Part shown: piece by piece, positions 1 through 64,000 of the stretch
Numbering within the stretch: position 1 is the stretch's first letter
How the letters are laid out: each line of letters begins with the position of its first letter
Assembly: GCA_016702305.1 (NCBI GenBank)
Contig: JADJEH010000001.1
Span: forward strand, 312,077-376,076
Length of the DNA: 64,000 nt
Direction of reading: 5' to 3'
DNA from: a bacterium
Lineage (GTDB): Bacteria; Electryoneota; RPQS01
Position numbers and translations under genes: made by a program
The notes under the pieces: model-generated
Databases searched by the model: none
Seen by the model: the letters and a program-made list of their open reading frames with translations, nothing else
Told to the model about the DNA's origin: nothing

Positions 1-280
1 CACCGCGTCCGTACTCGCGATTGTCAACGCCGTGGACTACGGTATGAACATTCAGGCCGCCATTGACTACCCGCGCTTGCACCAGCAATGGAAGCCCAAC
101 CGCGTGTTCATCGAACCTGATTTCCCCGTGGATGTCCGCATCGGCCTCGAACAGCGCGGCCACACTGTCGAAGTCGGCTCGCCGCGTTCGCGCGTGCAGG
201 CCTTACAAGCAGATACACTCCGCGGCGGCTGGTTCGGTGCCGCCGATAGCCGCGGCATTGGCGCCGCCATGGGACACTGA
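1..280 (+). CDS. ggt: gamma-glutamyltranspeptidase, C-terminal fragment (5' end lies outside the window)
   Basis: The frame continues from position 2. The translation ...AIVNAVDYGMNIQAAIDYPRLHQQW...GSPRSRVQAL...ADSRG matches the conserved C-terminus of the GGT small subunit (E. coli ...NVIDFGMNVAEATNAPRFHHQW...). Confidence 0.8.
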   Translation, partial: TASVLAIVNAVDYGMNIQAAIDYPRLHQQWKPNRVFIEPDFPVDVRIGLEQRGHTVEVGSPRSRVQALQADTLRGGWFGAADSRGIGAAMGH

Positions 281-320
281 ACGGTATACCCCACGGATGA
301 ACGGATTAATTTTGGACTTG

Positions 321-349
321 TTGACAATCTGGCAAGTCCTCCGTATCTT
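321..349 (+). promoter_or_regulatory. sigma70-like promoter: TTGACA, 17-nt spacer, TATCTT
   Basis: A -35 TTGACA at 321-326 and a -10 TATCTT at 344-349 are separated by exactly 17 nt. The predicted TSS lies at about 355-357, right at the ATG of the XRE gene, which suggests a leaderless transcript. Confidence 0.35.
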
Positions 350-354
350 GGGAC

Positions 355-786
355 ATGGTAACCAATAAGACCATTCCGCTCGACATCGGCCAGCGGCTGC
401 ATGAAGCGCGCCGAGCCGCCGATATGTCGCAGGACACCCTGTCCAAAGCCGTACGCGTGAATCGCTCGTACCTCTCGCTGGTGGAAAACGGCCGCTCGTC
501 GCCAACCATCGAATTCCTTGAAAAGGTCGCGTCCGGACTGAATTTGCGTGTCGAAGAGCTCATTCTGGGCCCTGAGGCCTTCCGCTACCTCAGCCTGTCA
601 CCGCGCCACGGCTATCTCTACAAGGGGTTGGTCGAACTGCTTGAAGATCAAGAACAGATGCTGCTGATGAACCCGTCCGCCGAAGAGGTCGAAATCCTCA
701 AGGCCATTCAACTGCATCCTGATCATAGTCCGACCAAACGCTTCTTCGTGGATGCCCTGCTCGACCTGCGCCGGACGCGCTCGTGA
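355..786 (+). CDS. XRE-family helix-turn-helix transcriptional regulator
   Basis: The N-terminus LHEARRAADMSQDTLSKAVRVNRSYLSLVENGRSSPTIEFLEKVASGLNLRVEEL is a canonical Cro/C1-type HTH. The C-terminal roughly 70 aa are of unknown function. Confidence 0.7.
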   Translation: MVTNKTIPLDIGQRLHEARRAADMSQDTLSKAVRVNRSYLSLVENGRSSPTIEFLEKVASGLNLRVEELILGPEAFRYLSLSPRHGYLYKGLVELLEDQEQMLLMNPSAEEVEILKAIQLHPDHSPTKRFFVDALLDLRRTRS

Positions 787-1166
787 GTACAAATCCGTTT
801 CCGGAATCTAATCCCATGCAGCAGCAAACCTTCTGGCAAGACGACATCTTTGTCGTCAAACTATCCGGCAAAATGATGGGTGGTATGGGCACCGCCGGCT
901 TTCATGACGACGTCAAACTTGCCGCCAGCGAAGGCTGCCGCCGCGTCGCGATTGACATGGAGGAAGTGGACTGGCTCAATAGCTGGGGCGTCGGTCTGCT
1001 CGTCTCGGCCTTCACGACGCTGCGCAACTGCGGCGGTCAGATGATCCTCGCCGGCTGCGGACCCAAGGTCATGGCCGTGCTGCGCATGACACATTTCGAT
1101 TCCGTCTTTGTTTTCGAAAACGACGTGAACGCGGCTTTGCAAACACTGGCCGCCCCGTCCGACTGA
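783..1166 (+). CDS. STAS-domain anti-sigma-factor antagonist (SpoIIAA/RsbV-like)
   Basis: The STAS signature ...VAIDMEEVDWLNSWGVGLLVSAFTTLRNCGGQMILAG... retains a conserved Ser in the phosphorylation loop. The gene overlaps the XRE gene by 4 nt. The true start may be the internal Met at about 816. Confidence 0.75.
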   Translation: MSTNPFPESNPMQQQTFWQDDIFVVKLSGKMMGGMGTAGFHDDVKLAASEGCRRVAIDMEEVDWLNSWGVGLLVSAFTTLRNCGGQMILAGCGPKVMAVLRMTHFDSVFVFENDVNAALQTLAAPSD

Positions 1167-1221
1167 TTCTTTCATCTATTTTCTCATATCACCTCGCGCA
1201 CCCCAAGGAGCAATCGTTTCC

Positions 1222-1560
1222 ATGAAGTTGAAGTCCTCAGAACTAAACGGCGTCTTTCTCGTCGAACTTTCCGGCAAGATCATGGGCGGCCCCGAGTCCG
1301 CACAGTTCCATGATGCCATCAAGCATGCCATCAGCTCAAGTCACAAGAAAGTCGTCATTGACCTCGGCGCCGTCGAATGGATGAACAGCTCGGGCATTGG
1401 CCTGCTGGTCTCCGCCTACACCACGTTGAAGAACGCCGGAACCGAAATGAAACTCGCACGCACGACCGAAAAAATTCAGTCGCTGCTCATCATCACCAAG
1501 CTCAACTCGGTGTTCGATAGTCACGATACCGTAGATGCGGCCGTCAAGAGCTTCAACTGA
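1222..1560 (+). CDS. STAS-domain anti-sigma-factor antagonist (second copy)
   Basis: An AAGGAG ribosome-binding site lies 8 nt upstream. The translation ...VVIDLGAVEWMNSSGIGLLVSAYTTLKNAGTEMKLA... carries the classic DxSG(I/L)G phosphorylation-loop motif of SpoIIAA/RsbV. Confidence 0.8.
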   Translation: MKLKSSELNGVFLVELSGKIMGGPESAQFHDAIKHAISSSHKKVVIDLGAVEWMNSSGIGLLVSAYTTLKNAGTEMKLARTTEKIQSLLIITKLNSVFDSHDTVDAAVKSFN

Positions 1561-1562
1561 TC

Positions 1563-3050
1563 TTGGCCGATCCACTTGCCACTGACTTCGCTCCCGCTCC
1601 CGTGAGTGACGGACCACGCCGCACGGTGCGCGCCCTGTCGCTCCTTGAGGAGTTGGAGCGGCAGGCGCAAGCGTATCTGCGGGATCTCGGCGGCGGTAAA
1701 CTGCAAGCCGAGCGGCAGCGTAAACTCGTCGAATTGCTGAATTCCATCGGCGCCGCGAAGGAAAACCTGCGCGTGCAGTCCGAGTTCGAACGCGAACGGC
1801 AGGAGAATGCCATTCTCCAGGAAGTCAGCCTCAGACTGTCCAGCGCCGCCGACATCCGCGAAGTCCTCCGCGCGATCCTTGAATCACTGCGGCAGGTCGT
1901 CGAGTTTGATGCGGCGGGCATCTTCGTTTACAATCGCGAACTGCAGCAGATTGAAGTGGACATGCTCGCCGGCTATGGCGGGGCCCAAAAACGCCGCGTC
2001 TATACCAAATTCCAGGAAGGCGTCAAACACGGCGAAGGCGTCGTGGCCACTGTTGTCTTCTCTGGAAAACCGATTTACGTCCCTGACGTGCTCAACGATT
2101 CGCGGTACGTCGAGGTCCGACCCACCACACGCTCCGAACTCGCCGTGCCCATCTTGGTGCGGGACGAGATCATCGGAGCCTTCAATCTCGAATCAGACCG
2201 GCTGGACGCCTTCAGCGACCGCGACCTGCGGCTCTTGATGGCCTTCGCCAGTCATGCCGGAGCCGCTCTCGAACGCGCACGCGCAGACCGCCAGCGACAG
2301 CACACCCAGCGGATCGGCGAGGAGCTCTCGCTGGCCCGTCGCATTCACGCTGGTTTCTTGCCCAAGACCTTTCCCGACTTCGCGCCCTTCGATCTCGGCG
2401 GCATGAACTTCCCCTCGAGCGAGGTCGGTGGTGATTACTACGACTTCGTGCCGATTACCCAAACGGATCTCGGCGTCATCATGAGTGATGTCGCCGGACA
2501 CGGCGTGGCCGCAGCGCTGCTGATGGCCAATTTCCGCGCCTGCATTCGCATCGAAGCACGCGCACACTACGCTATTCCCACGATACTTCAGCGCGTCAAC
2601 GAGTTTCTGGTGGAGACCATCCCGCCGGACAGTTTCGTGACCGCATTTTACGGTGTGTTAAACCGCGAACATCGCTTGCTCACCTACAGCAACGCCGGCC
2701 ACAACCCGCCGTTGCTCGTCCGCGAGGGCGCGCCCTTCGAGCTGCTGACCGAGGGGGGGCCCATCCTTGGCGTGCTGCCCGACGCACGCTACGAACAGGC
2801 GCGAATCGAACTTCGTCCGGGGGACATACTCGTTTTCTACACCGACGGCGTCACCGAAGCACGGACCAACGCCGGCGAAGAATTTGGAGTCGAACGACTG
2901 GCTGATCTGACGAATCGCTACCGGAATATTCCCGCGAATGAATTGGCCCGCCGCATCAGTCACGATGTTCTGTCGTATCATGCGTCGGATTTGACTATGG
3001 ATGATCTCACTATTTCCGTGGTGAAGTATGACGGCACCGAATCGCACTGA
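1563..3050 (+). CDS. GAF-domain PP2C-type serine phosphatase (RsbU/SpoIIE family)
   Basis: The N-terminus is a coiled-coil followed by a GAF domain. The C-terminus ...MNFPSSEVGGDYYDFVP...IMSDVAGHGVAAALLMANFRA...FYTDGVTEA is the PPM/SpoIIE phosphatase core. The ORF apparently starts with TTG at 1563, directly after the STAS stop codon. Confidence 0.8.
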   Translation: MADPLATDFAPAPVSDGPRRTVRALSLLEELERQAQAYLRDLGGGKLQAERQRKLVELLNSIGAAKENLRVQSEFERERQENAILQEVSLRLSSAADIREVLRAILESLRQVVEFDAAGIFVYNRELQQIEVDMLAGYGGAQKRRVYTKFQEGVKHGEGVVATVVFSGKPIYVPDVLNDSRYVEVRPTTRSELAVPILVRDEIIGAFNLESDRLDAFSDRDLRLLMAFASHAGAALERARADRQRQHTQRIGEELSLARRIHAGFLPKTFPDFAPFDLGGMNFPSSEVGGDYYDFVPITQTDLGVIMSDVAGHGVAAALLMANFRACIRIEARAHYAIPTILQRVNEFLVETIPPDSFVTAFYGVLNREHRLLTYSNAGHNPPLLVREGAPFELLTEGGPILGVLPDARYEQARIELRPGDILVFYTDGVTEARTNAGEEFGVERLADLTNRYRNIPANELARRISHDVLSYHASDLTMDDLTISVVKYDGTESH

Positions 3051-3456
3051 AATCCTGAATATCCCCTCTTCGGTGGATCAAATTGAAAAGGTGGACGAGT
3101 TCGTCGAGTCCATCGCCACCGGCATGGGCTTCACGCAAGACGCGCTCGCCGATATTGGAATCTGCGTCACGGAACTGGTCATGAATGCCATCGTTCATGC
3201 TCATAAAGAGCAGGCTGACATACCGGTCGAAATCGTTGTCGAACAACGCGGCGACGGCCTTGCGGTGCGCGTCCGCGACTACGGCCCCGGTTTCGATACC
3301 GCCAAAGTCCCCGATCCCACTTCCCCCGAACATATCTTTGAAGACCACGGACGGGGCATTCTCATCGTCCGCGCCATGATGGACGATGTGACCTGTACCC
3401 GGCTCGCGGACGGCATGGCCATTGAGGTCTTCAAACGTCTCAATCACTCGGCATGA
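3028..3456 (+). CDS. anti-sigma regulatory factor, Ser/Thr protein kinase (RsbW/SpoIIAB-like, HATPase_c)
   Basis: The translation ...ICVTELVMNAIVHAH...VRVRDYGPGFD... matches the GHKL ATPase fold of RsbW-type switch kinases. The gene overlaps the phosphatase gene by 23 nt. Confidence 0.75.
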   Translation: MTAPNRTEILNIPSSVDQIEKVDEFVESIATGMGFTQDALADIGICVTELVMNAIVHAHKEQADIPVEIVVEQRGDGLAVRVRDYGPGFDTAKVPDPTSPEHIFEDHGRGILIVRAMMDDVTCTRLADGMAIEVFKRLNHSA

Positions 3457-3941
3457 GAATCGCGATCTATCCCGGCACGTTCGATCCCATTACCTATGGG
3501 CATCTCGATGTTATTGATCGCGCCGCCGCGCTGTTTGATCAGGTCATTGTCACATTGGCTGTGCATTCGCAGAAAACACCGCTTTTCACTACCGATGAGC
3601 GCAAGGCCCTGATCGAGGAAGCCACCGCGAAATTCCCCGGAGTCTCCGTGGATACGTGCGAAGGCCTAATTGTCGAATTCGCCGAAAAACGCGGCGCGAT
3701 TGCCATCATCCGCGGCCTCCGCGCCGTCTCCGATTTCGACTACGAGTTTCAAATCGCCTTGGCTAACCGCGTGCTCGCCCCCAACGTCGCCACCGTTTTC
3801 CTGCTGCCCGGCGAGCAGTACACGTACTTGAACAGCTCGATCGTGCGCGAAGTCTCGCGCTTAGGCGGCTCCGTGGATAGCTTTGTTCCGCCCCATGTCG
3901 CGCGAGCATTGTTGGCAAAACACTCCTCGCGTAAAACATGA
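3453..3941 (+). CDS. coaD: phosphopantetheine adenylyltransferase
   Basis: MRIAIYPGTFDPITYGHLDVIDRA... is the canonical CoaD N-terminus with the (T/H)xGH motif. The product is about 160 aa. Confidence 0.9.
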   Translation: MRIAIYPGTFDPITYGHLDVIDRAAALFDQVIVTLAVHSQKTPLFTTDERKALIEEATAKFPGVSVDTCEGLIVEFAEKRGAIAIIRGLRAVSDFDYEFQIALANRVLAPNVATVFLLPGEQYTYLNSSIVREVSRLGGSVDSFVPPHVARALLAKHSSRKT

Positions 3942-4002
3942 ACCCCGCGTCGCGTCATTCGGCGACAAACCAGCGCGGCCTCTGACTACCGTGGATTCTC
4001 TG

Positions 4003-5517
4003 ATGCGCCCGCACGGGCGCTTTGTGTTTTGGTACCCGTTTCTCGCCGCCGTCGTTGGTTTTATTGTGTGCCGTGCAGCGTTGCTCGAACCGATCTTTTT
4101 CAACATTGACGAGGCCGAATACGCCGTTGCTGCGCAAGCGTTGCCGCACGGCTTATGGCCTGGAGCGGAGCTGGTCGGTTCCACCAAACCTCCGGCCATC
4201 GTCTATCTCTATGCGGCCATCTTCGCCGTCTTCGGCGAGAGCCTGTTGGCCGTGCAGTGCATCGGCCTCGCGCTGTGGATCGCCATGCTCTACCTGACCA
4301 TGCGAATCGGCGCTGGACTGTTGCCGGATCTGCCCGCGTGGCTGGTGGCCGTCGCCTTCTTTCTCTTTGCCAATTCTTTCGGCCATCCGCGCGACATGCA
4401 GGCGCTCAATGTCGAGTTGCCCGGTACTGTGTGCGTCGCGTTAGGCTTCTGGCTCTTGATCCGCGGCGAGAACAAAGCCCGCTTCTGTTATGCCGGAGTG
4501 CTGCTTGGTCTGGCCAGCATGTTCCGCCAGAGTTTCGCACTCTATCTCTTTGCCTTCCTCGTATTCGTGCCGCAACCGCGGCGCAGCGGCGCCCTGCAAA
4601 TTGTCATCGGCGTCGCAGTGCCATGGATTCTCCTGTTCACGGCTTATGCCGGAACGGGACGACTCACAGCCGCGCTCGATTCTTGGTTTCGCTATCCGTT
4701 TGTATATGCCGGAGACACCGGTCTCGCGGGCTTCGTCGAGGCCGCGTGGTACAACACGCTCGACCTTGTGAAACAGGGCTTCGTCATCTGGCTGCTGTTG
4801 CCCGTCGGACTGCTTGTCTTGTGGAAACGCCGCGCCTGGACGATCTTGCTCCTGTTGCTGTGCGCCGCTGCGACCATCGCCGTTGGTTCGCGTTTCTCAC
4901 CGCATTACTACATTCAGGCATTGCCGTTCTTGGCGCTGGCATCGGCCCTGGCCGCGGGCGTCCTGTTCGTTCTAGGTCCGCGTTGGAGTCTGTTCATGCG
5001 CACGGCCCTGACAATCGGCTGTGCGCTGGCGCTCTTGCATTTTCCGTTCTGGCGCTTCTGGGATGACCTTGCGCCGCCGAACGGACTGTCGCCGGAAACC
5101 CTCGACGGCAACGCACTCGAACAGGAATTGGCAGGCTTCGCCGCCGGGCAAACTTCATCCGCCGATCGTATCTTCGTATGGGGGTACTGTCCGCAAATCT
5201 ACTTCCACGCGCAGCGCCTGCCCGCCGTGCGCGATTATCTCTGTCACTATGTCACCGGCTACTCGGCCGCGACTTCCAACCCTCGTCCTTACGCGCGGGC
5301 CGATGCCGAGGCGATGCTCATCGCTGATCTCGCGCAGCACAAACCCGCGCTCATATTCGATATTTCCGCCGTCGAATTCTATCCGTATTCCTTCCACAGT
5401 TATCCTATCACTCGCTACGCCGATCTGACCGCGTTCATCCGGGCCAACTACCAGCCCGTAGCGCAAGTCGGCTCCACCGCGATCTATGCGGCGCAGCATT
5501 CATCGTCTTCTAACTGA
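4003..5517 (+). CDS. polytopic membrane glycosyltransferase, GT39/ArnT/PMT-like (dolichyl-phosphate-mannose-type transferase family)
   Basis: The protein has 10 or more predicted transmembrane segments. An N-terminal loop ...FFNIDEAEYAVAAQALPHGLWPG... resembles the DE-containing first periplasmic loop of the PMT_2/ArnT family. The ORF track begins at 3883, inside coaD. The internal ATG at 4003 is the more plausible start. Confidence 0.55.
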   Translation: MRPHGRFVFWYPFLAAVVGFIVCRAALLEPIFFNIDEAEYAVAAQALPHGLWPGAELVGSTKPPAIVYLYAAIFAVFGESLLAVQCIGLALWIAMLYLTMRIGAGLLPDLPAWLVAVAFFLFANSFGHPRDMQALNVELPGTVCVALGFWLLIRGENKARFCYAGVLLGLASMFRQSFALYLFAFLVFVPQPRRSGALQIVIGVAVPWILLFTAYAGTGRLTAALDSWFRYPFVYAGDTGLAGFVEAAWYNTLDLVKQGFVIWLLLPVGLLVLWKRRAWTILLLLLCAAATIAVGSRFSPHYYIQALPFLALASALAAGVLFVLGPRWSLFMRTALTIGCALALLHFPFWRFWDDLAPPNGLSPETLDGNALEQELAGFAAGQTSSADRIFVWGYCPQIYFHAQRLPAVRDYLCHYVTGYSAATSNPRPYARADAEAMLIADLAQHKPALIFDISAVEFYPYSFHSYPITRYADLTAFIRANYQPVAQVGSTAIYAAQHSSSSN

Positions 5518-5528
5518 TCCGAACTCTC

Positions 5529-6902
5529 ATGCGATTTCCAGCCGAACCCTTCCGGATTAAAGTTGTCGAAAAAATCCGCCGCACTACCCGTGACGAACGC
5601 GTCGAACTACTCCAGCGCGCCGGGCTGAACGTCTTCCTTCTGCCCGCCGATTCAATTTACGTTGACCTGCTTACCGACAGCGGTACCGGTGCCATGAGCG
5701 ATCAGCAGTGGGCCGGGCTTATGATCGGCGACGAGAGCTATGCGGGCTCCAAGAGCTTCTTCAAGTTCGAAGCCGCCGTCCGCGATATCACGGGCTTCCC
5801 GTTCGTCATTCCCACACATCAAGGCCGCGTTGCCGAAAACCTGCTGTTCTCCACAATCTGCGAGACCGGCAAGACCGTCATCTCCAACACGCACTTCGAC
5901 ACGACCCGCGCCAACGTCGAGATGAACCGCGCCGTCGCGCTCGACTTGCCTGTCAAGGAGGCGCTTGATCCGCAGCTTGGTGTGCTGTGGAAAGGCAACA
6001 TGGACGTCGCCAAGCTTGAAGCGAAATTGAAGGCCGACCGCGATCACATCCCAATGGTCGTGATGACCGTCACCAACAACTCCACCGGTGGTCAACCAGT
6101 CTCGATGGAAAATGTTCGCGCTGCCTCACGCCTCTGCAAACAATACGGCGTGCCGTTCTTCATTGACTGCGCGCGCTTCGCTGAAAACTGCTGGTTCATC
6201 CACGAATTCGAACCCGGCTACAAAGGCAAGAGCATAATCGAAATTGCGCGCGAATTGTTCAGCCATGCCGACGGCTGCTGGATGTCCGCCAAAAAGGACG
6301 CGCTTGTCAATATCGGCGGTTTCATCGCTATGAACGATGTCGAACTTTCGCGCAAATTGCAGCAAAAACTCATTTTGATCGAAGGCTTCCCGACGTATGG
6401 TGGCCTGGCGGGCCGCGACCTCGAAGCCGTCGCCATCGGACTCTACGAGGGCATGGAACTCGATTACCTGCACTATCGAACGGCGCAAGTGCGCTATCTC
6501 GGCGACATGCTCTGGGATGCCGGTGTGGCCATCGTTCGACCAGTCGGCGGTCACGCCGTTTTTATTGACGCGAAAGCCTTCTGCGATCATATTCCACCTG
6601 AGCATTTCCCCGGCGTCGCCTTGACATGCTCGCTCTATCGCGAAGCCGGTATTCGCGGCGTGGAAATCGGTTCGTTGATGTTTGGTCACGCCGATCCTAA
6701 GACCGGCAAACACGTCGCTCCGTCGCTTGAACTCGTGCGACTCGCCATTCCACGCCGCGTCTATACCACCGCGCACATGACCTACGTCGCCGAGTCCATC
6801 ACTGAACTCTTCAAGAATCGTCACAGTATCAAGCCCATGCGCCTGACCTACGAAGCGCCCGTGCTTCGACACTTCACAGCGCACTTGGAAGAGATTGAAT
6901 AA
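5529..6902 (+). CDS. tnaA: tryptophanase / tyrosine phenol-lyase family beta-eliminating lyase (PLP-dependent)
   Basis: The protein aligns end-to-end with E. coli TnaA: PEPFRI(K/R)V(V/I)E...TTRDERV..., DLLTDSGTGAM, TIPTHQGR(V/G)AE, SNSTGGQPVS, DCARFAENC(W/Y)FI, MSAKKDALVNIGG with the PLP lysine. TnaA and TPL cannot be separated by eye. Confidence 0.85.
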   Translation: MRFPAEPFRIKVVEKIRRTTRDERVELLQRAGLNVFLLPADSIYVDLLTDSGTGAMSDQQWAGLMIGDESYAGSKSFFKFEAAVRDITGFPFVIPTHQGRVAENLLFSTICETGKTVISNTHFDTTRANVEMNRAVALDLPVKEALDPQLGVLWKGNMDVAKLEAKLKADRDHIPMVVMTVTNNSTGGQPVSMENVRAASRLCKQYGVPFFIDCARFAENCWFIHEFEPGYKGKSIIEIARELFSHADGCWMSAKKDALVNIGGFIAMNDVELSRKLQQKLILIEGFPTYGGLAGRDLEAVAIGLYEGMELDYLHYRTAQVRYLGDMLWDAGVAIVRPVGGHAVFIDAKAFCDHIPPEHFPGVALTCSLYREAGIRGVEIGSLMFGHADPKTGKHVAPSLELVRLAIPRRVYTTAHMTYVAESITELFKNRHSIKPMRLTYEAPVLRHFTAHLEEIE

Positions 6903-7764
6903 GTTCACCCGCGTTGTCGTCATCACCGGCTGCTCGAGCGGCATCGGCCGCGCCGCCGCCTTTCATTTTGCTCGTCACGGCTGGGCCGTCGTCGGCACTG
7001 TGCGCGAACAGTTTCAGCTCTATTCACTTTCCGCCGAATTGCATCAAGCTTCGCTGCACACATCGCTGGTCCTGTGCGACGTTACGCGCGAGGACGACGT
7101 CGTGCAGTTGGTCAGTCACGCAATCGAGCGCTTCGGCAGGGTGGACGTCTTGATCAACAACGCCGGATTCGCGCGCAGCGGCTGCCTTGAACTTGTGACG
7201 ATGGACGAAGCGCGTGCGCAGGTTGAAGTGAACACGCTCGCGCCAATTCGCCTGACGCAATTGCTGTTGCCGCACTGGCGCAAACAGGGCGGAGGCCGCA
7301 TCATCAATATCTCGTCGGTCGCCGGGCGCGTCACGCTGCCGTGGAACGGCTGGTACTCCGCGTCGAAATTCGCGCTGGAAGCGCTCACCGATGCGCTGCG
7401 TCTTGAACTGCGTCCATTCAAAATTGACGTCGTCTCCGTGCTCGCCGGACCCGTGTTGACAAAATTCGTGTCTAACGTCAAATTGACCGAGCCGCCCACC
7501 GACGCGCCAGAAATCTATCGGCGCATTCACGACTTCGCACAGATTCGCCGGGCCGCCCCCCGACCCGGTGCGTGGACCGCCGAGCGTTGCGCCGCACTTC
7601 TGTATGAAATCGCAACTGTCACCCGTCCGCGTACGCGCTACGTTACGGGGGCCAAGGCACAAATGGCCATCCTGCTGCGCAAACTGTTACCCGACAGGCT
7701 CTGGGATCGTCTGCTCCTGCGCGCCTACGGCGTGTCTTCATTGCTCACTAAACGCACTGCATGA
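6895..7764 (+). CDS. short-chain dehydrogenase/reductase (classical SDR)
   Basis: The Rossmann motif is TGCSSGIGRAAA. NNAG is present, and the catalytic YxxxK lies in ...YSASKFALEAL. Confidence 0.8.
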   Translation: MNKFTRVVVITGCSSGIGRAAAFHFARHGWAVVGTVREQFQLYSLSAELHQASLHTSLVLCDVTREDDVVQLVSHAIERFGRVDVLINNAGFARSGCLELVTMDEARAQVEVNTLAPIRLTQLLLPHWRKQGGGRIINISSVAGRVTLPWNGWYSASKFALEALTDALRLELRPFKIDVVSVLAGPVLTKFVSNVKLTEPPTDAPEIYRRIHDFAQIRRAAPRPGAWTAERCAALLYEIATVTRPRTRYVTGAKAQMAILLRKLLPDRLWDRLLLRAYGVSSLLTKRTA

Positions 7765-8399
7765 TTAAAGCTGTCTTTTTCGACTTCGACGGTACACTGA
7801 TTGACTCGATGCCCGCGCACGTTATCGCGTGGGAGCAAATCCTCGGCGAGGTCGGGATTCGTCTCGACGATCTCTATTTCCAATTGCACGAGGGCGAAAA
7901 GGCCGAGGACACTGTCGCCCGCTTGCTCGCCGAGCATAACGTTCACTACTCGCACGCGCAGCAGGCCGAGCTGATCGAGCGCAAACGAGCGCTCTACCGC
8001 TCCAACGCGTCCGCTGGACTAATCCCTGAGGCAGCTGAACTGGTTCGTGAACTGAATCATCGCGGTATCGCCTGCGACATCGTCACCGGCTCGATCCGCA
8101 GTAACATGGACGCCGTGCTGTCGGCCGAAGAGTTCGCGCTCTTTCGTTCAATCTTTACGCCCGCGGAATATGGTCGCGGCAAGCCCGCGCCGGATCCCTA
8201 CTTGAAGGCGCTCGAACAGAGCGGCCTGGCGGCCCACGAGTGCCTCGCGCTTGAAAATGCGCCGCTTGGCGTACAATCGGCGAAAGCCGCAGGCCTGCGC
8301 ACCGTCGCCGTTACGACAACGTTGCCCCCCAGCTATCTGAGCGAAGCGGATCATGTGATTCATCGCTTCGCCGATTTTCTTCATCTATTGGAACCTTGA
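7761..8399 (+). CDS. HAD-superfamily hydrolase (subfamily IA, beta-phosphoglucomutase/phosphatase-like)
   Basis: Motif I is the N-terminal FFDFDGTLIDS. The conserved ...DIVTGS... and ...GKPAPDPY... motifs follow. Confidence 0.75.
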   Translation: MIKAVFFDFDGTLIDSMPAHVIAWEQILGEVGIRLDDLYFQLHEGEKAEDTVARLLAEHNVHYSHAQQAELIERKRALYRSNASAGLIPEAAELVRELNHRGIACDIVTGSIRSNMDAVLSAEEFALFRSIFTPAEYGRGKPAPDPYLKALEQSGLAAHECLALENAPLGVQSAKAAGLRTVAVTTTLPPSYLSEADHVIHRFADFLHLLEP

Positions 8400-9430
8400 G
8401 GTATCCGATGAGCCCCCTCCGTACCTGTAGCATTGAACGCCACTTCATCGAGCAACAGCAGCTTCATCCTGAAGCCACCGGCGAACTGACGCGCCTAATG
8501 CATCAGTTGGCCTTCGCCGCCAAGCAGATCACAAAGGAAGTGCGCAGCGCCGGATTGTCTGACATTCTTGGCGTGGCCGGGCACACCAACGTGCAAGGCG
8601 AAGTCGTTCAAAAACTCGACGAAATCACCAACGATGTCATCTATCGCGCCATGGATCACGCCGGCGTGCTCTGCTGCATGGCCTCCGAGGAACGCGCCGA
8701 TATGATCCCGATTCCAGCCGAATTTGAGTACGGGAAATACACGCTGGCCTTCGACCCGCTCGACGGCAGCTCGAATATTGACGCCAACATCAATGTCGGC
8801 ACTATTTTCGCTATTCACCGGCGCTCGTCTCCCGACGGCACTCCCGGCACGGTTGAAGATCTTCTGCAGCCCGGCCGCGAACTCGTCGTGGCGGGCTATA
8901 TCGTCTACGGCAGCTCCACCATGATGGTCTACACCACCGGCCACGGCGTGAATGGCTTCACACTGGAACCATCCATCGGCGAATTCCTGCTGTCACATCC
9001 GGATATGCGCATTCCGCAGCACGGGAAGTACTTCAGCATCAACATGGGCAACTATCATTACTGGAGCGAGGGAGTCCGCAAATACATAGACCATATCATC
9101 GCGCCGAACAACCAGCATGGCACGCCCTATTCGTCGCGTTACATCGGTTCCATGATCGCTGACGTCCACCGCACGCTGCTCTATGGCGGCCTGTTCATGT
9201 ATCCGCTCGACTACAAAGACCCGCAAAAACCCAAGTCAAAGCTGCGCCTGCTTTATGAAGCCTCGCCCATGTCTATGGTCATTGAACAGGCCGGCGGTGC
9301 GTCGTCCGACGGAAGCCAGTCCATTCTTGACGTAATCCCCAGAGGATTGCATGACCGCGTGCAACTCTTCGTCGGTTCGCGTGACAATCTTGCGGAGCTC
9401 TTGTCCTTCCTCGAGAAATACGACGGTTGA
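8396..9430 (+). CDS. fbp: fructose-1,6-bisphosphatase class 1
   Basis: The protein matches E. coli Fbp strongly: ATGELT.L, DILG..G..NVQGEV.QKLD, FDPLDGSSNID.N..VGTIF.I.RR, and the C-terminal GG.FMYP.D. Confidence 0.9.
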   Translation: MRYPMSPLRTCSIERHFIEQQQLHPEATGELTRLMHQLAFAAKQITKEVRSAGLSDILGVAGHTNVQGEVVQKLDEITNDVIYRAMDHAGVLCCMASEERADMIPIPAEFEYGKYTLAFDPLDGSSNIDANINVGTIFAIHRRSSPDGTPGTVEDLLQPGRELVVAGYIVYGSSTMMVYTTGHGVNGFTLEPSIGEFLLSHPDMRIPQHGKYFSINMGNYHYWSEGVRKYIDHIIAPNNQHGTPYSSRYIGSMIADVHRTLLYGGLFMYPLDYKDPQKPKSKLRLLYEASPMSMVIEQAGGASSDGSQSILDVIPRGLHDRVQLFVGSRDNLAELLSFLEKYDG

Positions 9431-9455
9431 TCGCACGCATCACTCGCACAAAATA

Positions 9456-9484
9456 AACGAGGCCCGGGTAATCCGGGCCTCGTT
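9456..9484. terminator. bidirectional rho-independent terminator between convergent fbp and MFS genes
   Basis: A perfect 12-bp inverted repeat AACGAGGCCCGG/CCGGGCCTCGTT has a 5-nt loop. An A-tract (AAAATAAA) on the 5' side supplies a U-tract for the minus-strand gene. Confidence 0.5.
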
Positions 9485-9509
9485 CGATTGTCAGCACAGG
9501 GCCTGACCT

Positions 9510-10718
9510 TTAATCTTTGCTAATGTCGCCAACCGCGTCCGGTTTGGTCCCGATCTTCAATAACGAAATCGCACCGATCAACAGACCGCCGCACCAGTAG
9601 GGTGCCGACAGACCGACAAACTGAAACAGTGCCGTACCGCTGGGCGGACCGAACACTCGTCCCAGCGCGCCAATGGACTGCGCCGTGCCCATCGTCAAAC
9701 CTTGCTTGTCCGGCGGCGCGGTCTTGGAGATGAGCGAGTTGATTGTCGGATTCATCACCGCGGAGCCCATCGCCAGAAGCGGGGTGACCAAAACCAATTG
9801 CAGCACCGTTCGTACCTGACCCGTCGCAATCAAACCGATTGCCATTAGTACCAATCCCGTGCGCGCCAGCGTGACCTCGCCGAAGCGTCGCACAAGTTTG
9901 CCCATCAGTGCGCCCTGAATAATCGCCGAGATCACTCCAACCTCGGCCAAAATCCAGCCGACATGCACCGCGTCAAGCCCCAAACGATGCTCGCCGAACA
10001 ACGCGAAGGTGCCCTCCATTTGCGAGAAGGCGAATACCTGCATGAAAAAGATGAAGATCAGCACGGCCATGTAGGGTATCGAAAGAACTTCGCGCAAAGC
10101 GCCGGTCGAGAGCAGGCCGCGATGCGATGTTCCGCCGCGATCAGAGTGCGTTTCAGGCAGCTTCCAAAACGCCCATACGAAATTGATGGTGGACAATCCT
10201 GCTGCGACCAGCGCCGGAAACCCATAACCGAATTGCGTGAGCACACCGCCTACGGCCGGACCGAAAATGAAACCCATCCCGAACGCCGCGCCAATCAACC
10301 CCATCCCTTTAGCGCGATCCTCCGGTGAGGTCGTATCGGCAATATACGCCTGCGCCGTCGGCAGCGTCGCACTGGAAAGAATCCCGGCGAGAATCCGCGC
10401 CGCAAACAGCATCGGGAGCGTAGTCGCCAAACCAAACATCAGAAATGCCGCCGCCGATCCCGCTAACCCGGTCAGCATAACGGGCCGCCGCCCGACCCGG
10501 TCCGATAGCCTTCCCCACAGCGGTGCAAAAAGAAAATGCATCGCTGAATACGTTGCCGAGAAAATGCCTATCGTTACGAAACTCGCACCAAAACTCTCCG
10601 CGTAAAACGGCAACGCCGGTATGATCAGCCCGAAACCGAGCAGATCAATAAATATCGTCAGGAACAGAATGGCGAGTTTCGAGTTCATAGTCGTATCGGC
10701 GAGAAGAGAATCTGTCAA
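9510..10718 (-). CDS. MFS transporter (DHA1/TetA-like drug:H+ antiporter family)
   Basis: The protein has twelve transmembrane segments. The MFS motif A GRLSDRVGRRPVML lies between TM2 and TM3. The alternative start at Met11 (MNSKLAIL...) gives 9510..10688. Confidence 0.8.
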   Translation of the reverse strand: MTDSLLADTTMNSKLAILFLTIFIDLLGFGLIIPALPFYAESFGASFVTIGIFSATYSAMHFLFAPLWGRLSDRVGRRPVMLTGLAGSAAAFLMFGLATTLPMLFAARILAGILSSATLPTAQAYIADTTSPEDRAKGMGLIGAAFGMGFIFGPAVGGVLTQFGYGFPALVAAGLSTINFVWAFWKLPETHSDRGGTSHRGLLSTGALREVLSIPYMAVLIFIFFMQVFAFSQMEGTFALFGEHRLGLDAVHVGWILAEVGVISAIIQGALMGKLVRRFGEVTLARTGLVLMAIGLIATGQVRTVLQLVLVTPLLAMGSAVMNPTINSLISKTAPPDKQGLTMGTAQSIGALGRVFGPPSGTALFQFVGLSAPYWCGGLLIGAISLLKIGTKPDAVGDISKD

Positions 10719-10822
10719 TATACGGAAGTCTCACCCCATAGTAAACGTGCGACTCTCCGCATTCCCCCGCCACATGCAGTTTGTACACGCCGTCGGCCCG
10801 TAACGGCCGATTTGTACGACGC

Positions 10823-10851
10823 TTGACAACCTCTTTATAGTTTTGTATTTT
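10823..10851 (+). promoter_or_regulatory. sigma70-like promoter for tRNA-Leu: TTGACA, 17 nt, TATTTT
   Basis: A -35 TTGACA at 10823-10828 and a -10 TATTTT at 10846-10851 are separated by 17 nt. The predicted TSS lies about 6 nt before the tRNA 5' end. Confidence 0.4.
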
Positions 10852-10863
10852 GGCTGTTTAGCC

Positions 10864-10947
10864 GCGAGAGTGGCGGAATTGGCAGACGCGCCAGATTTAG
10901 GTTCTGGTATCCGAGAGGGTGTGGGGGTTCGAGTCCCCCCTTTCGCA
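10864..10947 (+). tRNA. tRNA-Leu (anticodon UAG), class II with long variable arm
   Basis: GCGAGAGTGGCGGAATTGGCAGACGCGCCAGATTTAGGTTCTGG...GGGGGTTCGAGTCCCCCCTTTCGCA is near-identical in architecture to E. coli tRNA-Leu. The acceptor stem is GCGAGAG/CTTTCGC. The anticodon loop TTTAGGT gives anticodon TAG. Confidence 0.85.
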
Positions 10948-10970
10948 CAAGCTATCGGTCGGAGGAAATT

Positions 10971-12275
10971 TTGGAATTAATTGTTGAAAATAAGCGACTT
11001 AGCGAGGTCCAAGCCGAGCTAATCGTGGCCGTCCCGGCCGAGTATATGACCGCCGAAGTCGAGCGCAAGCTGGCCAGCGTGGCAGCCCATGCGGACGTCC
11101 CCGGTTTCCGACGCGGCAAAATACCGCGAAATATCCTGCTCCAAAAGTACGGCCCGGCCATCACAGAGGACACTGTTCAGACCGTCTTACAAGAGGCCTA
11201 CCGCACCGCTTTGGAGCAAGAAAAGCTCTTCCCGGTCACCCCGGGCGAAATGAGCGAAATCAACTTCGAGCCCGGCCAGCCCTTGACCTTCAAGGTCATC
11301 GTCGAGCTTCTACCGGACATCACGGTACCTGAATTGTCCGAAATTTCCGTCGAGTTGAAGGACCCGCAGGCGGATGACGAGGACATTAACACGGCGCTCG
11401 ACTCGCTCCGCGAAGGCCAGGCCGTGCTGGTTCCGTCTGACGACCCCGTGGACCAGCACTCCGTCGTGACCTTCGATCTGCAGGAGCTCGATGACTCCGG
11501 CGTGCCCATGATTGGCCGCTCCCAGAAGGGCGTGACCGTGGACATGAGCCGCCAGTCGCTTGGCGAGGAGTTTGCATCAAAAATGACCGGACTGACCAAC
11601 GATCAGACGACCACCGTCACGTTCCACCGTGGTGAGGGCCAGTCCTTGCGCACCCAAATTACCATTCGCAATGTCCAGCGCAAGGAGCTGCCCGAAGTGG
11701 ACGACCAATTCGTCCAGTCGGTCAACCCGAATCTTACATCCCTTGATGATTTGCGCTCCGACCTGCGCCGCTACATCGAGTCGCGCGCCGGACACGCCGC
11801 GCGCCAGCAGATGTTCCGGACACTGGCCGATGAGCTCCTGCGGCGCTCTGAGTTCCAAGTGCCGCCGCGTATGCTGGACAACTACCTTGACCGGATGGCC
11901 GATGAAGCCGTGCACAACAGCAAGGGCCATCACGACGATCATGCCATGGCGGAGTTCCGTGAAAAGTACCGCGCGTCCGCGATCTGGACGTTGCGCTGGT
12001 ACCTTATGCGCAACCGCCTGATTCAACTGTTTGATCTGCGCGCCACCGAAGACGACGTCAACGAAGAACTCGCGCGCTTGGCGACGCTCGAAGATGAAAT
12101 GCTCGATGACTTCCGCAAACGGTTGACGCCTGATCAGATCCAACAGGTGCACGACGATATTCAGGAACGCAAAGTCTTCGACTATCTTGAAGCACAGGTG
12201 CAGCTCCAGAAGACTCCGATCTCGCTCGCCGAGTTTGAAGGCCGTACGGAGCCGTCCAAAATCATCACCGTCTAA
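10971..12275 (+). CDS. tig: trigger factor (ribosome-associated chaperone / PPIase)
   Basis: The N-terminal ribosome-binding signature is [17 protein letters not shown]. The length is 434 aa. The gene lies in the conserved tig-clpP-clpX order. It has a TTG start preceded by GGAGG. Confidence 0.9.
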
Positions 12276-12280
12276 TCATC

Positions 12281-12904
12281 ATGTTCGAAATAGGAGACCA
12301 TACGTCCATGGCATTAGTCCCCATGGTTGTCGAGCAGACGGGTCGCGGCGAACGCGCCTTCGACATCTATTCCCGCCTGCTCAAGGAACGCATCATCATC
12401 GTCAGTACTCCCATTGACGATCATATCGCCAGTCTCGTGGTGGCGCAGTTGATCTTCCTCGCGGCGGAAGACCCCGAAAAGGACATTAGCCTGTATATCA
12501 ACAGCCCCGGCGGCGTCGTCACCGCGGGCCTTGCGATTTATGATACGATGCAGCATGTGAAGCCCGATGTCGCCACGATCTGCATCGGCCAGGCCGCTTC
12601 GATGGGCGCCTTCCTGCTGGCCGCCGGCGCCAAAGGCAAACGCAGCATTCTCCCCAACGCACGTGTTATGATCCATCAACCTATGGGCGGCGCGCAAGGG
12701 CAGGCATCCGATATTGACATCATGGCCAAGGAAATCCTGAAGTTGCGCTCCCGGCTGAATGAGATGCTCGCCAATCATACGGGCCGGCCGCTCGACAAGA
12801 TTGAACTGGACACCGACCGTAACTACTTCATGTCCGCCGAAGAAGCCAAGGAATACGGCATCGTGGACGAGATTATCTATCCGCGCGGCCACGGCAATAA
12901 GTAA
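12281..12904 (+). CDS. clpP: ATP-dependent Clp protease proteolytic subunit
   Basis: [30 protein letters not shown] and the catalytic Ser context [11 protein letters not shown] are essentially the E. coli ClpP consensus. Confidence 0.95.
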
Positions 12905-12916
12905 AGGAGCTGCGCT

Positions 12917-14155
12917 GTGACGGATCCCCGTCTGGAGCAAGTCTGTTCGTTCTGCGGCCGCTCGGAAAATCAGGTCGCCACGCTGATCAAGCATCAGGAC
13001 GGTATCGCCATTTGTGACGTGTGTGTCGAACACGCCCATCAGATTGTTGCGATGTCGCGCGCCGGACGCAAGTCCATCAACCTCTCCGAGTTTCCCACGC
13101 CGCGCGAAATGAAGCGCAAGCTCGACGAGTACATCATCGGCCAGGACGATGCCAAACGGAAAATCTCGGTCGCCGTCTACAATCACTATAAGCGGATCGC
13201 CGGTGCCGAACAGACGTCCGACGTCGAAATCGAAAAGTCCAATATTCTGCTGATTGGACCGACCGGAACGGGCAAGACTTTGCTCGCGCAGACCATGGCG
13301 CGTTTCCTGCACGTCCCGTTCGCCATTGCTGATGCCACCACGCTGACGGAAGCGGGCTATGTCGGTGAAGACGTCGAGAATGTCTTGGTGCGCCTGCTGC
13401 AAAATTCCGACTATGATGTCGCCCGCGCTGAGATGGGCATCATCTATATTGACGAAATTGACAAGATCGCCCGCAAAGATCCGAACATGTCCATTACCCG
13501 CGATGTGTCCGGCGAAGGCGTCCAGCAGGCGTTGCTGAAAATTCTCGAAGGCACGGTCGCAAATCTGCCTCCGCAGGGCGGCCGGAAACATCCCGAGCAG
13601 AAGTTCATTCAAATGAACACCAAGAACATTATGTTCATCTGCGGCGGCGCCTTCGAAGGTCTCGAAAAGATCGTCAAGAGCCGCGTTGCCAAATACCCGA
13701 TCGGCTTCGGAGCGCGCAATATTCCTGATGCCGCTGAAGACGGCGAATACGTCCTCAAGCGCGTCAGCTTCGAAGATCTGAATTCCTACGGATTGATCCC
13801 TGAACTCATCGGACGCCTCCCCGTGGTGTCGGTGCTCGAACCGCTCTCCGATGAAGCCATGATGAGGATCATGGTCGAGCCGCGCAATGCGCTCGTCAAG
13901 CAATATTCACGTCTGTTCGAAATGGAAGGCGTCAAGCTCACCTTTGAACAGGATGCACTGCTGGCGATCATCCGCGAAGCCCGGCGCCGCAAGACTGGCG
14001 CGCGTGCCCTCCGTGCCATTGCCGAAGAAGCGCTCATGGAGGCCTTCTTCGAAGTACCCAGCCGCAAAGACGTTGGTGAAGTTATCATCGGAGCCGATAC
14101 CGTGCTCGAAAAGAAACCCGCGCGTTTCGTCGAGTTGAAAAAGAAGAGCGCTTAG
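12917..14155 (+). CDS. clpX: ATP-dependent Clp protease ATP-binding subunit ClpX
   Basis: The N-terminal C4 zinc finger is CSFCG...CDVC. Walker A is [17 protein letters not shown], the GYVG pore loop and sensor motifs are all present. Confidence 0.95.
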
Positions 14156-14181
14156 CCCTTCCCGCCCGGACCGTTCCTGCT

Positions 14182-14220
14182 CGGCGTGACGACCCACCAA
14201 AGTTGTCACGCCGTTTTTTT
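14182..14220 (+). terminator. rho-independent terminator downstream of clpX
   Basis: A 9-bp stem CGGCGTGAC/GTCACGCCG is followed by TTTTTTT at 14214-14220. The T-tract abuts the ATG at 14221 of the next gene. Confidence 0.4.
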
Positions 14221-16017
14221 ATGCGTACCCCCATCACTATCTCACTCATCCTGCTCACGCTGTGCCTTGTGCACGCGTGGGCCGACGCGCCCGCTCCGCC
14301 GCCCCGTGAGCAGCTCCGCGATTCCGTGGCCGTGCGCTGGGAGGAGGGAGCCGAGCTCACGCGTTGGCTGGCTTCCGCGAGATGGGACCACATCGCCGCC
14401 GCACGAATGAGGACCGCATTGAAAGCGGATTGGACCACTGCGCTCTCGCGCGGCCTAAGCACTGATGGCCGCTTGCGCCATGATGTGCGTTGGTCTGGTG
14501 CGCTCGCGCGTGCCCTGAATTCCTCATGGTCACTCTGGGGCGGCGCAACTGGTCAGCACTATGTGGACCGCCCGCGTGCTACCACCAGTGTCGCCCAGGG
14601 AAATCGCTCACATCTTCTGCGCCTCGGAGCCGGACCTGCCGTGCGCTGGTCCGACGAACTGCGCTCGACGCACAGCCTCGGCATGGTCGCAGATTCGCGC
14701 GTGGAACGCACCGAGTCCGGTCTGGCAACCTGGCACACCGGCGAGTATGCGCTGAACTCCGCGCCGGAAGTCAGGCACCGGTTTGAAGCGCTGCTCGACT
14801 ACGAATCGCCCGGCGCGCGCAGCGGTAGCGCCGCTGAATTGCAGTATGCTCTGAATCAGGAGTACGAAGCCGCGCGCAATAGCGCCGACGTTTCCTTCAA
14901 TTGGACCCGCCGTGACGTCTTGACCGCCATTAACGCGCCGTCGCAATTGCGTGAAGAGACCGCGCTCCGCATCGCCGATGCCATCGAATATGAACTGGGA
15001 ACGGGAGCCGCACTTCGCGGTCACGGCGATGTTCGCTATTTCGACACCAAGCTCGATGATCGGCGCGGAAACAACTCCCGGCTTGAAGAACTCGAATCCG
15101 GTATCGAATCAGAGTTTGAGCTGCGCCGCCGCCGCAGCAGCGCGACGCTGTCACTCGCCGTGCGCGGTGTGTCACAGAATGTACGCGGCGAGATTCTCAC
15201 GGGACGCAAGACCGTGCTGGCCGCCGACGGACGTACAAAGGTACACACTTTCGATGTGCGCCTGCATTCGGCCTTCAGCAAGTACACGCTGGACACCCGC
15301 TCAGACGAGAATTTTGACGACCGCGACGAACTCGCGTGGCGCTTCGACGGCGGCCTCAGCGCCCCGGTCAATCGCGCCTTGAAGATTCAAATTCAGGCGT
15401 TGGCCGACTTAAACCATTTGGTTTACATCTTCAGCAGCAACAGTGCGAATAACCGCTGGACGCGCCTGTTCCTGCTTACCACGCGATTCGTTCATACGCC
15501 GGACCGCAACATCCTGCATGCTCCCGAGTTCCGCATCAGCGCCAACTATCAAGCGTACGACTTTGAGTTGAATCCGCGCCAAGTTCGATCTACGGTCTTT
15601 CGCCGCATTACGCTGGGCGACAGTGTGGCCGTGCGCGCCGAACGCTGGGTCTTCGCATTGCGAGCCGAAGTCGCTCGGGAAGAACTGGGTCGTCTCTACT
15701 GGGACGACTTCGCTGAAGAACGTAGTGACCGCACGGACGTCTTGAATGCCGCCTTCATCTCCACGCGCGAGTTCTCGCCCGGCGCCAACATCTCCGCCGG
15801 AGCCGTCTATGGCGTGCGGCGCGGTGACCGCTTCGAATTTGGTGGCGCGCCATTGCGCGTGCAGGACATCGTCTCGTGGGGCCCGCTTGCGCGCGTCAAT
15901 TGGAATAGCGCAGAGTGGTTTTTCACCGGTGGTATGCAATGGGTCTTGCAGTCTGAACTCGGTCGCGCGGACCGCGATTTTCTCTCAGGTACGATTACAG
16001 CGGGGCGCACATGGTGA
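14221..16017 (+). CDS. hypothetical secreted protein, probable outer-membrane beta-barrel
   Basis: A signal peptide MRTPITISLILLTLCLVHAWA is present. The body shows amphipathic alternating-residue strands (LSLAVRGV, VHTFDVRLH, ALKIQIQAL, VYIFSSNS). The C-terminus ...TITAGRTW ends in an aromatic residue, typical of BAM substrates. I do not recognise the family. The ORF-track start at 14203 (TTG) sits inside the terminator and is less likely. Confidence 0.5.
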   Translation: MRTPITISLILLTLCLVHAWADAPAPPPREQLRDSVAVRWEEGAELTRWLASARWDHIAAARMRTALKADWTTALSRGLSTDGRLRHDVRWSGALARALNSSWSLWGGATGQHYVDRPRATTSVAQGNRSHLLRLGAGPAVRWSDELRSTHSLGMVADSRVERTESGLATWHTGEYALNSAPEVRHRFEALLDYESPGARSGSAAELQYALNQEYEAARNSADVSFNWTRRDVLTAINAPSQLREETALRIADAIEYELGTGAALRGHGDVRYFDTKLDDRRGNNSRLEELESGIESEFELRRRRSSATLSLAVRGVSQNVRGEILTGRKTVLAADGRTKVHTFDVRLHSAFSKYTLDTRSDENFDDRDELAWRFDGGLSAPVNRALKIQIQALADLNHLVYIFSSNSANNRWTRLFLLTTRFVHTPDRNILHAPEFRISANYQAYDFELNPRQVRSTVFRRITLGDSVAVRAERWVFALRAEVAREELGRLYWDDFAEERSDRTDVLNAAFISTREFSPGANISAGAVYGVRRGDRFEFGGAPLRVQDIVSWGPLARVNWNSAEWFFTGGMQWVLQSELGRADRDFLSGTITAGRTW

Positions 16018-16724
16018 CTCAACAGCACGGCGAGTTCGTATACGTCGGTGATGCACGGATCTCTGACGGCAGGATCACCTTGTCCGCCGATGAACAGCAT
16101 CATCTTCTGCGCGTCCGCCGGGCGCGCAACGGCGACGAAGTCATGGCCACCGATGGGCATGGCACCGTTTATCGCGCGACGGTCGTAGATCAGTTTCTCG
16201 AGATTCGGGAAACACTACCCGAATTCTGCGAGTCAGCCCTGCAGCTTCACGTTATCTGCGGTTGTCTGCAAGGTGACTCAGCGCGCGAGGCCGTTGCTTC
16301 CGCGGTGCAGCTTGGCGCCCGGTCGCTGACGTGGATCCGCATGCGCCGCAGCCAGGAATCCTTCAGCGACTCCAAGCTCGACAAGCTTCGACGCGTCGCC
16401 GTGCAGTCCACCAAACAGGCAGGACGCGCCCGGCTAATCGAGCAAACTCTGGCAACGACAATGCAAGACGCATGGAGTGGGGAAGTCGCCAAGCTGTGGG
16501 TCGCTCATCCGTCGGACAATCCAACCGACCACGAACCCTACGTGGATCGCTCCTCGCGTCATATCCTGATCATCGGCCCGGAAGGCGGGTTCGACGCCCA
16601 CGAACTCGGAATGCTCTTCGACGCCGGCGCGACTCCCCTCCCGCTTGGAGCCTGCCGCTTGCGCAGTGAGGTCGCCCTCGCCGCGGGCCTGGTGCATCTG
16701 CGTTCACGCGCCGGCGAGCTGTAG
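16011..16724 (+). CDS. rsmE: 16S rRNA (uracil1498-N3)-methyltransferase
   Basis: An N-terminal PUA-like region (...HHLLRVRRARNGDEV...) is followed by the SPOUT C-terminal motifs LIIGPEGGF...E and PLPLG.CRLRSEVA. Confidence 0.85.
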   Translation: MVTQQHGEFVYVGDARISDGRITLSADEQHHLLRVRRARNGDEVMATDGHGTVYRATVVDQFLEIRETLPEFCESALQLHVICGCLQGDSAREAVASAVQLGARSLTWIRMRRSQESFSDSKLDKLRRVAVQSTKQAGRARLIEQTLATTMQDAWSGEVAKLWVAHPSDNPTDHEPYVDRSSRHILIIGPEGGFDAHELGMLFDAGATPLPLGACRLRSEVALAAGLVHLRSRAGEL

Positions 16725-16748
16725 TGACATCGCGGTACCGCAAATAAG

Positions 16749-16776
16749 AGAGGCCGAACATCGCTGTTCGGCCTCT
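16749..16776. terminator. hairpin terminator between convergent rsmE and the FlgM-like ORF
   Basis: A 12-bp perfect inverted repeat AGAGGCCGAACA/TGTTCGGCCTCT has a 4-nt loop. It overlaps the minus-strand stop codon. Confidence 0.4.
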
Positions 16777-16976
16777 TACTTTGCCCCCCCGCCGGTGATT
16801 CGCTCGGCGATCTCTTTCAAGATCTGCCCCGAATCATAATAGCCCTCACGGATCCGTCGTTTGACGCGGTTCAGCAGCGCTCCGTTCAAGACCCTGTTCT
16901 CAGGTACGAACGTCTGCTGTGCCGTTACGCGTTGAATCGAGTTGTCTCGTCGTGCTTCTTCGTGCTGTTCGCTCAT
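16776..16976 (-). CDS. small FlgM-family (anti-sigma-28-like) protein, tentative
   Basis: The product is 66 aa. The C-terminus RVKRRIREGYYDSGQILKEIAERI fits the FlgM C-terminal helix pattern RV..LK.AI..G.Y.VD..KIA..M. No flagellar genes are present in the window. Confidence 0.35.
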   Translation of the reverse strand: MSEQHEEARRDNSIQRVTAQQTFVPENRVLNGALLNRVKRRIREGYYDSGQILKEIAERITGGGAK

Positions 16977-17045
16977 ACGTCGCTTGGGCCTCCCATAAAA
17001 GTATCGGCCTAAACGACTCGAACTTGACGAACTATGATGGACTGG

Positions 17046-18113
17046 TCATCTGCTGTGGCGCGGACCCAGCACGCGAATTAATTGCTTCAGCAGACCCGTG
17101 TCAATCTCTTCATACATCTTGTCGCGCATGAGAGTTAACGCTTCGATCCCGCGCAGCGCCGGCTTGTACACTCGGTGCGAAGTCAGCGCATCGTAGATGT
17201 CCACAAGCGTGCAGATGCGGGTCTCCAGAGATATTCTCTCAGGAGGAAGCCTCCGCGGATAGCCGCGGCCGTTGAGCTTCTCGTGATGCGAGTGGATGAT
17301 GTCCATGGCCATATCCGTGACTTCCGGGTGCGGCCGCATCAGCGACACGCCATGTTCAGGATGCATCTCCACTTCACGCATCTCCGACGTGGACAGAACC
17401 CCCGCCTTGCGCAAAATCTGCGATGGCACTCGACACTTGCCCACGTCGTGAAGCAGATAGCCCATCGCAGCATCCTTCACGTGCGTCTCCGGCCCGTGGA
17501 TCTCTAACAAAAGCGCCGTGCCCAGTGTTGCAACATGCACGGCGTGCGAATACAGCGAATAGTCGAGCGCAAACGTCCCGGCCATCGCGCGCAGCAGATC
17601 ACGATCCGCCGCTAACGCCTCGACCGTGTGCTCAACCATCGTGCGATTCGTCTTGATCAGAACCGGAGACTCCGGCCGCGAGAATGTCGCCTGAACCAGC
17701 GCCGTCGTCGTCTGATACAAGACCTGCGACTTCTGCTCCGGCGTCGCGTCGTCGGCCCGCAGCACGTCGCCCACGGTGCGGTCCACGAATGTGAAGTACT
17801 GCCCGGCGTCGTCGTCCGCAACGTACAGGAACTTGACGCCGCGATCAATCAGCTCCTTACGCTTCTGCTCGCTCAGGTCAAGATCAGCCGACTTGTAAAG
17901 CACATAGCGCTGACCCGTCCGCGTCGGCACGCCGAGGTAAAGGTCAAAATGCGCGCCCTTGCCCGCGTGCAGAGTGGCCAGCGGAGCAGGGTGGTAGATC
18001 CGGTGGTCTACCTGCGGTTCAATGATGCTGTTACTTGACGACACGTTTGCTCGTAGAGATGACCCTTGTTCCAGCGCAAAGCCCGTGCCCTCAGAAAAAA
18101 CACCCGAAGCCAT
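17046..18113 (-). CDS. HD-GYP domain cyclic-di-GMP phosphodiesterase
   Basis: The HD motif lies in LLHDVGK. HHE(K/R).NG(R/S)GYP is present as HHEKLNGRGYP. The D in DIYDAL coordinates metal. An N-terminal domain of about 170 aa is of unknown function. Confidence 0.85.
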   Translation of the reverse strand: MASGVFSEGTGFALEQGSSLRANVSSSNSIIEPQVDHRIYHPAPLATLHAGKGAHFDLYLGVPTRTGQRYVLYKSADLDLSEQKRKELIDRGVKFLYVADDDAGQYFTFVDRTVGDVLRADDATPEQKSQVLYQTTTALVQATFSRPESPVLIKTNRTMVEHTVEALAADRDLLRAMAGTFALDYSLYSHAVHVATLGTALLLEIHGPETHVKDAAMGYLLHDVGKCRVPSQILRKAGVLSTSEMREVEMHPEHGVSLMRPHPEVTDMAMDIIHSHHEKLNGRGYPRRLPPERISLETRICTLVDIYDALTSHRVYKPALRGIEALTLMRDKMYEEIDTGLLKQLIRVLGPRHSR

Positions 18114-18135
18114 GACGGCTTCGGGTGAATTATTG

Positions 18136-18208
18136 TGAGAGCGCCGGGATTCGAACCCGGGACCATCGCCTTAAAAGGGCGGTGCTCTACCTGCTGAGCT
18201 ACGCTCTC
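18136..18208 (-). tRNA. tRNA-Lys (anticodon UUU)
   Basis: The reverse complement reads GAGAGCGTAGCTCAGCAGGTAGAGCACCGCCCTTTTAAGGCGATGGTCCCGGGTTCGAATCCCGGCGCTCTCA. Acceptor, D, anticodon (loop CTTTTAA) and T arms fold canonically and are close to E. coli tRNA-Lys. Confidence 0.85.
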
Positions 18209-18249
18209 AAGCCAGAGTCGTGCATTTTGCACGGCACCGGCAATCTGTC

Positions 18250-19530
18250 CTAGACTGACAACATGATCGTCTGCTCGCGCGACGCGCCAACCGACGCGAT
18301 TGAAACGGGCACACCCGTGAATTGCTCAATGTACTGCAAGTACTCTTGAGCCGCCTTGGGAAAATCCTGCCAACTCTGCACACCGTTCAAACTCTCCGTC
18401 CAGCCCGGCAGCTCTTCATACACGGGACGGCAGGTGGACAATATCCGGCTATCCGACGGAAAGTTCTTATAAGTGCGCTGGCCGTCTTCATAGGCCACGC
18501 ACACCTTGATCTTGTCCATCCCCGTCAAAATATCGAGCTTTGTCACCGCCCAGGAATCAAGGCTGTTCACCCGCGCCGCAAAGCGCGCTGCAACACCGTC
18601 GAACCAGCCGCAACGCCGCGGACGACCGGTCGTCGCACCGTACTCGTCGCCCTTCTCGCGCAGCTTCTGTTGTTCGTCTCCGTCCGTAATCTCAGTGGGG
18701 AAGGGGCCTTCACCGACCCTCGTTGTGTACGCCTTGATAATGCCGATGACGTTGTCAATCCGCCGGGGACCGATGCCCAGTCCGGCACAAGCGCCGCCGG
18801 CCGTGGGATTCGACGACGTCACGTACGGATACGTGCCCATATCCACATCCAGGAGCGTCCCCTGTGCGCCTTCCAGAATCACATTCTTACCCGCGCGAAT
18901 CGCTTCGTCCAGAAGTACCGACACGTCCTTGACGTAAGGATCAATCTTCTGGTCGAACGCGACGTATTCTTCAACGATTGTCTCCACGTCGAGCTCGGCC
19001 GCTGAGTATACCTTTGACAGCAAACGGTTCTTCTCTTCGACGTTTGCCCGGATCTTCTGGCGCAGCGAATCCCGGTCGAGCAAGTCCACGATGCGAATGC
19101 CCACCCGCGCTACCTTGTCTACGTACGCCGGACCGATGCCCCGCCCGGTCGTCCCGATCTTCACCCGCTCGCCCTGCGATTCGTGCAGACTGTCGAGCAA
19201 TTTGTGATACGGCATGATCAAGTGCGCCTGCTGGCTCACAAACAGCCGTCCGTCGAGATTAATCCCCGCCGCTTCAAGCTGAGCGATCTCATTCAGCAGC
19301 GCCGCCGGATCAACCACTACGCCGCCGCCAATCACGCAAACCGTGTTCGGCCGCAGAATGCCCGCCGGCAACAGATGCAGGACGAACTTTCGTCCGCCTT
19401 CAATGATCGTATGACCCGCATTCGCGCCGCCCTGATAACGGCACACCACATCGGCGCGCTCGCTCAGGTAGTCCACGATCTTGCCCTTGCCTTCGTCGCC
19501 CCATTGGGCGCCCAATACCGCTGTGACCAC
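18250..19530 (-). CDS. purA: adenylosuccinate synthetase
   Basis: The P-loop N-terminus is VVLGAQWGDEGKGKIVD. GHTI, the GTTGRGIGP motif and a length of 426 aa all match PurA. Confidence 0.95.
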   Translation of the reverse strand: MVTAVLGAQWGDEGKGKIVDYLSERADVVCRYQGGANAGHTIIEGGRKFVLHLLPAGILRPNTVCVIGGGVVVDPAALLNEIAQLEAAGINLDGRLFVSQQAHLIMPYHKLLDSLHESQGERVKIGTTGRGIGPAYVDKVARVGIRIVDLLDRDSLRQKIRANVEEKNRLLSKVYSAAELDVETIVEEYVAFDQKIDPYVKDVSVLLDEAIRAGKNVILEGAQGTLLDVDMGTYPYVTSSNPTAGGACAGLGIGPRRIDNVIGIIKAYTTRVGEGPFPTEITDGDEQQKLREKGDEYGATTGRPRRCGWFDGVAARFAARVNSLDSWAVTKLDILTGMDKIKVCVAYEDGQRTYKNFPSDSRILSTCRPVYEELPGWTESLNGVQSWQDFPKAAQEYLQYIEQFTGVPVSIASVGASREQTIMLSV

Positions 19531-19552
19531 GGGTAGCTTCCTTAAACAAAAA

Positions 19553-19574
19553 CGGCCCCGCTCGCGCGGGGCCG
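19553..19574 (-). terminator. rho-independent terminator downstream of secF (minus strand)
   Basis: A 9-bp GC stem CGGCCCCGC/GCGGGGCCG has a 4-nt loop. A plus-strand A-tract AAACAAAAA at 19544-19552 gives a U-tract on the minus-strand transcript. Confidence 0.5.
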
Positions 19575-19592
19575 CGAGAACCGAAAATCGCG

Positions 19593-20501
19593 TTACTTTT
19601 TCTTGCCTTTAAGAATCGCCTTCTCTGCCCACTCCACGACTACCGGCGCCGACACGAATACCGTCGCGTAAGCCGAGGCGATGACGCCTACGAGCATGAC
19701 AAAGCTGAAACCACGCAGCACTTCTCCACCGAAGATGTACAACACCAGCGTCGAAAGAAACACCGTCACCGACGTGATCACCGAGCGCGAGAGCGTATCG
19801 TTGATTGAACGGTCCATGACATCCGCCAAACTCATGTCCTTGAGCTTCTTCATGTTCTCGCGAATTCGGTCGAACACGACGATTGTGTCATTGATAGAGT
19901 AGCCGATCAGCGTCAGAAACGCGGCCAATACCGACAACGACAGCTCGTAGTCCATGAACACCACAAACGCGAGCGTCACGCCGACGTTGTGAACAAGCGC
20001 GATAATGCCGCCAATCGCAAATTCAAAACGGAAGCGCCAGGAAATATAGGCCAGCAGCAGAATGATCGCCACAACGGCGGATATCGCCGCTGAATTGCGC
20101 AATTCCCGGCCCACACGCGGACCCACGAGCGCAATCTCACGGATCTCCACGGAGTTGCCCGGGAAAGCCCCGCTCAGCTTCTCCTGAATCTGCTTCTGCG
20201 TCGCGGTCGGATCTTCCGCGACCTTCATGCGAATCAGAATGTCCGGCTTGGTGCCCAGACCGCCAATGGTCTTGACTTCACCCACGGCAATGTCACCCAG
20301 TGCCGCTCGCACCTGACCGTCCGTCACGGCCTGAGCGAATCGCACCGTCATGTCCATGCCGCCGCGGAAGTCCACCGACCAGTTGGGACCGCGTACAACC
20401 ATCATTACCAAGCCGGCCAGGATTATCACGGCCGAAATGGTCAGAGTCCGCCAGCGGTGCTGCACGAACTTATAATTGGCATTTGCAAAAAACTGAGGCA
20501 T
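19593..20501 (-). CDS. secF: protein-export membrane protein SecF
   Basis: The protein has six transmembrane segments and SecD/F conserved blocks (GGMDMTVRF..., IGYSINDTIVVFDRIRE). It lies directly downstream of secD, with stop and start sharing a nucleotide. Confidence 0.9.
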   Translation of the reverse strand: MPQFFANANYKFVQHRWRTLTISAVIILAGLVMMVVRGPNWSVDFRGGMDMTVRFAQAVTDGQVRAALGDIAVGEVKTIGGLGTKPDILIRMKVAEDPTATQKQIQEKLSGAFPGNSVEIREIALVGPRVGRELRNSAAISAVVAIILLLAYISWRFRFEFAIGGIIALVHNVGVTLAFVVFMDYELSLSVLAAFLTLIGYSINDTIVVFDRIRENMKKLKDMSLADVMDRSINDTLSRSVITSVTVFLSTLVLYIFGGEVLRGFSFVMLVGVIASAYATVFVSAPVVVEWAEKAILKGKKK

Positions 20502-22519
20502 CAGACGCTCAAGGTCTTAAGTTGGCGACCCGTTGTGTACAGGTCGTACACCAAGCGAGTCAGGAACACGGACGTGAACATGTTGATCAAGATACCAACC
20601 GTCAAGGTCAAGGCAAATCCCTTGATCGCGCCCGTACCGTAAATCAGAAGCACCACGCCGGCAATCGCCGTCGTCGTATTCGAGTCAATAATCGTCAATA
20701 GCGCGCGGTCAAATCCCGTATCAATCGCCGCCCGCACCGACTTGCCTGCCCGCAACTCTTCGCGAATACGCTCGAAGATCAGCACGTTAGCGTCCACCGC
20801 CATACCAATCGTCAAAATGATACCCGCGATACCCGGCATCGTCAGCGTAAACTGGAAGAGTGCCAGTGCGCCCATGAGCAGGAACACGTTGAAAATCATC
20901 GCTAGGTCGGCGATCAGGCCCGAGGCGCGGTAGTACCACACCATGAAGAAGATGACCGCCAGAAACGAGATGATCAAACACAGCTTGCCTGCTTCGACCG
21001 AATCCTGACCGAGCGACGGTCCCACCGTGCGCTCTTCAGCCACATTAACCGACGCCGGCAGCGCGCCTGCGCGCAGCACAATGGCGATGTCACGAGCTTC
21101 TTCCACGTCATCAAGGCCGGTGATCACAGCCGAACCGCCCGAAATCTTCTCTTGCAGGTTCGGAGCCATGTACACCTTGTCGTCGAGCACGATACCCAGT
21201 CGTTGGCCAACGTTCGCACCAGTTACCCGCGAAAAGACGCGACCGCCTTCGCGTGTGAACTCGATTTGCACAACCGGCTTGCCTGCCTGCGCCGGATCGT
21301 AGCCCGAGCCCATCGTCGAACGCGCGTCCGCCAGCTTCTCGCCGGTCAATTCCGCCCGCGCCTTCACGATATAGAGCCGCCAGTATTCCTTCAGATCAGT
21401 GCCCATCTTCTCTGAACGGGCCGACCACTTGAAGGCCAGATCACGCGGAATGAAACGCTGATTCTCAATCGCCGTCAAATAACGGGTCACCTTGCCGCGA
21501 TTTTCCACCGGCACCAGAATGTCCCCTGTGCCTCCGACTAACAGCGACAACAACGGGTTCGCACCCGAACCGGTCGTGTCACCCAGAGTCGTGTCCGGTG
21601 TCGTGAACATGTCGTCGGCGGTCTGCGTGCTGTCAGCCGTTGAATCTGCGCCCAACGAGTCCGGTGTTGCCGCAACCGTTTCGGCGGTGTCGCCTGACAT
21701 ACGGCGGCGAATGCCCTCATCCAAGGCCAGCAGCACCTGCTGCGAACGCTCGGATTCGGCCAGCAACTGGAATTCCAGCAACGCCGTACGGCCTACCAAT
21801 TCACGCGCGCGTACCGGATCCTTGACGCCGGGAAGCTCCAGCGCGATGCGCCGCGTACCCAGCTTGCTGATCGAAGGCTCAGACACGCCGAACTGGTCCA
21901 CGCGGTTGCGCAAAATCTCCAAACTGCGGTCCACCGCGTCATCCGCAGTCGTACGCAGTTCTGAGATAATGTCGCCGTCCGATTGACCGGCATCGCCCCA
22001 GTAGCGGTTCAGTGAGATGTTGCGACTCGCGGCTACCGATTGCAGTTCGCTGAACACGTCCGCATCCGGTTGCTTCGCAATCGGAGCCAACTGAGCGATC
22101 AACGCCTCGTACTGGTCGTCCTTGGCCTTCGCGCTGTTTTGCAGCAGCTCCAGCAGGTCAACTTCCAGCACGAGATACATGCCGCCCTGCAAGTCAAGAC
22201 CGCGCTTGATCGCCAACGAGCGATTGGCCTGCAACGACTTCGAGAAATCGCCCCGCAGGTATTCAATCTGTTCCGTTGCGGACGCCTTGTCCATCTCCCC
22301 GATCGAGGACAGCTGAACCTCGCCCACCAGGTCAACATCGTCGCGGTAGATATCCGTCACCAAACGCGACAGAGGGATCCCCGACGTATTGCTCAACTGG
22401 GTCAGCAATTCGGTTTCCTGATCCGAGAGCTGCTCGTAGCGCAAGGTCGGATACAGGAGGTACCCGCCCAGCACCAGCAACAGCGTCACAACGATAATTC
22501 TAAATCGATGTTCTTTCAT
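20501..22519 (-). CDS. secD: protein-export membrane protein SecD
   Basis: The SecD periplasmic P1 domain and C-terminal TM bundle are present (GLDLQGG..., ILTIGMAVDANVLIFERIRE). The product is 672 aa. Confidence 0.9.
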   Translation of the reverse strand: MKEHRFRIIVVTLLLVLGGYLLYPTLRYEQLSDQETELLTQLSNTSGIPLSRLVTDIYRDDVDLVGEVQLSSIGEMDKASATEQIEYLRGDFSKSLQANRSLAIKRGLDLQGGMYLVLEVDLLELLQNSAKAKDDQYEALIAQLAPIAKQPDADVFSELQSVAASRNISLNRYWGDAGQSDGDIISELRTTADDAVDRSLEILRNRVDQFGVSEPSISKLGTRRIALELPGVKDPVRARELVGRTALLEFQLLAESERSQQVLLALDEGIRRRMSGDTAETVAATPDSLGADSTADSTQTADDMFTTPDTTLGDTTGSGANPLLSLLVGGTGDILVPVENRGKVTRYLTAIENQRFIPRDLAFKWSARSEKMGTDLKEYWRLYIVKARAELTGEKLADARSTMGSGYDPAQAGKPVVQIEFTREGGRVFSRVTGANVGQRLGIVLDDKVYMAPNLQEKISGGSAVITGLDDVEEARDIAIVLRAGALPASVNVAEERTVGPSLGQDSVEAGKLCLIISFLAVIFFMVWYYRASGLIADLAMIFNVFLLMGALALFQFTLTMPGIAGIILTIGMAVDANVLIFERIREELRAGKSVRAAIDTGFDRALLTIIDSNTTTAIAGVVLLIYGTGAIKGFALTLTVGILINMFTSVFLTRLVYDLYTTGRQLKTLSV

Positions 22520-22565
22520 AAGTTACCAGAAGGCAAACCCGGTGTGAGAAGTTCGCAAAGACCTC

Positions 22566-22594
22566 TAATATACAATGTTCCGGCCTATTTGTCA
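22566..22594 (-). promoter_or_regulatory. near-consensus sigma70 promoter for secDF (minus strand): TTGACA, 17 nt, TATATT
   Basis: The reverse complement of 22566-22594 reads TTGACAaataggccggaacattgTATATT. It lies 4 nt after the rluD stop. The predicted TSS is about 40 nt upstream of the secD ATG. Confidence 0.45.
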
Positions 22595-23580
22595 AGCTGA
22601 AGAAGTGCATCTTTCTTCAGTAATTCCAGCGTCTTAATATACCGTTCCGGCGGCTCCACGGCAAAACTGAGCGCCTCGTTCGTCACAGGATGGACAAACC
22701 CGAGCGTTCGCGCATGCAGCATGAAATGCTCGACGTCTTCCAATACTGTGCTGTAAAACTTCGCCCGCGTACCGCCGAAATTGCCCAGCCGCTTCGTGCG
22801 ACCGCCGTACGCCGTATCGCCAAAGACCGGATGACCAATGTGCTCAACATGCACGCGAATCTGATGCGTGCGCCCGGTTCCCAGCTTCAACTTCAGGTAG
22901 GCCGTATCAACGTAGTTCTCGAGCACCTGATACGTCGTAATCGCTTCCTTGCCTGTCCGCTTCGAGACTGCGTAGCGCTTGCGATCACCGGGATGACGGT
23001 CAAGCAGCGTTTCGATCGTGCCCTCATCATGCCGGAATCGTCCCCACACCAGCGCGCGATACTCACGCTCGACCGACCGCTTGGCAAATTGATCGGTCAA
23101 CTTGCGGTGGACCTTGTCATCCTTGGCCACGACCAGCAAACCCGATGTTCCCTTGTCCAGCCGGTGCACGATCCCGGGCCGCATGTTATCTTCACCGGTC
23201 TCGCGACCGAGATGATGCAACAGCGCGTTCACCAGCGTCCCGCTGAGATTCCCGTGCGCCGGATGCGTTACCATCCCCGCGGGCTTATTCACAACAAGCA
23301 GAAAGTCATCCTCATAATGCAGGTCGAGCGGAATCGCCTCCGCCACAATATCCACCGGATCTTGCGGACGAAAATGAACCTCAACCTCGTCGCCACCGGA
23401 CACACGCCATGATTTGCGCACAGATTGCCCGTTGACAAACACCAGCCCGGCCTCGATCAGGCCGTGCACTCTATTGCGGGAGATCGCTGGAAGGGCTTGG
23501 GTGAGAAAGCGGTCCAGCCGCAGCGGTTTCTGTGCCGCTGCTGCTTGAAGTCGAAAGGGAGGAGGAGTCGAGTCGTTCAC
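22585..23580 (-). CDS. rluD: RluA-family 23S rRNA pseudouridine synthase (RluD-like)
   Basis: An N-terminal S4 domain (LRLDRFL...ISRNRV..LIEAG.V.VNG) is present. The catalytic motif HRLDKGTSGLLVVAKD is conserved. Confidence 0.85.
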   Translation of the reverse strand: MNDSTPPPFRLQAAAAQKPLRLDRFLTQALPAISRNRVHGLIEAGLVFVNGQSVRKSWRVSGGDEVEVHFRPQDPVDIVAEAIPLDLHYEDDFLLVVNKPAGMVTHPAHGNLSGTLVNALLHHLGRETGEDNMRPGIVHRLDKGTSGLLVVAKDDKVHRKLTDQFAKRSVEREYRALVWGRFRHDEGTIETLLDRHPGDRKRYAVSKRTGKEAITTYQVLENYVDTAYLKLKLGTGRTHQIRVHVEHIGHPVFGDTAYGGRTKRLGNFGGTRAKFYSTVLEDVEHFMLHARTLGFVHPVTNEALSFAVEPPERYIKTLELLKKDALLQLDK

Positions 23581-24091
23581 CTGAAGTGGTAGAGAGAGGG
23601 GCGTGCTGCTTCATGAACAATGTCTGCCATAACAACAGCACGATGCCGACCGTCACGCACGAGTCCGCGATATTGAACACGGGCCAGCGCTGCATGATGA
23701 AATCGGGAAAATCCGCGTCGAAAAAATCCGTCACCGACCGGAACAACACCCGGTCAATAGAATTGCCCACCGCGCCGCACCAGAATAGAAAGACCGGCCA
23801 CATGAGCCGATCGCGGTCGCGAACCAATTTGTATAAGTAGATTGCCAACCCAACCGCCGCGGTTGCGCCAAATAGCATCAACACCAACGGCGGAAACGGC
23901 TCCAGTCCGAAGGCCACACCGGGATTCTGCACATACGTTAACCGTAGCAGCTCGCCGAGTACAGGAATAGATTCCCCCAGCACAAAACTCGCGCGCACCC
24001 AGGCCTTGGTCCACTGATCCAGCCCGACCAACATCGCAAAACCCAGCATCCACGGCCAATACGCCGGCCGCATGGCACCGCTCATCGTCAT
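23471..24091 (-). CDS. lspA: lipoprotein signal peptidase II
   Basis: Conserved LspA blocks are present: ...LDQWTK..., NPGVAFG, ...FNIADSCVTVG.... There is an unusual Ser/Thr/Pro-rich C-terminal extension of about 45 aa. Confidence 0.85.
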   Translation of the reverse strand: MTMSGAMRPAYWPWMLGFAMLVGLDQWTKAWVRASFVLGESIPVLGELLRLTYVQNPGVAFGLEPFPPLVLMLFGATAAVGLAIYLYKLVRDRDRLMWPVFLFWCGAVGNSIDRVLFRSVTDFFDADFPDFIMQRWPVFNIADSCVTVGIVLLLWQTLFMKQHAPLSTTSGERLDSSSLSTSSSSGTETAAAGPLSHPSPSSDLPQ

Positions 24092-24558
24092 TCGATGTTG
24101 TTTTTGGCCTCTTCCAACCGACGTTTGGCCTCAATGCTCAGCTTCGCATGCGGAATCGCTTCCAGCCGACGAAATTCAATCGGCGCGCCCGTGTCCATAC
24201 AATACCCATACGTGCCGTTGTCTATCCGCTCAACCGCCTGTTCCAACAGCGTCAGCATCTTGCCCTCACGGCTGGCAAACAGAAAGGCCTTCTCGCGTTC
24301 CTGCGCATCCGTCCCCTGATCCGCCATGTGATAGCTGTAGGTCGAAGAGTCCCCCGAATACGTGTCTGACGTCTGTTCCATGGAACTCTCGCGCAGGTAG
24401 CCCAGCTCGCGCAAGATTTCCTTGCGCCGCTCCACGATCAGGTGGCGGAAATACTCCTTCCACTCCGGTGCGTAAAGCGTCGGCTTCGGACCGTCCGGCC
24501 ACGGATGCGTTGGCTTCTCGGTCGCTTCGGTTCTCTTCTTGTTGTTCTCGTTCGCCAT
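24088..24558 (-). CDS. DksA/TraR-family protein (zinc-finger-degenerate variant)
   Basis: A coiled-coil region is followed by the C-terminal GTYGYCMDTGAPIEFRRLEAIPHAKLSIEAK. This aligns to the DksA C4 finger region, but only one of four Cys is retained (C-x2-T ... S-x2-A). Confidence 0.65.
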   Translation of the reverse strand: MANENNKKRTEATEKPTHPWPDGPKPTLYAPEWKEYFRHLIVERRKEILRELGYLRESSMEQTSDTYSGDSSTYSYHMADQGTDAQEREKAFLFASREGKMLTLLEQAVERIDNGTYGYCMDTGAPIEFRRLEAIPHAKLSIEAKRRLEEAKNNIE

Positions 24559-24574
24559 GGTGTTGTCCTGCTTC

Positions 24575-27500
24575 TCAGACCTGTGTCATTTCCGTCGCCG
24601 TTTCCGAGCGCTGCGCCACCGTCAAGCCAAATGCGTGGTCGCCCGCCTTCTGATCGCCCCCGCCGTGCGCTATCAACAACTCCGTGCACAGCGTCTCGCG
24701 GCAAATATACTCCTCGAATTGCTTAACCGCCGCCGCCAGTTCCCCAGCATCAGTGGAAAGCTCGATCGCGATTCGATCCGTGATTTCAAATCCCGCGTCC
24801 TTGCGCGCGCTCTGCACTGCATGCACCACCTCGCGCGCCAATCCTTCCGCCACCAAATCCGGCGTCATATGCGTATCCAGCGCGATCGTCATGTGGCCGT
24901 CGGATTGCACTGCGAATCCCGCAAGCTCCTCGCGCCGCACCAGCACGTCCTCCGCCGCAAGCTCCATGTCCAGCACGCGCACGCTGCCGCTTTGTTCCAT
25001 CTGCGCCAATTGCGCCGGGCTGAGCAATTCAATCGCCGCCGCAAACTCCTTCATGCGCCCGCCGACCTTCTTGCCCAATAGCTTGAAATTCGCCTTGGCG
25101 GACAAGCTCACCAAGCCGTCGTCGCTCCCGTGAATCTCAATCTGCTTGACATTGATCTCATCGGCCACCAGACCCAAATACGGCTCAAGTTCCGCCGCCG
25201 CACCCGCTTCCGGAACGACCCACGTCATCCGCGCCAGCGGCTGCCGAACTTTCAACTTGCGCTCTTCGCGCAGCGCCCGTGCCAGCGACACCGCCTCCTG
25301 CACCCGCGCCATCTGCCGCTCGAGATTCCGATCCCGCTGGGCAGAATCCGCCGCCGGGTATTGCGCCAAATGCACGCTTTCCGCCGCACTAGCGTCTAAG
25401 CCGCGTACCAGGTTCTGATAAATGTGCTCGCATAGGAACGGCAAGAACGGGGCCAACAACCTTACCAATCCCTCCAGCACGTCATAGAGTGTCGCATAGG
25501 CCGCATGCTTGTCCGCGTCGCTTTCCGATTTCCAGAATCTGCGGCGAGAGCGACGAATGTACCAGTTGGTCAATTCGTCGAGGAAACTCAGAATCGCCTG
25601 TGCCGCACGACCCACATCATATTGATCAAGATTGGTCGTGACCTCCTCAATCAGGCGGTTGTACTCCGATACGATCCAGCGGTCAAGCTCCGTCCGCTCG
25701 ACCTTCGCCTTCGACGGCGTCCAGCCGTCAATCACGGCATACGTCGTGAAAAAGCTGTAGCTGTTCCACAGCGGCAGAATCACCGAACGCACTGCTTCGC
25801 GAATTTCTTCTTCGCCGAAGCGCTTGGCCAGCCACGGATTCGTCGCAAAGAAAATCCAGCGCACCGGATCGGCGCCGAATTTCTCAAACAGCACCATCGG
25901 ATCCACGACATTCCCAAGCGACTTCGACATCTTTAAACCCTTCGAGTCGAGCACCAGTTCCGTGCAGATCACATTCTTGTAGCTCGACCAATTCCCCGGA
26001 TTGCCCCAGAACTTCTTCGCGTCTGCGTCGTTGTCCCGCTCAGCCTCTTGCAGTTTGGCTTTGGCAACCAAACACGAGCAAGCCAATAGAGTGTAGAACC
26101 AGCCGCGGGTTTGATCCTGACCTTCGCTAATGAAGTCGGCCGGATACTGCGACATGAACAGCTTGTCCGAACCCTCCGCCGCCGGATAGCCGAATTGCCC
26201 CCACGGCATCAACCCGGCGTTAAACCAACTGTCAAGCACGAAATTCTCTCGCCGCAGCTCGCGTCCGTCCGCCGTCCGCAAGATAATCTTGTCTATTGCC
26301 GGTTTATGAGGGTCACTGGAAAGTGACCAACCTTGCGCTGACGCTAACTTCTCCAGTTCCGCGAGGCTTTCAACACAAACCGACTCGCTGCCATCTTCCG
26401 TCTGCCAAACCGGCAGCGGAGAACCCCAGTAACGTTCGCGCGTAACATTCCAATCCTGCACATTCTCGAGCCAATTGCCGAACCGGCCGTCGCGCACGTG
26501 ATCAGGTTTCCAGCCAATGTGCTGATTGGCTTCAAGCATCATCTCTTTGAGCGCCGTCGTGCGAATGAACCAGGCCGGGCGCGGGAAGTACATCAGCGGC
26601 GTCTTCGTCCGATAGTCGAACGGATAGGTGTGGGTGTACTTCTCTTTGCCTAACAGCAGCCCTTTGGCCTGCAGGTACTTGAGAATGTCCACATCGAGCC
26701 CCTCTTCACGGAACTCGCGCCCCGCAAACGGCTTCGCATGCTCACCCACCAGACCATTCGCATCCACCGTCAAGACCACCGGAATTTCCATCTTGCGCAA
26801 GATCCGGAAGTCGTCTTCACCGTAATTCGCCAGATGCACCAAGCCCGTGCCGTCTTCCGTCGTGACATAGTCATCGCATACGACCGAGCACGCGCGCGTC
26901 CCTGGCTGCTTGAGCCAATCAAAGAGCGGCTCATAGCGCAGTCCTGCGAGCTCCTTGCCGAGCTTCGTGCCCACGACACGGTATTCGCCGAGCATCGGCT
27001 TCAAGGCTTCGAGCCGCGCCGTCGCGATAATCAGCTTTTTGCCCGTTTCGGCCCGTTCGACAATAGAATACTCAATCTCGGGGCCGCAGGCGACCGCCAG
27101 ATTCGAAAGCAGCGTCCACGGTGTGGTCGTCCATGCTGTCAAATAGAGATTCGCTTCGCCAATGACCTTGAACTTCACATAGAGCGTGAGGTCGGTAACA
27201 TCCTGATAGCCTTGCGCGACCTCGAAATTCGACAGCGTCGTTCCCGTGCGCGGACTGTAGGCCATCACGCGGTAATCCTTATAGAGGTAGCGCGGCGATT
27301 GCCCCAAGCGCAACGCCTTTTCTCGCGCCTCGCCTTCAAGCTCCAAATTCCAGGCCTGCTTCAGCGTCCACCAATCCGACTGAATATAGTACGGTTCATA
27401 GGTCGCATAGGCATTTTCCAAATCGAGAAACCGCCCGATCCGCCGAATCGCCACTTCCCATTCCTGCTTGAACCGAAACACCGTTTTGCGGCAATAATCC

Positions 27501-27871
27501 ACATACTCGGCTTCACCATACTTAGCGACGTCGAGTTTCGAGGTGAAACCCAGTTCCTTGTCCGCCGTCAACTCAATCGGCAGCCCGTGCGTATCCCAAC
27601 CCGCCTTGCGCAGCACGCGGAAGCCCTGCATCGTCTTATAGCGCGGCCACAAATCCTTCAACGCGCTCTGCATCATATGCCCGATATGCGGCAGCCCGTT
27701 CGTCCCCGGAGGACCGTCGAAAAACACAAAATCCCGCCCGCCCGCGCGCTCCGAAATGGAACGCTCGAAAATCTTCCGCTCTTCCCAGAACTTCAGAATC
27801 TCGTGGTCAACAGCCGGCAAATGCAGTTTTTCGGATACGGGTTTTAACATAGTAGACTTACAATCTCTCAA
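24575..27871 (-). CDS. ileS: isoleucyl-tRNA synthetase
   Basis: HIGH appears as PHIGHMMQ. KMSKS appears as KMSKSLGN. The CP1 editing domain is present. The product is 1098 aa. The gene is linked to lspA as in many bacteria. Confidence 0.95.
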   Translation of the reverse strand: MRDCKSTMLKPVSEKLHLPAVDHEILKFWEERKIFERSISERAGGRDFVFFDGPPGTNGLPHIGHMMQSALKDLWPRYKTMQGFRVLRKAGWDTHGLPIELTADKELGFTSKLDVAKYGEAEYVDYCRKTVFRFKQEWEVAIRRIGRFLDLENAYATYEPYYIQSDWWTLKQAWNLELEGEAREKALRLGQSPRYLYKDYRVMAYSPRTGTTLSNFEVAQGYQDVTDLTLYVKFKVIGEANLYLTAWTTTPWTLLSNLAVACGPEIEYSIVERAETGKKLIIATARLEALKPMLGEYRVVGTKLGKELAGLRYEPLFDWLKQPGTRACSVVCDDYVTTEDGTGLVHLANYGEDDFRILRKMEIPVVLTVDANGLVGEHAKPFAGREFREEGLDVDILKYLQAKGLLLGKEKYTHTYPFDYRTKTPLMYFPRPAWFIRTTALKEMMLEANQHIGWKPDHVRDGRFGNWLENVQDWNVTRERYWGSPLPVWQTEDGSESVCVESLAELEKLASAQGWSLSSDPHKPAIDKIILRTADGRELRRENFVLDSWFNAGLMPWGQFGYPAAEGSDKLFMSQYPADFISEGQDQTRGWFYTLLACSCLVAKAKLQEAERDNDADAKKFWGNPGNWSSYKNVICTELVLDSKGLKMSKSLGNVVDPMVLFEKFGADPVRWIFFATNPWLAKRFGEEEIREAVRSVILPLWNSYSFFTTYAVIDGWTPSKAKVERTELDRWIVSEYNRLIEEVTTNLDQYDVGRAAQAILSFLDELTNWYIRRSRRRFWKSESDADKHAAYATLYDVLEGLVRLLAPFLPFLCEHIYQNLVRGLDASAAESVHLAQYPAADSAQRDRNLERQMARVQEAVSLARALREERKLKVRQPLARMTWVVPEAGAAAELEPYLGLVADEINVKQIEIHGSDDGLVSLSAKANFKLLGKKVGGRMKEFAAAIELLSPAQLAQMEQSGSVRVLDMELAAEDVLVRREELAGFAVQSDGHMTIALDTHMTPDLVAEGLAREVVHAVQSARKDAGFEITDRIAIELSTDAGELAAAVKQFEEYICRETLCTELLIAHGGGDQKAGDHAFGLTVAQRSETATEMTQV

Positions 27872-28679
27872 TCAACCCCGTCATAATCTTGGTCATCTTC
27901 GGTTCGGCTTCGGCGGCGTTTTTCAGGATGTGCTCGATTGAAGCAACCTTCAGACAGTCGGCAAAGCCTTCGTCCGTAATAATGGACATGCCGAAGACTT
28001 CCATGCCGCCGTGATTAGCCACTATCACTTCCGGCACCGTGCTCATGCCTACCACATCCGCACCCATCGTGCGCAGCATCCGATACTCCGCGCGTGTTTC
28101 CAGATTCGGGCCGGCCACAGCAACATACGTCCCGCGCTGCACCTTAATGCCCATCTCCATGGCGGCCTGTTCCGCGATTCCAATCAGCCGCCGCGAATAC
28201 GGTTCGCTCATGTCGGGAAAGCGCGGGCCGAGCTTGTCTTCATTTGGCCCGATCAGCGGATTATCGCCCAACATATTGATATGATCATCCATGATCATCA
28301 GATCGCCCGCACGATACAGCGGATTGATACAGCCGCACGCGTTCGACACGAGCATCGCGCGACAGCCGAGCGCCTTCATCACGCGCACCGGATAGGTGAT
28401 CTCCTGCATCGTATAGCCTTCATAATAATGAAAGCGCCCCTGCATGGCCATCACCTGCTTGCCGCCCAGCATACCGAAATGCAAATTCCCGTGGTGCGTC
28501 TCGACCGTGGACTGCACGAAGTGCGGCACGTCACCGTACTCAATCGTCACATCTACCTTGATCTCCCGGGCCAGTCCGCCCAGACCCGTGCCCAGAATAA
28601 TCCCGACTTCGGGCTTGGCCTTGAGCTTCGGCGTCAACGCGGCAAGCGTTTCATCCAGTTGCTTGAGAATCTGACTCAT
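27858..28679 (-). CDS. punA: purine nucleoside phosphorylase (PNP-I family, PunA/DeoD-II-like)
   Basis: GTGLGGLA, MQGRFHYYEGY, ...VGMSTVPEV... and ...SNACG... are hallmark PNP family 1 motifs. Confidence 0.85.
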   Translation of the reverse strand: MSQILKQLDETLAALTPKLKAKPEVGIILGTGLGGLAREIKVDVTIEYGDVPHFVQSTVETHHGNLHFGMLGGKQVMAMQGRFHYYEGYTMQEITYPVRVMKALGCRAMLVSNACGCINPLYRAGDLMIMDDHINMLGDNPLIGPNEDKLGPRFPDMSEPYSRRLIGIAEQAAMEMGIKVQRGTYVAVAGPNLETRAEYRMLRTMGADVVGMSTVPEVIVANHGGMEVFGMSIITDEGFADCLKVASIEHILKNAAEAEPKMTKIMTGLIERL

Positions 28680-29142
28680 GTCTATCGTTCGGGCTTTCGT
28701 TCTCGATCATTTTCAACATCTCGCCATGCGACTCGTGTAAATAGCGCAGCCGCTTGACGAAAGACTCCCGTTCAAGCACCAACTCGCGCAGTTGTTCGCG
28801 AGCCGTGCTCACCTGCCGCTGGCCGTCCAGCAAAATCTTCTCGGCCTCAACCCGGGCTTCGGCCAATATTGTCTCACGCTCCCGCTCGGCTTGGGCGCGG
28901 GCGTCGGTCATCCCCTGTTGCGTCGCCACGACGGTGTCGCGCAGCGTCTTTTCCAGTTCCCGAAACGCGGACAACTGCTTCTCCGCCGTGCGGACCGCCT
29001 CTTCGGCCTCGGCCAGCCGCACCTGCAGTTGCCCAAGCTCCGCTGCCACCGTCTCGAGGAACACCCGCACTTCCGTCACATTATAACCGCGCAGCGACCG
29101 TGTAAACTCGTGCCGCGAAATCTCGACCGGATTCAGACTCAC
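28651..29142 (-). CDS. divIVA: DivIVA-domain cell-division/polar scaffold protein
   Basis: The N-terminus is ...ISRHEFTRSLRGYNVTEVRVFLETV..., the DivIVA lipid-binding domain. A long coiled coil follows. Confidence 0.75.
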   Translation of the reverse strand: MSLNPVEISRHEFTRSLRGYNVTEVRVFLETVAAELGQLQVRLAEAEEAVRTAEKQLSAFRELEKTLRDTVVATQQGMTDARAQAERERETILAEARVEAEKILLDGQRQVSTAREQLRELVLERESFVKRLRYLHESHGEMLKMIENESPNDRHESDSQATG

Positions 29143-29852
29143 GCTGTTCGTGCTCCCCAGAGGATTGTACCTAACCGAATCTCAGTCGCGCCTTCTTCTA
29201 TCGCCCAATCAAAATCACCGCTCATCCCCATCGAGAGCACCGGGAGGCGCGCGCCGCCAAAATCCCGCTCCAACCGGTCCCGCAAATCCCGCAGGTCAGC
29301 AAAACTCTGCCGAATCTCCCGTTCACCGTCGGTTAGCGGGCCAATGGTCATAAGTCCAAAAAAATCAATATTTTCAAGTCTCAGCACCCGTTCCGCCAAC
29401 CAAGAGGCGCGAAGAGGGTCAATTCCGGACTTTTGTGCCTCATGAGAGGTATTGACCTGAAGCAGCACCCGAACTCGCCGACCCGCCTGTCCCGCCGCCC
29501 GCGCCACCGTTTCCGCCAAGTCTTCGCTATCTACCGTGTCGAGGCAGTCAAACAGTTCGACCGCCTTTTTCACCTTGTTCGATTGCAAATGGCCAATAAG
29601 GTGCAGCCGCCGCGCATTCGCTATGGAGACTAACTCGCCATTTCCATATTTTACAATTGCTTCCTGAACTTTATTTTCCCCCAAATCCCCAAGGTTCAGG
29701 GCACGCGCTTTGCTCAATACTCCCTGTGGGTGGCCCTTTGTGACCCCCACCACGGTAATCTCCTCGACCGACCGCCCCGACCGCGAACAGGCGGAGGCGA
29801 TGCGCTCCAGAACTCGGGCGTAGGCTGCAACATGGTCAGAGGACATTCCCAA
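29139..29852 (-). CDS. yggS: YggS/PLPBP-family pyridoxal-phosphate homeostasis protein
   Basis: The PLP-Lys context is ...VGVTKGHP.... ...HLIGHLQSNKVK... and a C-terminal G.GMSGDF motif are present. Confidence 0.85.
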   Translation of the reverse strand: MGMSSDHVAAYARVLERIASACSRSGRSVEEITVVGVTKGHPQGVLSKARALNLGDLGENKVQEAIVKYGNGELVSIANARRLHLIGHLQSNKVKKAVELFDCLDTVDSEDLAETVARAAGQAGRRVRVLLQVNTSHEAQKSGIDPLRASWLAERVLRLENIDFFGLMTIGPLTDGEREIRQSFADLRDLRDRLERDFGGARLPVLSMGMSGDFDWAIEEGATEIRLGTILWGARTA

Positions 29853-29887
29853 AGGCTCGCGTTTTGGTCGAGCCTAAAATATAGGGG

Positions 29888-29916
29888 ATTGAGTCCGAAC
29901 CTGCAAGCAACTCTGC
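29888..29916 (-). promoter_or_regulatory. candidate promoter for the yggS-to-rluD operon (minus strand): TTGCAG, 17 nt, TATATT
   Basis: The reverse complement reads TTGCAGgttcggactcaatccccTATATT. A 7-bp hairpin AGGCTCG/CGAGCCT follows in the short 5' UTR. Confidence 0.3.
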
Positions 29917-30009
29917 CCCAGTCGAGGAGCATCTCGGGCGACCTTCCCGAAATTCCCGATAGACGGTAACTTATCCACAAATCGGCGCGTTTTTTTGTGA
30001 GTCTTTGGG

Positions 30010-30038
30010 TTGATTTTCCACTTGAACTTCATTACATT
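30010..30038 (+). promoter_or_regulatory. candidate sigma70 promoter for the mltD-like gene: TTGATT, 17 nt, TACATT
   Basis: A -35 at 30010-30015 and a -10 at 30033-30038 lie in a locally AT-rich divergent intergenic region. Confidence 0.35.
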
Positions 30039-30158
30039 CAATAGCTCAAACTGGGTCAGTCCCGAATGGCGATCGGACACTGCCCAGCCTCACTCGACGG
30101 GTTCGGAAGAGCTGCGGCTTCCACCCCAACTGCGACACCCTCTAACACGGATGAATGC

Positions 30159-32099
30159 ATGACGCGTGGACGCTTAGCTCTGCTGGCTGTATTGGCCGCA
30201 CTTTACCTGTTGATGGGCTGCTCCGCCAGCCGACAACTCTCCAGCCAATCCGGTCGCACTGAATTCCAAGAGCGAATCAGCCAGCCTGACCAGCTTACGG
30301 ACCGCGAACAGTGGAGCCTCGCCCGCAAAGCCTACGCGTACGCCCAGCGCGCCGAGCAACGCGGTCAGACCGAAGACGCCGCCTTCTACTACGAAACATC
30401 GCTTGAATTGCTCGGTGATTTGGATCTGGCTTCAATTGACGTCGAAATGCACCGCGTCGCCAGTTTCAACCGCCGCGTCCTCGATAGCTACGACCTGTTC
30501 GTTTCCAACACGAAATCTCTGCCCGCATCGTCGGGGCTGACCGCCGTCATTGAAGCCGGCGAGGTCCAGCACGACGGAGAAGACGAAGAGGACGACGCGC
30601 CCGACGAGATTGAAGTCGTCGCACCCGCGCCGGTCGAGCAGCCGTTTGCCGAGACCGAAGTCGTGTCCGTCAAACCGATGCTGCCGCCCGTTCCGATGGA
30701 AATCAACAGCAAGGTCCGCAACCAGATACACTTCTTCCAGACCAAGGGCAATAAGGTCATGAACCGCTGGATGGAGCGCGCCGCTGTGGTCTTCCCGCGG
30801 ATGCGCCCAATCCTGCGCGAAGAAGGTATCCCGCAGGAGATGCTCTATCTTTCGATGATCGAGTCCGGCCTCAATATGCAGGCCTACTCATATGCACACG
30901 CCTCCGGCCTCTGGCAGTTCATTCCCGGCACCGCGCGCAACTACGGCTTGCATGTGGATCGTGCCTATGACGAACGCCGTCATGTTGAAATGGCCACCCG
31001 CGCCGCCTGTGCCTACTTGCGCACGCTTTACGAAATGTTCGGCGACTGGTATTTGGCCATGGCCGCCTACAATTGCGGCGAAGGCCGAATTGCCAAAGAG
31101 ATCAAGCGCTGCAAGACCACCGACTATTGGGAAATGCACCGCCTGCCGCGCCAGACCAAGGGCTATGTCCCAACCTATCTGGCTGCCCGAACCATCTGCG
31201 AAAATCCGACTCGCTACGGCTTCCCGCCCTTGCCGCCGGAACGTCCTTTCGAATGCGAGCGCATCTTTGTGCCGGGCGGATACAAGATTGACGATATTGC
31301 CCGGGCGGCCGGACATGATCCGCAGGCCGTGCGGGAGCTGAATCCTGAGTTCTTGAAAGGCGTCATCCCCGACCGCGGTCAAGAGATGCTGGTCCGCCTG
31401 CCGGGATCCGCGTCCGAGTCGTTCTCAGAAGAACTCGCCAACCTGCCGAAGACGGTGATCGCGCCGACCAGCGTGCACCGCGTCCGCAAGGGCGATACCC
31501 TGAACAAGATCGCCAGCAAGTACGGCACGAGCGTCAATGCGATTCTCGGCATGCCTGAAAACAAGCGCGTCAAGGCGCGTTCGTTGCGCGTCGGTCAGGA
31601 AATAGTTATTCCGGTCACCGAAGTCCGCTACGCTGAACAGGCGCCGGCGAAGACCGTCAAAGAAACCGCCGCTGAACGGAGTGCTGAGTCCGCCGCCGTC
31701 TCCGAGACGGTCACCGACCGCATCACCTACACGGTCCACCGCGGCGAATCGCTCGGCAGCATTTCCGGCCGCTTGGGTGTGTCGGTAGATCAGATCTGCC
31801 GTGAAAACGGCATCAGCAATCCCAACAAGATCCAGCCTGGCCAAAAGCTCACCGTCACCGTCAAGGGTGAGCAGCAGGTCATGCAAGTGGCTCAGGCCGC
31901 CAAGAGCAAGTCGAAATCAAAAATCGCCTCCACCGGCACTTCCGATGCCGCCAAGAAGTACTACACCGTGCAGCGCGGCGACACCGCCTGGAGCATCGCC
32001 CAGCGCCACGGCCTCGATCTTGACACCATGCTCAAGCTCAATCGTCTGTCGCGCCGCGCCAATATCTACCCCGGTCAGCGCTTAGTCGTTAGTAAGTAG
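30159..32099 (+). CDS. mltD: membrane-bound lytic murein transglycosylase, MltD-like (SLT domain + 3 LysM), lipoprotein
   Basis: The lipobox signal is MTRGRLALLAVLAALYLLMG|C. The SLT catalytic block is ...LYLSMIESGLNMQAYSYAHASGLWQFIPGTAR.... Three C-terminal LysM repeats are present (YxV.(R/K)GD(T/S)L..IA..). Confidence 0.8.
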   Translation: MTRGRLALLAVLAALYLLMGCSASRQLSSQSGRTEFQERISQPDQLTDREQWSLARKAYAYAQRAEQRGQTEDAAFYYETSLELLGDLDLASIDVEMHRVASFNRRVLDSYDLFVSNTKSLPASSGLTAVIEAGEVQHDGEDEEDDAPDEIEVVAPAPVEQPFAETEVVSVKPMLPPVPMEINSKVRNQIHFFQTKGNKVMNRWMERAAVVFPRMRPILREEGIPQEMLYLSMIESGLNMQAYSYAHASGLWQFIPGTARNYGLHVDRAYDERRHVEMATRAACAYLRTLYEMFGDWYLAMAAYNCGEGRIAKEIKRCKTTDYWEMHRLPRQTKGYVPTYLAARTICENPTRYGFPPLPPERPFECERIFVPGGYKIDDIARAAGHDPQAVRELNPEFLKGVIPDRGQEMLVRLPGSASESFSEELANLPKTVIAPTSVHRVRKGDTLNKIASKYGTSVNAILGMPENKRVKARSLRVGQEIVIPVTEVRYAEQAPAKTVKETAAERSAESAAVSETVTDRITYTVHRGESLGSISGRLGVSVDQICRENGISNPNKIQPGQKLTVTVKGEQQVMQVAQAAKSKSKSKIASTGTSDAAKKYYTVQRGDTAWSIAQRHGLDLDTMLKLNRLSRRANIYPGQRLVVSK

Positions 32100-32189
32100 T
32101 TTCGAGCAACACCGTCGCGCTCGCGGCGGCAGGTGTTTGCGTCTGACCCTATAGTTCCCGTATTGTTCACTTCATGATGGAGACTTGCT

Positions 32190-32480
32190 GTGGGTCGCAC
32201 GGTGACCAAACAGGAGCTTGTTGACAAACTCGCCGAAGGCATCGGCCTCACCCGCATCGAAACACAAGCCGTCGTTGACGGCTTTTTGGCCCTTGTTATG
32301 GAGGCCGTCTCCACCGGCGATCGCGTCGAATTGCGCCGCTTTGGAGTATGGAAACCTGTGCATCGCAAAGGCCGTCAAGTGCGCACGCCTGATGGTTTGC
32401 ACGAAGTCCAAATCCCCGACCGCACCGCCGCCGTGTTCGTTCCCGCCGACGAGTTCCGCGACCGCATGCTCAAAGACTGA
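32190..32480 (+). CDS. HU/IHF-family nucleoid DNA-binding protein
   Basis: GTG start. ...TKQELVDKLAEGIGLTRIETQAVVDGFLALVMEAV..GDRVELRRFGVW... ends in an RTPDG-type beta-arm, as in the HU/IHF fold. Confidence 0.85.
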   Translation: MGRTVTKQELVDKLAEGIGLTRIETQAVVDGFLALVMEAVSTGDRVELRRFGVWKPVHRKGRQVRTPDGLHEVQIPDRTAAVFVPADEFRDRMLKD

Positions 32481-32578
32481 GCCGCGTTCGTACTGTCCAC
32501 GCCGCGTTTTTTTCCTGTTACTGTTAATACATCATTCACCCCGCCAAGGCCTGCGCCGAGGCAGAAACGGAGACACCC

Positions 32579-32674
32579 TTGCCCTGTGGTAAGAAGCGCA
32601 AGCGCCATAAAATGGCCACGCACAAGCGCAAAAAAAGACTGCGCAAGAATCGCCATAAAAAGAAACTGCGCTAA
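32579..32674 (+). CDS. rpsV: 30S ribosomal protein bS22 (RpsV-like) micro-ORF, 31 aa, TTG start
   Basis: The translation (M)PCGKKRKRHKMATHKRKKRLRKNRHKKKLR* was read by hand. It is not in the ORF track because it is under 60 aa. It closely resembles the Lys/Arg/His-rich bS22 peptides of Bacteroidota and Actinobacteria (...GKKRKRHK.ATHKRKKR.R.NRHKKK). An ATG at 32612 would give a 20-aa version. Confidence 0.6.
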   Translation: MPCGKKRKRHKMATHKRKKRLRKNRHKKKLR

Positions 32675-32748
32675 GGGTCACGCGCGTTCGCGCGTGACTC
32701 CCACCGCCGGATCATCACGGGTGCGGGCCTTCTTCGTGAGGCCCCGCC

Positions 32749-34020
32749 GTGTTTGTAGGATTACCCCTCACCGTGAATTCCGACCCCGCAGCCAAGCCTA
32801 ATGCCGATGCCCAAAGCCTGACGGTCTCCGCACTCACGCGTGAGATCAAACGGCTCTTGCGCGAACGCTTCGAGCCGCTGTGGGTCGAAGGCGAACTGTC
32901 CGGGTACAAGCCGCACTCCAGCGGCCACCACTACTTTACGCTGAAAGACGCGACCGCACAACTGTCCTGCGCCATGTGGCGCATGTACGGAAAAGGGCTG
33001 CGCTTTACGCCGCGAGACGGTCTGCTCGTGCAGGCCTTCGGACAACTCGAGGTCTACGAACCGCAAGGCAAGTATCAGCTCATCGTCTATGAGCTCAGAC
33101 TGTCCGGCGAGGGGGAACTCCAGCGCGCCTTTGAAGAGCTGAAACGACGGCTCGAACAGGAAGGTCTGTTCGACAGCGCCCGTAAACGCCCGCTGCCGGC
33201 CTATCCCCACCGGATTGGCCTGGTGACCTCGCCCACCGGCGCGGCCCTGCGCGACATGCAGACCGTGGCGGCGCGGCGATGGCCGCTCACCGAACTCGTG
33301 CTGAAACCTGCGCGCGTACAGGGCAAAGGCGCTGCCGAAGAAATTGCTCAGGCCATCCGCGAGTTCTCCAATTCCGGCGACGTGGACATAGTTGTCGTCG
33401 GTCGCGGCGGCGGATCGCTCGAAGACCTCTGGTGCTTCAACGAAGAAGTCGTCGCGCGCGCCATCTTCGAAAGCAAAGTTCCCGTCGTCTCCGCAGTTGG
33501 ACACGAAATAGACTTCACGATCGCTGACTTTGTCGCCGATCTGCGCGCGCCAACGCCGTCCGCTGCCATGGAGATTATTCTCCCCGACGGAGCGGACATT
33601 CGGCGGCAACTGGTGCAGCTCGAACGCCGCCTGTCACGCATGACCGTGGATCGCGTGTCGCTGCTGAAACATCAACTGCACGCCCTGACCGCGCATTGGG
33701 CCTTGCGGCAACCGCTGCAATGGGCGCAGGCCGCCGCACAGCGCGTGGATGATTTGCATGATCGCTTGCACGAAGCGGCCCTCGCCGCACAATCCGCTGC
33801 CGCCGACGAGCACGCGCGGTTGCACGATCTCCTGACCGCCGTTTCACCACGGCGCGTCCTGCAGCGCGGCTTCGCTATCGTCCGCGACAGCGACGGAGTT
33901 GCGCTGCGCTCCGCCGCGCACACCCGGCCCGGTGAACTGCTCACGATTGAACTCGCCGCAGGCGAACTCAAGGCCCGCGTCCAGAACTCCGCCATCCCCG
34001 ATCTCTTCGATGACCGCTAA
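32749..34020 (+). CDS. xseA: exodeoxyribonuclease VII large subunit
   Basis: An N-terminal OB-fold is present (LTVSALTREIKRLLRERFEPLWVEGELSGYK...SGHHYFTLKD). The catalytic core is ...RGGGSLEDLW.FNEE.VARA.... The start is GTG at 32749. Confidence 0.9.
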   Translation: MFVGLPLTVNSDPAAKPNADAQSLTVSALTREIKRLLRERFEPLWVEGELSGYKPHSSGHHYFTLKDATAQLSCAMWRMYGKGLRFTPRDGLLVQAFGQLEVYEPQGKYQLIVYELRLSGEGELQRAFEELKRRLEQEGLFDSARKRPLPAYPHRIGLVTSPTGAALRDMQTVAARRWPLTELVLKPARVQGKGAAEEIAQAIREFSNSGDVDIVVVGRGGGSLEDLWCFNEEVVARAIFESKVPVVSAVGHEIDFTIADFVADLRAPTPSAAMEIILPDGADIRRQLVQLERRLSRMTVDRVSLLKHQLHALTAHWALRQPLQWAQAAAQRVDDLHDRLHEAALAAQSAAADEHARLHDLLTAVSPRRVLQRGFAIVRDSDGVALRSAAHTRPGELLTIELAAGELKARVQNSAIPDLFDDR

Positions 34021-34264
34021 ACCCAAAGCCACCAAAGCCGAATTCGTTGATCCCAAGAGCTTCGAAGAGGCTCTCGAACGTTTGCAGGAGCTCGTGGAAA
34101 AGCTCGAAGCCGGTGAAATCTCGCTGGAAGAATCCGTGCAGGCCTTCGAAGAAGGACAAAAGCTCTCCGTCTATTGCCAGCACAAGCTCAAAGCCGCCGA
34201 GGCGTCGTTGAAAAAACTGTTGGATCAGTCGGCCGCCGCTGATCCCCTTACGGAAGAAGAGTAG
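34010..34264 (+). CDS. xseB: exodeoxyribonuclease VII small subunit
   Basis: MTAKPKATKAEFVDPKSFEEALERLQELVEKLEAGEISLEESVQAFEEGQKLSVYCQHKL is a typical XseB helical hairpin. The gene overlaps the xseA stop by 11 nt. Confidence 0.8.
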   Translation: MTAKPKATKAEFVDPKSFEEALERLQELVEKLEAGEISLEESVQAFEEGQKLSVYCQHKLKAAEASLKKLLDQSAAADPLTEEE

Positions 34265-34276
34265 GGGAGACGCGCC

Positions 34277-35140
34277 GTGCTGCTCGGGATCATGGGTAAC
34301 CCCACCAAACCGCGCTTCGCCAAAGAGGTAGCGGCCTTTGCCGCGCTGTTGCGCGCACGCAGCGTGCCGTTTGTCTACGATGCTGAGAACCTGCCCGTCG
34401 TCCCGCTGTCGGCGCAGGAAGTCGTCGCCCATGATCGCATTGGCGAGCAGGCCGATCTCATACTTAGCTTCGGAGGGGACGGCACACTCTTACGCACTGC
34501 CGCAGCCGTGGCACCGCACGGCAAACCGATTCTCGGCGTCAATCTTGGCCCCGGCCTTGGCTACCTCACCGACGTAACGCCGTCCGAACTCAAAACAATG
34601 CTCGACCGCGTGCTTGCCGCGGACTACCGCGTCGAGGAACGCATGATGATTCAGGCCTCCGTCTCTGGAAACGATCGAGTCTTCCATGCCCTCAACGACT
34701 TCGTCGTCGGACAACCGGAAGTTTCCCGCACCAGCGCGTTTGATCTGTTCATTGATTCACTCCCGGCGTCAACCTATCGAGCCGACGGACTCATCATCGC
34801 GTCGCCTACTGGCTCGACCGCGTATTCGCTGTCCGCAGGCGGACCGATTCTCGAACCGACGCTGCAGGCCCTGATTATCACGCCCATCTGCCCGCACACT
34901 CTCAGCATGCGTCCGCTCGCCGTGTCCAGCAAACGGAGCATCGCGGTCCGTGCGCAAGGGCCGGCAGTTCTGACCGCCGATGGTGAGATGATTTGTTCGC
35001 TATCCGCCGAGCAGGAAGTCACCGTGCGCAAAGCCGACCTCGCCGCATTGCTGGTCAATATGCACCGCCGCGACTTCTATCACGTCCTGCGCGACAAACT
35101 CCGCTGGGGAGCGGCACCCGGCGGCTCGCAAAACCTCTAA
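34277..35140 (+). CDS. nadK: NAD(+) kinase
   Basis: GGDGT appears in SFGGDGTLLRTA. The NE/D short motif and ...DGLIIASPTGSTAYSLSAGGPI... match NadK/PpnK. Confidence 0.9.
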   Translation: MLLGIMGNPTKPRFAKEVAAFAALLRARSVPFVYDAENLPVVPLSAQEVVAHDRIGEQADLILSFGGDGTLLRTAAAVAPHGKPILGVNLGPGLGYLTDVTPSELKTMLDRVLAADYRVEERMMIQASVSGNDRVFHALNDFVVGQPEVSRTSAFDLFIDSLPASTYRADGLIIASPTGSTAYSLSAGGPILEPTLQALIITPICPHTLSMRPLAVSSKRSIAVRAQGPAVLTADGEMICSLSAEQEVTVRKADLAALLVNMHRRDFYHVLRDKLRWGAAPGGSQNL

Positions 35141-35146
35141 GGCCTC

Positions 35147-36070
35147 ATGGGACTTTTCGATAAACTCAAGAAAGCGCTAACCAAGACTCGCGAAGCCATC
35201 ACCGAAAAGTTGGCCGCCGTCTTTCGCCCGGGCCGCAAGCTCGATCGGGCGCTCTTGCAGGAGCTCGAAGATATCCTGCTCTCGGCCGATGTCGGCCTCG
35301 AAACCACCGAGTATCTCATTGAACGCTTGCAAGCGGCAGGACGCGCAGCCGGGCCGGAGGCTGATGCCGACGCGCTACTGCGGCAAGAGATCGTCGCTCT
35401 GCTGAAAGAGGCCGAAGGGACGCCGCCTGTGCCCGGTGATCCGCACGTCATATTGATCGTCGGAGTGAATGGCACCGGCAAAACCACCAGCGTGGGTAAA
35501 CTTGGGAAATACCTTGCATCACAAGGTCAATCCGTGATGTTTGTGGCAGCCGATACGTTCCGCGCAGCGGCCATTGATCAATTGAAGATCTGGGGCGAGC
35601 GCAGCAACATCCCCGTTGTCGCGGGAGAACCCAACGGCGACAGCGCCGCCGTAGCGGTGGATGCGTTGCAAGCAGCCCGCAGCCGCGGTATCCAGCGCCT
35701 CGTCGTGGACACCGCCGGTCGCCTGCATAACAAGAGCAATCTTATGCAGGAACTGGAGAAAGTCTCGCGCGTGCTAAATAAGCGACTGCCCGGCGCGCCC
35801 CACGAGGTACTCCTCGTTCTGGATGCCACGACCGGACAAAATGGCCTGAATCAGGCCAAGGAATTCACCAAGACCGCCGGAGTGACGGGGCTGATCCTCA
35901 CGAAGATTGACGGCACCGCCAAAGGCGGTGTCGCCTTAGCCATCGCCCGTACGATGAAACTGCCGATCTGTTACGTGGGCTTTGGTGAGTCCCTCGACGA
36001 CTTTGAAGCGTTTAGTGCCGAAAAATTTGCCGAAAGCCTGCTCGGCGAACGCTCCGAAGCCACTGCATGA
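35147..36070 (+). CDS. ftsY: signal recognition particle receptor FtsY (NG-domain-only short form)
   Basis: An N-domain helical bundle is followed by the G-domain. G1 is GVNGTGKTT. DTAGR and TKIDGTAKGG are present. Confidence 0.9.
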   Translation: MGLFDKLKKALTKTREAITEKLAAVFRPGRKLDRALLQELEDILLSADVGLETTEYLIERLQAAGRAAGPEADADALLRQEIVALLKEAEGTPPVPGDPHVILIVGVNGTGKTTSVGKLGKYLASQGQSVMFVAADTFRAAAIDQLKIWGERSNIPVVAGEPNGDSAAVAVDALQAARSRGIQRLVVDTAGRLHNKSNLMQELEKVSRVLNKRLPGAPHEVLLVLDATTGQNGLNQAKEFTKTAGVTGLILTKIDGTAKGGVALAIARTMKLPICYVGFGESLDDFEAFSAEKFAESLLGERSEATA

Positions 36071-36540
36071 CCGCGCCGCTGCACATGCCCCTGCGAGTGG
36101 TCATTCTGCGCTCGCAATATCACGAGACGATCACGGCCAATCTGCTCGATGGCGCAGTCAGTGAATTGCGCGCGCATGGCCTGGACGATTCGCAGTTCGA
36201 GATCGTAACCGTCCCGGGTGCGTTCGAATTGGCCACCGCCGCAGCCCGCGTCGTGAAGCGCTTGAACGTGGACGCCGTTATTGCGTTGGGCTGTGTTGTC
36301 CGCGGTGAAACACCACACTTCGATTTCATTTGTCAGGCCTGCGCCAACGGCTTGTCGCGCGTCGGCGAATCCTCAGGAAAGCCCGTTACCTTCGGCGTTA
36401 TCACGGCCAACACCGTTGAACAGGCGTTTGAACGCGCCGGCGGGCGAGTTGGCAACAAAGGTCAGGAAGCCGCTCGTGCGGCACTTGAACTCGTGTCTGC
36501 CTTGAAACTATGGGAGCAGCAGCAAGTCACAGGCTCTTAA
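36067..36540 (+). CDS. ribH: 6,7-dimethyl-8-ribityllumazine synthase
   Basis: ...VTVPGAFELA..., ...DAVIALGCVVRGETPHFDFI... and ...FGVITANTVEQAFERAG... form the RibH consensus. Confidence 0.9.
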   Translation: MTAPLHMPLRVVILRSQYHETITANLLDGAVSELRAHGLDDSQFEIVTVPGAFELATAAARVVKRLNVDAVIALGCVVRGETPHFDFICQACANGLSRVGESSGKPVTFGVITANTVEQAFERAGGRVGNKGQEAARAALELVSALKLWEQQQVTGS

Positions 36541-36572
36541 CCCTTTTCTTCGGTCAATTGTGAGGGCATAAC

Positions 36573-38948
36573 ATGCCGCTGCTCGTCGCGCTTTGTGCGC
36601 TGACTATCGCAACTATCGCTTCTGCCAACCCGTTCCGTTGGACGACCTACACATCCGCGTCCAGCGTCCGCAATCTGCTCGTGACCGACGCCGGACTCTG
36701 GCTCGGCACCACTGGTGGCCTCGTCTCATTTGACCGGGCGACCGGCGAGTTTGATGTCTACACCAACACCCGTGGACTGGCAATGAACGCTACCGTGGGG
36801 CTGGGCGAAGATCAACAGGGTTGGATCTGGATCGTCGCGCCCGATGGCCGTATCACGCGACTCAATCCGCGGACCGGTCAAACGAAGGTCATCTCGGACC
36901 TGCAAAACGAGATCTTTGAAGTCTCCTCGATCGTGCGGGTCGGGGAGGAAATGTTTTTGGGGGCCAACAACGGAATCTACCGTTTCGCCTACTACGGCGT
37001 CGTAGATAACTACCGTGTTCTGGAGCGCGTCCGCGTGCTCGGGAGTTTCCCGACCAGCATTGCCGTTGCCGATCTCGTTGCCCACGACGGCTTTCTCTAT
37101 GCCGCCACCATCGCAGGACTCGCCCGGGCGCCCCTGACCAGTGCGCAGTTCTCCGCGCCCGCCGTCTGGGAAAACTACACGCTCACCGAAGGACTCCCGG
37201 CCAATAACGTTGAGGCGCTCGGTCTCGACGGGCAACGGCTCTGGCTGGCCACCGAGTCTCAAACCGCGTCCTTTGACGGCACTAATTTCAGTACGCCGAT
37301 TAGCGCACCTGAGGCTGTGCTCGAATTTGTCGGTTTTGATGGACAGTTCTACGCCATTAGCGAGAACACGCTCTATCGTTTCGCTGGTAATGCCTGGACC
37401 TCCACGGGACTCGGTCAACCGGGCCTGGCGGCGGTCGCCGTCACCGCCCTCGACGGCGTAAACATCCTCGCCATCGGTGTTGCAGATCGCAGCGAACGGC
37501 CCGGCGGACTGCGCTTCTTTGACGGGGCCGATCTGTCACCGATCATCGCGCCGCGCGGTGTGGGGGGCAACGCGGTCACCGCGCTGACGTTTGACTCCAT
37601 CGGTGATCTCTGGGTTGCCAGCCAAGGTGCTCGTACCGGCGTCTCCAAATTCTCGCACGAGCAATGGACTGCCTACACCCGCAGCGATACGCTTGGCGGG
37701 CTCTTCTGGAATTCCGGTCCGCGCTCCGCCGTTGCCGATAACTACGGCGGTGTCTGGTTCGGCAGCGATGGCGGCGGCGTTATTCGCCATCACAATGGCG
37801 AGTTCTATCGCTACAATTCCATCGAGGACGCAGGTTTTGATCAGGATGGCCCGCGGCTCTCCGGGATATCGGGCTCACCATCCTTCTGCGTCACACGGGT
37901 CGGCAAGCTCCCCTCCGGGGACATTCTCATCTCGAATCGTCTGGCCACCGTTCCACGTACTGTAGCCGTTGTCACCAATGATTGGCTCAGCCAGGGCAAC
38001 AATCCCACGCCGTGGGCCTACTACCGCACGCAGAGCGAGTCCGGAATCGCCCGCCCATACGAAATCAACGAGATCTTCGGTGATCCCTTTGGCCGCATCT
38101 TCGTCGGAGCGAGCTTCGACGGAAACCACACCTTCGTCTGCGATCCGGCCGGAACGCTGGCCGATACATCTAATGACCAATGGGCCAGCTACGATCCCGT
38201 CGAGTTGCAAGACGCCGCCACGACGTGCTTCGAGGACATCAACCGCGAGGTGCTGTCCTTCGCCGTGGACAAACAGAAATACCTCTGGGTCGGCACACCC
38301 GGCGGCGCGTACTATTCGCAAGGTGGCTTGACTCACAGCGGTAATCCGCAGGATAGTCTGCCCGATGACATCGCGAACTTGCGCTTCATCTGTCTGTTTG
38401 ATCTGCCCATCGGTCGCCGCGTTAATCACATTCATGTGGACGCGCAGGACAACAAGTGGTTTGCAACCGATGAAGGCGTGGCCGTGCTCGATCCGAGCTT
38501 CTCCTGGGTTCACGTGTTCCAAACATCGAGCAGCATTGACTTCGCGTCGGACCTCGCGTCAGAAAATGTAACTTCGATAACATCTAATCCCAGCACCGGC
38601 GAAGTTTGGATCGGCACGCTTGATGGTCTGTCACGACTCGAAACTCCCTACGTTACGCGCGAACGTACGCTCGACGAAGTCTGGCCCTATCCCAATCCGT
38701 TCATCGCTGACGGTACACAGCACATGTATCTCGATGCGAACGCGCTGGGGGGCCGTTTTGATGAATTGCGCGTCTTTACACTCACGGGCCGACTGGTCCG
38801 CGAATTAGCGTGGAGCACTGCCATCAGCACGGGCTGGGACGGCCGCAATGAAGATGGCGAGCTCGTCGCCGGCGGCGTCTATCTGCTGGTCGCCACCACT
38901 TCTGATGGCCACTCCGCCACCGGTAAACTTGCCGTGCTGGGCCGGTAG
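36573..38948 (+). CDS. secreted beta-propeller (two-component-regulator-propeller-like repeats) protein with T9SS C-terminal sorting domain
   Basis: A signal peptide is present. Repeats of the type GLWLGTTGGLVSFD / GDLWVASQGA / GVWFGSDGGGV resemble Reg_prop. The C-terminal roughly 90 aa ...VWPYPNPF...ELRVFTLTGRLVREL...WDGRNEDGELVAGGVYLLVATTSDGHSATGKLAVL has the hallmarks of the Por secretion (T9SS type A) CTD. Confidence 0.7.
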   Translation: MPLLVALCALTIATIASANPFRWTTYTSASSVRNLLVTDAGLWLGTTGGLVSFDRATGEFDVYTNTRGLAMNATVGLGEDQQGWIWIVAPDGRITRLNPRTGQTKVISDLQNEIFEVSSIVRVGEEMFLGANNGIYRFAYYGVVDNYRVLERVRVLGSFPTSIAVADLVAHDGFLYAATIAGLARAPLTSAQFSAPAVWENYTLTEGLPANNVEALGLDGQRLWLATESQTASFDGTNFSTPISAPEAVLEFVGFDGQFYAISENTLYRFAGNAWTSTGLGQPGLAAVAVTALDGVNILAIGVADRSERPGGLRFFDGADLSPIIAPRGVGGNAVTALTFDSIGDLWVASQGARTGVSKFSHEQWTAYTRSDTLGGLFWNSGPRSAVADNYGGVWFGSDGGGVIRHHNGEFYRYNSIEDAGFDQDGPRLSGISGSPSFCVTRVGKLPSGDILISNRLATVPRTVAVVTNDWLSQGNNPTPWAYYRTQSESGIARPYEINEIFGDPFGRIFVGASFDGNHTFVCDPAGTLADTSNDQWASYDPVELQDAATTCFEDINREVLSFAVDKQKYLWVGTPGGAYYSQGGLTHSGNPQDSLPDDIANLRFICLFDLPIGRRVNHIHVDAQDNKWFATDEGVAVLDPSFSWVHVFQTSSSIDFASDLASENVTSITSNPSTGEVWIGTLDGLSRLETPYVTRERTLDEVWPYPNPFIADGTQHMYLDANALGGRFDELRVFTLTGRLVRELAWSTAISTGWDGRNEDGELVAGGVYLLVATTSDGHSATGKLAVLGR

Positions 38949-38951
38949 CCA

Positions 38952-40652
38952 ATGCTCGCGCGCCTGAGCATTCGCGACTTCCTGCTGGTCAAAGAGATCA
39001 CTCTCGACTTATTGCCCGGCTTCACCGCCATCACCGGTGAAACAGGCGCGGGTAAAAGCATGATCCTCGGCGCGCTGCGCGTCCTGTTTGGCGACTCCCT
39101 GAGCGAGAGCATGATCCGCGAAACTGCCGACCGCGTGATCATCGAAGCGGAATTTCAACTCGCATCGCCCGAGGCCGTTCGGGCCCTGCTCGGCGAAGAT
39201 GCTGACGACGAACCCACGACGATTCTTGCCGTGCGCCGCGAATTGACCCGCGGTGGCCGGGCGCGCGGCTACATTCAGGACCGCCCCGCAACCGTAGAGC
39301 TGCTCAAATCCGTGGGCGAACAGCTCATGGACTTCCACGGTCAACGCGACAGCCTTTCGCTCTTTCGTGCCGCGCGTCAGCTTGAATTCCTCGATGCCTT
39401 CGCGGGCAACGCTGAACTCTGCGATCGCGTTGCCGCCGACTTTCGCCGCCGCGCTGATCTGCATAGACACCGCGATGAACTGCTGCGTGTCGTCACGGAG
39501 CGCCGCAAGGAACAGGCATTGCTGGCCTATCAATTGGAAGAAATCGAACGGCTTGGCCTGCACGCCGGTGAAGATGTTGACATCACCGCGCGCCTGAAAC
39601 GTCTTGAGCAATCCGAGAAGCTCATTACTCTCGCCACGCAAATGGCGGGCATTTTGGAACAGGACGACGTTTGTGCCGTTGCGCTGACCGGACAAGCGCG
39701 GCAGCTCGCCGACGAAATCAAACGTTACGACGATCAGTTTCAACCGATCGCATCCGAACTCGCGGAGCTCGCCGCCCGGTTGCGTGATGTGAGCGCTGAA
39801 GTCAGCCGCTACGCCGAACACGTCGAAGTGGACACCGCCGAACTCGAATTGCTGCGGCAACGCGCCGCCACGATCTCGGAACTGCGCCGCAAACACGGCC
39901 TTGACCTGCAACAGATTCTCGAACGCGCGCAAAACATGAAATCCGAGCTGGCGGAATTGGCACGCCTCGAACAGCAGCTCGCGCTGCTTGACCGCGACCT
40001 CGATTCCGCCGCCAAAGCTCTGCACGAGTCCGCGCACTTGCTTACCGCCGCGCGCAAATCCGCCGCACCCAAATTCGGCAAGGCCGTCGCGCAGGCGCTT
40101 GAGCCGCTGGGATTTGCCAAGCCGCGCTTCGAAATCAAACTCGACGCCGCCGACCCCGCCGACCCTGCGCATATCTCCCGCAGCGGCGCGGATTCCGTGG
40201 ACTTTCTGTTCGCGGCATCCGCTGGCCAGAAACTCGCGCCGCTGACTGACGTCGCCTCCGGCGGTGAATCGTCCCGCGTCACGCTCGCCATCAAGAGTGT
40301 CGTCGCCGAACGCATGCACTACCCGCTGCTCGTCTACGATGAAATTGATCTCGGCATTTCCGGCCGCGTTGCCGCGGCGGTCGCCAATTTGCTCGACAGC
40401 TTGGGTCGCGCGCAACAGCTTATGGTTGTCACGCACCTGCCCCAGATCGCGGCCCGCGCAAACCACCACCTTGAAGTTTCCAAAAGCACCTCCGGCAAGC
40501 AAACGCTCACCAGCGCGCGCCTGCTCAAACCCGATGAACGCGCGGCCGCCGTCGCCGCGCTGCTCGCCGGGACCGAAATCTCCGGCAGCGCACTGGCCGC
40601 CGCCGGCGAACTCCTCAACTCCCACAAATCCCCGACTGAACTGGCAGACTAA
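38952..40652 (+). CDS. recN: DNA repair protein RecN
   Basis: The SMC-like Walker A is ITGETGAGKSM. A long coiled coil follows. The C-terminal signature and Walker B read ...GGESSRVTLAIKSV...LLVYDEIDLGISG.... Confidence 0.9.
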   Translation: MLARLSIRDFLLVKEITLDLLPGFTAITGETGAGKSMILGALRVLFGDSLSESMIRETADRVIIEAEFQLASPEAVRALLGEDADDEPTTILAVRRELTRGGRARGYIQDRPATVELLKSVGEQLMDFHGQRDSLSLFRAARQLEFLDAFAGNAELCDRVAADFRRRADLHRHRDELLRVVTERRKEQALLAYQLEEIERLGLHAGEDVDITARLKRLEQSEKLITLATQMAGILEQDDVCAVALTGQARQLADEIKRYDDQFQPIASELAELAARLRDVSAEVSRYAEHVEVDTAELELLRQRAATISELRRKHGLDLQQILERAQNMKSELAELARLEQQLALLDRDLDSAAKALHESAHLLTAARKSAAPKFGKAVAQALEPLGFAKPRFEIKLDAADPADPAHISRSGADSVDFLFAASAGQKLAPLTDVASGGESSRVTLAIKSVVAERMHYPLLVYDEIDLGISGRVAAAVANLLDSLGRAQQLMVVTHLPQIAARANHHLEVSKSTSGKQTLTSARLLKPDERAAAVAALLAGTEISGSALAAAGELLNSHKSPTELAD

Positions 40653-40654
40653 CT

Positions 40655-41917
40655 TTGGATAGCTTACTTCTCCGCGGCGGACGACCGCTCGAAGGAGAGA
40701 TACCTGTTTCCGGATCGAAAAACGCCACGCTGCCGCTATTGGCCGCCGCGCTCCTCGCTCCCGGCTTCTATCGCTTCACTAACGTCCCGCGCCTTATGGA
40801 CGTACGCACGATGTGCAACTTGCTCCGTATTCTCGGCGCGAAAGTAGATGAACACGAGCACGAACTGCTCATTGACACGTCGCACGCTTCGCATATTGAA
40901 GCACCCTATGAATTGGTCAAAACCATGCGCGCCAGCTTCTATGTGCTCGGTGCGCTGCTTGGACGTCACGGCGAGGCTCGCGTCTCGCTGCCCGGCGGCT
41001 GCGCATGGGGACCGCGTCCTGTAGACTTGCACATGAAAGGGATGGAAGCGCTCGGCGCCAAACTGGAGCTCGACCAAGGCTACGTCGTCGCCAAAGCTTT
41101 GCCCTTGCGCGGGGCTACTTTCGAGTTCGGCATCTCCAGCGTCGGTGCTTCGGCCAATGTCCTGATGGCAGCCGTCCGTGCTGAAGGGACCACCGTCCTG
41201 AAAAACGTCGCGCTCGAACCCGAAGTGACGCAGCTTGCGATCTTCCTCAATCGCATGGGCGCGCGCATCGCCGGTATCGGCTCGCGCGAACTCACCATAC
41301 AAGGCGTCGCCGAGCTTCATCCCGCCGATGCGGAAATGCTGCCGGATCGCATTGAAACCGGCTCGTACATCTGCGCCGTCGGCATGACAGGTGGCAAAAT
41401 CAAAATCTCGCGGACTGATCCGGCGCAGTTGACCATCGTTCTCGAAACTGCCCGCCAGGCCGGACTCACTGTGCAAACCGGCGCTGATTACATTTCGGTC
41501 GAGCGAACAAATGGTGCGTTGAAACCGGTGACCATTACCACCGACGCCTATCCCGGCTTCCCGACTGACTTGCAAGCGCCGTTCATGGCCATGGCCACGC
41601 TCGCCGCCGGAGAATCGCGCATCACCGATACGATCTACACCGATCGCTTCACCCACGTCGCCGAACTCGCGCGACTCGGCGCGAATATCCGCATGGATCA
41701 CAACGTCGCCGTGATCACCGGCGTGCCGAAACTCACCGGCGCGCCCGTCATGTCCACTGACCTCCGTGCGTCTGTCTGTTTGGTGCTGGCGGGCCTCGCC
41801 GCGCACGGCGAAACCGAAGTCAAACGCGTCTATCATCTCGACCGCGGCTACGAAAAACTCGAAGTAAAACTCGCGCGCGTCGGCGCCGATATCCGGAGGA
41901 TCGAAGGCGACCTATGA
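40655..41917 (+). CDS. murA: UDP-N-acetylglucosamine 1-carboxyvinyltransferase
   Basis: ...LRGGRPLEGEIPVSGSKNA.LP... is present. The catalytic Cys is in ...PGGCAWGPRPVDLH.... The product is 420 aa. Confidence 0.95.
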   Translation: MDSLLLRGGRPLEGEIPVSGSKNATLPLLAAALLAPGFYRFTNVPRLMDVRTMCNLLRILGAKVDEHEHELLIDTSHASHIEAPYELVKTMRASFYVLGALLGRHGEARVSLPGGCAWGPRPVDLHMKGMEALGAKLELDQGYVVAKALPLRGATFEFGISSVGASANVLMAAVRAEGTTVLKNVALEPEVTQLAIFLNRMGARIAGIGSRELTIQGVAELHPADAEMLPDRIETGSYICAVGMTGGKIKISRTDPAQLTIVLETARQAGLTVQTGADYISVERTNGALKPVTITTDAYPGFPTDLQAPFMAMATLAAGESRITDTIYTDRFTHVAELARLGANIRMDHNVAVITGVPKLTGAPVMSTDLRASVCLVLAGLAAHGETEVKRVYHLDRGYEKLEVKLARVGADIRRIEGDL

Positions 41918-44900
41918 GCGCCGATTTCGTTCATCTGCACAACCACTCGGAGTACAGCCTCCTCGACGGCGCCTGTAAGGTCGGCGACCTCGTGCGCCGT
42001 GCCGTCGAATTGCAGATGCCCGCAATCGCTCTCACCGATCACGGCGCTCTGCACGGCGTCGTGGATTTCTACTCAGCCTGTAAATCAAACGGTATTCAGC
42101 CCATCATCGGCTGCGAAACTTACATCTGCAAGGATCGCTTCAACAAATCCGGCGGTCAACGCAGCCGCGACGGCGAGTACGCCAGCCATCTCCTGCTGCT
42201 GGCCAAGAACGAAGCGGGCTACAAAAACCTCGTCAAACTCTCGTCGCGCGGCTATACCGAGGGCTTCTACTACCGGCCGCGCATTGACCACGGACTCCTG
42301 GCCGGCCACTGCGACGGACTGATCGCCACCAGCGGCTGCATGTCATCGGAAATTCCCACGCTGCTAATGTCCGGTGACGAAACCGGCGCATGGGAACGAG
42401 CGATGTGGTACAAAGAGCTCTTCGGCACGGACTTCTATGTCGAAATCCAGCGCCATGACCTGCCCGACGAACCGCAGCTCAATAAGCAGCTCCTCAAGCT
42501 CGCCAAACGGCTTGATGCGAAAGTCATCTGCACGAACGATACGCACTACCTCGAGCGCAGCCATCACGAAGCGCATGACTGTCTTCTGTGCATCGGAACC
42601 GGCAAGTTCGTGTCAGACGCCGAGCGCATGAAGTTCGATACGCAGGAGTTCTATCTCAAGACTCCCGCCGAAATGGCCGCGCTCTTCAGCGATGTGCCCG
42701 AGGCGCTGCTCAACACGCGCGAAGTCGCCGAAAAGTGCGCCATTGCTCTGGACTTCAACACCCGCCATCTCCCGCACTTCCCGCTGCCGGAGGGTGAGAC
42801 CACCGAAACAGAGTACCTCACGAATCTCGCGCGCGCCGGATTGACGCGGCGCTATCGCGAAGTTACTCCCGAATTGCTCGAACGCCTCGACTACGAGCTT
42901 CGCGTTATTGACCAGATGGGCTTCTCGGGCTACTTCCTCATTGTCTCTGACTTCGTGCGCTATGCGCGCTCGATCGACGTCGCGGTCGGACCGGGTCGCG
43001 GTTCCGCCGCCGGTTCGCTTGTCTGCTATGCACTCGGTATCACCAGCCTCGACCCGATGCGCTTCGGCCTTTACTTCGAGCGCTTCCTCAATCCCGAGCG
43101 CATCTCGATGCCCGATATTGATATTGACTTCCATGACGAAGGCCGCGCCCGCGTGATTGAATATGTGCGCGAAAAATATGGCGCTGAATCCGTCGCGCAG
43201 ATCATCACCTTCGGCCGCCTGAAAGCGCGTGCCGTCGTCCGTGATGTGGGCCGCGTCTTGAGCATGCCCTATGCCGACGTGGATAAGCTCGCCAAACGCA
43301 TTCCCGAGGGTCCAACCGCCAACCTAACGACGGCCACCGAGAACAATCCCGAGCTGACCACGATGCTCGCCGAGCGCGAAGATTACCGGCGCGTCTTCAA
43401 TGTCGGTGCCACGCTGGAAGGGCTTTGCCGTCATGCCTCCACGCATGCCGCCGGCGTCGTCATTACCCCCGGACCGCTCACCGATTACGTCCCGCTGTTC
43501 CGCCAATCCGACGGCAGTGTCACCACGCAGTTCGATATGAATATCGTGGACAAGATCGGCCTGCTTAAGATGGACTTCCTCGGATTGCGCACGCTCAACG
43601 TCATTGACCTGTGCACGCGCATGCTGGCCGACCGCGGCATAACCCTTGAACTCGATACGCTTCATGAATCCAACGACGACAAGACCTATGACCTGCTCGG
43701 TCGAGGTGACACTGTCGGCGTCTTCCAGCTTGAATCGGGCGGCATGCGCGAGTGGCTCACCAAGCTGAAGCCCAACTGCATTGACGATATTGTGGCTATG
43801 GTCGCGCTCTACCGCCCCGGGCCGATGAATATGATCGGCGACTTCATCGAGCGTAAGCATGGCCGCACGCCCGTCGCATACCTGCATCCGAAACTAAAAC
43901 CGATCCTCGACCAGACATACGGAGTCATCGTTTATCAGGAACAGGTTCTGCGGATCGCCCGCGATATCGCCGGGTTCACGTTGGGCCGCGCTGACATTCT
44001 GCGGAAAGCAATGGGCAAGAAGAAGAAGGAAGAGATGGAGAAGGTCCGCGCCGACTTCATCGCCGGTTGCCTGTCGCATAGCGGACTTTCGCAGAAACTT
44101 GCCGAAGAAATATACGAACTGGTGCGCAAATTCTCCGAGTACGGTTTCGTCAAGGCGCATGCCGCCTGCTACGCCGTCCTCGCCTATCAGACTGCCTATC
44201 TTAAGGCTAACTATCCCGCGGAATTCGTCGCATCCAATATCGCGTCGTATCATGGTGACACCAAGCGCATGCCGAAAGTCATCAGCGACGCGCGCAAGTG
44301 CGGAGTCTCCGTGCGGCCGCCGGATGTGAATCAATCGGTGGCCAACTTCTCCGTGTCCGGCGACGCCGTGCGCTGCGGGCTCGAGAATATCAAGAACATC
44401 GGCCACAGTCCCGTCGAGTCTATCTTGAATGCGCGCGCCAAGGGCGGACCGTTCACGAGCTTTTTTGACATGGCCGCCCGCGTGGACTCACGCGTCGTCA
44501 ATCGCAAAGTCATTGAGAGTCTGATTGGAGCGGGTGCGCTCGACTCGCTGCCCGGCAATCGCGGTCGCTTCTTCGCGTCAATCGAATCGTTCTTGTCTTA
44601 TTCCGCGGAAAAAGAACGTGAACGCGATTTCGGTCAATCGTCCCTGTTTGGTGGCGTTGCCTCCGCGACTTCGCTCGAACCACAGCTCCCCGAGGTGATG
44701 GATCAGTCCTTCGACGAGAAGATTGCCCGCGAAAAAGAGCTGCTCGGCTTCTATGCCACCGGTCATCCGCTCGACATGGAACGAGATGTCATCGCCTCGA
44801 TTACAACGGCCGCGTTGGGTGACACCGCCGAGCTCGCCGATCAGGACAGCGTGCGGCTGGGCGGAGTGGTTACGGACATTCGCCGTCAGGTCACGCGCAA

Positions 44901-45345
44901 AGGCAAGCCGATGGCCACCGTCATCTTCGAAGACTACACGGGTTCCGCCGAAATTCTCGTCTTCTCCGATGTGCTCGAAAACTACCTGCCGATTCTGCAG
45001 AAAGATGCGCGTCTGATCATCGTCGCGCGCGTCACTCGCCGCGAGGACGAGGAACCCAAGTTTATCGCTGAGGAAATTTACTCTATTGAGGAAGCCAAGG
45101 CGCGATTCATCAAGCGCCTGCTCCTGCACCTCGCGCCGCGCCCGGATCTGGAAACCACGCTGAATGCTTTGGAAGATCTCTTTGCTTCCCACAGCGGCGA
45201 CGTTGAGATTCTCTTCAAAGTCGAACAGAATGGGCAGAACCGCTTTATCCGCTCACGCCGTTATCGTTTGAAGACGTCGCTTGCCGTGATCAACCAGATG
45301 CGCAAAGTCATCGGCGAGCAGAACGTAGAGTGCCTATGGCAATGA
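41914..45345 (+). CDS. dnaE: DNA polymerase III alpha subunit
   Basis: An N-terminal PHP domain is present (FVHLHNHSEYSLLDGA). The pol-beta-like palm (GPGRGSAAGSLV.Y.LGIT..DP) and OB fold are present. The product is 1143 aa. Confidence 0.95.
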   Translation: MSADFVHLHNHSEYSLLDGACKVGDLVRRAVELQMPAIALTDHGALHGVVDFYSACKSNGIQPIIGCETYICKDRFNKSGGQRSRDGEYASHLLLLAKNEAGYKNLVKLSSRGYTEGFYYRPRIDHGLLAGHCDGLIATSGCMSSEIPTLLMSGDETGAWERAMWYKELFGTDFYVEIQRHDLPDEPQLNKQLLKLAKRLDAKVICTNDTHYLERSHHEAHDCLLCIGTGKFVSDAERMKFDTQEFYLKTPAEMAALFSDVPEALLNTREVAEKCAIALDFNTRHLPHFPLPEGETTETEYLTNLARAGLTRRYREVTPELLERLDYELRVIDQMGFSGYFLIVSDFVRYARSIDVAVGPGRGSAAGSLVCYALGITSLDPMRFGLYFERFLNPERISMPDIDIDFHDEGRARVIEYVREKYGAESVAQIITFGRLKARAVVRDVGRVLSMPYADVDKLAKRIPEGPTANLTTATENNPELTTMLAEREDYRRVFNVGATLEGLCRHASTHAAGVVITPGPLTDYVPLFRQSDGSVTTQFDMNIVDKIGLLKMDFLGLRTLNVIDLCTRMLADRGITLELDTLHESNDDKTYDLLGRGDTVGVFQLESGGMREWLTKLKPNCIDDIVAMVALYRPGPMNMIGDFIERKHGRTPVAYLHPKLKPILDQTYGVIVYQEQVLRIARDIAGFTLGRADILRKAMGKKKKEEMEKVRADFIAGCLSHSGLSQKLAEEIYELVRKFSEYGFVKAHAACYAVLAYQTAYLKANYPAEFVASNIASYHGDTKRMPKVISDARKCGVSVRPPDVNQSVANFSVSGDAVRCGLENIKNIGHSPVESILNARAKGGPFTSFFDMAARVDSRVVNRKVIESLIGAGALDSLPGNRGRFFASIESFLSYSAEKERERDFGQSSLFGGVASATSLEPQLPEVMDQSFDEKIAREKELLGFYATGHPLDMERDVIASITTAALGDTAELADQDSVRLGGVVTDIRRQVTRKGKPMATVIFEDYTGSAEILVFSDVLENYLPILQKDARLIIVARVTRREDEEPKFIAEEIYSIEEAKARFIKRLLLHLAPRPDLETTLNALEDLFASHSGDVEILFKVEQNGQNRFIRSRRYRLKTSLAVINQMRKVIGEQNVECLWQ

Positions 45346-46724
45346 AACGCCATTGCGCCGCCGACCTGCGTCCGCCCCGTGTCATGATCCAAACGCTCGG
45401 CTGCGCCAAGAACGTTGTGGATAGCGAGACGCTCGCCGGACTGCTCAAACAAAGCGGCTACGAATACGTCGAACGCGAAGCGCAGGCCGATGTCGTCGTC
45501 GTCAATACGTGCGGTTTCATTGACGACGCGAAAGTGGAGTCCATTCAAGTCATGCTCGAAGCCGTGCGCTGGAAACAGGCCAAGCACGGTCGCCGCGTCT
45601 TTGCCATGGGTTGCCTGACACAGCGCGACGGACCTGAAATTCAGGCGGAACTGCCCGAGCTCGACGGCATCTTCGGTATTGGAGACTGGAGCGCAATGCT
45701 CGCCGCCCTGGGTGCCAATCCCATGAGCATGTCGAGCTCTTCCTCCGTGTTGACGATGTATAGCGGCAAGGCCGGACCGGGTTCCGCCTATTTGCGTATC
45801 TCTGACGGCTGCTCACACGCCTGCGCCTTTTGCGCGATTCCGCAAATGCGCGGTCTCTACCGCAGTGAACCGCTCGATAAACTTGTGGACGAAGCCCGCC
45901 TGCTCGCCCGGACCGGAGTCAAAGAGCTGCTGATCATCGGTCAAGAGACGACCAGCTACGGCGTGGACCTCTATCGCCAGCGCATGCTCGCCGAACTCTG
46001 CCGCCGTCTGTCCGATATCGAAGGCATCGAATGGATTCGCATTCTCTATGCGCACCCGCCGTCATCACCACCGCAATTGATGACCGAACTCGCGCGCGTG
46101 CCCAAGCTCGCGCCGTACATTGACTTTCCCATCGAGCACGCGTCGGCGCGCATGCTCAAACTGATGAATCGCAAGACCAGCCGGAGCAAAATGCAGGAGT
46201 CTATCGCGGCCTTTCGCGATGGCCGTGCCGATGTCTGCGTCCGCACGACTGTGCTCGTCGGCTTCCCCGGCGAGACTGATGATGATTTTGAAGAGCTCTA
46301 TGATTTCATGAGCGAAGTCCGATTCGAACGCGCCGGCGTCTTCACCTATTCGCCGCAAGTCGGAACGGCCGGCGCGCTGCTCCCCGATCGCGTCGAAGAG
46401 GGTGTCGCGCTCGACCGCCTCGACAGACTCATGAAATTGCAGAAACAAGTCTGTCTTGATCGTCACAAACAGCAAATTGGTGAAACCATTCCGGTGCTGA
46501 TCGAGCGCAATGTCCGCGAGGCGTCGTGGGGACGCGGCCCGTGGGATGCACCCGATATTGACGCGCGCGTGCGCGTGCGCGGCACGCTCCCGCCCGGCAC
46601 GCTTCATCAGGTCAAGATCACCGGCGCCGCCGCCTATCAACTGGATGCCGTGCCCATCGAATCGAGTGCCTTATCGCGGGGTGAATCATGCGGAAACTTA
46701 GCACTGCCTGTCTTGTCACGCTGA
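45330..46724 (+). CDS. rimO: radical-SAM methylthiotransferase, RimO-like (ribosomal protein S12 methylthiotransferase)
   Basis: The MTTase N-domain is ...LGCAKNVVDSE...VVVNTCGFI.... The radical-SAM cluster is CSHACAFC. A C-terminal TRAM domain is present. The RimO/MiaB distinction rests on the N-terminal pattern only. Confidence 0.6.
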   Translation: MPMAMKRHCAADLRPPRVMIQTLGCAKNVVDSETLAGLLKQSGYEYVEREAQADVVVVNTCGFIDDAKVESIQVMLEAVRWKQAKHGRRVFAMGCLTQRDGPEIQAELPELDGIFGIGDWSAMLAALGANPMSMSSSSSVLTMYSGKAGPGSAYLRISDGCSHACAFCAIPQMRGLYRSEPLDKLVDEARLLARTGVKELLIIGQETTSYGVDLYRQRMLAELCRRLSDIEGIEWIRILYAHPPSSPPQLMTELARVPKLAPYIDFPIEHASARMLKLMNRKTSRSKMQESIAAFRDGRADVCVRTTVLVGFPGETDDDFEELYDFMSEVRFERAGVFTYSPQVGTAGALLPDRVEEGVALDRLDRLMKLQKQVCLDRHKQQIGETIPVLIERNVREASWGRGPWDAPDIDARVRVRGTLPPGTLHQVKITGAAAYQLDAVPIESSALSRGESCGNLALPVLSR

Positions 46725-47932
46725 CGCTGCTGACAGCGTTGGCCTTCGCCCAACGACCGCGCCACACGGATGGCCCGGAGGCCCGCGGCTTTCGCTGCTC
46801 CTCCGGTCAGCGCTTGTCGTCCGACCCTGATAGCGCCCTCGTTTTCGTCGCGCTTTCCGTCCCCTACGACAATTTGACCTTCGTCCGCGGACAATCGAGC
46901 GCGTTCATCGCCCGCTTCGAAGCGTCGTTCGCGCTCTTTGACGAAGCCGATAACCTCGTCGCCGAACGCAGCCTCGACATTGACGTCCACACCGATTCTT
47001 TTGAAGAAACCAACAGCCGCACGCTGAATGCCGTGCGCACCGAAGAGTTCTTCATCAAACCCGGCGAGTACGCCGTCTCCGTCACAATCACCGACCGCGA
47101 AACCAAGAGCAAGCGCCGCTGGCAGGGCGACGTCTCCGCCGCGCTGATGGACTCGCTGCTCTCCGTTTCCGACCTGTATTGGCTCGACGCCGACTCGCTG
47201 CATGACCAGCCGCTCGTGCCGCGCGTCCTTGAGAACTTCTCCAATCGGGACGAGCCCGCGCGCGTTGGCATTGATCTCGTCAGCGTCGCCCGGGACACCT
47301 TAACGATCACGTGGACCGTCACCGGCGAAAACAACCAGCCCGTTGCCACGCGCAGCGAACGCGTCTATCCCACGGGCACGGTCGAACATATCGAATACGA
47401 TGTCGTCCTGGCCAATCTGCCCGTGCAGAAATACAAAATCGCCTTCGAGGCTCTGGGCTTCGGCCGCCGCGAAGCGCGAACCATCACGTTTACAGTCAAT
47501 ATCCCCGGCGTCCCCGCGACGATAACGGATCTCGGCGAAGCCATTCGTCAAGTGAAGTACATCGCTACTGCCGAAGAAAACCGGCGCCTGCGCTCCGCTT
47601 CGATGGTGGACCGCGAACAGCTCTTTCGCGAATTCTGGAAACGCCGCGATCCGTCGCCAGAGACGCCGCGCAACGAACTCATGGAAGAGTACTACTTCCG
47701 CATTGACTACGCCGACGACAAGTACTCGACGCATCGCGCCGGCTGGGAAACCGATCGCGGCCGCGTCTTCATACTCTATGGCGAGCCCACCGACATCGAG
47801 CGGCATCCCTTTGAATCCGGTTCGCGACCCTACGAAATCTGGTTCTATCACAATTTGAATCGCCGCTTCGTGTTCGTGGACTACACCGGCTTCGGCGACT
47901 ATACGCTCGCCGGACCGCAGTGGGGGTATTGA
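46688..47932 (+). CDS. GWxTD-domain secreted protein
   Basis: A signal peptide MRKLSTACLVTLTLLTALAFAQ is present. The C-terminal ...HRAGWETDRGRVFILYGEPTDIER...YEIWFYHNLNRRFVFVDYTGFGDYTL carries the eponymous GWxTD motif (TIGR04514-like). Confidence 0.7.
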   Translation: MRKLSTACLVTLTLLTALAFAQRPRHTDGPEARGFRCSSGQRLSSDPDSALVFVALSVPYDNLTFVRGQSSAFIARFEASFALFDEADNLVAERSLDIDVHTDSFEETNSRTLNAVRTEEFFIKPGEYAVSVTITDRETKSKRRWQGDVSAALMDSLLSVSDLYWLDADSLHDQPLVPRVLENFSNRDEPARVGIDLVSVARDTLTITWTVTGENNQPVATRSERVYPTGTVEHIEYDVVLANLPVQKYKIAFEALGFGRREARTITFTVNIPGVPATITDLGEAIRQVKYIATAEENRRLRSASMVDREQLFREFWKRRDPSPETPRNELMEEYYFRIDYADDKYSTHRAGWETDRGRVFILYGEPTDIERHPFESGSRPYEIWFYHNLNRRFVFVDYTGFGDYTLAGPQWGY

Positions 47933-47936
47933 GTTC

Positions 47937-48878
47937 GTGTTGAATGCGCTCGCGCCCGGATCTGTCTTCGGTATCTCCGCACCCGCCGGTCCGGTCAAGC
48001 CCGAAAAACTCGAACGAGCCGTCGCCCATCTGCACGATTTGGGTTACCGCACCAAGCTCTCCCCAAACGTGTTGTCGCAGGACGGATTTCTCTCCGCACA
48101 CGATGACATTCGCTCGCGCGAGCTGCTCGCACTGTTCGCCGATCCTGAGGTCCACGCCGTCTGGAGTGCCCGTGGTGGAGTCGGCACGTCGCGCCTGCTT
48201 GCGGGGCTCGATCTCGGCGTCATTGCATCGTCCCGCAAACCGTTAATCGGCTTTTCAGATCTCACCGCCTTGCAATGGGCGCTCTGGGCCAAACTGCGGG
48301 CCGTCAGTTTCACGGGACCGCTCGCCGTTGAATTTGATGGTTCGCTTTCACCAGCTACGGAATCATGCGCCATGCGCGTGCTGGCGGGGGAGACCTTCAA
48401 CTTGTTGGACGGATTCTCAGTCAATCCACTCGAATTTTTGCGCGGCGGCGCCACCGAAATCATTGCGCCAGCCCTGCCCGGGAATTTGACGATGATCACG
48501 ACGCTGCTCGGCACGCCGTGGCTGCCAGACTTGCGCGGCGCTATGCTCTTCATCGAGGATGTCGCCGAGCCGCCTTATCGTGTGGATCGCCTGCTCTTTC
48601 ATCTGCGCAACGCGGGCGGTCTGCAGAATCTCGCGGCGCTGGTCGTCGGCGACTTTGGTTGGGATCCCAGTGATGACAAATCCCGCGCACAACTTCGCCA
48701 AAGCGTGCTCGACGCGACGCTCGGCACGAACTACCCGATCATTCTGAATTTCCCCTACGGACACGGCCGCGACCGCGTGACCTTACCTGTAGGCGGCGTG
48801 TTGCGCATGCGACTGGATGCCACGACGCCTGAATTGTCCATTGCTGTCTCACCATTCATTGCGCCAAATTTCGCCTGA
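47937..48878 (+). CDS. ldcA: LD-carboxypeptidase (peptidase S66, muramoyltetrapeptide carboxypeptidase-like)
   Basis: The S66 nucleophile motif is IGFSDLTAL. A His- and Glu-containing C-terminal domain is present. Confidence 0.75.
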   Translation: MLNALAPGSVFGISAPAGPVKPEKLERAVAHLHDLGYRTKLSPNVLSQDGFLSAHDDIRSRELLALFADPEVHAVWSARGGVGTSRLLAGLDLGVIASSRKPLIGFSDLTALQWALWAKLRAVSFTGPLAVEFDGSLSPATESCAMRVLAGETFNLLDGFSVNPLEFLRGGATEIIAPALPGNLTMITTLLGTPWLPDLRGAMLFIEDVAEPPYRVDRLLFHLRNAGGLQNLAALVVGDFGWDPSDDKSRAQLRQSVLDATLGTNYPIILNFPYGHGRDRVTLPVGGVLRMRLDATTPELSIAVSPFIAPNFA

Positions 48879-49495
48879 TGCGTATCGCCTACTTCGCTTC
48901 CGGCAGCGGTTCAACGTTCCAATTTCTGGTCGAAAGCGCCCGTACCGAACAGCTTCCCTGCGACCACGCGTTGCTGATCTGTTCCAACATGAATGCGTTC
49001 GCCTTGAGCCGGGCGCGTGAACTGGACGTTCCCGCCGAAGTAATTCGCCGCCGCGACTTCCCGTCGCCTGTGGAACACGGCCAGGCGCTGCTAAAAGCAT
49101 TGCGCACAGCGCAGTGCGATGCCATCTGTCTCTGCGGCTTTTTGGAGTTGATCCCACCTGCCGTCGTCCAGGCCTATCGGAATAAAATCGTCAACATCCA
49201 TCCGGCCCTGTTGCCTGCCTTCGGCGGCCACGGTATGTATGGAAAACGAGTCCACGAAGCCGTGTTGCAGTACGGTGCGCGCATCACCGGTGCCACCGTC
49301 CATTTCGTGGATGAGGAATACGATCATGGCCCGGTCATCGCACAGATTCCTGTACGCGTGGATCCCGCCGACACGCCGGACTCCCTCGCCGCTCGCGTGC
49401 AGGCCGCGGAAAAGAACCTCTACTTCGGCGCATTGCGCCTGCTTGTCCGCGACCGGCTGCGTATTCACGACCGTATCGTAACGATCCTACCCTAA
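48878..49495 (+). CDS. purN: phosphoribosylglycinamide formyltransferase
   Basis: MRIAYFASGSGS... is present. ...NIHPALLPAFGG... holds the catalytic His, and Asp follows. The product is about 205 aa. Confidence 0.9.
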   Translation: MRIAYFASGSGSTFQFLVESARTEQLPCDHALLICSNMNAFALSRARELDVPAEVIRRRDFPSPVEHGQALLKALRTAQCDAICLCGFLELIPPAVVQAYRNKIVNIHPALLPAFGGHGMYGKRVHEAVLQYGARITGATVHFVDEEYDHGPVIAQIPVRVDPADTPDSLAARVQAAEKNLYFGALRLLVRDRLRIHDRIVTILP

Positions 49496-49504
49496 TACAT
49501 TCTC

Positions 49505-51043
49505 ATGATCCCGATTCGCCGCGCTCTATTATCTGTCAGCGATAAGACTGGTCTCATTGAACTCGCGCAGGCCTTGCACGCCCACAACGTTGAGCTGATC
49601 GCTTCCGGCGGCACTGCCAAAGCGCTGCTTGATCACGGCCTGCCGGTCACCGAAGTCGCGCAATTCACCGGGCACCCTGAAGCGATGGAGGGACGTATCA
49701 AAACGCTGCATCCGCGCATTCATGGCGGCCTGCTCGCGCGGCGTGATCACACGGGTGACGACGCCGACATGCAGCGCCTGGGCCTCGATCCCATTGACCT
49801 GCTCGTCGTCAACTTCTATCCCTTCCAGCATACGCTTTCGTCGGGAAAATCCGCGGAAGAAATCAACGAGAACATTGATGTGGGCGGTCCTTCCATGGTG
49901 CGCGCCGCAGTCAAGAATCGTGCGCATGTTGCCATTCTTACGAATGTCGCGCAATACGCCGATTTTATCTCCGAGTTCAATGCGCAGCGCGGCGCCGTGT
50001 CCCCCGAGCTCGCGGACAAGCTGGGCCGCCATGCTTTCATGGAACTTGTCGCCTACGATGGCGCAATTGCCAACTGGCTGAACCCCGACGATTTCCAGGC
50101 CCTCGCGTTGCACAAGTCCCGCGCATTGCGCTATGGTGAGAATCCGCATCAGCAGGCCGCCCTCTATGCGCCATTCCACATTCCCGCCGCTGGACTCGTC
50201 GCCGCTGACAAGCTCTCGGGGAAGCAACTTTCCTACAACAACTTGCTCGACGCCGACGGCGCGCTCGCCTTGCTCGGAGAATTCTCCGAGTGCGCCTGCG
50301 TGATAATCAAGCATGTTACACCGTGCGGCGTTGGCTTGGGCGGTACGGTTGATCAAGCCATTGCCACGGCGCTCAAAACCGATCCGGTTTCGGCATTTGG
50401 AGGAATCGTCGCCGTCAATCGCACGTTCGACGAAACCGCCGCCCGGGCGTTGGCCGACATCTTCCTCGAGATCATCCTCGCGCCCGCGTTCACCGACAGC
50501 GCGCGCGAAATTCTCGCCAAGAAGAAAGCGCTGCGGCTCATCACCTACGATCAAGCCGCACTCGACTGCCGAGGAGTTGCCACGGAAGTTCGTGCCATAT
50601 GGGGCGGCTATCTTGTGCAAGACCGCGACAACGGCTTCCCCGAATGGGCCGACGCCAAAGTCGTCACGAAGCGCGCGCCGACCAACGCTGAACTCACTGC
50701 GCTCAAGCTTGGTTGGATAGTTGCAAAACACGTTCGTTCCAACGCCATTGTCTTCGCCTCAGCGACCGGAACACTCGGCATCGGCGCCGGACAGATGTCG
50801 CGTGTGGACTCGACGCGCTTCGCCGTACTGAAAGCTGAGTCCGCCAAGCTCGCGCTCGCCAATTCTGTTTGTGCGTCTGACGCCTTCTTCCCCTTCCGCG
50901 ACGGACTCGATCTCGTCGCGTCCGCCGGTGCCACCGCCGTTGTCCAGCCCGGCGGTTCTGTCCGCGATGAAGAAGTCATCACCGCCGCCGATGAACACAA
51001 TATCGCCATGCTCTTTACGGGCCGCCGCCACTTCAAACACTGA
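49505..51043 (+). CDS. purH: bifunctional AICAR transformylase / IMP cyclohydrolase
   Basis: An MGS-like N-domain is present (RALLSVSDKTGL...GGTAK). The AICARFT C-domain is present. The product is 512 aa. Confidence 0.95.
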   Translation: MIPIRRALLSVSDKTGLIELAQALHAHNVELIASGGTAKALLDHGLPVTEVAQFTGHPEAMEGRIKTLHPRIHGGLLARRDHTGDDADMQRLGLDPIDLLVVNFYPFQHTLSSGKSAEEINENIDVGGPSMVRAAVKNRAHVAILTNVAQYADFISEFNAQRGAVSPELADKLGRHAFMELVAYDGAIANWLNPDDFQALALHKSRALRYGENPHQQAALYAPFHIPAAGLVAADKLSGKQLSYNNLLDADGALALLGEFSECACVIIKHVTPCGVGLGGTVDQAIATALKTDPVSAFGGIVAVNRTFDETAARALADIFLEIILAPAFTDSAREILAKKKALRLITYDQAALDCRGVATEVRAIWGGYLVQDRDNGFPEWADAKVVTKRAPTNAELTALKLGWIVAKHVRSNAIVFASATGTLGIGAGQMSRVDSTRFAVLKAESAKLALANSVCASDAFFPFRDGLDLVASAGATAVVQPGGSVRDEEVITAADEHNIAMLFTGRRHFKH

Positions 51044-51053
51044 GCTTCATCTC

Positions 51054-51395
51054 ATGAGTTCCTGGCCACACCATCTCAAGCAACCGCTCTATGTTCGCCC
51101 CTCTTCCCGAGTGCGCTACATGGGCAAAAACTACATTGTTAAGCGTGACGTCAGCGGCGCCATTTACAGCCTCGTCGGCCGCATGACCCGCAAACTGCCG
51201 TCCCTCGCACAGGCCATCGCCGCCGCTGAAAATCAGAAACTGATCTGCACGTGGGGCGCCTACTACTCGATCTACGTTGCCGTGGATCGCGACGAACAGC
51301 CGCTGATTCTCGAGTATCTCTGGGAAGAAGAAAAGAAACGCGGCATCAATCCGCCCGATCTGGGCGCTGGAATCGTACTCTCCGACGAGGGTTGA
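51054..51395 (+). CDS. hypothetical protein (113 aa)
   Basis: This is a clean ORF filling the gap between purH and mreB: MSSWPHHLKQPLYVRPSSRV...KLICTWGAYYSIYVAVDRDEQPLILEYLWEEEKKRG.... I recognise no family. Confidence 0.4.
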   Translation: MSSWPHHLKQPLYVRPSSRVRYMGKNYIVKRDVSGAIYSLVGRMTRKLPSLAQAIAAAENQKLICTWGAYYSIYVAVDRDEQPLILEYLWEEEKKRGINPPDLGAGIVLSDEG

Positions 51396-51407
51396 TCCTC
51401 GTCTTAA

Positions 51408-52448
<1,041 letters not shown>

Positions 52449-52453
52449 TCCCA

Positions 52454-53293
52454 ATGTCGGTGCGCAATCGCCGCAGCGGCGGTACTCTGGAATGGACGGC
52501 CTTTCTCATCTGCGCGGCCATCTCGGTCGTGTTGCTGTTGACCAGCCCCAAACCCGGCGCGCGTGAGCTTAAAGACACCGCGTCCGATGTCGTCGGCTAT
52601 GCCGCCTCACCGTTGCATGCCGTCCGCCGCATTTTTTCAATCTGGTCCGACTTCGACATCCTCCAACAGCACGCTCTCACTCTCGGCAAAGAAAACGCCA
52701 AGCTTCGCGACGCGCTGATTGAGAATGAACGCCTGCGCGCGCTTCTCGAGTATCGTCAACGCAGCGATTACACGACTGTTCCCGCTTCCACCATCAGCGC
52801 TGTCGGTCCGGCGCTCGGCGGTCAGTTTCGCTTGGACCGCGGCCGCACTTCAGGTATAGAGCTTAACGCCGCCGTCATTACCCCCCTCGGTTTGGTCGGA
52901 AAGACCATTGAAGTCACCGACCACACCACGCTCGTGCAAACTCTGATTGGAAACAGCTACGGCGTTGCCGTCTTGCTGGAACGCACGCGCATGCGCGGCA
53001 TTCTGCGCTGGACAGGCCCCGATCAGTTCACTCTATCCGGTTTGCCGCAAGGTGTTGACGTCAAATCCGGCGATCTCGTCCTGACTTCCGGTTATGGTTC
53101 CGTTTTTCCCAAGGACATTCGCGTAGGCGTCATAACCGACGACCCTTCCGAACTCTCTATATATGGAGAGACTTGGCGTGTCCAGCCTTTTGTGGATTTC
53201 CGCACCGTAGAAGATGTCTTCATCGTGACTGGCACTGACTGGCCCGATCCATACGCCGGGCAAAACGATCCGCAGATTGAGGCACAGCCATGA
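52454..53293 (+). CDS. mreC: rod shape-determining protein MreC
   Basis: A TM anchor is followed by a coiled coil (ENAKLRDALIENERLRALL) and beta-barrel domains. The Met at 52454 is the preferred start; the ORF-track start at 52376 overlaps mreB. Confidence 0.85.
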   Translation: MSVRNRRSGGTLEWTAFLICAAISVVLLLTSPKPGARELKDTASDVVGYAASPLHAVRRIFSIWSDFDILQQHALTLGKENAKLRDALIENERLRALLEYRQRSDYTTVPASTISAVGPALGGQFRLDRGRTSGIELNAAVITPLGLVGKTIEVTDHTTLVQTLIGNSYGVAVLLERTRMRGILRWTGPDQFTLSGLPQGVDVKSGDLVLTSGYGSVFPKDIRVGVITDDPSELSIYGETWRVQPFVDFRTVEDVFIVTGTDWPDPYAGQNDPQIEAQP

Positions 53294-53769
53294 GCCCCAA
53301 ACTGCTGATCACCGCGCTTAGTCTGTTGATACTACAAGCCGGCCTGGGGCCGCTGCTTACCATCGGTTACGCCAGACCGTCATTCTTGCTCCCGTTCGCG
53401 GTCTTCGTCGGTTTGACGCTCGGCCCGCTCTGGGGCAGCGTAGCAGGCTTCCTGCTCGGACTTGCGATTGACGCCCTCGGCGGCCTGCCGTTGGGAATGT
53501 CCGCACTCGCCATGTGCATCGCCGGCTTCTTCTCCGCTAAACTCGCTGCCGACGCGCCGGTCCGCCTGTGGTGGCCGTGGACCGTTATGGTTCTGCTCTT
53601 TGCCTTCGTGCTCGAAGTCCTGCGGATGCTTCTGCTCGCGCGAGCGAATCAACTGCCGTTCCTGGGCCTCTTGCTCTGGAGCGGAATCCCGTCGGCACTC
53701 TGGACCACCGCTCTGGCCGTACTGTGGTTCCTGTCGCCCTTGCATAAGAGTGAAGGCGCGGCGCGATGA
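53290..53769 (+). CDS. mreD: rod shape-determining protein MreD
   Basis: This is a small polytopic membrane protein of 159 aa. It follows mreC directly with a 4-nt overlap. Confidence 0.75.
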   Translation: MSPKLLITALSLLILQAGLGPLLTIGYARPSFLLPFAVFVGLTLGPLWGSVAGFLLGLAIDALGGLPLGMSALAMCIAGFFSAKLAADAPVRLWWPWTVMVLLFAFVLEVLRMLLLARANQLPFLGLLLWSGIPSALWTTALAVLWFLSPLHKSEGAAR

Positions 53770-55607
53770 GTCAGCGCAACGAGATCCTCCGCGATGCCAG
53801 CTTCATCGCAGTCGGTCTGCTTGTCTTCGCAGTCCTGATCTACCGCTTGGTACAACTGCAAGTTGTGCAAGGCCCCGAGTATCGCGCGAAATCGGAAGAC
53901 AATCGCATTCGTTTCGTCGAAATGCTCGCGCCGCGCGGCGTTATTCGTGATCGCCATGGCTACCTGCTGGTCAGCAACCGCCCGAGCTACACCTGTTACG
54001 GCATTCCGCGCGATCTGTATAAAGACAGTCTCGCCGTGGAACAACTTGGCTTCGCCGTTGCGCGTGACCCTCGCGAAATCCGGGACGAACAACTCCGACC
54101 CTATCGCAGCTCCTTTCGGCCGCAGCGCCTCCGCCGCGACCTGCCTTACACCTTACTTGCCCGTTTCGAAGAGACTCGCGACCGCATCCCCGGCGCCTAT
54201 CTCGAAATCGAACCGAAGCGCTTTTATCCCGGCAATGTCGCCGCACACGCCATCGGTTATGTCGCCGAAATCTCCGACGACGAACTGAGCAAATATCCCG
54301 GCCTGCAATCCGGTGACCTGGTTGGCAAGCGCGGCCTTGAAAAGCTCTATGACAAAGACCTGCGCGGCGTCAAAGGCAATCGCCTGTCCGTCGTGGACGT
54401 TCATGGTCAAGAGGTGCACACCGAGCAAACCCTTGGCCGCATCGAGCCTGTTCCCGGTCAGGAACTCTGGACCAGCTTTGACATTCATGCGCAGCTTCTC
54501 GCCGAATCCTTGCTCGTAGATAAGATCGGTTCCGTCGTTGCCATGGACGTGCGCACCGGCGGAGTGGTCGTCATGGCCAGCGCGCCGACCTACGATCCTG
54601 ATATCTTCGCAGGTTCGATCTCCAGCACCGACTGGAATGCGCTGCTCAATGATCCCGAAAAGCCGATGCTGAACCGCTCGGTACAGACGATGTACCCGCC
54701 CGGCTCCACCATCAAACCCGCCATGCTCATTGAAGGCCTGGCCAGTGGTGTCATCAACACCTCGTGGGGCGTCTCCTGCCCCGGCAGCTTCACCTATGGC
54801 AATCGCACCTTTAAATGCTGGAAAAAGGGCGGACACGGCCACATTGATTGCGTGCAGTCGCTGGCCCAAAGCTGCGACGTGTTCTACTATAAACTCGGAT
54901 TGCTCCTCGGCGTTGACGGCATCAATCGCGCCTTCACGCGCTTTCACCTCGGGTCTGCCACGGGCATAGACCAAACAAGCGAAGCAGCGGGAAACGTTCC
55001 CTCGCGTGAATACTATGACAAACGCTACGGCCCGAACGGATGGTCCACGGGCTTCCTCGTCTCTGTGTCCATCGGCCAGGGGGAAATGCTCGCAACGCCG
55101 CTCCAACTCTGCGCGTTTACTGCCGCAATCGCCAATGACGGCGTGTGGAAACAACCATTTCTTGTGGATGGCGTCTACGATCCTTCGACCCATACCCTCA
55201 AGAAACGCGCACCCGCCGAAGATCGTCAGCCCGATGTTCCACTGTCCATCATCGAGATCGCTCAGAGGGGTATGACCGAAGTCGTCTGGGGACCGTCCGG
55301 CACCGCCCGCAAACAGCAGGACGATTCCTGTCGAATCGCGGGCAAAACCGGCACCGCGCAAAATGCCCACGGCGACGATCACGGTTGGTTCATCTGCTAC
55401 GGCCCCGTGGACAATCCGATGTACGCTTGCTGCGCGCTCATTGAATTCGGCAAAAGCGGCTCCGGTGCGGGCGGACCGGTAGCAGGCGAAGTCCTGCGCC
55501 AACTGATTCGCCGCGAACTCTATCCCGAACTTTACAAAGAGAAGAACGAGGAAGAGATCGAGGCCGAACCGCAGCTCGAACCTGTCGCGGAAAGTCGAAC
55601 GCCATGA
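53766..55607 (+). CDS. mrdA: penicillin-binding protein 2 (elongasome transpeptidase)
   Basis: The N-terminal dimerisation domain is followed by the transpeptidase SxxK (PGSTIKP), SxN, and KTGT (AGKTGTAQ). Confidence 0.9.
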   Translation: MSQRNEILRDASFIAVGLLVFAVLIYRLVQLQVVQGPEYRAKSEDNRIRFVEMLAPRGVIRDRHGYLLVSNRPSYTCYGIPRDLYKDSLAVEQLGFAVARDPREIRDEQLRPYRSSFRPQRLRRDLPYTLLARFEETRDRIPGAYLEIEPKRFYPGNVAAHAIGYVAEISDDELSKYPGLQSGDLVGKRGLEKLYDKDLRGVKGNRLSVVDVHGQEVHTEQTLGRIEPVPGQELWTSFDIHAQLLAESLLVDKIGSVVAMDVRTGGVVVMASAPTYDPDIFAGSISSTDWNALLNDPEKPMLNRSVQTMYPPGSTIKPAMLIEGLASGVINTSWGVSCPGSFTYGNRTFKCWKKGGHGHIDCVQSLAQSCDVFYYKLGLLLGVDGINRAFTRFHLGSATGIDQTSEAAGNVPSREYYDKRYGPNGWSTGFLVSVSIGQGEMLATPLQLCAFTAAIANDGVWKQPFLVDGVYDPSTHTLKKRAPAEDRQPDVPLSIIEIAQRGMTEVVWGPSGTARKQQDDSCRIAGKTGTAQNAHGDDHGWFICYGPVDNPMYACCALIEFGKSGSGAGGPVAGEVLRQLIRRELYPELYKEKNEEEIEAEPQLEPVAESRTP

Positions 55608-56809
55608 GCCGCGGGAAATTCTCCGACCTCTGGCTGCTCGTCGCCATCCTCGTGTTGCTCGCCGTCGGCCTGTTAGCTAATTTCTCAACGAGTATCGCCG
55701 ACGGATCCGGCCTCTACCAGAAACAGTTCTTCTGGATCGGCATCGGCTCCGCGATTGCTTTGGCGATCCTGTCCGTGCCGCTGCGCTTCTTCGAGATGCT
55801 CTCCTACATCTTTTACGGCGTCTCGATCGTCAGCCTCCTCTTGGTCCTTGCCGTCGGCTCGACGCACAAGGGCGCGACCAGTTGGTTCGTCTTCGGCTCC
55901 GTGCAATTGCAACCCTCCGAATTCGCCAAAGTCGCCACGCTGCTCGCCGTCGCCAGATTGCTCGCCGAGCATCCTCGCGATTTAGATCGCTTCTGGCTGT
56001 TCGCCGTCGCCTGTATCATGACCGTCGTGCCCATGGCCTTGATTCTCGTCCAGCCCGACCTTGGCACGGCCTTGATTTTTCCCGTTATGCTCTTTGTCCT
56101 GCTGACATGGGCAGGTGTCGCGCCGCAATACATCCTCCTGATGTTTATGCCGGTCGCCGCCGTGCTGACGGTCTGGAGCATGCCGCTGCATATCATTGTC
56201 TTGCTGCTTCTGGTCGCCATTGCCTACGTCTCCATCCGCCGCCTGCCGTGGGTTGCCGCGCTGACCGGACTCTACCTGTTCTTTGGCACGTTGACCCCTA
56301 AGCTCTGGAGCAAACTCGAACCGCATCAGCAGCGCCGCATCACGACCTTCCTTGATCCCGAGGCTGATCCGCTCGGCGCAGCGTATCAGTTGATTCAATC
56401 AAAAATCGCCGTCGGCTCCGGCGGCTTGCTCGGCAAAGGTTTCCTGAACGGCACCCAGACGCAGTTGCAATTCCTGCCCGAGGGCCACAACGACTTCATC
56501 TTCTCGGCCTTCGCCGAAGAGTGGGGTTTCGTCGGCGCCGTCATCGTCGTCGTCGCGTTTCTCGTCTTCTACTATCGCGGTATCGCCATCGCGTCCAAGT
56601 GCCACTCGAGCTTCCATTCGCTCGTCGCAATCGGAGTCGTCGGCACCATCATCTTTCAGGCCCTGACCAATCTCCTGATGACCGTCGGGCTTCTGCCCGT
56701 CACCGGTTTGCCCTTGCCGCTGGTCAGCTATGGCGGAAGTTCAATGTTGGTGACGCTCGCCATGGTCGGCCTGCTCTTTAGCGCGGCATTGCGGTGGCGC
56801 GAGTACTAA
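55604..56809 (+). CDS. rodA: peptidoglycan glycosyltransferase RodA (SEDS family)
   Basis: The protein has ten TM segments. SEDS motifs are present (...QPSEFAK..., ...DFIFSAFAEEWGF..., ...GLLPVTGLPLPLVSYGGSS...). Confidence 0.9.
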   Translation: MSRGKFSDLWLLVAILVLLAVGLLANFSTSIADGSGLYQKQFFWIGIGSAIALAILSVPLRFFEMLSYIFYGVSIVSLLLVLAVGSTHKGATSWFVFGSVQLQPSEFAKVATLLAVARLLAEHPRDLDRFWLFAVACIMTVVPMALILVQPDLGTALIFPVMLFVLLTWAGVAPQYILLMFMPVAAVLTVWSMPLHIIVLLLLVAIAYVSIRRLPWVAALTGLYLFFGTLTPKLWSKLEPHQQRRITTFLDPEADPLGAAYQLIQSKIAVGSGGLLGKGFLNGTQTQLQFLPEGHNDFIFSAFAEEWGFVGAVIVVVAFLVFYYRGIAIASKCHSSFHSLVAIGVVGTIIFQALTNLLMTVGLLPVTGLPLPLVSYGGSSMLVTLAMVGLLFSAALRWREY

Positions 56810-58323
56810 TCGTTCTCCTGTGTGTCGTTGTAGCCCAGGCGGCGGACTATCTTTGGCCGTTGCCCGATTCGCGCACGCTCACAGGCGGACACGCCGACAG
56901 CCGTACCGATCACTTCCATGGCGGCGTGGATTTGCGCGCCCGCACTCCGCTGCGCGTTGTCGCTCCCACCGACGGTTGGATTGAACGTGTTGCCATCAAT
57001 CCGCCCGGCTATGGCCGCACGCTCTACTATCGCCTGAGCGATGGCCGTACCGCCGTCTTCGGACACCTGTCGCGCTATGAACCCCAACTGCAAGCCACCG
57101 TCCGCGACAGCCAACTCGCTGTCGGCACCTATCGCATAGATGTCAGCTACGACGAAGCCAACTCGCCGCACCGCTATAGCGCGGGCGACGTAATCTGTTA
57201 CACCGGTGCAAGCGGTCGCGGACCTGCCCACCTGCACTTTGAAATCCGTGATGGCGCGACACAGCTTGATCCGCTCATGTTCTTTGAACCGCGCGATCAC
57301 GACGACCCCGCCATCGTTGGCGTGAGCTGGATCAAATTCTCCGATGACATTCCATCGGCCGCCGGTCGCTCGCTGGCGCTCAACGCATCGCCGCGCGTCC
57401 AATCCTCCGAGCCCGTCGCATTTCTTGTTCGCACTTACGACCCCGGACCATGGGGGCGAAATGCCGTCCCACGCTTCATCCGTGTTTATGCCGACGAACA
57501 GTTGATCTTTGAAGATCGCTCCAGCGAAATCAATCTGCAAGGTCCGCAGAGTATCTACGCTAAGCTCGTCTATCCCGAGTTCAAGACCAATGACCGCGAC
57601 GTGCGCCGACTCTTTCTTTGGCCTGAACGCGGCACGCGCGATGAACAACTTCCGGCCGGTTGGCTCGACAATTTCACCGGCGTTGTCCGCATCGAAGTCG
57701 AAGACCGCAACGGGAACACCAGCAGCGTTCGCATTCCCGTGCAATCCGGCGCGCAGCGCTCTGCCATGCGCGTTGCCGGGAGCTGCGAATCCAACGGCTT
57801 CAGTCTAAGCGGCGACAATATTGCCATGAGCTGGGCTGACCTCCTGCCGGTCGGCGACGAAGTTCACATCCGTGATGACAATTTTGCCCTGCCTGCTAAA
57901 CTCGTTTTGACCGCAGACCAAGCGTTCGAGCCCGGCAAGTACTTCTACAAGCGCAGCGGCGCCACGGGTAAGTCCGCGATCTGGCGCATCCCCGCCGATG
58001 ACACAAGCACGATGTCCTGCTACGTCCTGCGCGGCGGAACCTATGGCATTGCTTACGATGATACCCCGCCGCGCCTGACCCTATCCGGACAGAGCGGCCA
58101 GATCAAATTCACGCTCGCCGACGACGAGTCATCCATTGATGACTCCAACGTGCGCTGCACCGTGGACGGCCAGACCGCGATTCCTGAGTACGAGTACGAA
58201 GAAGACGGCGGCACAATCTGGACGCCGCAGAAACTCGGCAGCGGCAAACACAAAGTGCAGTTCACCGCTGCCAATCGCGCCGGACTGACGAAGACCTGGG
58301 ATATTACGGTGACGATTCCATGA
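56794..58323 (+). CDS. M23/LytM-family metallo-endopeptidase with large C-terminal extension
   Basis: A signal peptide is present. The HxxxD motif is HFHGGVDL. The HxH motif lies in GPAHLHFEIRDG. About 300 further residues are beta-rich. Confidence 0.7.
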   Translation: MARVLIVLLCVVVAQAADYLWPLPDSRTLTGGHADSRTDHFHGGVDLRARTPLRVVAPTDGWIERVAINPPGYGRTLYYRLSDGRTAVFGHLSRYEPQLQATVRDSQLAVGTYRIDVSYDEANSPHRYSAGDVICYTGASGRGPAHLHFEIRDGATQLDPLMFFEPRDHDDPAIVGVSWIKFSDDIPSAAGRSLALNASPRVQSSEPVAFLVRTYDPGPWGRNAVPRFIRVYADEQLIFEDRSSEINLQGPQSIYAKLVYPEFKTNDRDVRRLFLWPERGTRDEQLPAGWLDNFTGVVRIEVEDRNGNTSSVRIPVQSGAQRSAMRVAGSCESNGFSLSGDNIAMSWADLLPVGDEVHIRDDNFALPAKLVLTADQAFEPGKYFYKRSGATGKSAIWRIPADDTSTMSCYVLRGGTYGIAYDDTPPRLTLSGQSGQIKFTLADDESSIDDSNVRCTVDGQTAIPEYEYEEDGGTIWTPQKLGSGKHKVQFTAANRAGLTKTWDITVTIP

Positions 58324-59018
58324 TACCCATTCGCGACGAAAACCCCACGCGCGGCACTCCGATCGTCACCATCGGACTGATTGCAATAAACGTCGTCGTC
58401 TTCGCCTTCCAATTCACGATGCCGCCTGACGCTCAGCAGGCATTCGTATTTGCATGGGGCGCGATTCCGCGCGACATCGTGGGCGGCTGGGACTTGCTTC
58501 CCGCCATTCCGCTCTCGTGGCTGACGCTCTGGTCTTCCATGTTCATGCACGGCGGCCTGATGCATCTCGGCGGGAATATGCTCTATCTCTGGATCTTCGG
58601 CAACAACATCGAAGACACGCTCGGCCACTTCAAATTCCTGCTCTTCTATCTGACGGGAGGCTTGGTCGCCGCGCTGAGCCATATCGTCTTCGATCCGTCG
58701 TCCGAAATTCCCATGGTGGGAGCCTCCGGCGCCATCAGTGCGGTCTTAGGTGCGTACATGCTGGCCTATCCCAAGGCGCGCGTCGTGGTCCTACTCTGGA
58801 TCGTATACATCGTGCGCTTCATCACCGTCCCGGCGATCTTGATGCTCGGCATCTGGTTCGTCATGCAGCTCGGCGGCTTCGCCAATGAAATGAATCGGCA
58901 GGGCGGGGGAGTCGCTTGGTTAGCCCATATCGGCGGCTTCGTCAGCGGCGTTATCATGATTCTGCTGGCTGGCGTCCGCCCCAACCGAACGACCACGCGG
59001 ACATCCCCGTGGCGCTGA
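58320..59018 (+). CDS. rhomboid-family intramembrane serine protease
   Basis: The catalytic Ser is in GASGAISAV. The catalytic His is in AHIGGFVSG. Six TM segments are present. Confidence 0.8.
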   Translation: MIPIRDENPTRGTPIVTIGLIAINVVVFAFQFTMPPDAQQAFVFAWGAIPRDIVGGWDLLPAIPLSWLTLWSSMFMHGGLMHLGGNMLYLWIFGNNIEDTLGHFKFLLFYLTGGLVAALSHIVFDPSSEIPMVGASGAISAVLGAYMLAYPKARVVVLLWIVYIVRFITVPAILMLGIWFVMQLGGFANEMNRQGGGVAWLAHIGGFVSGVIMILLAGVRPNRTTTRTSPWR

Positions 59019-59127
59019 GAACTTCGTCCCCGACACTGGCCGAGTCAGGTCACGACCGCCGCAACCCGGCCTGAGTGGCCTGTGCCAATTTCTAATTGCT
59101 ACTTTCACTTTTCTAATCTGACATACC

Positions 59128-61821
59128 GTGCCCCGCATAGAACTCGATAAAGCCTACACACCGTCGTCCGTTGAAACGCGCCTCTATGACCAATGGGAAC
59201 AGCAAGGCTGTTTTCGCGCGCAGATACGTAAAGGCCACAAGCCCTACGTCATCATGATGCCGCCGCCCAATGTCACCGGCATGCTCACGCTCGGACACGT
59301 TCTTAATAATTCCCTCCAGGATATGCTCTGCCGTTGGCGCCGTATGCACGGCGACGACGTGCTCTGGCTGCCCGGCACCGACCATGCCGGCATCGCCACA
59401 CAAATCAAAGTCGAAGACCAGCTCGCCAAAGAAGGACTGTCGCGTCACGATCTTGGCCGCGAAAAACTCGTCGAGCGCATCTGGGAATGGCGTGAGAATT
59501 ACGGCGGTATCATCTTGCAGCAGTTGCGCCGCATTGGCGCAAGCTGCGACTGGTCGCGCACACGCTTCACGCTCGATCCCGAAATGTCGCGTGCCGTTGC
59601 TGAGATCTTTGTGCGCCTGTACAAGAAAGGCCTGATTTATCGCGGCAAGCGCATCGTCAATTGGGACCCCGAAAAGCGCACCGCGCTCTCTGATGAACAG
59701 GTCGAGTATCGCACCGTCGCCTCAAATCTCTGGCACTTTCGTTACCCGTTGACCGACGGCAGCGGCCATCTCGTCGTCGCGACCACGCGCCCCGAAACAA
59801 TGCTCGGTGACACCGCTGTCGCCGTGCATCCCGAAGATGAGCGCTATCGCCATTTGCATGGCAAAACCGTCACTCTCCCGCTCACCGGACGCGTCATTCC
59901 AATCGTCCCCGATGATTATGTGGATCGCGAATTCGGCACCGGCTGCGTTAAAGTCACGCCCGCACACGATCCCAACGACTTCGAAATCGGCAATCGCCAC
60001 AACCTCGAATTCCTGATCGTTATCGGCCCCGATGGCAGGATGACGGATCTTGTTCCGCCGCAATTCCGCGGCCTCGACCGCAAGGAAGCACGCAAACAGG
60101 TTGTCGCTGCGCTTGAAGCCGACGGTTTCCTCGAGAAAGTCGAACCCTACCAAACATCCGTCGGTCACAACGAACGGACCGGCACTGTCATCGAACCGCT
60201 GCTTTCCGAACAGTGGTTTGTCCGCATGCAGGAGCTTGCGCAACCCGCCATCGCTGCCGTGCGCGAAGGCCGCGTCCGCTTCCATCCCGATCACTGGGAA
60301 AAGACCTACTTCCATTGGTTGGAAAACGTGCGCGACTGGTGCATCTCGCGGCAAATCTGGTGGGGACATCGCATCCCGCTATGGACAGTCAAAGAAACCG
60401 GCGAAATTATCTGCACGCTCGATGATCCCAGCGGTGATCCCAAGTACGCCGGGCTCACACTCGTCCAGGACCCCGACGTGCTTGATACCTGGTTCTCATC
60501 GTGGCTCTGGCCGTTCTCGACGCTCGGCTGGCCGCGCGACACCGAGGATCTTGCACACTTCTTTCCAAGTTCAACTCTGGTCACCGCGCCTGATATCATC
60601 TTCCTGTGGGTCGCGCGCATGATCATCTCGTCCGAAGAGGTTTTCGGCGTCGCACCCTACCAGGACGTTTACTTCACGGGCCTCGTTCGCGACATGCAGG
60701 GCCGCAAAATGTCCAAGTCGCTGGGCAATTCGCCCGATCCGCTCGAGGTGATTGACAGCTACGGCGCCGACGCGCTGCGCTTCACCATCATCTCGCAAAC
60801 CCCGCGCGGAGGCGATATTCGTTTCGGCGTCGAACTCTGCGAGTTTGGCCGCAACTTCGCCAATAAACTTTGGAATGCGACGCGTTTCCTATTGATGAAC
60901 GTGCCCGAAGAGGGTGATACGTTCGCCTTTACGCCCGTCGAAATTCTGCCCAGCGCGCCCGCCAATCTGATTGACCAGTGGATCACCTCAGCCTTCATGT
61001 CCTGCGTCCGCGACGTCGAAAAAGCACTCACCGAGTTCCGCTTCGCTGATGCCGCCAAACGCCTGCATGCGTTTATCTGGAACGACTTCTGTGACTGGTA
61101 TCTAGAGTTGATCAAAGTGCGCTTGCAAGGGTCCGCCGATGAACGCGCCGACGCTCTGCGCCACGCCCTCGGTATCCTCCACGGCATCGTTCGCGCATTG
61201 CATCCCTTCATGCCGTTCGTCACCGAAGAAATCTACCACACGCTGAGCAGTCTGTCGGCCTCAAGTTGGCCCGCTGGTCATCGCCATGCCAGCATTATGG
61301 TCGCGCAATTCCCGCGCTATCAGGCCACGCTCGTCGTTCCCGAAGTTGAAGAACAATTCGGTAAGTTGCAGGACGTCGTCACCGCTCTCCGCAATATTCG
61401 CGGCGAATTGCGCATCGTGCCGTCATTGCGCATCCCTGCGGGCATTCGCGCGGACCACAAGAAAATCGCAGATGAGTGGGAAGCCTTCGCGGACTTCGTA
61501 GTCAGACTGGCCGGCCTCGCCGAACTGCATCTCGACGGCGCTCGGCCGAAAGGCAGCGCCTCCGCGATCGTGCAAGGCATCGAGGTCTATGTCCCGCTTC
61601 ACGGCGTGATTGACGTCTCAGCCGAACGTGCTCGGCTGCAAAAAGAAGACGAACGCCTGTTGAAATTGGTCGAAGGCACGAAGTCTAAGCTCACCAACGC
61701 CAATTTCATCGAACGCGCAAAACCCGAAGTCGTGGACGCCGAACGCGAAAAGCTCACAGAGCTCGAACATGCACATATGAAAATCCGTCGCTTCCTGGAA
61801 GAACTCGAAGCCGCGCAATAA
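59128..61821 (+). CDS. valS: valyl-tRNA synthetase
   Basis: GTG start. PPPNVTGMLTLGHV is the HIGH-region variant. KMSKS appears as KMSKSLGN. A C-terminal coiled coil is present. The product is 897 aa. Confidence 0.95.
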   Translation: MPRIELDKAYTPSSVETRLYDQWEQQGCFRAQIRKGHKPYVIMMPPPNVTGMLTLGHVLNNSLQDMLCRWRRMHGDDVLWLPGTDHAGIATQIKVEDQLAKEGLSRHDLGREKLVERIWEWRENYGGIILQQLRRIGASCDWSRTRFTLDPEMSRAVAEIFVRLYKKGLIYRGKRIVNWDPEKRTALSDEQVEYRTVASNLWHFRYPLTDGSGHLVVATTRPETMLGDTAVAVHPEDERYRHLHGKTVTLPLTGRVIPIVPDDYVDREFGTGCVKVTPAHDPNDFEIGNRHNLEFLIVIGPDGRMTDLVPPQFRGLDRKEARKQVVAALEADGFLEKVEPYQTSVGHNERTGTVIEPLLSEQWFVRMQELAQPAIAAVREGRVRFHPDHWEKTYFHWLENVRDWCISRQIWWGHRIPLWTVKETGEIICTLDDPSGDPKYAGLTLVQDPDVLDTWFSSWLWPFSTLGWPRDTEDLAHFFPSSTLVTAPDIIFLWVARMIISSEEVFGVAPYQDVYFTGLVRDMQGRKMSKSLGNSPDPLEVIDSYGADALRFTIISQTPRGGDIRFGVELCEFGRNFANKLWNATRFLLMNVPEEGDTFAFTPVEILPSAPANLIDQWITSAFMSCVRDVEKALTEFRFADAAKRLHAFIWNDFCDWYLELIKVRLQGSADERADALRHALGILHGIVRALHPFMPFVTEEIYHTLSSLSASSWPAGHRHASIMVAQFPRYQATLVVPEVEEQFGKLQDVVTALRNIRGELRIVPSLRIPAGIRADHKKIADEWEAFADFVVRLAGLAELHLDGARPKGSASAIVQGIEVYVPLHGVIDVSAERARLQKEDERLLKLVEGTKSKLTNANFIERAKPEVVDAEREKLTELEHAHMKIRRFLEELEAAQ

Positions 61822-61914
61822 CGCGAGACATCGGCTCGCGCGGCGGGGAGTTTGCGATGCAGCTCTCCGCCGGAATCCGCTCCTGTCAATTAAGTCCTTT
61901 TCTTCGAGGGGAAT

Positions 61915-63252
61915 ATGCTCAAACTACTTCTGGCCATTCTCGCATGCGGCATCGCCGCTTCGGCGCAGGCCAAGCCTGGCGTGGCCGTCACCGTTTACAA
62001 CGGCAACCTCGCGCTCGTCCGGGACATCCGCGAAATGAGTTTCGATAACGGCATCAGTCAACTGCTGTTCCGCGACGTCGCCGCGCAGATTGATCAGTCG
62101 TCCGTTCACTTCTCCGCGCCCGGCGTCACGCTGCTCGAACAGGACTACGACTACGATCTCGTTTCACCCGAAAAACTGCTCGCGAAATACGTAGATCAGC
62201 ATGTCGAAGTCATCACCGAGTCCGGCGATCTCGCCGACGGCACGCTGCTCACCTCATCGCCGCAGAATATCGTCCTGCAATCGAAGGACGGCACGCTGCG
62301 CTCCCTGCTCACGGAGTCCATCCTCGAAGTCCGCTTCCCCAAACTTCCGGAAGGACTGATCACTCGCCCTACGCTGCGCTGGCTTGTCAATAGTCCGGCC
62401 GCCGCCAAGAAAGAGACCGAGGTATCCTATCTGACCGGCGGAATGAACTGGAATGCCGACTACGTCTGCGTCATTGACGAGAGCAACAAAGCCGACCTCG
62501 GCGCGTGGGTCACGCTGAACAATAGTTCCGGTGCGTCCTACAGAAACGCGAAGCTGAAACTCATCGCCGGCGAAGTCCACCGCGCCGCGCCACCCCAACC
62601 GAAGTACAACGACTTCCTTCGCGCTGAAGCGATGACGATGGCCGATGGCGGTAATCAGTTTTCCGAGAAGTCCTTTTTCGAGTATCATCTCTACACATTG
62701 GACCGCCCCACCGACGTTCTCGACAATCAGACCAAGCAGGTTAGTCTCTTCCCAAATGCGGACGTGCAGACCAAACGCATCTACGAGTATGATCATCAGC
62801 GCGACAATAACAGCGTTTCGGTTTCACTTGAGTTCATGAATTCCAAAGAGAACGACCTTGGCATTCCCCTGCCCGCCGGTCGCGTGCGCGTCTTCCAGAA
62901 GGACTCAGACGGTTCACAGGAGTTCATCGGCGAAGACAACCTTGAGCACACGCCGCGCGACGAAAAAGTCCGCGTGATGATTGGCAACGCCTTCGATATC
63001 GCCGTCGAACGGGTGCAGAAGGACTATCGGCAGATCAGCAACACGGTCTATGAGCAGGACATTGAAGTGAAACTGCGCAACCGCAAGACGGATACGGTCA
63101 GCATCATCGTCGTGGATCACGTGTGGGGCGAGTGGGAAGTCCTCAAGTCGAGCCTGCCGCATCGAAAGATTTCAGCAAACAAACTTGAATTTGACGTGAC
63201 CGCCGCGCCCGATAAAGAGGTCGTACTGACCTACACCATTCGCAATCGCTAA
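61915..63252 (+). CDS. hypothetical secreted protein, possibly DUF4140/DUF4139 (MuiA-like) family
   Basis: An RBS GAGGGG and a signal peptide MLKLLLAILACGIAASAQA are present. The N-terminal pattern V.VYNGNLALVRD...G...L....V resembles DUF4140. The overall size and beta-rich composition fit that family. Assignment is from memory and is weak. Confidence 0.45.
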   Translation: MLKLLLAILACGIAASAQAKPGVAVTVYNGNLALVRDIREMSFDNGISQLLFRDVAAQIDQSSVHFSAPGVTLLEQDYDYDLVSPEKLLAKYVDQHVEVITESGDLADGTLLTSSPQNIVLQSKDGTLRSLLTESILEVRFPKLPEGLITRPTLRWLVNSPAAAKKETEVSYLTGGMNWNADYVCVIDESNKADLGAWVTLNNSSGASYRNAKLKLIAGEVHRAAPPQPKYNDFLRAEAMTMADGGNQFSEKSFFEYHLYTLDRPTDVLDNQTKQVSLFPNADVQTKRIYEYDHQRDNNSVSVSLEFMNSKENDLGIPLPAGRVRVFQKDSDGSQEFIGEDNLEHTPRDEKVRVMIGNAFDIAVERVQKDYRQISNTVYEQDIEVKLRNRKTDTVSIIVVDHVWGEWEVLKSSLPHRKISANKLEFDVTAAPDKEVVLTYTIRNR

Positions 63253-63258
63253 CGTGCC

Positions 63259-64000
63259 GTGCCCGCCCTGCTCGCCGAACCCGTCTCGACTCTCCGCGCC
63301 ATTGGTGAGTTCCGTAGCAAGGCCCTCGAAAAGATCGGTGTCCGCACGCTTGAGGACTTGATTCGCTACTATCCGCGCCGCTACCTCGACCGTTCACGCC
63401 AATTGCGCATTCGCGACCTTGTGCCTACCGACTACGAGGTCACGGTCGTTGGTAAAGTCATAAGCGTTGACCTCCGTCGTACCCGCGCCGGTAGATCCAT
63501 TCTCACGGCGCTGATCAACGACCTGTCCGGCACATTGCGCTGCGTCTGGTTTCAAGGCACACAATACTGGCACAAACAGTTGGTCGTGGATGAGCTGATT
63601 GCCGTGAGCGGCAAGCTCGGCGACAGCGACAATCGCGATTTCGTCCATCCCGCCATTGACCGCCTCGGCGCGGACGGCGACGAAACGCGTATGTTTGAAA
63701 CGGGCCAAATTGTCGCGCTCTACCCGCTTTCGCTCGACCTGCGCAAAGTCGGTCTCGAATCGCGCACCCTGCGCCGCATTCAACTGGATGCTCTCACGCT
63801 CGTGCGCACTGAACTGGCCGAATTTCTGCCGCCTGACGACTTGGCCGTCGTTGATGCGCTGCCGCTGGCTGAAGCACTCGTCCAAGTCCATTTCCCCGAG
63901 ACATCTGAACTCCTCGCGCGAGCGTGGCGCCGTATCCGCTATGAGGAGCTGTTCTTTCATCAACTGTTGTTCGCGCTGCGCAAGCACTTCAACAAAGTCC
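63259..64000 (+). CDS. recG: ATP-dependent DNA helicase RecG, N-terminal part (3' end lies outside the window)
   Basis: The GTG-initiated frame gives ...LRAIGEFRSKALEKIGVRTLEDLIRYYPRRYLDRS.... This is the characteristic RecG N-terminal LxxLxGVG...DLL.HLPRRYED wedge-domain lead-in. The frame stays open to the window end. Confidence 0.7.
   Translation, partial: MPALLAEPVSTLRAIGEFRSKALEKIGVRTLEDLIRYYPRRYLDRSRQLRIRDLVPTDYEVTVVGKVISVDLRRTRAGRSILTALINDLSGTLRCVWFQGTQYWHKQLVVDELIAVSGKLGDSDNRDFVHPAIDRLGADGDETRMFETGQIVALYPLSLDLRKVGLESRTLRRIQLDALTLVRTELAEFLPPDDLAVVDALPLAEALVQVHFPETSELLARAWRRIRYEELFFHQLLFALRKHFNKV

Follow-up and report, generated by a model that had tools for sequence, protein, structure and literature searches.

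The partner-switching systems of Bacillus subtilis, RsbU-RsbV-RsbW-sigma-B and SpoIIE-SpoIIAA-SpoIIAB-sigma-F, combine a STAS protein with an acceptor serine, a GHKL kinase with N, G1, and G2 motifs, and a PPM/SpoIIE phosphatase with intact aspartates; the phosphatase input is an RsbT-binding N-terminal domain in RsbU and a membrane region in SpoIIE. Chlamydia trachomatis has two STAS paralogues, RsbV1 and RsbV2, one kinase, RsbW, and one PP2C phosphatase, RsbU, with no dedicated sigma factor gene beside them; the chlamydial Rsb genes are dispersed, and RsbU, which sits in the membrane, has its sensor domain in the periplasm. The two RsbV paralogues are unequal, RsbV1 being the preferred substrate (PMC8256260). 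The same phospho-chemistry is used by Vibrio SypE/SypA, Pseudomonas HsbR/HsbA and SiaABCD, Rhodobacter RbaVWY, and Bordetella BtrUVW. Modules of these types have a STAS protein as effector and no direct sigma output, and sigma-less partner switching is well documented (PMC8256260). GAF-PPM phosphatases with a long helical linker, such as Clostridioides difficile RsbZ and Streptomyces coelicolor OsaC, also serve partner switches, and a mechanism for the linker has been published (PMC12143880). RsbZ (tandem GAF) and OsaC (GAF plus PAS) feed sigma-B-type factors.

The locus described here lies in a 64-kb window (the whole stretch of DNA that was analysed). Five co-directional open reading frames, at the positions given in the first-pass annotation and with Pfam matches that uphold the domains named there, are followed by coaD:

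321..349, forward strand: sigma-70-type promoter-like site (TTGACA at 321-326, 17-nt spacer, TATCTT at 344-349)
355..786, forward strand: XRE repressor gene, 143 aa, HTH_3
816..1166, forward strand: STAS1 gene, 116 aa, STAS domain; Ser56 codon at 981-983
1222..1560, forward strand: STAS2 gene, 112 aa, STAS domain; Ser56 codon at 1387-1389
1563..3050, forward strand: GAF-PP2C sensor phosphatase gene, 495 aa, TTG start
3028..3456, forward strand: RsbW/SpoIIAB-like GHKL serine kinase gene, 142 aa, HATPase_c_2
3453..3941, forward strand: coaD (phosphopantetheine adenylyltransferase), 162 aa, TIGR01510

The genes had been described as tightly packed with overlaps of 4 to 23 nt, which does not hold: the only overlaps are those of PP2C with the kinase gene (23 nt) and of the kinase gene with coaD (4 nt, an ATGA in which the coaD ATG lies over the kinase stop codon), and the remaining junctions, from XRE to PP2C, are gaps of 2 to 55 nt. 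The XRE/STAS1 gap is 29 nt, counted from the STAS1 ATG at 816. A 4-nt overlap at this junction would need a GTG start at 783 and was rejected, since all STAS1 orthologues and relatives' gene calls use an ATG equivalent to 816. The 55-nt STAS1/STAS2 gap contains an AAGGAG ribosome-binding site at 1205-1210, and STAS2 and PP2C are separated by 2 nt. The PP2C TTG start occupies the same position as the ATG start of homologues, and the PP2C/kinase overlap is kept in all eight loci measured. We propose that the genes from XRE to coaD function as a six-gene operon, which would be transcribed from the single promoter at 321-349.

Both STAS proteins consist of a STAS domain only, at 112 to 116 aa, so that a sensor-STAS fusion of the RsbR (stressosome) type was not seen in either. 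STAS1 matches the Pfam STAS family (E = 3e-13) and SpoIIAA (1th8_B, E = 4.8e-8); STAS2 matches STAS (E = 2e-14), TM1442, and SpoIIAA, and scores 63.6 bits against TIGR00377, above its cutoff of 53.45. The NSWG loop of STAS1 and the NSSG loop of STAS2, noted earlier, are real, and the serine of each aligns with the first serine of the SpoIIAA DSSG loop, a position that we take to be the phosphorylated Ser58 and at which the 1tid chains carry Ala. The acceptor serine is invariant across 15 STAS orthologues. The kinase matches HATPase_c_2 (E = 1.9e-25) and RsbW (PDB 6m36, E = 2.2e-10), and residues E49, N53, and H57 of the N box, D84-x-G86-x-G88-F of G1, and G108-R-G110 of G2 are invariant in 13 orthologues. 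The first-pass annotation had named a kinase without the GHKL fold, or STAS proteins without the serine, as findings that would speak against it; what we found was a HATPase_c_2 kinase and an invariant serine.

The phosphatase matches GAF_2 (E = 1.6e-20) and SpoIIE (E = 2.8e-50), and its PP2C domain matches those of Rv1364c and RssB. It comprises a hairpin (residues 17 to 94), a GAF domain (approximately 95 to 237), a linker helix (219 to 265), and a PP2C/SpoIIE domain (approximately 276 to 489). Among 36 homologues there is no variation at D291 and D294 (GGDYYD), D309, G312, and G314 (DVAGHG), D428 (TDG), or D480/D481. An N-terminal coiled coil had been proposed; a helical region does precede the GAF domain, but the AlphaFold model (pLDDT 85) predicts it as a hairpin of two helices, 17 to 41 and 46 to 94. 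In the same model a 47-residue helix (219 to 265) joins GAF to PP2C, a predicted arrangement like that of RsbZ and OsaC (PMC12143880), with a single GAF domain and the helical hairpin here.

Judged by these motifs, all of which are intact, the locus is very probably an intact serine phospho-switch of the RsbV/RsbW/RsbU type, with two STAS paralogues, a GAF-PP2C phosphatase, and a GHKL kinase, as first proposed. The kinase would phosphorylate Ser56 of STAS2 and probably also that of STAS1; GAF-PP2C would strip the phosphate once its cytoplasmic GAF domain binds a small ligand, the signal presumably travelling along the long helix between GAF and PP2C, a route that has been proposed for other PPM phosphatases that are dimeric; and unphosphorylated STAS would bind the kinase, making the partner switch. 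The set shares its acceptor serine, kinase motifs, and phosphatase aspartates with the B. subtilis systems. Unlike those systems, it has the gene order STAS-PP2C-kinase, a GAF input, no sigma factor gene in the operon or nearby, and a kinase well below the RsbW/SpoIIAB equivalog cutoffs. It resembles the chlamydial set in its two STAS paralogues, one kinase, one PP2C, and lack of an adjacent sigma gene, and departs from it in having a cytoplasmic GAF sensor, a single operon with coaD, and a second STAS gene that is a very recent duplicate. None of the STAS-output systems listed above shows the linkage to coaD or that to a repressor of DdrO type, and they have other domain fusions and inputs, SypE and HsbR being multidomain.

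The conservation data effectively refute the idea that the genes have no joint function and form a decaying remnant or part of a mobile or defence island. No catalytic or acceptor residue varies, and each of the six genes from XRE to coaD has a dN/dS well under 1; the GC content of the region (0.58 to 0.59) equals that of the surrounding DNA, and the genomic surroundings are housekeeping genes. Nothing specific favours such a reading: in PADLOC the XRE HTH domain alone matched models, which were generic regulator models, and the other five proteins of the operon matched no defence-system model.

Related loci fall into lineage A (labelled Calditrichaeota or KSB1), lineage B (candidate division LCP-89 and relatives), and lineage C (L097, L098, L100, and L112). 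The earlier annotation treated the five genes as a unit whose co-occurrence was to be checked, and mentioned coaD merely as the next gene. Comparison revises both points: the only block common to lineages A and B, with differing flanks, is STAS2-PP2C-kinase-coaD (L089 to L092; also L093 to L096, L103, and L106), which leaves out XRE and STAS1 and takes in coaD. The kinase/coaD spacing is −11 to +8 nt in all eight loci measured, so the two genes overlap or lie almost end to end, and in the window, where the two overlap, an essential CoA-pathway gene is expected to be expressed with the switch. Lineage C keeps the STAS-PP2C-kinase order without coaD; in two of its four loci (L097 and L098) the switch lies beside genes for 3-hydroxyacyl-CoA dehydrogenase and acetate kinase.

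Sigma-less switches, paired STAS proteins (as in Chlamydia), and GAF-PP2C phosphatases have all been published; what is unusual here is the one-operon linkage with coaD in lineages A and B, and the stress-type repressor in front. The linkage raises the possibility that the switch controls CoA synthesis, with the kinase or STAS2 binding or modifying CoaD (PPAT), or with the GAF domain sensing a CoA-pathway metabolite. Such control would explain why the kinase and coaD genes stay overlapping or within 8 nt while other neighbours changed, and the block shared by lineages A and B and the neighbours of the switch in L097 and L098 fit with it. We nevertheless consider it unlikely. Lineage C retains the switch order without coaD, and CoaD, of ordinary length and with no extra domain, is a high-scoring equivalog that reaches 193 bits where TIGR01510 requires 103. 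Lineages A and B are, moreover, related members of the FCB group, so inherited operon structure suffices for the linkage. In the literature, we found no report of a partner-switching module controlling CoaD or CoA synthesis post-translationally. If the coupling of the switch to this essential gene of CoA biosynthesis reflects a direct interaction, partner switching would gain a new class of output; otherwise the locus is an ordinary one.

The claim that no sigma factor is encoded in or beside the operon was borne out. On a 99.5%-identical MAG contig, gene calls spanning −8.4 kb to +10 kb, and so also the region upstream, include no sigma gene; no Sigma70 domain was found by Pfam among 51 further open reading frames of the window; and a six-frame search of the 64 kb, using five E. 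coli sigma factors and a profile built from these and from matches in the fetched loci, found none. This six-frame search alone covered ileS, dnaE, valS, the 5′ end of recG, and a few open reading frames of at most 160 aa. The 172 related loci contain just nine sigma genes (10 ORF hits), none adjoining a kinase gene, and no sigma gene is adjacent to the switch in the three lineages with the STAS-PP2C-kinase order. The absence of a sigma gene is not unusual for this kinase/phosphatase family. The locus adds one more sigma-less partner-switching module, from poorly studied uncultured lineages (Calditrichaeota, KSB1, and LCP-89 labels).

The output would act on a target encoded outside the operon, and two kinds of target have to be weighed. 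One is a remote sigma factor, alternative or primary, held by the kinase as in a canonical anti-sigma switch and freed when STAS2 or STAS1 is dephosphorylated. This is a real possibility, though not our first choice. The best named family of the kinase is RsbW (NF003144, E = 3.5e-16), its best family and structure matches being RsbW and SpoIIAB, and STAS2 exceeds the cutoff of the anti-sigma-antagonist superfamily. There is precedent in Chlamydia, where the proposed target, sigma-66, is encoded far from a switch with two RsbV paralogues (PMC8256260), and RpoS in Pseudomonas offers another (PMC6482189). The kinase falls far below the curated equivalog cutoffs, however (59 against 145 bits for NF003144; 51.8 against 135 bits for TIGR01925), and it evolves faster than STAS2, with identities between lineages A and B of 32 to 35% for the kinase and 55 to 58% for STAS2. 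The lack of a sigma gene beside the kinase in the 172 loci, or beside the switch in the three lineages, also argues against a sigma target.

The second kind of target is one engaged by STAS2 itself. STAS2, which occurs in every related locus, is more strongly conserved than any other gene of the operon. STAS1 is confined to the closest subclade, to loci with a PP2C identity of 69% or more. Between relatives, STAS1 is 55 to 68% identical and STAS2 85 to 93%; the dN of STAS1 is three to six times that of STAS2, with dN/dS still well below 1. By these sequence comparisons STAS1 is a recent, lineage-specific, faster-evolving duplicate and STAS2 the ancestral copy. The duplicated component is the STAS protein and not the kinase, which favours a STAS output, and in published noncanonical systems the STAS protein serves in this role (PMC8256260). 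Greater conservation of STAS than of the kinase is seen in most other partner-switching families sampled (clearly in five of seven), so it is not specific to a STAS output; against such an output, the nearest named relatives of the kinase, RsbW and SpoIIAB, are true anti-sigma factors. By analogy with the described systems, we tentatively and slightly favour an output centred on STAS, with no sigma factor, over one through a remote sigma factor. Unphosphorylated STAS2 would engage a target elsewhere, as SypA, HsbA, RbaV, and SiaC do, and STAS1, if the output is STAS-centred, could be a recent second substrate, a competitor, or a branch. With its small four-gene conserved core, its soluble GAF sensor, and its conserved tie to coaD, the locus is a useful case for asking what such modules control, and its one-STAS and two-STAS relatives provide a natural comparison.

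The XRE protein has an HTH domain at residues 11 to 72 (HTH_3, E = 3e-12), followed by a DdrO-like C-terminal domain. A phmmer search aligned it over nearly its full length with Deinococcus DdrO (6rmq, E = 1.4e-7; residues 11 to 140 with 3 to 126), and the top five Foldseek matches of its AlphaFold model (pLDDT 86.6) were DdrO structures (E = 5.5e-7, 131 to 138 aligned columns). Sequence and predicted fold thus both resemble DdrO of the DdrO/IrrE pair, to which ImmR/ImmA and CapH/CapP are related. Orthologues of XRE adjoin an IrrE-like Peptidase_M78 gene in L001 (E = 5.7e-10) and L178, and the L178 pair occurs without any partner-switching genes; unlike the DdrO/IrrE pair, XRE has no Peptidase_M78/COG2856 gene beside it in the window or in the close relatives L082 to L088, and a His aligns with the Arg of DdrO near the cleavage site, presumably the residue that follows it. 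We take XRE to be a DdrO-like repressor, as sequence and model indicate, and a separate module added upstream: relatives pair it with M78, once without switch genes, so it is an added regulator and not a switch component. It has probably lost its neighbouring IrrE-like protease.

In every lineage-A locus XRE immediately precedes the STAS genes, and its conserved C-terminal domain could bind a partner, so it might itself be the output, sequestered by the kinase in the manner of a sigma factor, with the five genes forming a closed transcriptional circuit. This is very improbable: lineages B and C keep the switch without XRE, and XRE is of the DdrO type, with orthologues beside M78 proteases.

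As an added regulator, XRE would probably autoregulate the promoter at 321-349; comparison of the related loci gave no clear conserved operator palindrome. The site matches 10 of 12 consensus positions in a consensus scan. The transcription start of XRE, its promoter, and a leaderless transcript, as suggested earlier, are plausible predictions: TTGACA-17-TATCTT is kept in seven related loci, in which GTTGA of the −35 element and, around the −10 element, window positions T341, GTA 344-346, and TT 349-350 are invariant. The ATG at 355 lies only 5 nt past the −10 element, which predicts the leaderless start, and this distance is 5 to 6 nt in the four closest loci (the window, L084, L082, and L086); in L087, L088, and L021 there is instead a leader of 25 to 45 nt.

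The operon consists of six co-directional genes spanning 355 to 3941, and the XRE, STAS, GAF, PP2C and kinase domains named in the first-pass annotation, which had been made from the sequence alone, were matched by Pfam:

355-786, + strand: XRE regulator (Pfam HTH_3, E = 3e-12)
816-1166, + strand: STAS1 (Pfam STAS, single domain, E = 3e-13)
1222-1560, + strand: STAS2 (Pfam STAS, single domain, E = 2e-14)
1563-3050, + strand: phosphatase, 495 aa (Pfam GAF, 1.6e-20, and SpoIIE/PP2C, 2.8e-50)
3028-3456, + strand: kinase, 142 aa (Pfam HATPase_c_2, 1.9e-25)
3453-3941, + strand: coaD (NCBIfam TIGR01510, 193 bits against a cutoff of 103)

The GC content of this region, 0.58 to 0.59, is the same as that of the remaining window. 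Comparison with three relatives gave dN/dS well below 1 for all six genes; dS is saturated (0.9 to 4.4), so that only the ranking of dN and a dN/dS well below 1 are usable. A 4-nt overlap between XRE and STAS1 had been proposed, which needs GTG 783 as the STAS1 start. This start was ruled out: the ATG equivalent to 816 is used by four of four orthologues and by the gene calls of relatives, leaving a 29-nt gap. STAS1 and STAS2 are separated by 55 nt, which contain an AAGGAG ribosome-binding site, and STAS2 and the PP2C gene by 2 nt; the PP2C and kinase genes overlap by 23 nt, and the coaD start overlaps the kinase stop (ATGA). The TTG start of the phosphatase is supported by homologues that have ATG as start codon in this position.

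The nearest NCBIfam families of the kinase are RsbW and SpoIIAB, at scores far below their cutoffs (59 versus 145 bits). The N-box residues E49, N53 and H57, the G1 motif DxGxGF and the G2 motif GRG are invariant in 13 kinase orthologues, as are GGDYYD, DVAGHG, TDG and a C-terminal DD in 36 phosphatase homologues. An AlphaFold model of the phosphatase (pLDDT 85) places a helical hairpin (residues 17-41 and 46-94) before the GAF domain, followed by a 47-residue helix (219-265) and the PP2C fold. The modelled layout matches that described for dimeric GAF-, PAS- or receiver-PPM phosphatases, in which regulation runs via a helical linker (PMC12143880). A literature search on one PDB match, "SenB" (9qih), yielded nothing relevant. 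The loop serine of both STAS proteins (N-S-[W/S]-G) falls, in the alignment with SpoIIAA, on the first Ser of DSSG, a residue that is Ala in the 1tid chains and that we take to be the phosphorylated Ser58. This loop serine (Ser56) is invariant in 15 of 15 sequences, and STAS2 scores above the cutoff of the NCBIfam anti-sigma-antagonist superfamily. At the level of sequence, the phospho-switch itself is well supported: the kinase would phosphorylate STAS Ser56, the GAF-regulated PP2C would reverse this, and unphosphorylated STAS would bind the kinase. The locus has the three core attributes of a partner-switching module, and classes neither as a sigma-B/sigma-F operon nor as a stressosome; it is a genuine, intact module in uncultured lineages. 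Precedent exists for each single feature (sigma-less modules, two STAS paralogues, GAF-PPM phosphatases, XRE-M78 pairs), and the interest of the locus rests mainly on its conserved, unexplained coupling to coaD.

Related loci of three lineages were compared. In close relatives of the window (lineage A), some of them labelled Calditrichaeota and with phosphatases 69 to 81% identical, the order gamma-glutamyltranspeptidase (GGT)-XRE-STAS1-STAS2-PP2C-kinase-coaD is kept; three further loci of this lineage (L021, L087 and L088; 52 to 62% identity, one labelled KSB1) have a single STAS gene, the orthologue of STAS2. A second lineage (B), at 42 to 45% identity, comprises a locus from candidate division LCP-89 (L089) and L090 to L092, with flanks unlike the window's: divergent amine oxidase and methyltransferase genes upstream, ftsE-ftsX downstream. 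These four loci retain STAS-PP2C-kinase-coaD, together with the PP2C/kinase overlap; between kinase and coaD the junction ranges from -11 to +4 nt. A metagenome scan added further kinase-coaD loci (L093 to L096, L103, L106) and a third lineage (C; L097, L098, L100, L112) with STAS-PP2C-kinase but without coaD. Throughout lineages A and B, kinase and coaD either overlap or are at most 11 nt apart at each locus. STAS-PP2C-kinase-coaD is the only block that A and B have in common; around it, A has GGT/XRE and pdxJ/PMT, and B has amine oxidase and ftsEX. The comparison identifies STAS2-PP2C-kinase, usually with coaD, as the conserved core, and STAS1 and XRE are later additions. The five-gene cassette (355-3456) originally delimited is thus redrawn: its STAS2-PP2C-kinase part is kept across lineages, two of its members joined later, and coaD usually belongs to it. 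Direct control of CoaD by the switch is one reading of the coupling, and an improbable one; we found no literature linking coaD, or Calditrichaeota, to partner switching.

STAS1 and STAS2 are 43% identical to each other. STAS1 is found only in the closest subclade, where it is 55 to 68% identical between relatives, versus 85 to 93% for STAS2, and its dN is 3 to 6 times higher. It retains Ser56, and its NSWG loop is invariant. Judged from these alignments, STAS1 gives the impression of a second substrate that is functional and arose by a recent duplication, and the two proteins are reminiscent of RsbV1/RsbV2 of Chlamydia, an unequal pair (PMC8256260).

The absence of a sigma factor in or beside the operon, claimed at the outset, was upheld. 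The near-identical contig CAWKXM010000006.1 (L081; MAG GCA_963853605.1), which carries protein P0001, is 99.5% identical to the window over positions 1-13050 (64 substitutions in 13,050 nt, one of which changes Lys/Gln in the phosphatase); the window is from a strain or assembly closely related to GCA_963853605.1. Pfam found no sigma factor among the called genes of this contig from -8.4 kb to +10 kb, nor among 51 further ORFs of the window. A six-frame search of the window (ORFs of at least 60 aa) also found none, using E. coli RpoD, RpoS, FliA, RpoE and FecI and a profile built from these and their matches in related loci, an E. coli-seeded profile that very divergent ECF sigmas may escape. 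It covered ileS, dnaE, valS, the 5' end of recG and a few ORFs of at most 160 aa, which lay outside the Pfam set. The same profile detected 10 sigma ORFs (nine genes) in ~1.6 Mb of related loci, and none of the 10 adjoins a kinase gene in the 172 loci retrieved via phosphatase or kinase homology. Loci of this kinase/phosphatase family thus generally have no sigma gene next to them, and the one studied here is not peculiar in this.

The output is probably encoded away from the operon. We lean, tentatively, towards a STAS-centred, non-sigma output, because no lineage has an adjacent sigma gene, because STAS is the most conserved component and is duplicated, and because several characterised sigma-less systems use STAS as the effector. 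The conservation argument was cut to a weak lead, since most other partner-switching families in the sample likewise have a STAS protein better conserved than its kinase, five of the seven clearly. A remote sigma factor as the target is a reasonable competitor, slightly behind a STAS-centred output; against it stands the lack of an adjacent sigma gene in every lineage.

In several MAGs labelled Zixibacteria or Ignavibacteria, the gene for a long (~590 aa) double-GAF PP2C homologue is followed, on the same strand and after ~380-750 nt, by an ECF-type sigma gene, in these related loci:

L007, 9636-10217: ECF-type sigma gene
L013, 9637-10188: ECF-type sigma gene
L019, 9697-10254: ECF-type sigma gene
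L071, 2376-2933: ECF-type sigma gene

No STAS, kinase or coaD gene was found within 8 kb of these ~590-aa homologues. A phosphatase-sigma association in this sister family is possible.

Over almost its entire length, the XRE regulator can be aligned with Deinococcus DdrO (6rmq, E = 1.4e-7), and the top five Foldseek matches of its AlphaFold model (pLDDT 86.6) were DdrO structures. Its family is narrow (76 matches, all 42 to 99% identical). The contig of one related locus, L001, opens (1-707) with an XRE orthologue, represented by its C-terminus, and an IrrE-like Peptidase_M78 gene (E = 5.7e-10), followed by a 145-aa ORF and STAS-PP2C-kinase-coaD; in another, L178 (6001-7000), the genes for an XRE (44% identical) and an M78 protease overlap, and partner-switching genes are absent nearby. 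No protease gene adjoins XRE in the window's clade. Given the likeness to DdrO and the M78 neighbours in L001 and L178, XRE is placed in the DdrO/IrrE (XRE-COG2856) class, repressors that a protease inactivates. It forms a regulatory layer separate from the switch. That XRE is instead the target of the switch is very improbable, as it is absent from lineages B and C and is partnered with a protease elsewhere. Against the PADLOC capH model its HTH domain scores weakly (E = 5e-6); membership of a defence system was rejected, PADLOC matching XRE to generic HTH models only and the other five proteins to nothing.

A consensus scan of 6 kb gave just two promoter-like matches, one of them TTGACA-17-TATCTT at 321-349, whose hexamers are conserved in seven relatives. 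In the four closest loci the XRE ATG lies 5-6 nt past the -10, a spacing that fits a leaderless mRNA; in more distant relatives the leader is 25-45 nt long. The suggestion of a leaderless XRE transcript thus holds, as a supported inference, for the window's closest group only. An inverted repeat noted by eye, GGACTTG-N12-CAAGTCC (314-339, 7 nt), was rejected as an XRE operator, being unconserved in relatives, and a repeat search reported no inverted repeat at the XRE promoter. A hairpin at 4005-4020 was likewise rejected as a coaD terminator: it runs into the start called for the following gene, and pdxJ overlaps coaD in relatives. Terminator-like sites are as numerous as expected from shuffling. 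Rfam matched nothing in the operon region and only two tRNAs elsewhere in the window.

Upstream of the operon, CAWKXM010000006.1 carries peptidase S8, peptidase M14 and then gamma-glutamyltranspeptidase genes, the last of which has its 3' end at 2-280 of the window. Downstream, coaD is followed by a long, co-directional, tightly packed array, several of whose junctions overlap by 4-8 nt:

3941-9430, + strand: PMT_2-family glycosyltransferase, beta-eliminating lyase, SDR, HAD hydrolase, fructose-1,6-bisphosphatase

The switch thus heads a housekeeping gene array. In relatives, pdxJ and an HD-domain gene are inserted directly after coaD. Two of the four lineage-C loci have a 3-hydroxyacyl-CoA dehydrogenase gene near STAS-PP2C-kinase (L097, 4126-10754; L098, 3445-4398), and in L097 the set is also preceded by a BMC-domain (microcompartment shell) gene and followed by one for acetate kinase; the neighbours in L097 and L098 are acyl-CoA-related, although coaD is absent. 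Elsewhere in the window, lspA (Peptidase_A8, E = 9e-35) and a gene for a DksA/TraR-type zinc-finger protein (E = 2.9e-8) lie between rluD and ileS (23471-24558, - strand), an ordinary arrangement downstream of ileS. Among the scanned ORFs, just one other signalling-type gene was noticed; it encodes a 355-aa HD_5/HD-domain protein (17046-18113, - strand) beside a tRNA gene (18136-18208), possibly an HD-GYP-type phosphohydrolase.

Follow-up and report, generated by a model that had tools for sequence, protein, structure and literature searches.

The gap between an HU gene and xseA in this stretch of bacterial DNA raises a simple question: is the very short and strongly basic reading frame that lies there a gene and, if so, what does it encode? 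The original prediction took it to be an unannotated 31-codon gene for ribosomal protein bS22, started at TTG, and its exact coordinates, translation and neighbours hold up against the ORF listing and the Pfam models PF00216 and PF02601 (Table 1). In the window, by which is meant the whole 64-kb stretch of DNA that was analysed, the frame (32579..32674 on the plus strand) opens with TTG, runs over 31 sense codons and ends at TAA, as found both by reading the window and in the ORF listing. Its product is MPCGKKRKRHKMATHKRKKRLRKNRHKKKLR which, with the initiator set apart, is shown as (M)PCGKKRKRHKMATHKRKKRLRKNRHKKKLR. The TTG at 32579 is the first possible start past the upstream in-frame stop, the next being an internal ATG at codon 12. 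Of the 31 residues, 18 are lysine or arginine (58% K/R) and three are histidine, giving a peptide of 3.96 kDa with a pI of 12.0. Beyond the frame, xseA is followed by xseB and then by the gene for NAD kinase.

Table 1. Features of the bS22 locus, in window coordinates
Feature	Coordinates	Strand	Basis and remarks
HU-family DNA-binding protein gene, upstream neighbour	32190..32480	+	PF00216, E = 2e-20
Shine-Dalgarno-like GGAG	32569..32572	+	6 nt before TTG; inside conserved block AAACGGAG (32565-32572)
bS22 coding sequence, proposed rpsV-like micro-gene	32579..32674	+	ORF reading, PDB matches, shuffles, synonymous-only divergence
Hairpin 1, 11-bp GC-rich stem with GUUC loop	32675..32700	+	1 nt past the stop codon; folding, z = -3.0 to -3.2
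Hairpin 2 (32716-32751) with U-rich tail GUUUGUAG	32716..32759	+	Folding, z about -3; overlaps the first candidate xseA GTG
xseA (exonuclease VII large subunit), downstream neighbour, outside the bS22 unit	32749..34020	+	PF02601, E = 5e-92

The product can be compared directly with chains modelled in ribosome structures. When searched by phmmer against all PDB chains, the peptide matched three distinct sequences, all of them bS22 chains and all colinear from Met1, which are those of the P. gingivalis 70S ribosome (9I5V/9I5X chain 10; 27/29 identical, E = 8e-10), F. johnsoniae (7JIL chain 5, Fjoh_1533; 25/29 identical, E = 3.7e-9) and Borrelia burgdorferi (8FMW chain V; 21/28 identical, E = 6.9e-7). 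To control for matches arising from basic composition alone, Smith-Waterman scores were set against those of 5000 composition-preserving shuffles, none of which reached the observed score for the 9I5V, 7JIL or 8FMW chain (z = 16.6, 16.4 and 13.3, respectively). A profile built from 12 peptide variants matches only the same three chains, at E = 7e-15 to 7e-13. The back-translated core motif is present a single time in the 64-kb window and in none of 100 shuffles, and the same core-motif search found no second bS22 copy within the window; an exact look-up of the 31-aa peptide in the protein-cluster collection returned nothing. Since the match is directly to proteins validated by structure, the ORF is, as far as sequence can tell, a genuine bS22 gene of the Bacteroidota/spirochaete sequence type and a newly recognised member of a known family, in line with the identity originally proposed.

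Divergence at the DNA level bears on whether the frame is translated. The loci compared contain 12 different DNA sequences for one and the same 31-aa peptide; when differences are counted within codons 2-30 with the window ORF as reference, they show no nonsynonymous and up to 25 synonymous differences; only 21% of the possible single-base changes in the ORF are synonymous. The genomes behind these versions differ in the genes that flank the ORF, and the GC content of their sampled loci spans 29% to 59%. Across the 12 aligned peptide variants, 17 of the 31 positions are invariant, and the sister species L137 (GCA_016703065.1) starts at TTG too and encodes the peptide in full, its four differences all being synonymous. 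The bS22 reading frame is thus under purifying selection. That it should instead be a chance basic ORF or low-complexity artefact, or a conserved RNA or DNA site mistaken for a protein, is suggested by its very short length, its biased composition and the lack of any match in Pfam, NCBIfam or Rfam; such a reading can nevertheless be dismissed with near certainty, because the DNA has drifted freely across this range of GC content while the peptide stayed fixed, which is the opposite of the pattern of an RNA or DNA element. The position-by-position identity to structurally modelled bS22, well above what composition gives, speaks against it as well, and the differing flanking genes exclude assembly duplicates as the source of the homologous loci. 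Three ORFs that overlap the bS22 frame, at 32586-32801 (+), 32375-32656 (-) and 32532-32681 (-), were considered and rejected as real genes, since substitutions occur only at sites that are synonymous in the bS22 frame.

Comparison of the window with L137 also shows how the locus is partitioned: DNA identity amounts to 95.8% in the bS22 ORF, 77% in HU, 75% in xseA, 45% in the spacer upstream of the Shine-Dalgarno (SD) sequence and 100% in the AAACGGAG block. No other part of the locus is as well conserved in this comparison as the micro-ORF and its SD. GGAG or AGGAGG occupies the same position ahead of ATG in the non-Bacteroidia relatives, and folding gives no significant structure for the leader of bS22 (z = +1.3).

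The start codon itself is less usual. At the Met-Pro position, the 118 species loci with a readable start codon among the matches listed have 117 ATG, one GTG and no TTG, so that the TTG of the window is atypical for the family, judged on the matches listed, and this raises the possibility of a decaying or silenced pseudogene, in which an ancestral ATG has become TTG and the peptide is either no longer made or supplied by another copy. Gene callers, moreover, skip the ORF in all nine assemblies of the lineage. Bacteria do, however, use TTG as a start codon, and all eight independent assemblies that carry the HU protein of the window have it here. Borrelia bS22, itself unannotated in its genome, starts with GUG (10.1101/2023.04.16.537070). 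Decay is further at odds with the retention of the TTG, the SD block and the full peptide in L137, where the neighbouring HU and xseA genes have fallen to 75-77% DNA identity and the bS22 ORF remains the best conserved segment. All five within-clade substitutions are synonymous, an outcome with a probability of about 0.207^5 = 4e-4 under random draw, and the 64-kb window holds no other copy that could stand in. It is therefore very unlikely that the gene is a pseudogene.

Equally improbable is the reading of a real gene whose translation begins only at the internal ATG (32612-32614, codon 12), producing the 20-residue peptide MATHKRKKRLRKNRHKKKLR. This codon is a canonical start and the only ATG in the ORF, but residues 1-11 (MPCGKKRKRHK) are conserved like the remainder in 12 of 12 aligned variants, the chain is modelled from Met1/Pro2 in the solved structures, and substitutions in codons 2-11 are purely synonymous; on these three counts the shorter form is rejected. 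In addition, the conserved GGAG is spaced for the TTG and not for the ATG, and homologues place their ATG exactly at the TTG position. Initiation at TTG 32579 is thus retained in what follows.

With the reading frame and its start in place, the next question is why the gene has gone without annotation. The claim that it is unannotated proved correct throughout the lineage: the interval between HU and xseA lacks a gene call in all nine assemblies (L009-L016 and L137, including GCA_963853605.1, GCA_016712825.1 and GCA_016703065.1). The explanation first offered, that the ORF falls below the thresholds of ORF callers, did not survive, since 222 blocks of the public assembly collection contain a called gene for exactly this 31-aa product, opened by ATG. 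Length alone is therefore not the reason, and the gene has probably been missed through the combination of a TTG start with short length.

Profile searches add to the gap. PF08136, which had been suggested as the bS22 profile, turned out to be the SRA_like family of E. coli, matching E. coli Sra at E = 2.6e-31 and the window peptide not at all. The genuine bS22 models are PF08213 (COX24_C) and NF047430 (ribo_bS22), and neither matches the window peptide even at E <= 10. Absence of a bS22 profile hit had been named, alongside lack of conservation, as grounds for refutation, and as a test it would have misled. As controls, M. smegmatis bS22 scores 46.2 bits with PF08213 and 62.6 bits with NF047430, whereas that of P. 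gingivalis reaches only 11.8 bits against a cut-off of 23, and that of Borrelia has no match to either model. Given that these two validated proteins fail too, the missing match reflects a gap in the models and is no refutation, and it appears that no curated HMM covers the FCB/spirochaete type of bS22.

The main value of the finding lies in annotation, as a universally retained ribosomal protein gene is absent from every assembly of the window lineage. Because the curated Pfam and NCBI HMMs miss the Bacteroidota/spirochaete type, automated pipelines will keep overlooking bS22 of the FCB group or labelling it 'hypothetical', and the remedy for thousands of genomes would be a purpose-built profile that accepts GTG and TTG as starts. 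It should be noted that in this lineage the gap is real but ordinary, that ribosome specialists would find the result unsurprising, and that it opens no long-standing question.

Homologues were sought in species-representative genomes with a back-translated degenerate DNA pattern of the core motif, which occurs in at least 120 species-level genomes; among the matches listed, almost all belong to Bacteroidota, Ignavibacteria, Chlorobiota, Kryptoniota and Calditrichaceae. Sequence evidence for bS22 is thereby extended from Bacteroidia to Calditrichota/KSB1-like bacteria, Ignavibacteria, Chlorobiota and Kryptoniota, and the peptide hardly varies from one of these phyla to the next. Gene order has been kept to a large extent, being (HU)-TPR-bS22-RNase G on the same strand in Bacteroidia and HU-TPR-bS22, again on one strand, in Ignavibacteria, Chlorobiota and Kryptoniota. 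The expectation that the micro-ORF would be conserved beside HU or xseA in relatives is borne out not only in L137, at the 95.8% given above, but also in L091 and L049, where bS22 directly follows HU as in the window, and in the Calditrichaceae locus L111, where the order is TPR-bS22-xseA and xseA is 48% identical to that of the window. An upstream HU gene on the same strand, usually together with a TPR gene, is thus the common neighbourhood, and the HU gene of the window agrees with it; this is supportive but not strictly defining.

Most FCB relatives (L001-L008, L017, L044, L055, L108) have a TPR gene of about 200-320 aa between HU and bS22. The window lineage has none, and as only a 98-nt spacer (32481-32578) separates HU from bS22 there, the TPR gene has been lost or relocated. 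Downstream neighbours vary too. L037 (labelled Melioribacteraceae) and L083, two related loci of the low-GC Ignavibacteria type, have neither RNase G nor xseA just downstream of bS22, and tRNA-start-like DNA lies about 20 nt downstream of the gene; in the Thermochlorobacter locus L074, such DNA is found just 3' of bS22 instead of RNase G or xseA. Bacteroidota-type bS22 is also carried by four species-representative genomes labelled Alphaproteobacteria, Methanobacteriota archaeon, Hyphomicrobiales and Janthinobacterium lividum (L034, L075, L091 and L115, respectively). In L075 and L115 the gene stands in its usual setting beside RNase G, L115 also having a TPR gene upstream, and HU lies directly upstream in L091; the four contigs are probably mis-binned or mislabelled.

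The affiliation of the host with the FCB superphylum, for which the presence of bS22 had been cited in support, stands, albeit on other grounds. The valyl-tRNA synthetase (ValRS) encoded at 59128-61821 is 84% identical to proteins of 'Calditrichota bacterium' and 67-69% to proteins of 'candidate division KSB1', and about 50-53% identical to those of Marinimicrobia, Latescibacteria, Bacteroidota and Eisenbacteria. Judged by this protein, the organism is placed near Calditrichota/KSB1 in the FCB group, independently of bS22. Possession of bS22 as such is no guide, given that the protein is also found in Borrelia and Actinobacteria; it is the particular sequence type together with the linkage to HU that points to FCB.

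The surroundings of the ORF give some indication of how it may be transcribed. A promoter scan found no sigma-70-like promoter in 32000-33000, including the HU-bS22 spacer, and relatives have HU, the TPR gene and bS22 closely spaced on a single strand; for both reasons, bS22 is likely co-transcribed with HU. Hairpin 1 has counterparts at the same place in close relatives (L137:3560-3586 and L015:1107-1135), which have only 31% sequence identity but equally strong stems (z = -3.6 and -3.9). The hairpin after the bS22 stop is therefore represented by three unrelated sequences in three close relatives, which suggests rapid sequence turnover under structural constraint, and it is probably a 3' stabiliser or terminator element. 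Hairpin 2 is 78% conserved in L137, where it has a UUUU tail, and with its tail it is terminator-like. A simple terminator scan left hairpin 2 unflagged, as it has fewer than five T in eight bases, and flagged only two chance sites on the minus strand.

The start of xseA differs between assemblies, being GTG 32749 (423 aa) in one and GTG 32773 (415 aa) in another. As the 3' arm of hairpin 2 includes GTG 32749, the 415-aa version may be the correct one. As for other elements, an Rfam scan of the 64-kb window gave nothing near the bS22 ORF and no rRNA, its only matches being two tRNA genes at 10864-10947 (+) and 18136-18208 (-). Elsewhere in the window, a 604-aa ORF at 14203-16017 (+) has no Pfam family at E <= 1e-5.

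Considered as a whole, these observations are best explained by a functional bS22 gene that is started at TTG via GGAG, transcribed with HU and ribosomal in its role, with a probability of roughly 0.93. Translation would start at TTG 32579, directed by the GGAG six nucleotides upstream, on an mRNA that probably also covers the upstream HU gene and would end at the two GC-rich hairpins past the stop codon. If the ribosomes of F. johnsoniae, P. gingivalis and Borrelia serve as a guide, this peptide of 4 kDa and pI 12 would fold into a short bent helix, bound near the decoding centre in the pocket that 16S rRNA forms between h44 and h45, from which its lysine-rich C-terminus could reach H68/H70 of 23S rRNA, adding an intersubunit contact and stabilising h44. 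The homologous proteins have been described in just these terms, as a short helix between h44 and h45 with a basic C-terminus that contacts H70 (PMC7797042, PMC12123416) or, in Borrelia, H68 of 23S rRNA (10.1101/2023.04.16.537070). In F. johnsoniae, bS22 is present in 70S complexes and lost from isolated 30S subunits (PMC13000457), and deletion of the bS22 gene in M. smegmatis increases kanamycin sensitivity (10.1101/2023.03.31.535098). By extension from these systems, the peptide may be expected to be expressed and incorporated into the ribosomes of the window lineage; translation from the proposed start has indirect support in the SD and TTG shared with L137 and in the unstructured leader. 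The window offers no sign that the protein does anything else.

One known protein compared with the window bS22 is E. coli 'S22', that is, SRA/RpsV (PF08136, NF007473). This is an unrelated 45-aa stationary-phase hibernation factor whose profile does not match the peptide, and the two have no more in common than the name 'S22', given historically, and a link to the 30S subunit.

The bS22 of mycobacteria and other Actinobacteria (5O5J, 5O61, 5XYU, 8CRX) is similar in size and charge but shows no significant sequence similarity. The striking similarity claimed in the original prediction for peptides of both Bacteroidota and Actinobacteria thus applies to the former, at the 27/29 and 25/29 identities given above, and not to the latter: BLASTP of the window peptide with M. 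smegmatis bS22 gives E = 90, and 175 of 5000 shuffles score as well as the true pair (z = 2.1). Neither a search with the 12-variant profile nor the reverse search links mycobacterial bS22 or mS38 to the window type by phmmer. Mycobacterial bS22 and mitochondrial mS38/AURKAIP1 occupy the same h44/h45 pocket and have the same bent-helix shape (PMC7797042, PMC12123416), and it is on this shared binding pocket, as described in the structure papers, that a presumed equivalence of the window type with actinobacterial bS22 rests, with homology and convergence both possible. In a bolder form of the latter, the FCB/spirochaete-type peptide would be an independent family that has converged on the pocket of mycobacterial bS22, mS38 and eL41, and a conserved weak TTG start and 3' hairpins, acquired in the Calditrichota/KSB1-like clade, would set or autoregulate its dosage. 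The lack of a detectable sequence link between the bS22 types and the conservation of TTG and hairpins within the clade form its basis, and it would explain why curated profiles do not cover the type; on balance, the proposal is rather unlikely, though far from negligible.

Within this type, the bS22 of Borrelia burgdorferi (8FMW chain V) shares with the window the MPCG N-terminus, the absence from annotation and a non-ATG start, in its case GUG (10.1101/2023.04.16.537070). It differs in coming from Spirochaetota, in being 28 aa long and in reading LKKIS at positions 9-13, where the window peptide reads RHKMA.

The closest counterparts are the bS22 proteins of P. gingivalis (GenBank AAQ66340.1) and F. 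johnsoniae, which are, like that of the window, extremely basic, of similar length (29-31 aa) and built on the motif MPxGKKRKRHKxATHKRKKRxRxNRHKKK, and whose genes in Bacteroidota are preceded on the same strand by HU and usually a TPR gene, HU being likewise present in the window. Bacteroidia ribosomes are SD-blind (PMC7797042). The window gene, in contrast to those of Bacteroidota, has TTG in place of ATG, an SD-led start, no TPR gene before it and xseA instead of RNase G after it, and its product carries a Cys at position 3 and a C-terminal -LR extension, both of which are typical of Ignavibacteria, Chlorobiota and Calditrichota.

Follow-up and report, generated by a model that had tools for sequence, protein, structure and literature searches.

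The 791-residue protein encoded at 36573..38948 on the forward strand is very probably the orthologue of PorZ in an uncultured bacterium of the FCB type. PorZ acts in the attachment complex that it forms with PorU, PorV, and PorQ, and it retains its C-terminal domain (CTD) (PMC5121618, PMC8545088). The initial annotation of the window (the entire 64,000-nucleotide stretch of DNA analyzed here) recognized in this protein a type IX secretion system (T9SS)-type CTD and a regulator-propeller-like body, and took it for poorly catalogued cargo, a surface or sensor protein. Both domain assignments hold. The cargo assignment gives way: the protein is, instead, a full-length homologue and positional orthologue of PorZ. 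A T9SS-type CTD joined to a double β-propeller body is indicative of a T9SS.

The coding sequence begins with ATG and, in the open reading frame list, comprises 791 codons plus a stop. Upstream of the start, an in-frame stop occupies 36561-36563, and a Shine-Dalgarno-like GAGGG (36562..36566, forward strand) lies 6 nt 5′ of the ATG, with the ribH stop codon just 32 bp off. Codon-position GC content (0.61/0.49/0.70) is like that of other genes in the window. Exact-sequence look-ups return the deposited accessions MBK6909583.1 and MBK8128461.1, named “hypothetical protein IPK53_05770 [bacterium].” In places, the window departs by a few residues from the assemblies on record.

Likeness to PorZ in profile and fold

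The sole strong family match of the protein is NCBIfam NF052228 (T9SS_PorZ), at 149.1 bits (E 1.7e-43). This score does not reach the equivalog cutoff of 260 bits, and the Pfam model PF21544 (PorZ_N_b_propeller) has no match to the protein at E ≤ 1. Other members of the family, nearer and farther, align with NF052228 end to end (P0015 over 7-785 against 10-755 of 757), and two of them, the syntenic orthologue P0030 (289 bits) and P0035 (440 bits), lie above the 260-bit cutoff. Against PF21544, with its 27-bit cutoff, P0030 (33.5 bits), P0031 (36.6 bits), and P0035 (74.7 bits) pass, and P0015 (21.2 bits) falls below.

The characterized members are P. gingivalis PorZ (PG1604/PGN_0509, “immunoreactive 84 kDa antigen PG93,” PDB 5M11) and T. 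forsythia PorZ (BFO_0945). Identity to these proteins is just ~19-21%, and the alignments nonetheless run the whole length. Specifically, the family profile matches 5M11 in one stretch (profile 23-772 to chain 13-744; E 9.6e-60, 206 bits). HHalign of the clade against a canonical PorZ set drawn from P. gingivalis, T. forsythia, and Winogradskyella gives a 99.9% probability (E 5e-38) over 694 columns, pairing 26-791 with 22-770 of 771. BLASTP against T. forsythia PorZ returns a single collinear alignment (5-789 to 6-768, E 1e-14). Thus, the protein is collinear with PorZ from the first mature residues through the C-terminus, and the glycine and lysine motifs of the CTD are kept. At E ≤ 1e-30, an exhaustive search retrieved 189 cluster representatives, most of them 720-800 aa long and matched end to end. 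All 64 sampled nearest representatives match PorZ only (E ≤ 1e-25), 38 of the 64 at E ≤ 4e-78, which is about the curated PorZ cutoff.

These data bear on the notion that the protein is ordinary T9SS cargo, that is, a surface propeller adhesin or sensor with no machinery role, whose CTD is a tag cleaved by PorU. The presence of a type-A-like CTD and the score under the PorZ equivalog cutoff both agree with such a role and, given that PorZ is itself a T9SS substrate, the cargo and PorZ readings overlap. However, likeness to PorZ covers the whole chain, down to how the two propellers are oriented toward each other, which is specific to PorZ; the positional orthologue P0030 scores above the PorZ cutoff; and the sampled representatives match PorZ alone. 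We judge it very unlikely that the protein is simply cargo.

The orientation of the propellers comes from the AF2 model (pLDDT 88.6, pTM 0.84), whose best Foldseek match is 5M11 (E 4.7e-32, TM 0.75/0.79). Two propellers of the seven-bladed type stand near-perpendicular in an “easy-chair” arrangement, followed by a C-terminal β-sandwich, as described for PorZ (PMC5121618). A different origin, as a sensor module that binds ligands in the periplasm for a hybrid two-component system and has become separated from its kinase, is suggested by the Reg_prop repeats and by the JGI label “ligand-binding sensor domain-containing protein.” Moreover, phmmer and Foldseek match the protein to the Bacteroides HTCS sensors BT4663 (4A2L/4A2M), BT3049 (3V9F), and BT4673 (3OTT/3VA6), which likewise have two propellers and then an Ig-like domain, and the single-sequence phmmer search against PDB sequences reached HTCS sensors only and not 5M11. 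Geometry and profile alignment nonetheless separate the two groups. The sensors have another inter-propeller arrangement, with a whole-chain TM of ~0.32 as opposed to 0.75-0.79 for PorZ, and their score under the same family profile is lower and fragmented (166 bits, in four pieces). They also possess a Y_Y_Y domain, are anchored in the membrane, and carry kinase/regulator modules in the cytoplasm, whereas the 791-residue protein has no PF07495 (Y_Y_Y), transmembrane segment, kinase, or receiver and ends with its T9SS CTD, with nothing beyond. The structure comparison and the profile alignment effectively refute a sensor origin, which we consider extremely improbable.

The layout of the protein is that of PorZ: a signal peptide, two equally arranged propellers of the seven-bladed type, a short linker, and a seven-strand CTD, in a chain close in length to P. 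gingivalis PorZ (791 versus 776 aa). All coordinates that follow are on the forward strand. Judged by inspection, residues 1-18 (MPLLVALCALTIATIASA; 36573..36626) form a predicted Sec signal peptide with a putative cleavage site between ASA and NPF, and the AF2 model places a low-pLDDT helix here at residues 2-15. A hydrophobic N-terminus with an AxA-type site, followed by [NQ]PF[RQ]WTT[YF]TS, is seen by inspection in 26 of 26 family members. The conserved N-terminal strand (residues 19-27, NPFRWTTYT; 36627..36653) contains the invariant W23; T27 and the adjoining S28 are (near-)invariant, and the model assigns strand E to residues 22-26. By analogy with the topology of P. gingivalis PorZ, where G29-L34 has this role (PMC5121618), the strand probably closes propeller 2.

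Propeller 1 spans residues ~28-322 (36654..37538, approximate), as placed by DSSP of the AF2 model, superposition on 5M11, and HMM and HHalign alignments to PorZ bD1. Its roughly 27 strands by DSSP are consistent with seven blades. Propeller 2 covers residues ~330-690 (37560..38642, approximate), on the basis of PF07494, DSSP, and structure and profile alignments to PorZ bD2. The best Reg_prop repeats, for example residues 557-576, reside in propeller 2, and PF07494 scores 57.4 bits on the full protein against a cutoff of 20.4, which bears out the regulator-propeller-like body. The linker to the CTD, residues 691-703 (38643..38681), has no regular secondary structure (mean pLDDT 66 over 691-700) and is the counterpart of the G680-G691 linker of P. 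gingivalis PorZ (PMC5121618).

A T9SS type-A-like C-terminal domain

By profile homology, residues 704-791 (38682..38945) are a T9SS type-A-like domain, a seven-strand 3+4 sandwich with a β4 glycine and a β7 lysine. The domain carries YPNPF at residues 706-710 (38688-38702) and ends in KLAVLGR at residues 785-791 (38925-38945), both as initially reported. G739 (38787-38789) and K785 (38925-38927) are the counterparts of the L-β3-β4 motif glycine and the C-terminal motif lysine, respectively (PMC11285876). In the AF2 model, residues ~704-791 form a seven-strand sandwich that superposes, together with the remaining protein, on the PorZ crystal structure.

Two CTD models had been proposed as a check on this assignment, and one is borderline and the other silent. 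TIGR04183 has no match to the full-length protein at E ≤ 1 and gives the isolated last 96 aa 20.9 bits (E 2.5e-4), which is sub-threshold against its cutoff of 23 bits; PF18962 has no match to the CTD even at E ≤ 10. The Pfam matches on the CTD, FlgD_ig (19.5 bits) and CHU_C (13 bits), are each below threshold. By comparison, the domain reaches 34 bits on the part of the PorZ model that covers the CTD and 21.5 bits on the corresponding part of the PorU model. A clade CTD profile was also searched against 5.8 billion sequences, where matches were mostly short metagenomic fragments. It retrieves many proteins that are named “T9SS type A sorting domain-containing protein” or have PF18962/PF13860 (E 1e-9 to 1e-5), and an HMM built from 111 of the retrieved CTDs gives this C-terminus 80 bits. 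The PorZ segment, the clade profile, this HMM, and the predicted fold together uphold the assignment.

FlgD_ig-type C-terminal domains are common in non-Bacteroidota FCB lineages. With these and with the type-A CTDs defined by TIGR04183/PF18962, the domain has in common a seven-strand Ig-like sandwich, a YPNPF-type first strand, a glycine opening β4, a β7 lysine, and a hydrophobic-basic C-terminus, and the profile matches are reciprocal. Unlike type-A CTDs, it lies 2 bits under the TIGR04183 cutoff, misses PF18962, fits the PorZ CTD segment better, and is conserved more strongly than its passenger domains. Specifically, the CTD is the best-conserved domain of the protein, with 60-86% identity versus 38-78% in the propellers, and neither G739 nor K785 varies among the 26 members. 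The glycine and lysine motifs are experimentally required for CTD function, and only in PorZ and PorU is the CTD left uncleaved (PMC11285876). Strongest conservation in the CTD, with invariant motifs, fits a retained, partner-binding domain and is unexpected for the disposable tag of a cargo protein. Retention also draws indirect support from the scores on the PorZ and PorU segments, which exceed the 20.9 bits on the general type-A model.

Genomic setting

The gene resides in a housekeeping block, nadK-ftsY-ribH-porZ-recN-murA-dnaE, that is vertically inherited. Its position is kept in every relative with enough sequence to show the block; P0030, for example, occupies the same ribH-X-recN-...-dnaE slot. 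Typical cargo is lineage-variable, and fixed membership in such a block again argues against a cargo role. The gene further differs from characterized PorZ in being fixed between ribH and recN and in having a host that, going by labels, lies outside Bacteroidota. Consensus promoter and terminator scans across ribH, the PorZ-family gene, and recN gave nothing above shuffled sequence.

The nearest labeled relatives of the protein come from KSB1, Calditrichaeota, and Zixibacteria MAGs, all of the FCB group, in keeping with the lineage proposed initially. Among the NCBI labels of relatives are plain “bacterium,” “KSB1,” and even “Alphaproteobacteria,” the last clearly in error. That proposal had also invoked a GWxTD protein and bS22. 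The GWxTD protein is present (TIGR04514, 123.8 bits), and no connection between it and the T9SS was found; a rough scan for small basic ORFs resembling bS22 gave antisense artefacts only.

By Pfam and NCBIfam assignments, neither the window nor the 10 kb upstream of it contains porK/L/M/N, sprA/sov, porU, porV, or porQ, and the window genes besides the PorZ-family coding sequence have other assignments or none. The earlier statement that the window contains no T9SS machinery is thus correct for porK/L/M/N, sprA, and porU/V and incorrect in that PorZ is itself machinery. Two large secreted peptidases (S8 and M14) are encoded just upstream of the gene, both without a CTD, and two custom CTD HMMs detect no other CTD-bearing protein in the ~84 kb readable from this genome. 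P0148, the best CTD match on a long contig, was rejected as cargo: it is a frameshifted PorZ fragment.

This setting would also suit a PorZ-derived, glycan-binding envelope protein that, in this lineage, lost or never had a canonical T9SS partnership and whose FlgD_ig-type C-terminal domain is an anchoring or interaction module. The gene neighbors are housekeeping rather than T9SS genes, no further T9SS gene or CTD protein appears in the ~84 kb, and on the CTD PF18962 is silent and FlgD_ig is the best Pfam match. T9SS genes are normally dispersed over the genome, and 84 kb is only ~2% of it, so absence there says little. The Caldithrix abyssi genome paper lends the idea some further support: it reports no Bacteroidetes-type gliding machinery, the phrase “secretion system” is absent from it, and no statement on the T9SS was found in it. 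Against the idea, the two CTD motifs that experiments show to be required do not vary, and the CTD profile pulls in bona fide T9SS type-A sorting domains. In addition, a Bacteroidetes survey found the modification components PorZ, PorU, and PorQ to be jointly absent from Sphingobacteriia (PMC7323717). We consider a PorZ derivative with no T9SS partnership quite unlikely.

Relatives and a putative attachment branch

In genomes of the Zixibacteria type, PorZ, glycosyltransferases, and a C25 peptidase are encoded together in a conserved cluster; the peptidase is short (~800 aa) and carries a type-A CTD. Glycosyltransferase genes likewise flank the PorZ homologues in L006, L009, and L020, unlike the gene at 36573..38948. 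We evaluated the C25 peptidases as candidates for PorU and rejected them; none scores above 93 bits, with the cutoff at 420, and they are cargo peptidases. The Zixibacteria cluster, together with the fixation in a housekeeping block of cell-envelope and replication genes and the conservation of the CTD above that of the propellers in the query clade, motivates the idea that the PorZ-like protein, here and in related non-Bacteroidota, belongs not to a canonical P. gingivalis-type complex but to a surface-attachment module that is reduced or wired differently. We think this unlikely. Should the genome prove to be without porKLMN and sprA, the protein would represent a PorZ-type glycolipid-presenting protein acting outside the T9SS. 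A literature search returned no paper that mentions both PorZ and any of KSB1, Zixibacteria, Calditrichota, and Gemmatimonadota.

For a PorZ orthologue, the reading we favor, a mechanism can be proposed by analogy with P. gingivalis PorZ (PMC5121618, PMC8545088). The protein would be exported by Sec and would fold in the periplasm. The T9SS translocon would then recognize the CTD and deliver the protein, with its CTD uncleaved, to the cell surface, where the CTD could dock on a PorQ-type outer-membrane barrel. The propellers would bind a glycolipid and pass it to the PorU sortase, and PorU would swap the CTDs of cargo proteins for the lipid anchor. P. gingivalis PorZ binds A-LPS and presents it to PorU (PMC8545088); the phosphorylated branched mannan of this A-LPS is the glycan in question (PMC5121618, PMC8545088). 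Which ligand PorZ binds, and how PorU and PorZ interact, depends on the species (PMC8545088). In the present lineage, the glycan is probably other than the P. gingivalis A-LPS mannan, and lineage-specific.

By the same analogy, a PorZ orthologue would imply that, in an uncultured lineage from wastewater and soil, the T9SS has, besides its translocon, an attachment branch of the sortase type (PorU, PorQ, PorV). We predict surface proteins with a covalent glycolipid anchor, one that cannot be the A-LPS of P. gingivalis. The T9SS has already been described as specific to the FCB superphylum (PMC8754138, PMC12398890), so PorZ in this bacterium is an expected extension, not a surprise, and the protein adds to the known PorZ family. 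In the databases, the protein and its entire clade go under the names “hypothetical protein” and “ligand-binding sensor domain-containing protein,” and they score below the curated PorZ cutoff, as do ~40% of the nearest representatives sampled. Thus, the NCBIfam and Pfam PorZ models under-call PorZ outside Bacteroidota. In a genome collection scanned with one peptide pattern, no cargo protein came up, and ten PorZ orthologues were found in relatives.

A probable divergent orthologue of PorZ, an attachment-complex protein

The gene at window positions 36573..38948 (+ strand) encodes a 791-aa protein from an ATG start. An in-frame stop lies at 36561-36563, and sequence inspection places a GAGGG 6 nt 5' of the ATG. 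Codon-position GC (0.61/0.49/0.70) matches that of every other real gene in the ~59% GC window. The initial annotation described a propeller protein with C-terminal sorting motifs, and these features are present: YPNPF at residues 706-710, KLAVLGR at 785-791, and two-component-regulator-propeller repeats (PF07494, 57.4 bits against a Pfam cutoff of 20.4).

The annotation also took the protein for uncatalogued type IX secretion system (T9SS) cargo. End-to-end homology, synteny, and fold instead identify it as a machinery component, PorZ. Specifically, PorZ belongs to the surface attachment complex PorU/PorV/PorQ/PorZ and comprises two beta-propellers and an uncleaved C-terminal domain (CTD) (PMC5121618, PMC12398890, PMC11285876). 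The sole strong family match of the window protein is to NF052228 (E 1.7e-43), an NCBIfam equivalog named "type IX secretion system anionic LPS delivery protein PorZ". Its 149 bits fall below the curated cutoff of 260 bits, and it likewise misses the cutoff of PF21544, the Pfam PorZ_N_b_propeller family. We examined the identity six independent ways: by graded homology, positional orthology, profile-to-structure comparison, profile-profile comparison, structure, and sequence-space neighborhood. Because the protein passes every homology, synteny, and fold test despite the two missed cutoffs, we conclude that it is a divergent PorZ orthologue.

Homology to PorZ is graded. A database search returned a clade of full-length relatives at 42-77% identity (758-813 aa; labelled Calditrichaeota, KSB1, or "bacterium"), together with more distant full-length relatives. 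The homologue P0015, 47% identical to the window protein, aligns to the PorZ model in a single piece (7-785 against 10-755 of 757). Two homologues exceed the cutoff of that model, P0030 (30% identical at 100% coverage) with 289 bits and P0035 with 440, and PF21544 is passed by each of them as well. BLASTP aligns the window protein with Tannerella forsythia PorZ collinearly and in a single piece (5-789 against 6-768; E 1e-14 at 21% identity). Canonical sequences from P. gingivalis W83, T. forsythia 92A2, and Winogradskyella (PMC7323717 supplement) were compared by HHalign with the 22-member close clade, yielding a probability of 99.9%, E 5e-38, and 694 aligned columns (26-791 against 22-770 of 771).

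Periplasmic sensor domains of Bacteroides hybrid two-component systems (HTCS) have similar domain content, and PorZ is favored over them in both profile and structural comparisons. A profile of 26 family members matches the P. gingivalis PorZ structure 5M11_A at E 9.6e-60 and 206 bits in one stretch that includes the CTD (23-772 against chain positions 13-744), whereas the HTCS sensors rank lower, at 166 bits in four fragments. An AlphaFold2 model of the window protein (pLDDT 88.6, pTM 0.84) likewise ranks 5M11 first in a Foldseek search of the PDB (E 4.7e-32, whole-chain TM-scores 0.75/0.79). By contrast, the whole-chain TM-score against HTCS sensors is only ~0.32, so their inter-domain geometry differs. 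DSSP assigns ~27 strands to residues 32-316 of the model, 27 to 334-690, and a conserved N-terminal strand to 22-26. These counts fit a pair of seven-bladed propellers in which the N-terminal strand closes the second, as it does in PorZ (PMC5121618). Residues 704-791 are modelled as a seven-strand sandwich with an interrupted first strand, as also described for PorZ (PMC5121618).

Finally, HMMER was run exhaustively over 1.84 billion cluster representatives and recovered 189 at E<=1e-30. Outside the clade of the window protein, almost every one has a length of 720-800 aa and aligns end to end, with 25-33% identity. Each of the 64 representatives sampled from them matches NF052228 alone at E<=1e-25; 38 of the 64 do so at E<=4e-78, which corresponds to ~260 bits on a scale taken from the NF052228 scores of the window protein and its homologues. 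The practical upshot is an annotation gap: the clade studied here scores below the curated cutoff, as do about 40% of the PorZ-family representatives that were sampled.

The C-terminal domain and a proposed role in secretion

Two general type-A sorting-domain models, TIGR04183 and PF18962, gave a borderline answer. Neither was detected in the full-length protein. The isolated last 96 residues reached 20.9 bits on TIGR04183 (E 2.5e-4) against a 23-bit cutoff, and returned no PF18962 match even at E<=10, where FlgD_ig (19.5 bits) and CHU_C (13 bits) were the sole matches. For the isolated domain the best score, 34 bits, comes from the PorZ model's CTD segment; the corresponding segment of the PorU model gives 21.5 and the general type-A model 20.9. 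CTD retention is a property of two proteins, PorZ and PorU (PMC11285876). A profile of nine clade CTDs matched 454 proteins at E<=1 among 5.8 billion sequences. Many of these bear the name "T9SS type A sorting domain-containing protein" or the name "FlgD immunoglobulin-like domain containing protein" and contain PF18962, PF13860, or PF13585, with E-values of 1e-9 to 1e-5. On an HMM rebuilt from 111 retrieved CTDs, the C-terminus of the window protein scores 80 bits. Mutagenesis in P. gingivalis defined two determinants that the CTD requires for its function, a glycine starting beta4 (motif L-beta3-beta4) and a lysine mid-beta7 (motif C-t) (PMC11285876). Their counterparts, G739 and K785, are invariant in all 26 family members. 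Together, these results establish a T9SS-type CTD, and the link to T9SS proposed in the initial annotation is sound. No domain is better conserved within the clade than the CTD (60-86% identity, versus 38-78% for the propellers); we read this conservation as support for a CTD that would be retained and bind a partner.

PorZ identity, the conserved secretion motifs, and the joint absence of PorZ, PorU, and PorQ from Sphingobacteriia, reported in a study that terms them T9SS modification components (PMC7323717), lead us to infer a T9SS role. By analogy with P. gingivalis (PMC5121618, PMC8545088, PMC11285876), the protein would be exported by Sec, with cleavage near ASA|NPF, and would fold in the periplasm. 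Its CTD would direct passage through the Sov/SprA translocon, and, with that CTD kept, the protein would dock on a PorQ-type barrel. The propellers could then bind an anchor glycolipid and present it to the PorU sortase, which would exchange cargo CTDs for the lipid anchor. A-LPS is unlikely to be the ligand.

The predicted mature N-terminus (window 36627-36653; aligned family N-termini) reads [NQ]PF[RQ]WTT[YF]TS. Many clade members would begin with Gln after signal-peptide cleavage, which recalls the Bacteroidetes "Q-rule", a rule said not to be general to the FCB group as a whole (PMC5837995).

Gene order and genomic surroundings

The window gene and those for P0015 and P0030 occupy the same slot between ribH and recN, with dnaE downstream. 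The window gene sits within a 13-gene block (window 30066-48878, + strand: mltD-like, HU, xseA, [xseB], nadK, ftsY, ribH, porZ-like, recN, murA, dnaE, miaB-like, GWxTD, ldcA) that is collinear in every clade locus of sufficient length (L007, L010-L019). In L005, a relative at only ~30-46% protein identity, the core order ribH-porZ-recN-dnaE is still intact. Across clade loci, PorZ-like identities (43-73%) parallel those of recN (42-70%), which fits vertical inheritance. The gene lies 32 bp downstream of ribH, and recN comes 3 bp downstream of it. No consensus promoter or terminator was found between the three genes, site counts being no higher than in shuffled sequence, and the gene is probably co-transcribed with its housekeeping neighbors.

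The earlier statement that the window lacks T9SS machinery genes holds for those it listed (porK/L/M/N, sprA, porU/V). The protein is itself a PorZ-type machinery component, and no other T9SS component occurs in the window or 10 kb upstream, where every gene has another Pfam/NCBIfam assignment or none. Two custom CTD HMMs found no second CTD in ~84 kb of the source genome. At 0.1-9 kb upstream of window position 1 (L004:1098-8210), two very large secreted peptidases are encoded in tandem: one is an S8 enzyme (1297 aa) bearing CarboxypepD_reg repeats, the other an M14 enzyme (1065 aa) that has a choice-of-anchor J domain. A T9SS CTD is absent from both.

Source lineage and linked glycan genes

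The FCB-group lineage proposed initially is plausible from the labels of relatives. Those sharing the gene block are labelled KSB1, Calditrichaeota, or "bacterium", and more distant PorZ homologues lie on Zixibacteria and Bacteroidota-type contigs. Binchicken TPA MAGs with the block (L010, L011, L013-L015, L019) are titled "uncultured Alphaproteobacteria bacterium", which looks like a placeholder or error since their gene content matches the KSB1- and "bacterium"-labelled relatives. Recent literature already treats T9SS as FCB-wide (PMC8754138, PMC12398890). An identical protein, deposited as "hypothetical protein IPK53_05770 [bacterium]", occurs on MAG contigs CAWKXM010000006.1 (3.37 Mb, GCA_963853605.1) and JADJQG010000006.1 (GCA_016712825.1). 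Several window genes are 94-99%, not 100%, identical to those of the recorded contigs L001/L002, and no exact match is on record for the products of 14203-16014 and 59128-61818. A third, near-identical assembly or strain is the probable source of the window, rather than either of those contigs.

Rfam and ARAGORN found only two tRNAs in the window, tRNA-Leu(TAG) (10864-10948, +) and tRNA-Lys(TTT) (18135-18208, -), and no rRNA usable for direct taxonomic placement. A crude scan of the window for a bS22-like gene among small K/R-rich ORFs returned nothing but arginine-rich antisense artefacts within coding regions and did not locate the bS22 gene of the initial annotation. A protein of 604 aa whose N-terminus resembles a signal peptide (14203-16017, +) has no Pfam or NCBIfam match, and its exact sequence is absent from the protein-to-contig index. 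Positions 355-3456 (+) encode a partner-switching module made up of an HTH protein, a pair of STAS proteins resembling anti-sigma antagonists, a GAF-SpoIIE (PP2C) phosphatase, and a HATPase_c_2 anti-sigma-type kinase.

Glycosyltransferase genes directly flank PorZ homologues at three loci (L006, L009, L020), though not at the window's own, and this arrangement fits a glycan-linked role. A conserved cluster is common to L009:10001-19147 (Zixibacteria GCA_016235085.1) and L020:9516-16188 (ENA ERZ25039554 contig_49570, a sequence full of frameshifts): priA ... thiL-like, lnt, the PorZ homologue, an acetyltransferase and three glycosyltransferases, then a C25 peptidase of ~800 aa. This enzyme carries a bona fide type-A CTD (TIGR04183, 29.3 bits) but reaches only 68 bits on the PorU model; the cluster could represent a compact "attachment module" whose sortase is non-canonical. 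PorZ lies beside glycan-synthesis genes in a second case as well, L006:12342-17758 (JGI 3300063147), where GT2/Bac_transf sugar-transferase genes lie immediately 3' of P0035, a canonical-scoring PorZ that passes the equivalog cutoff.
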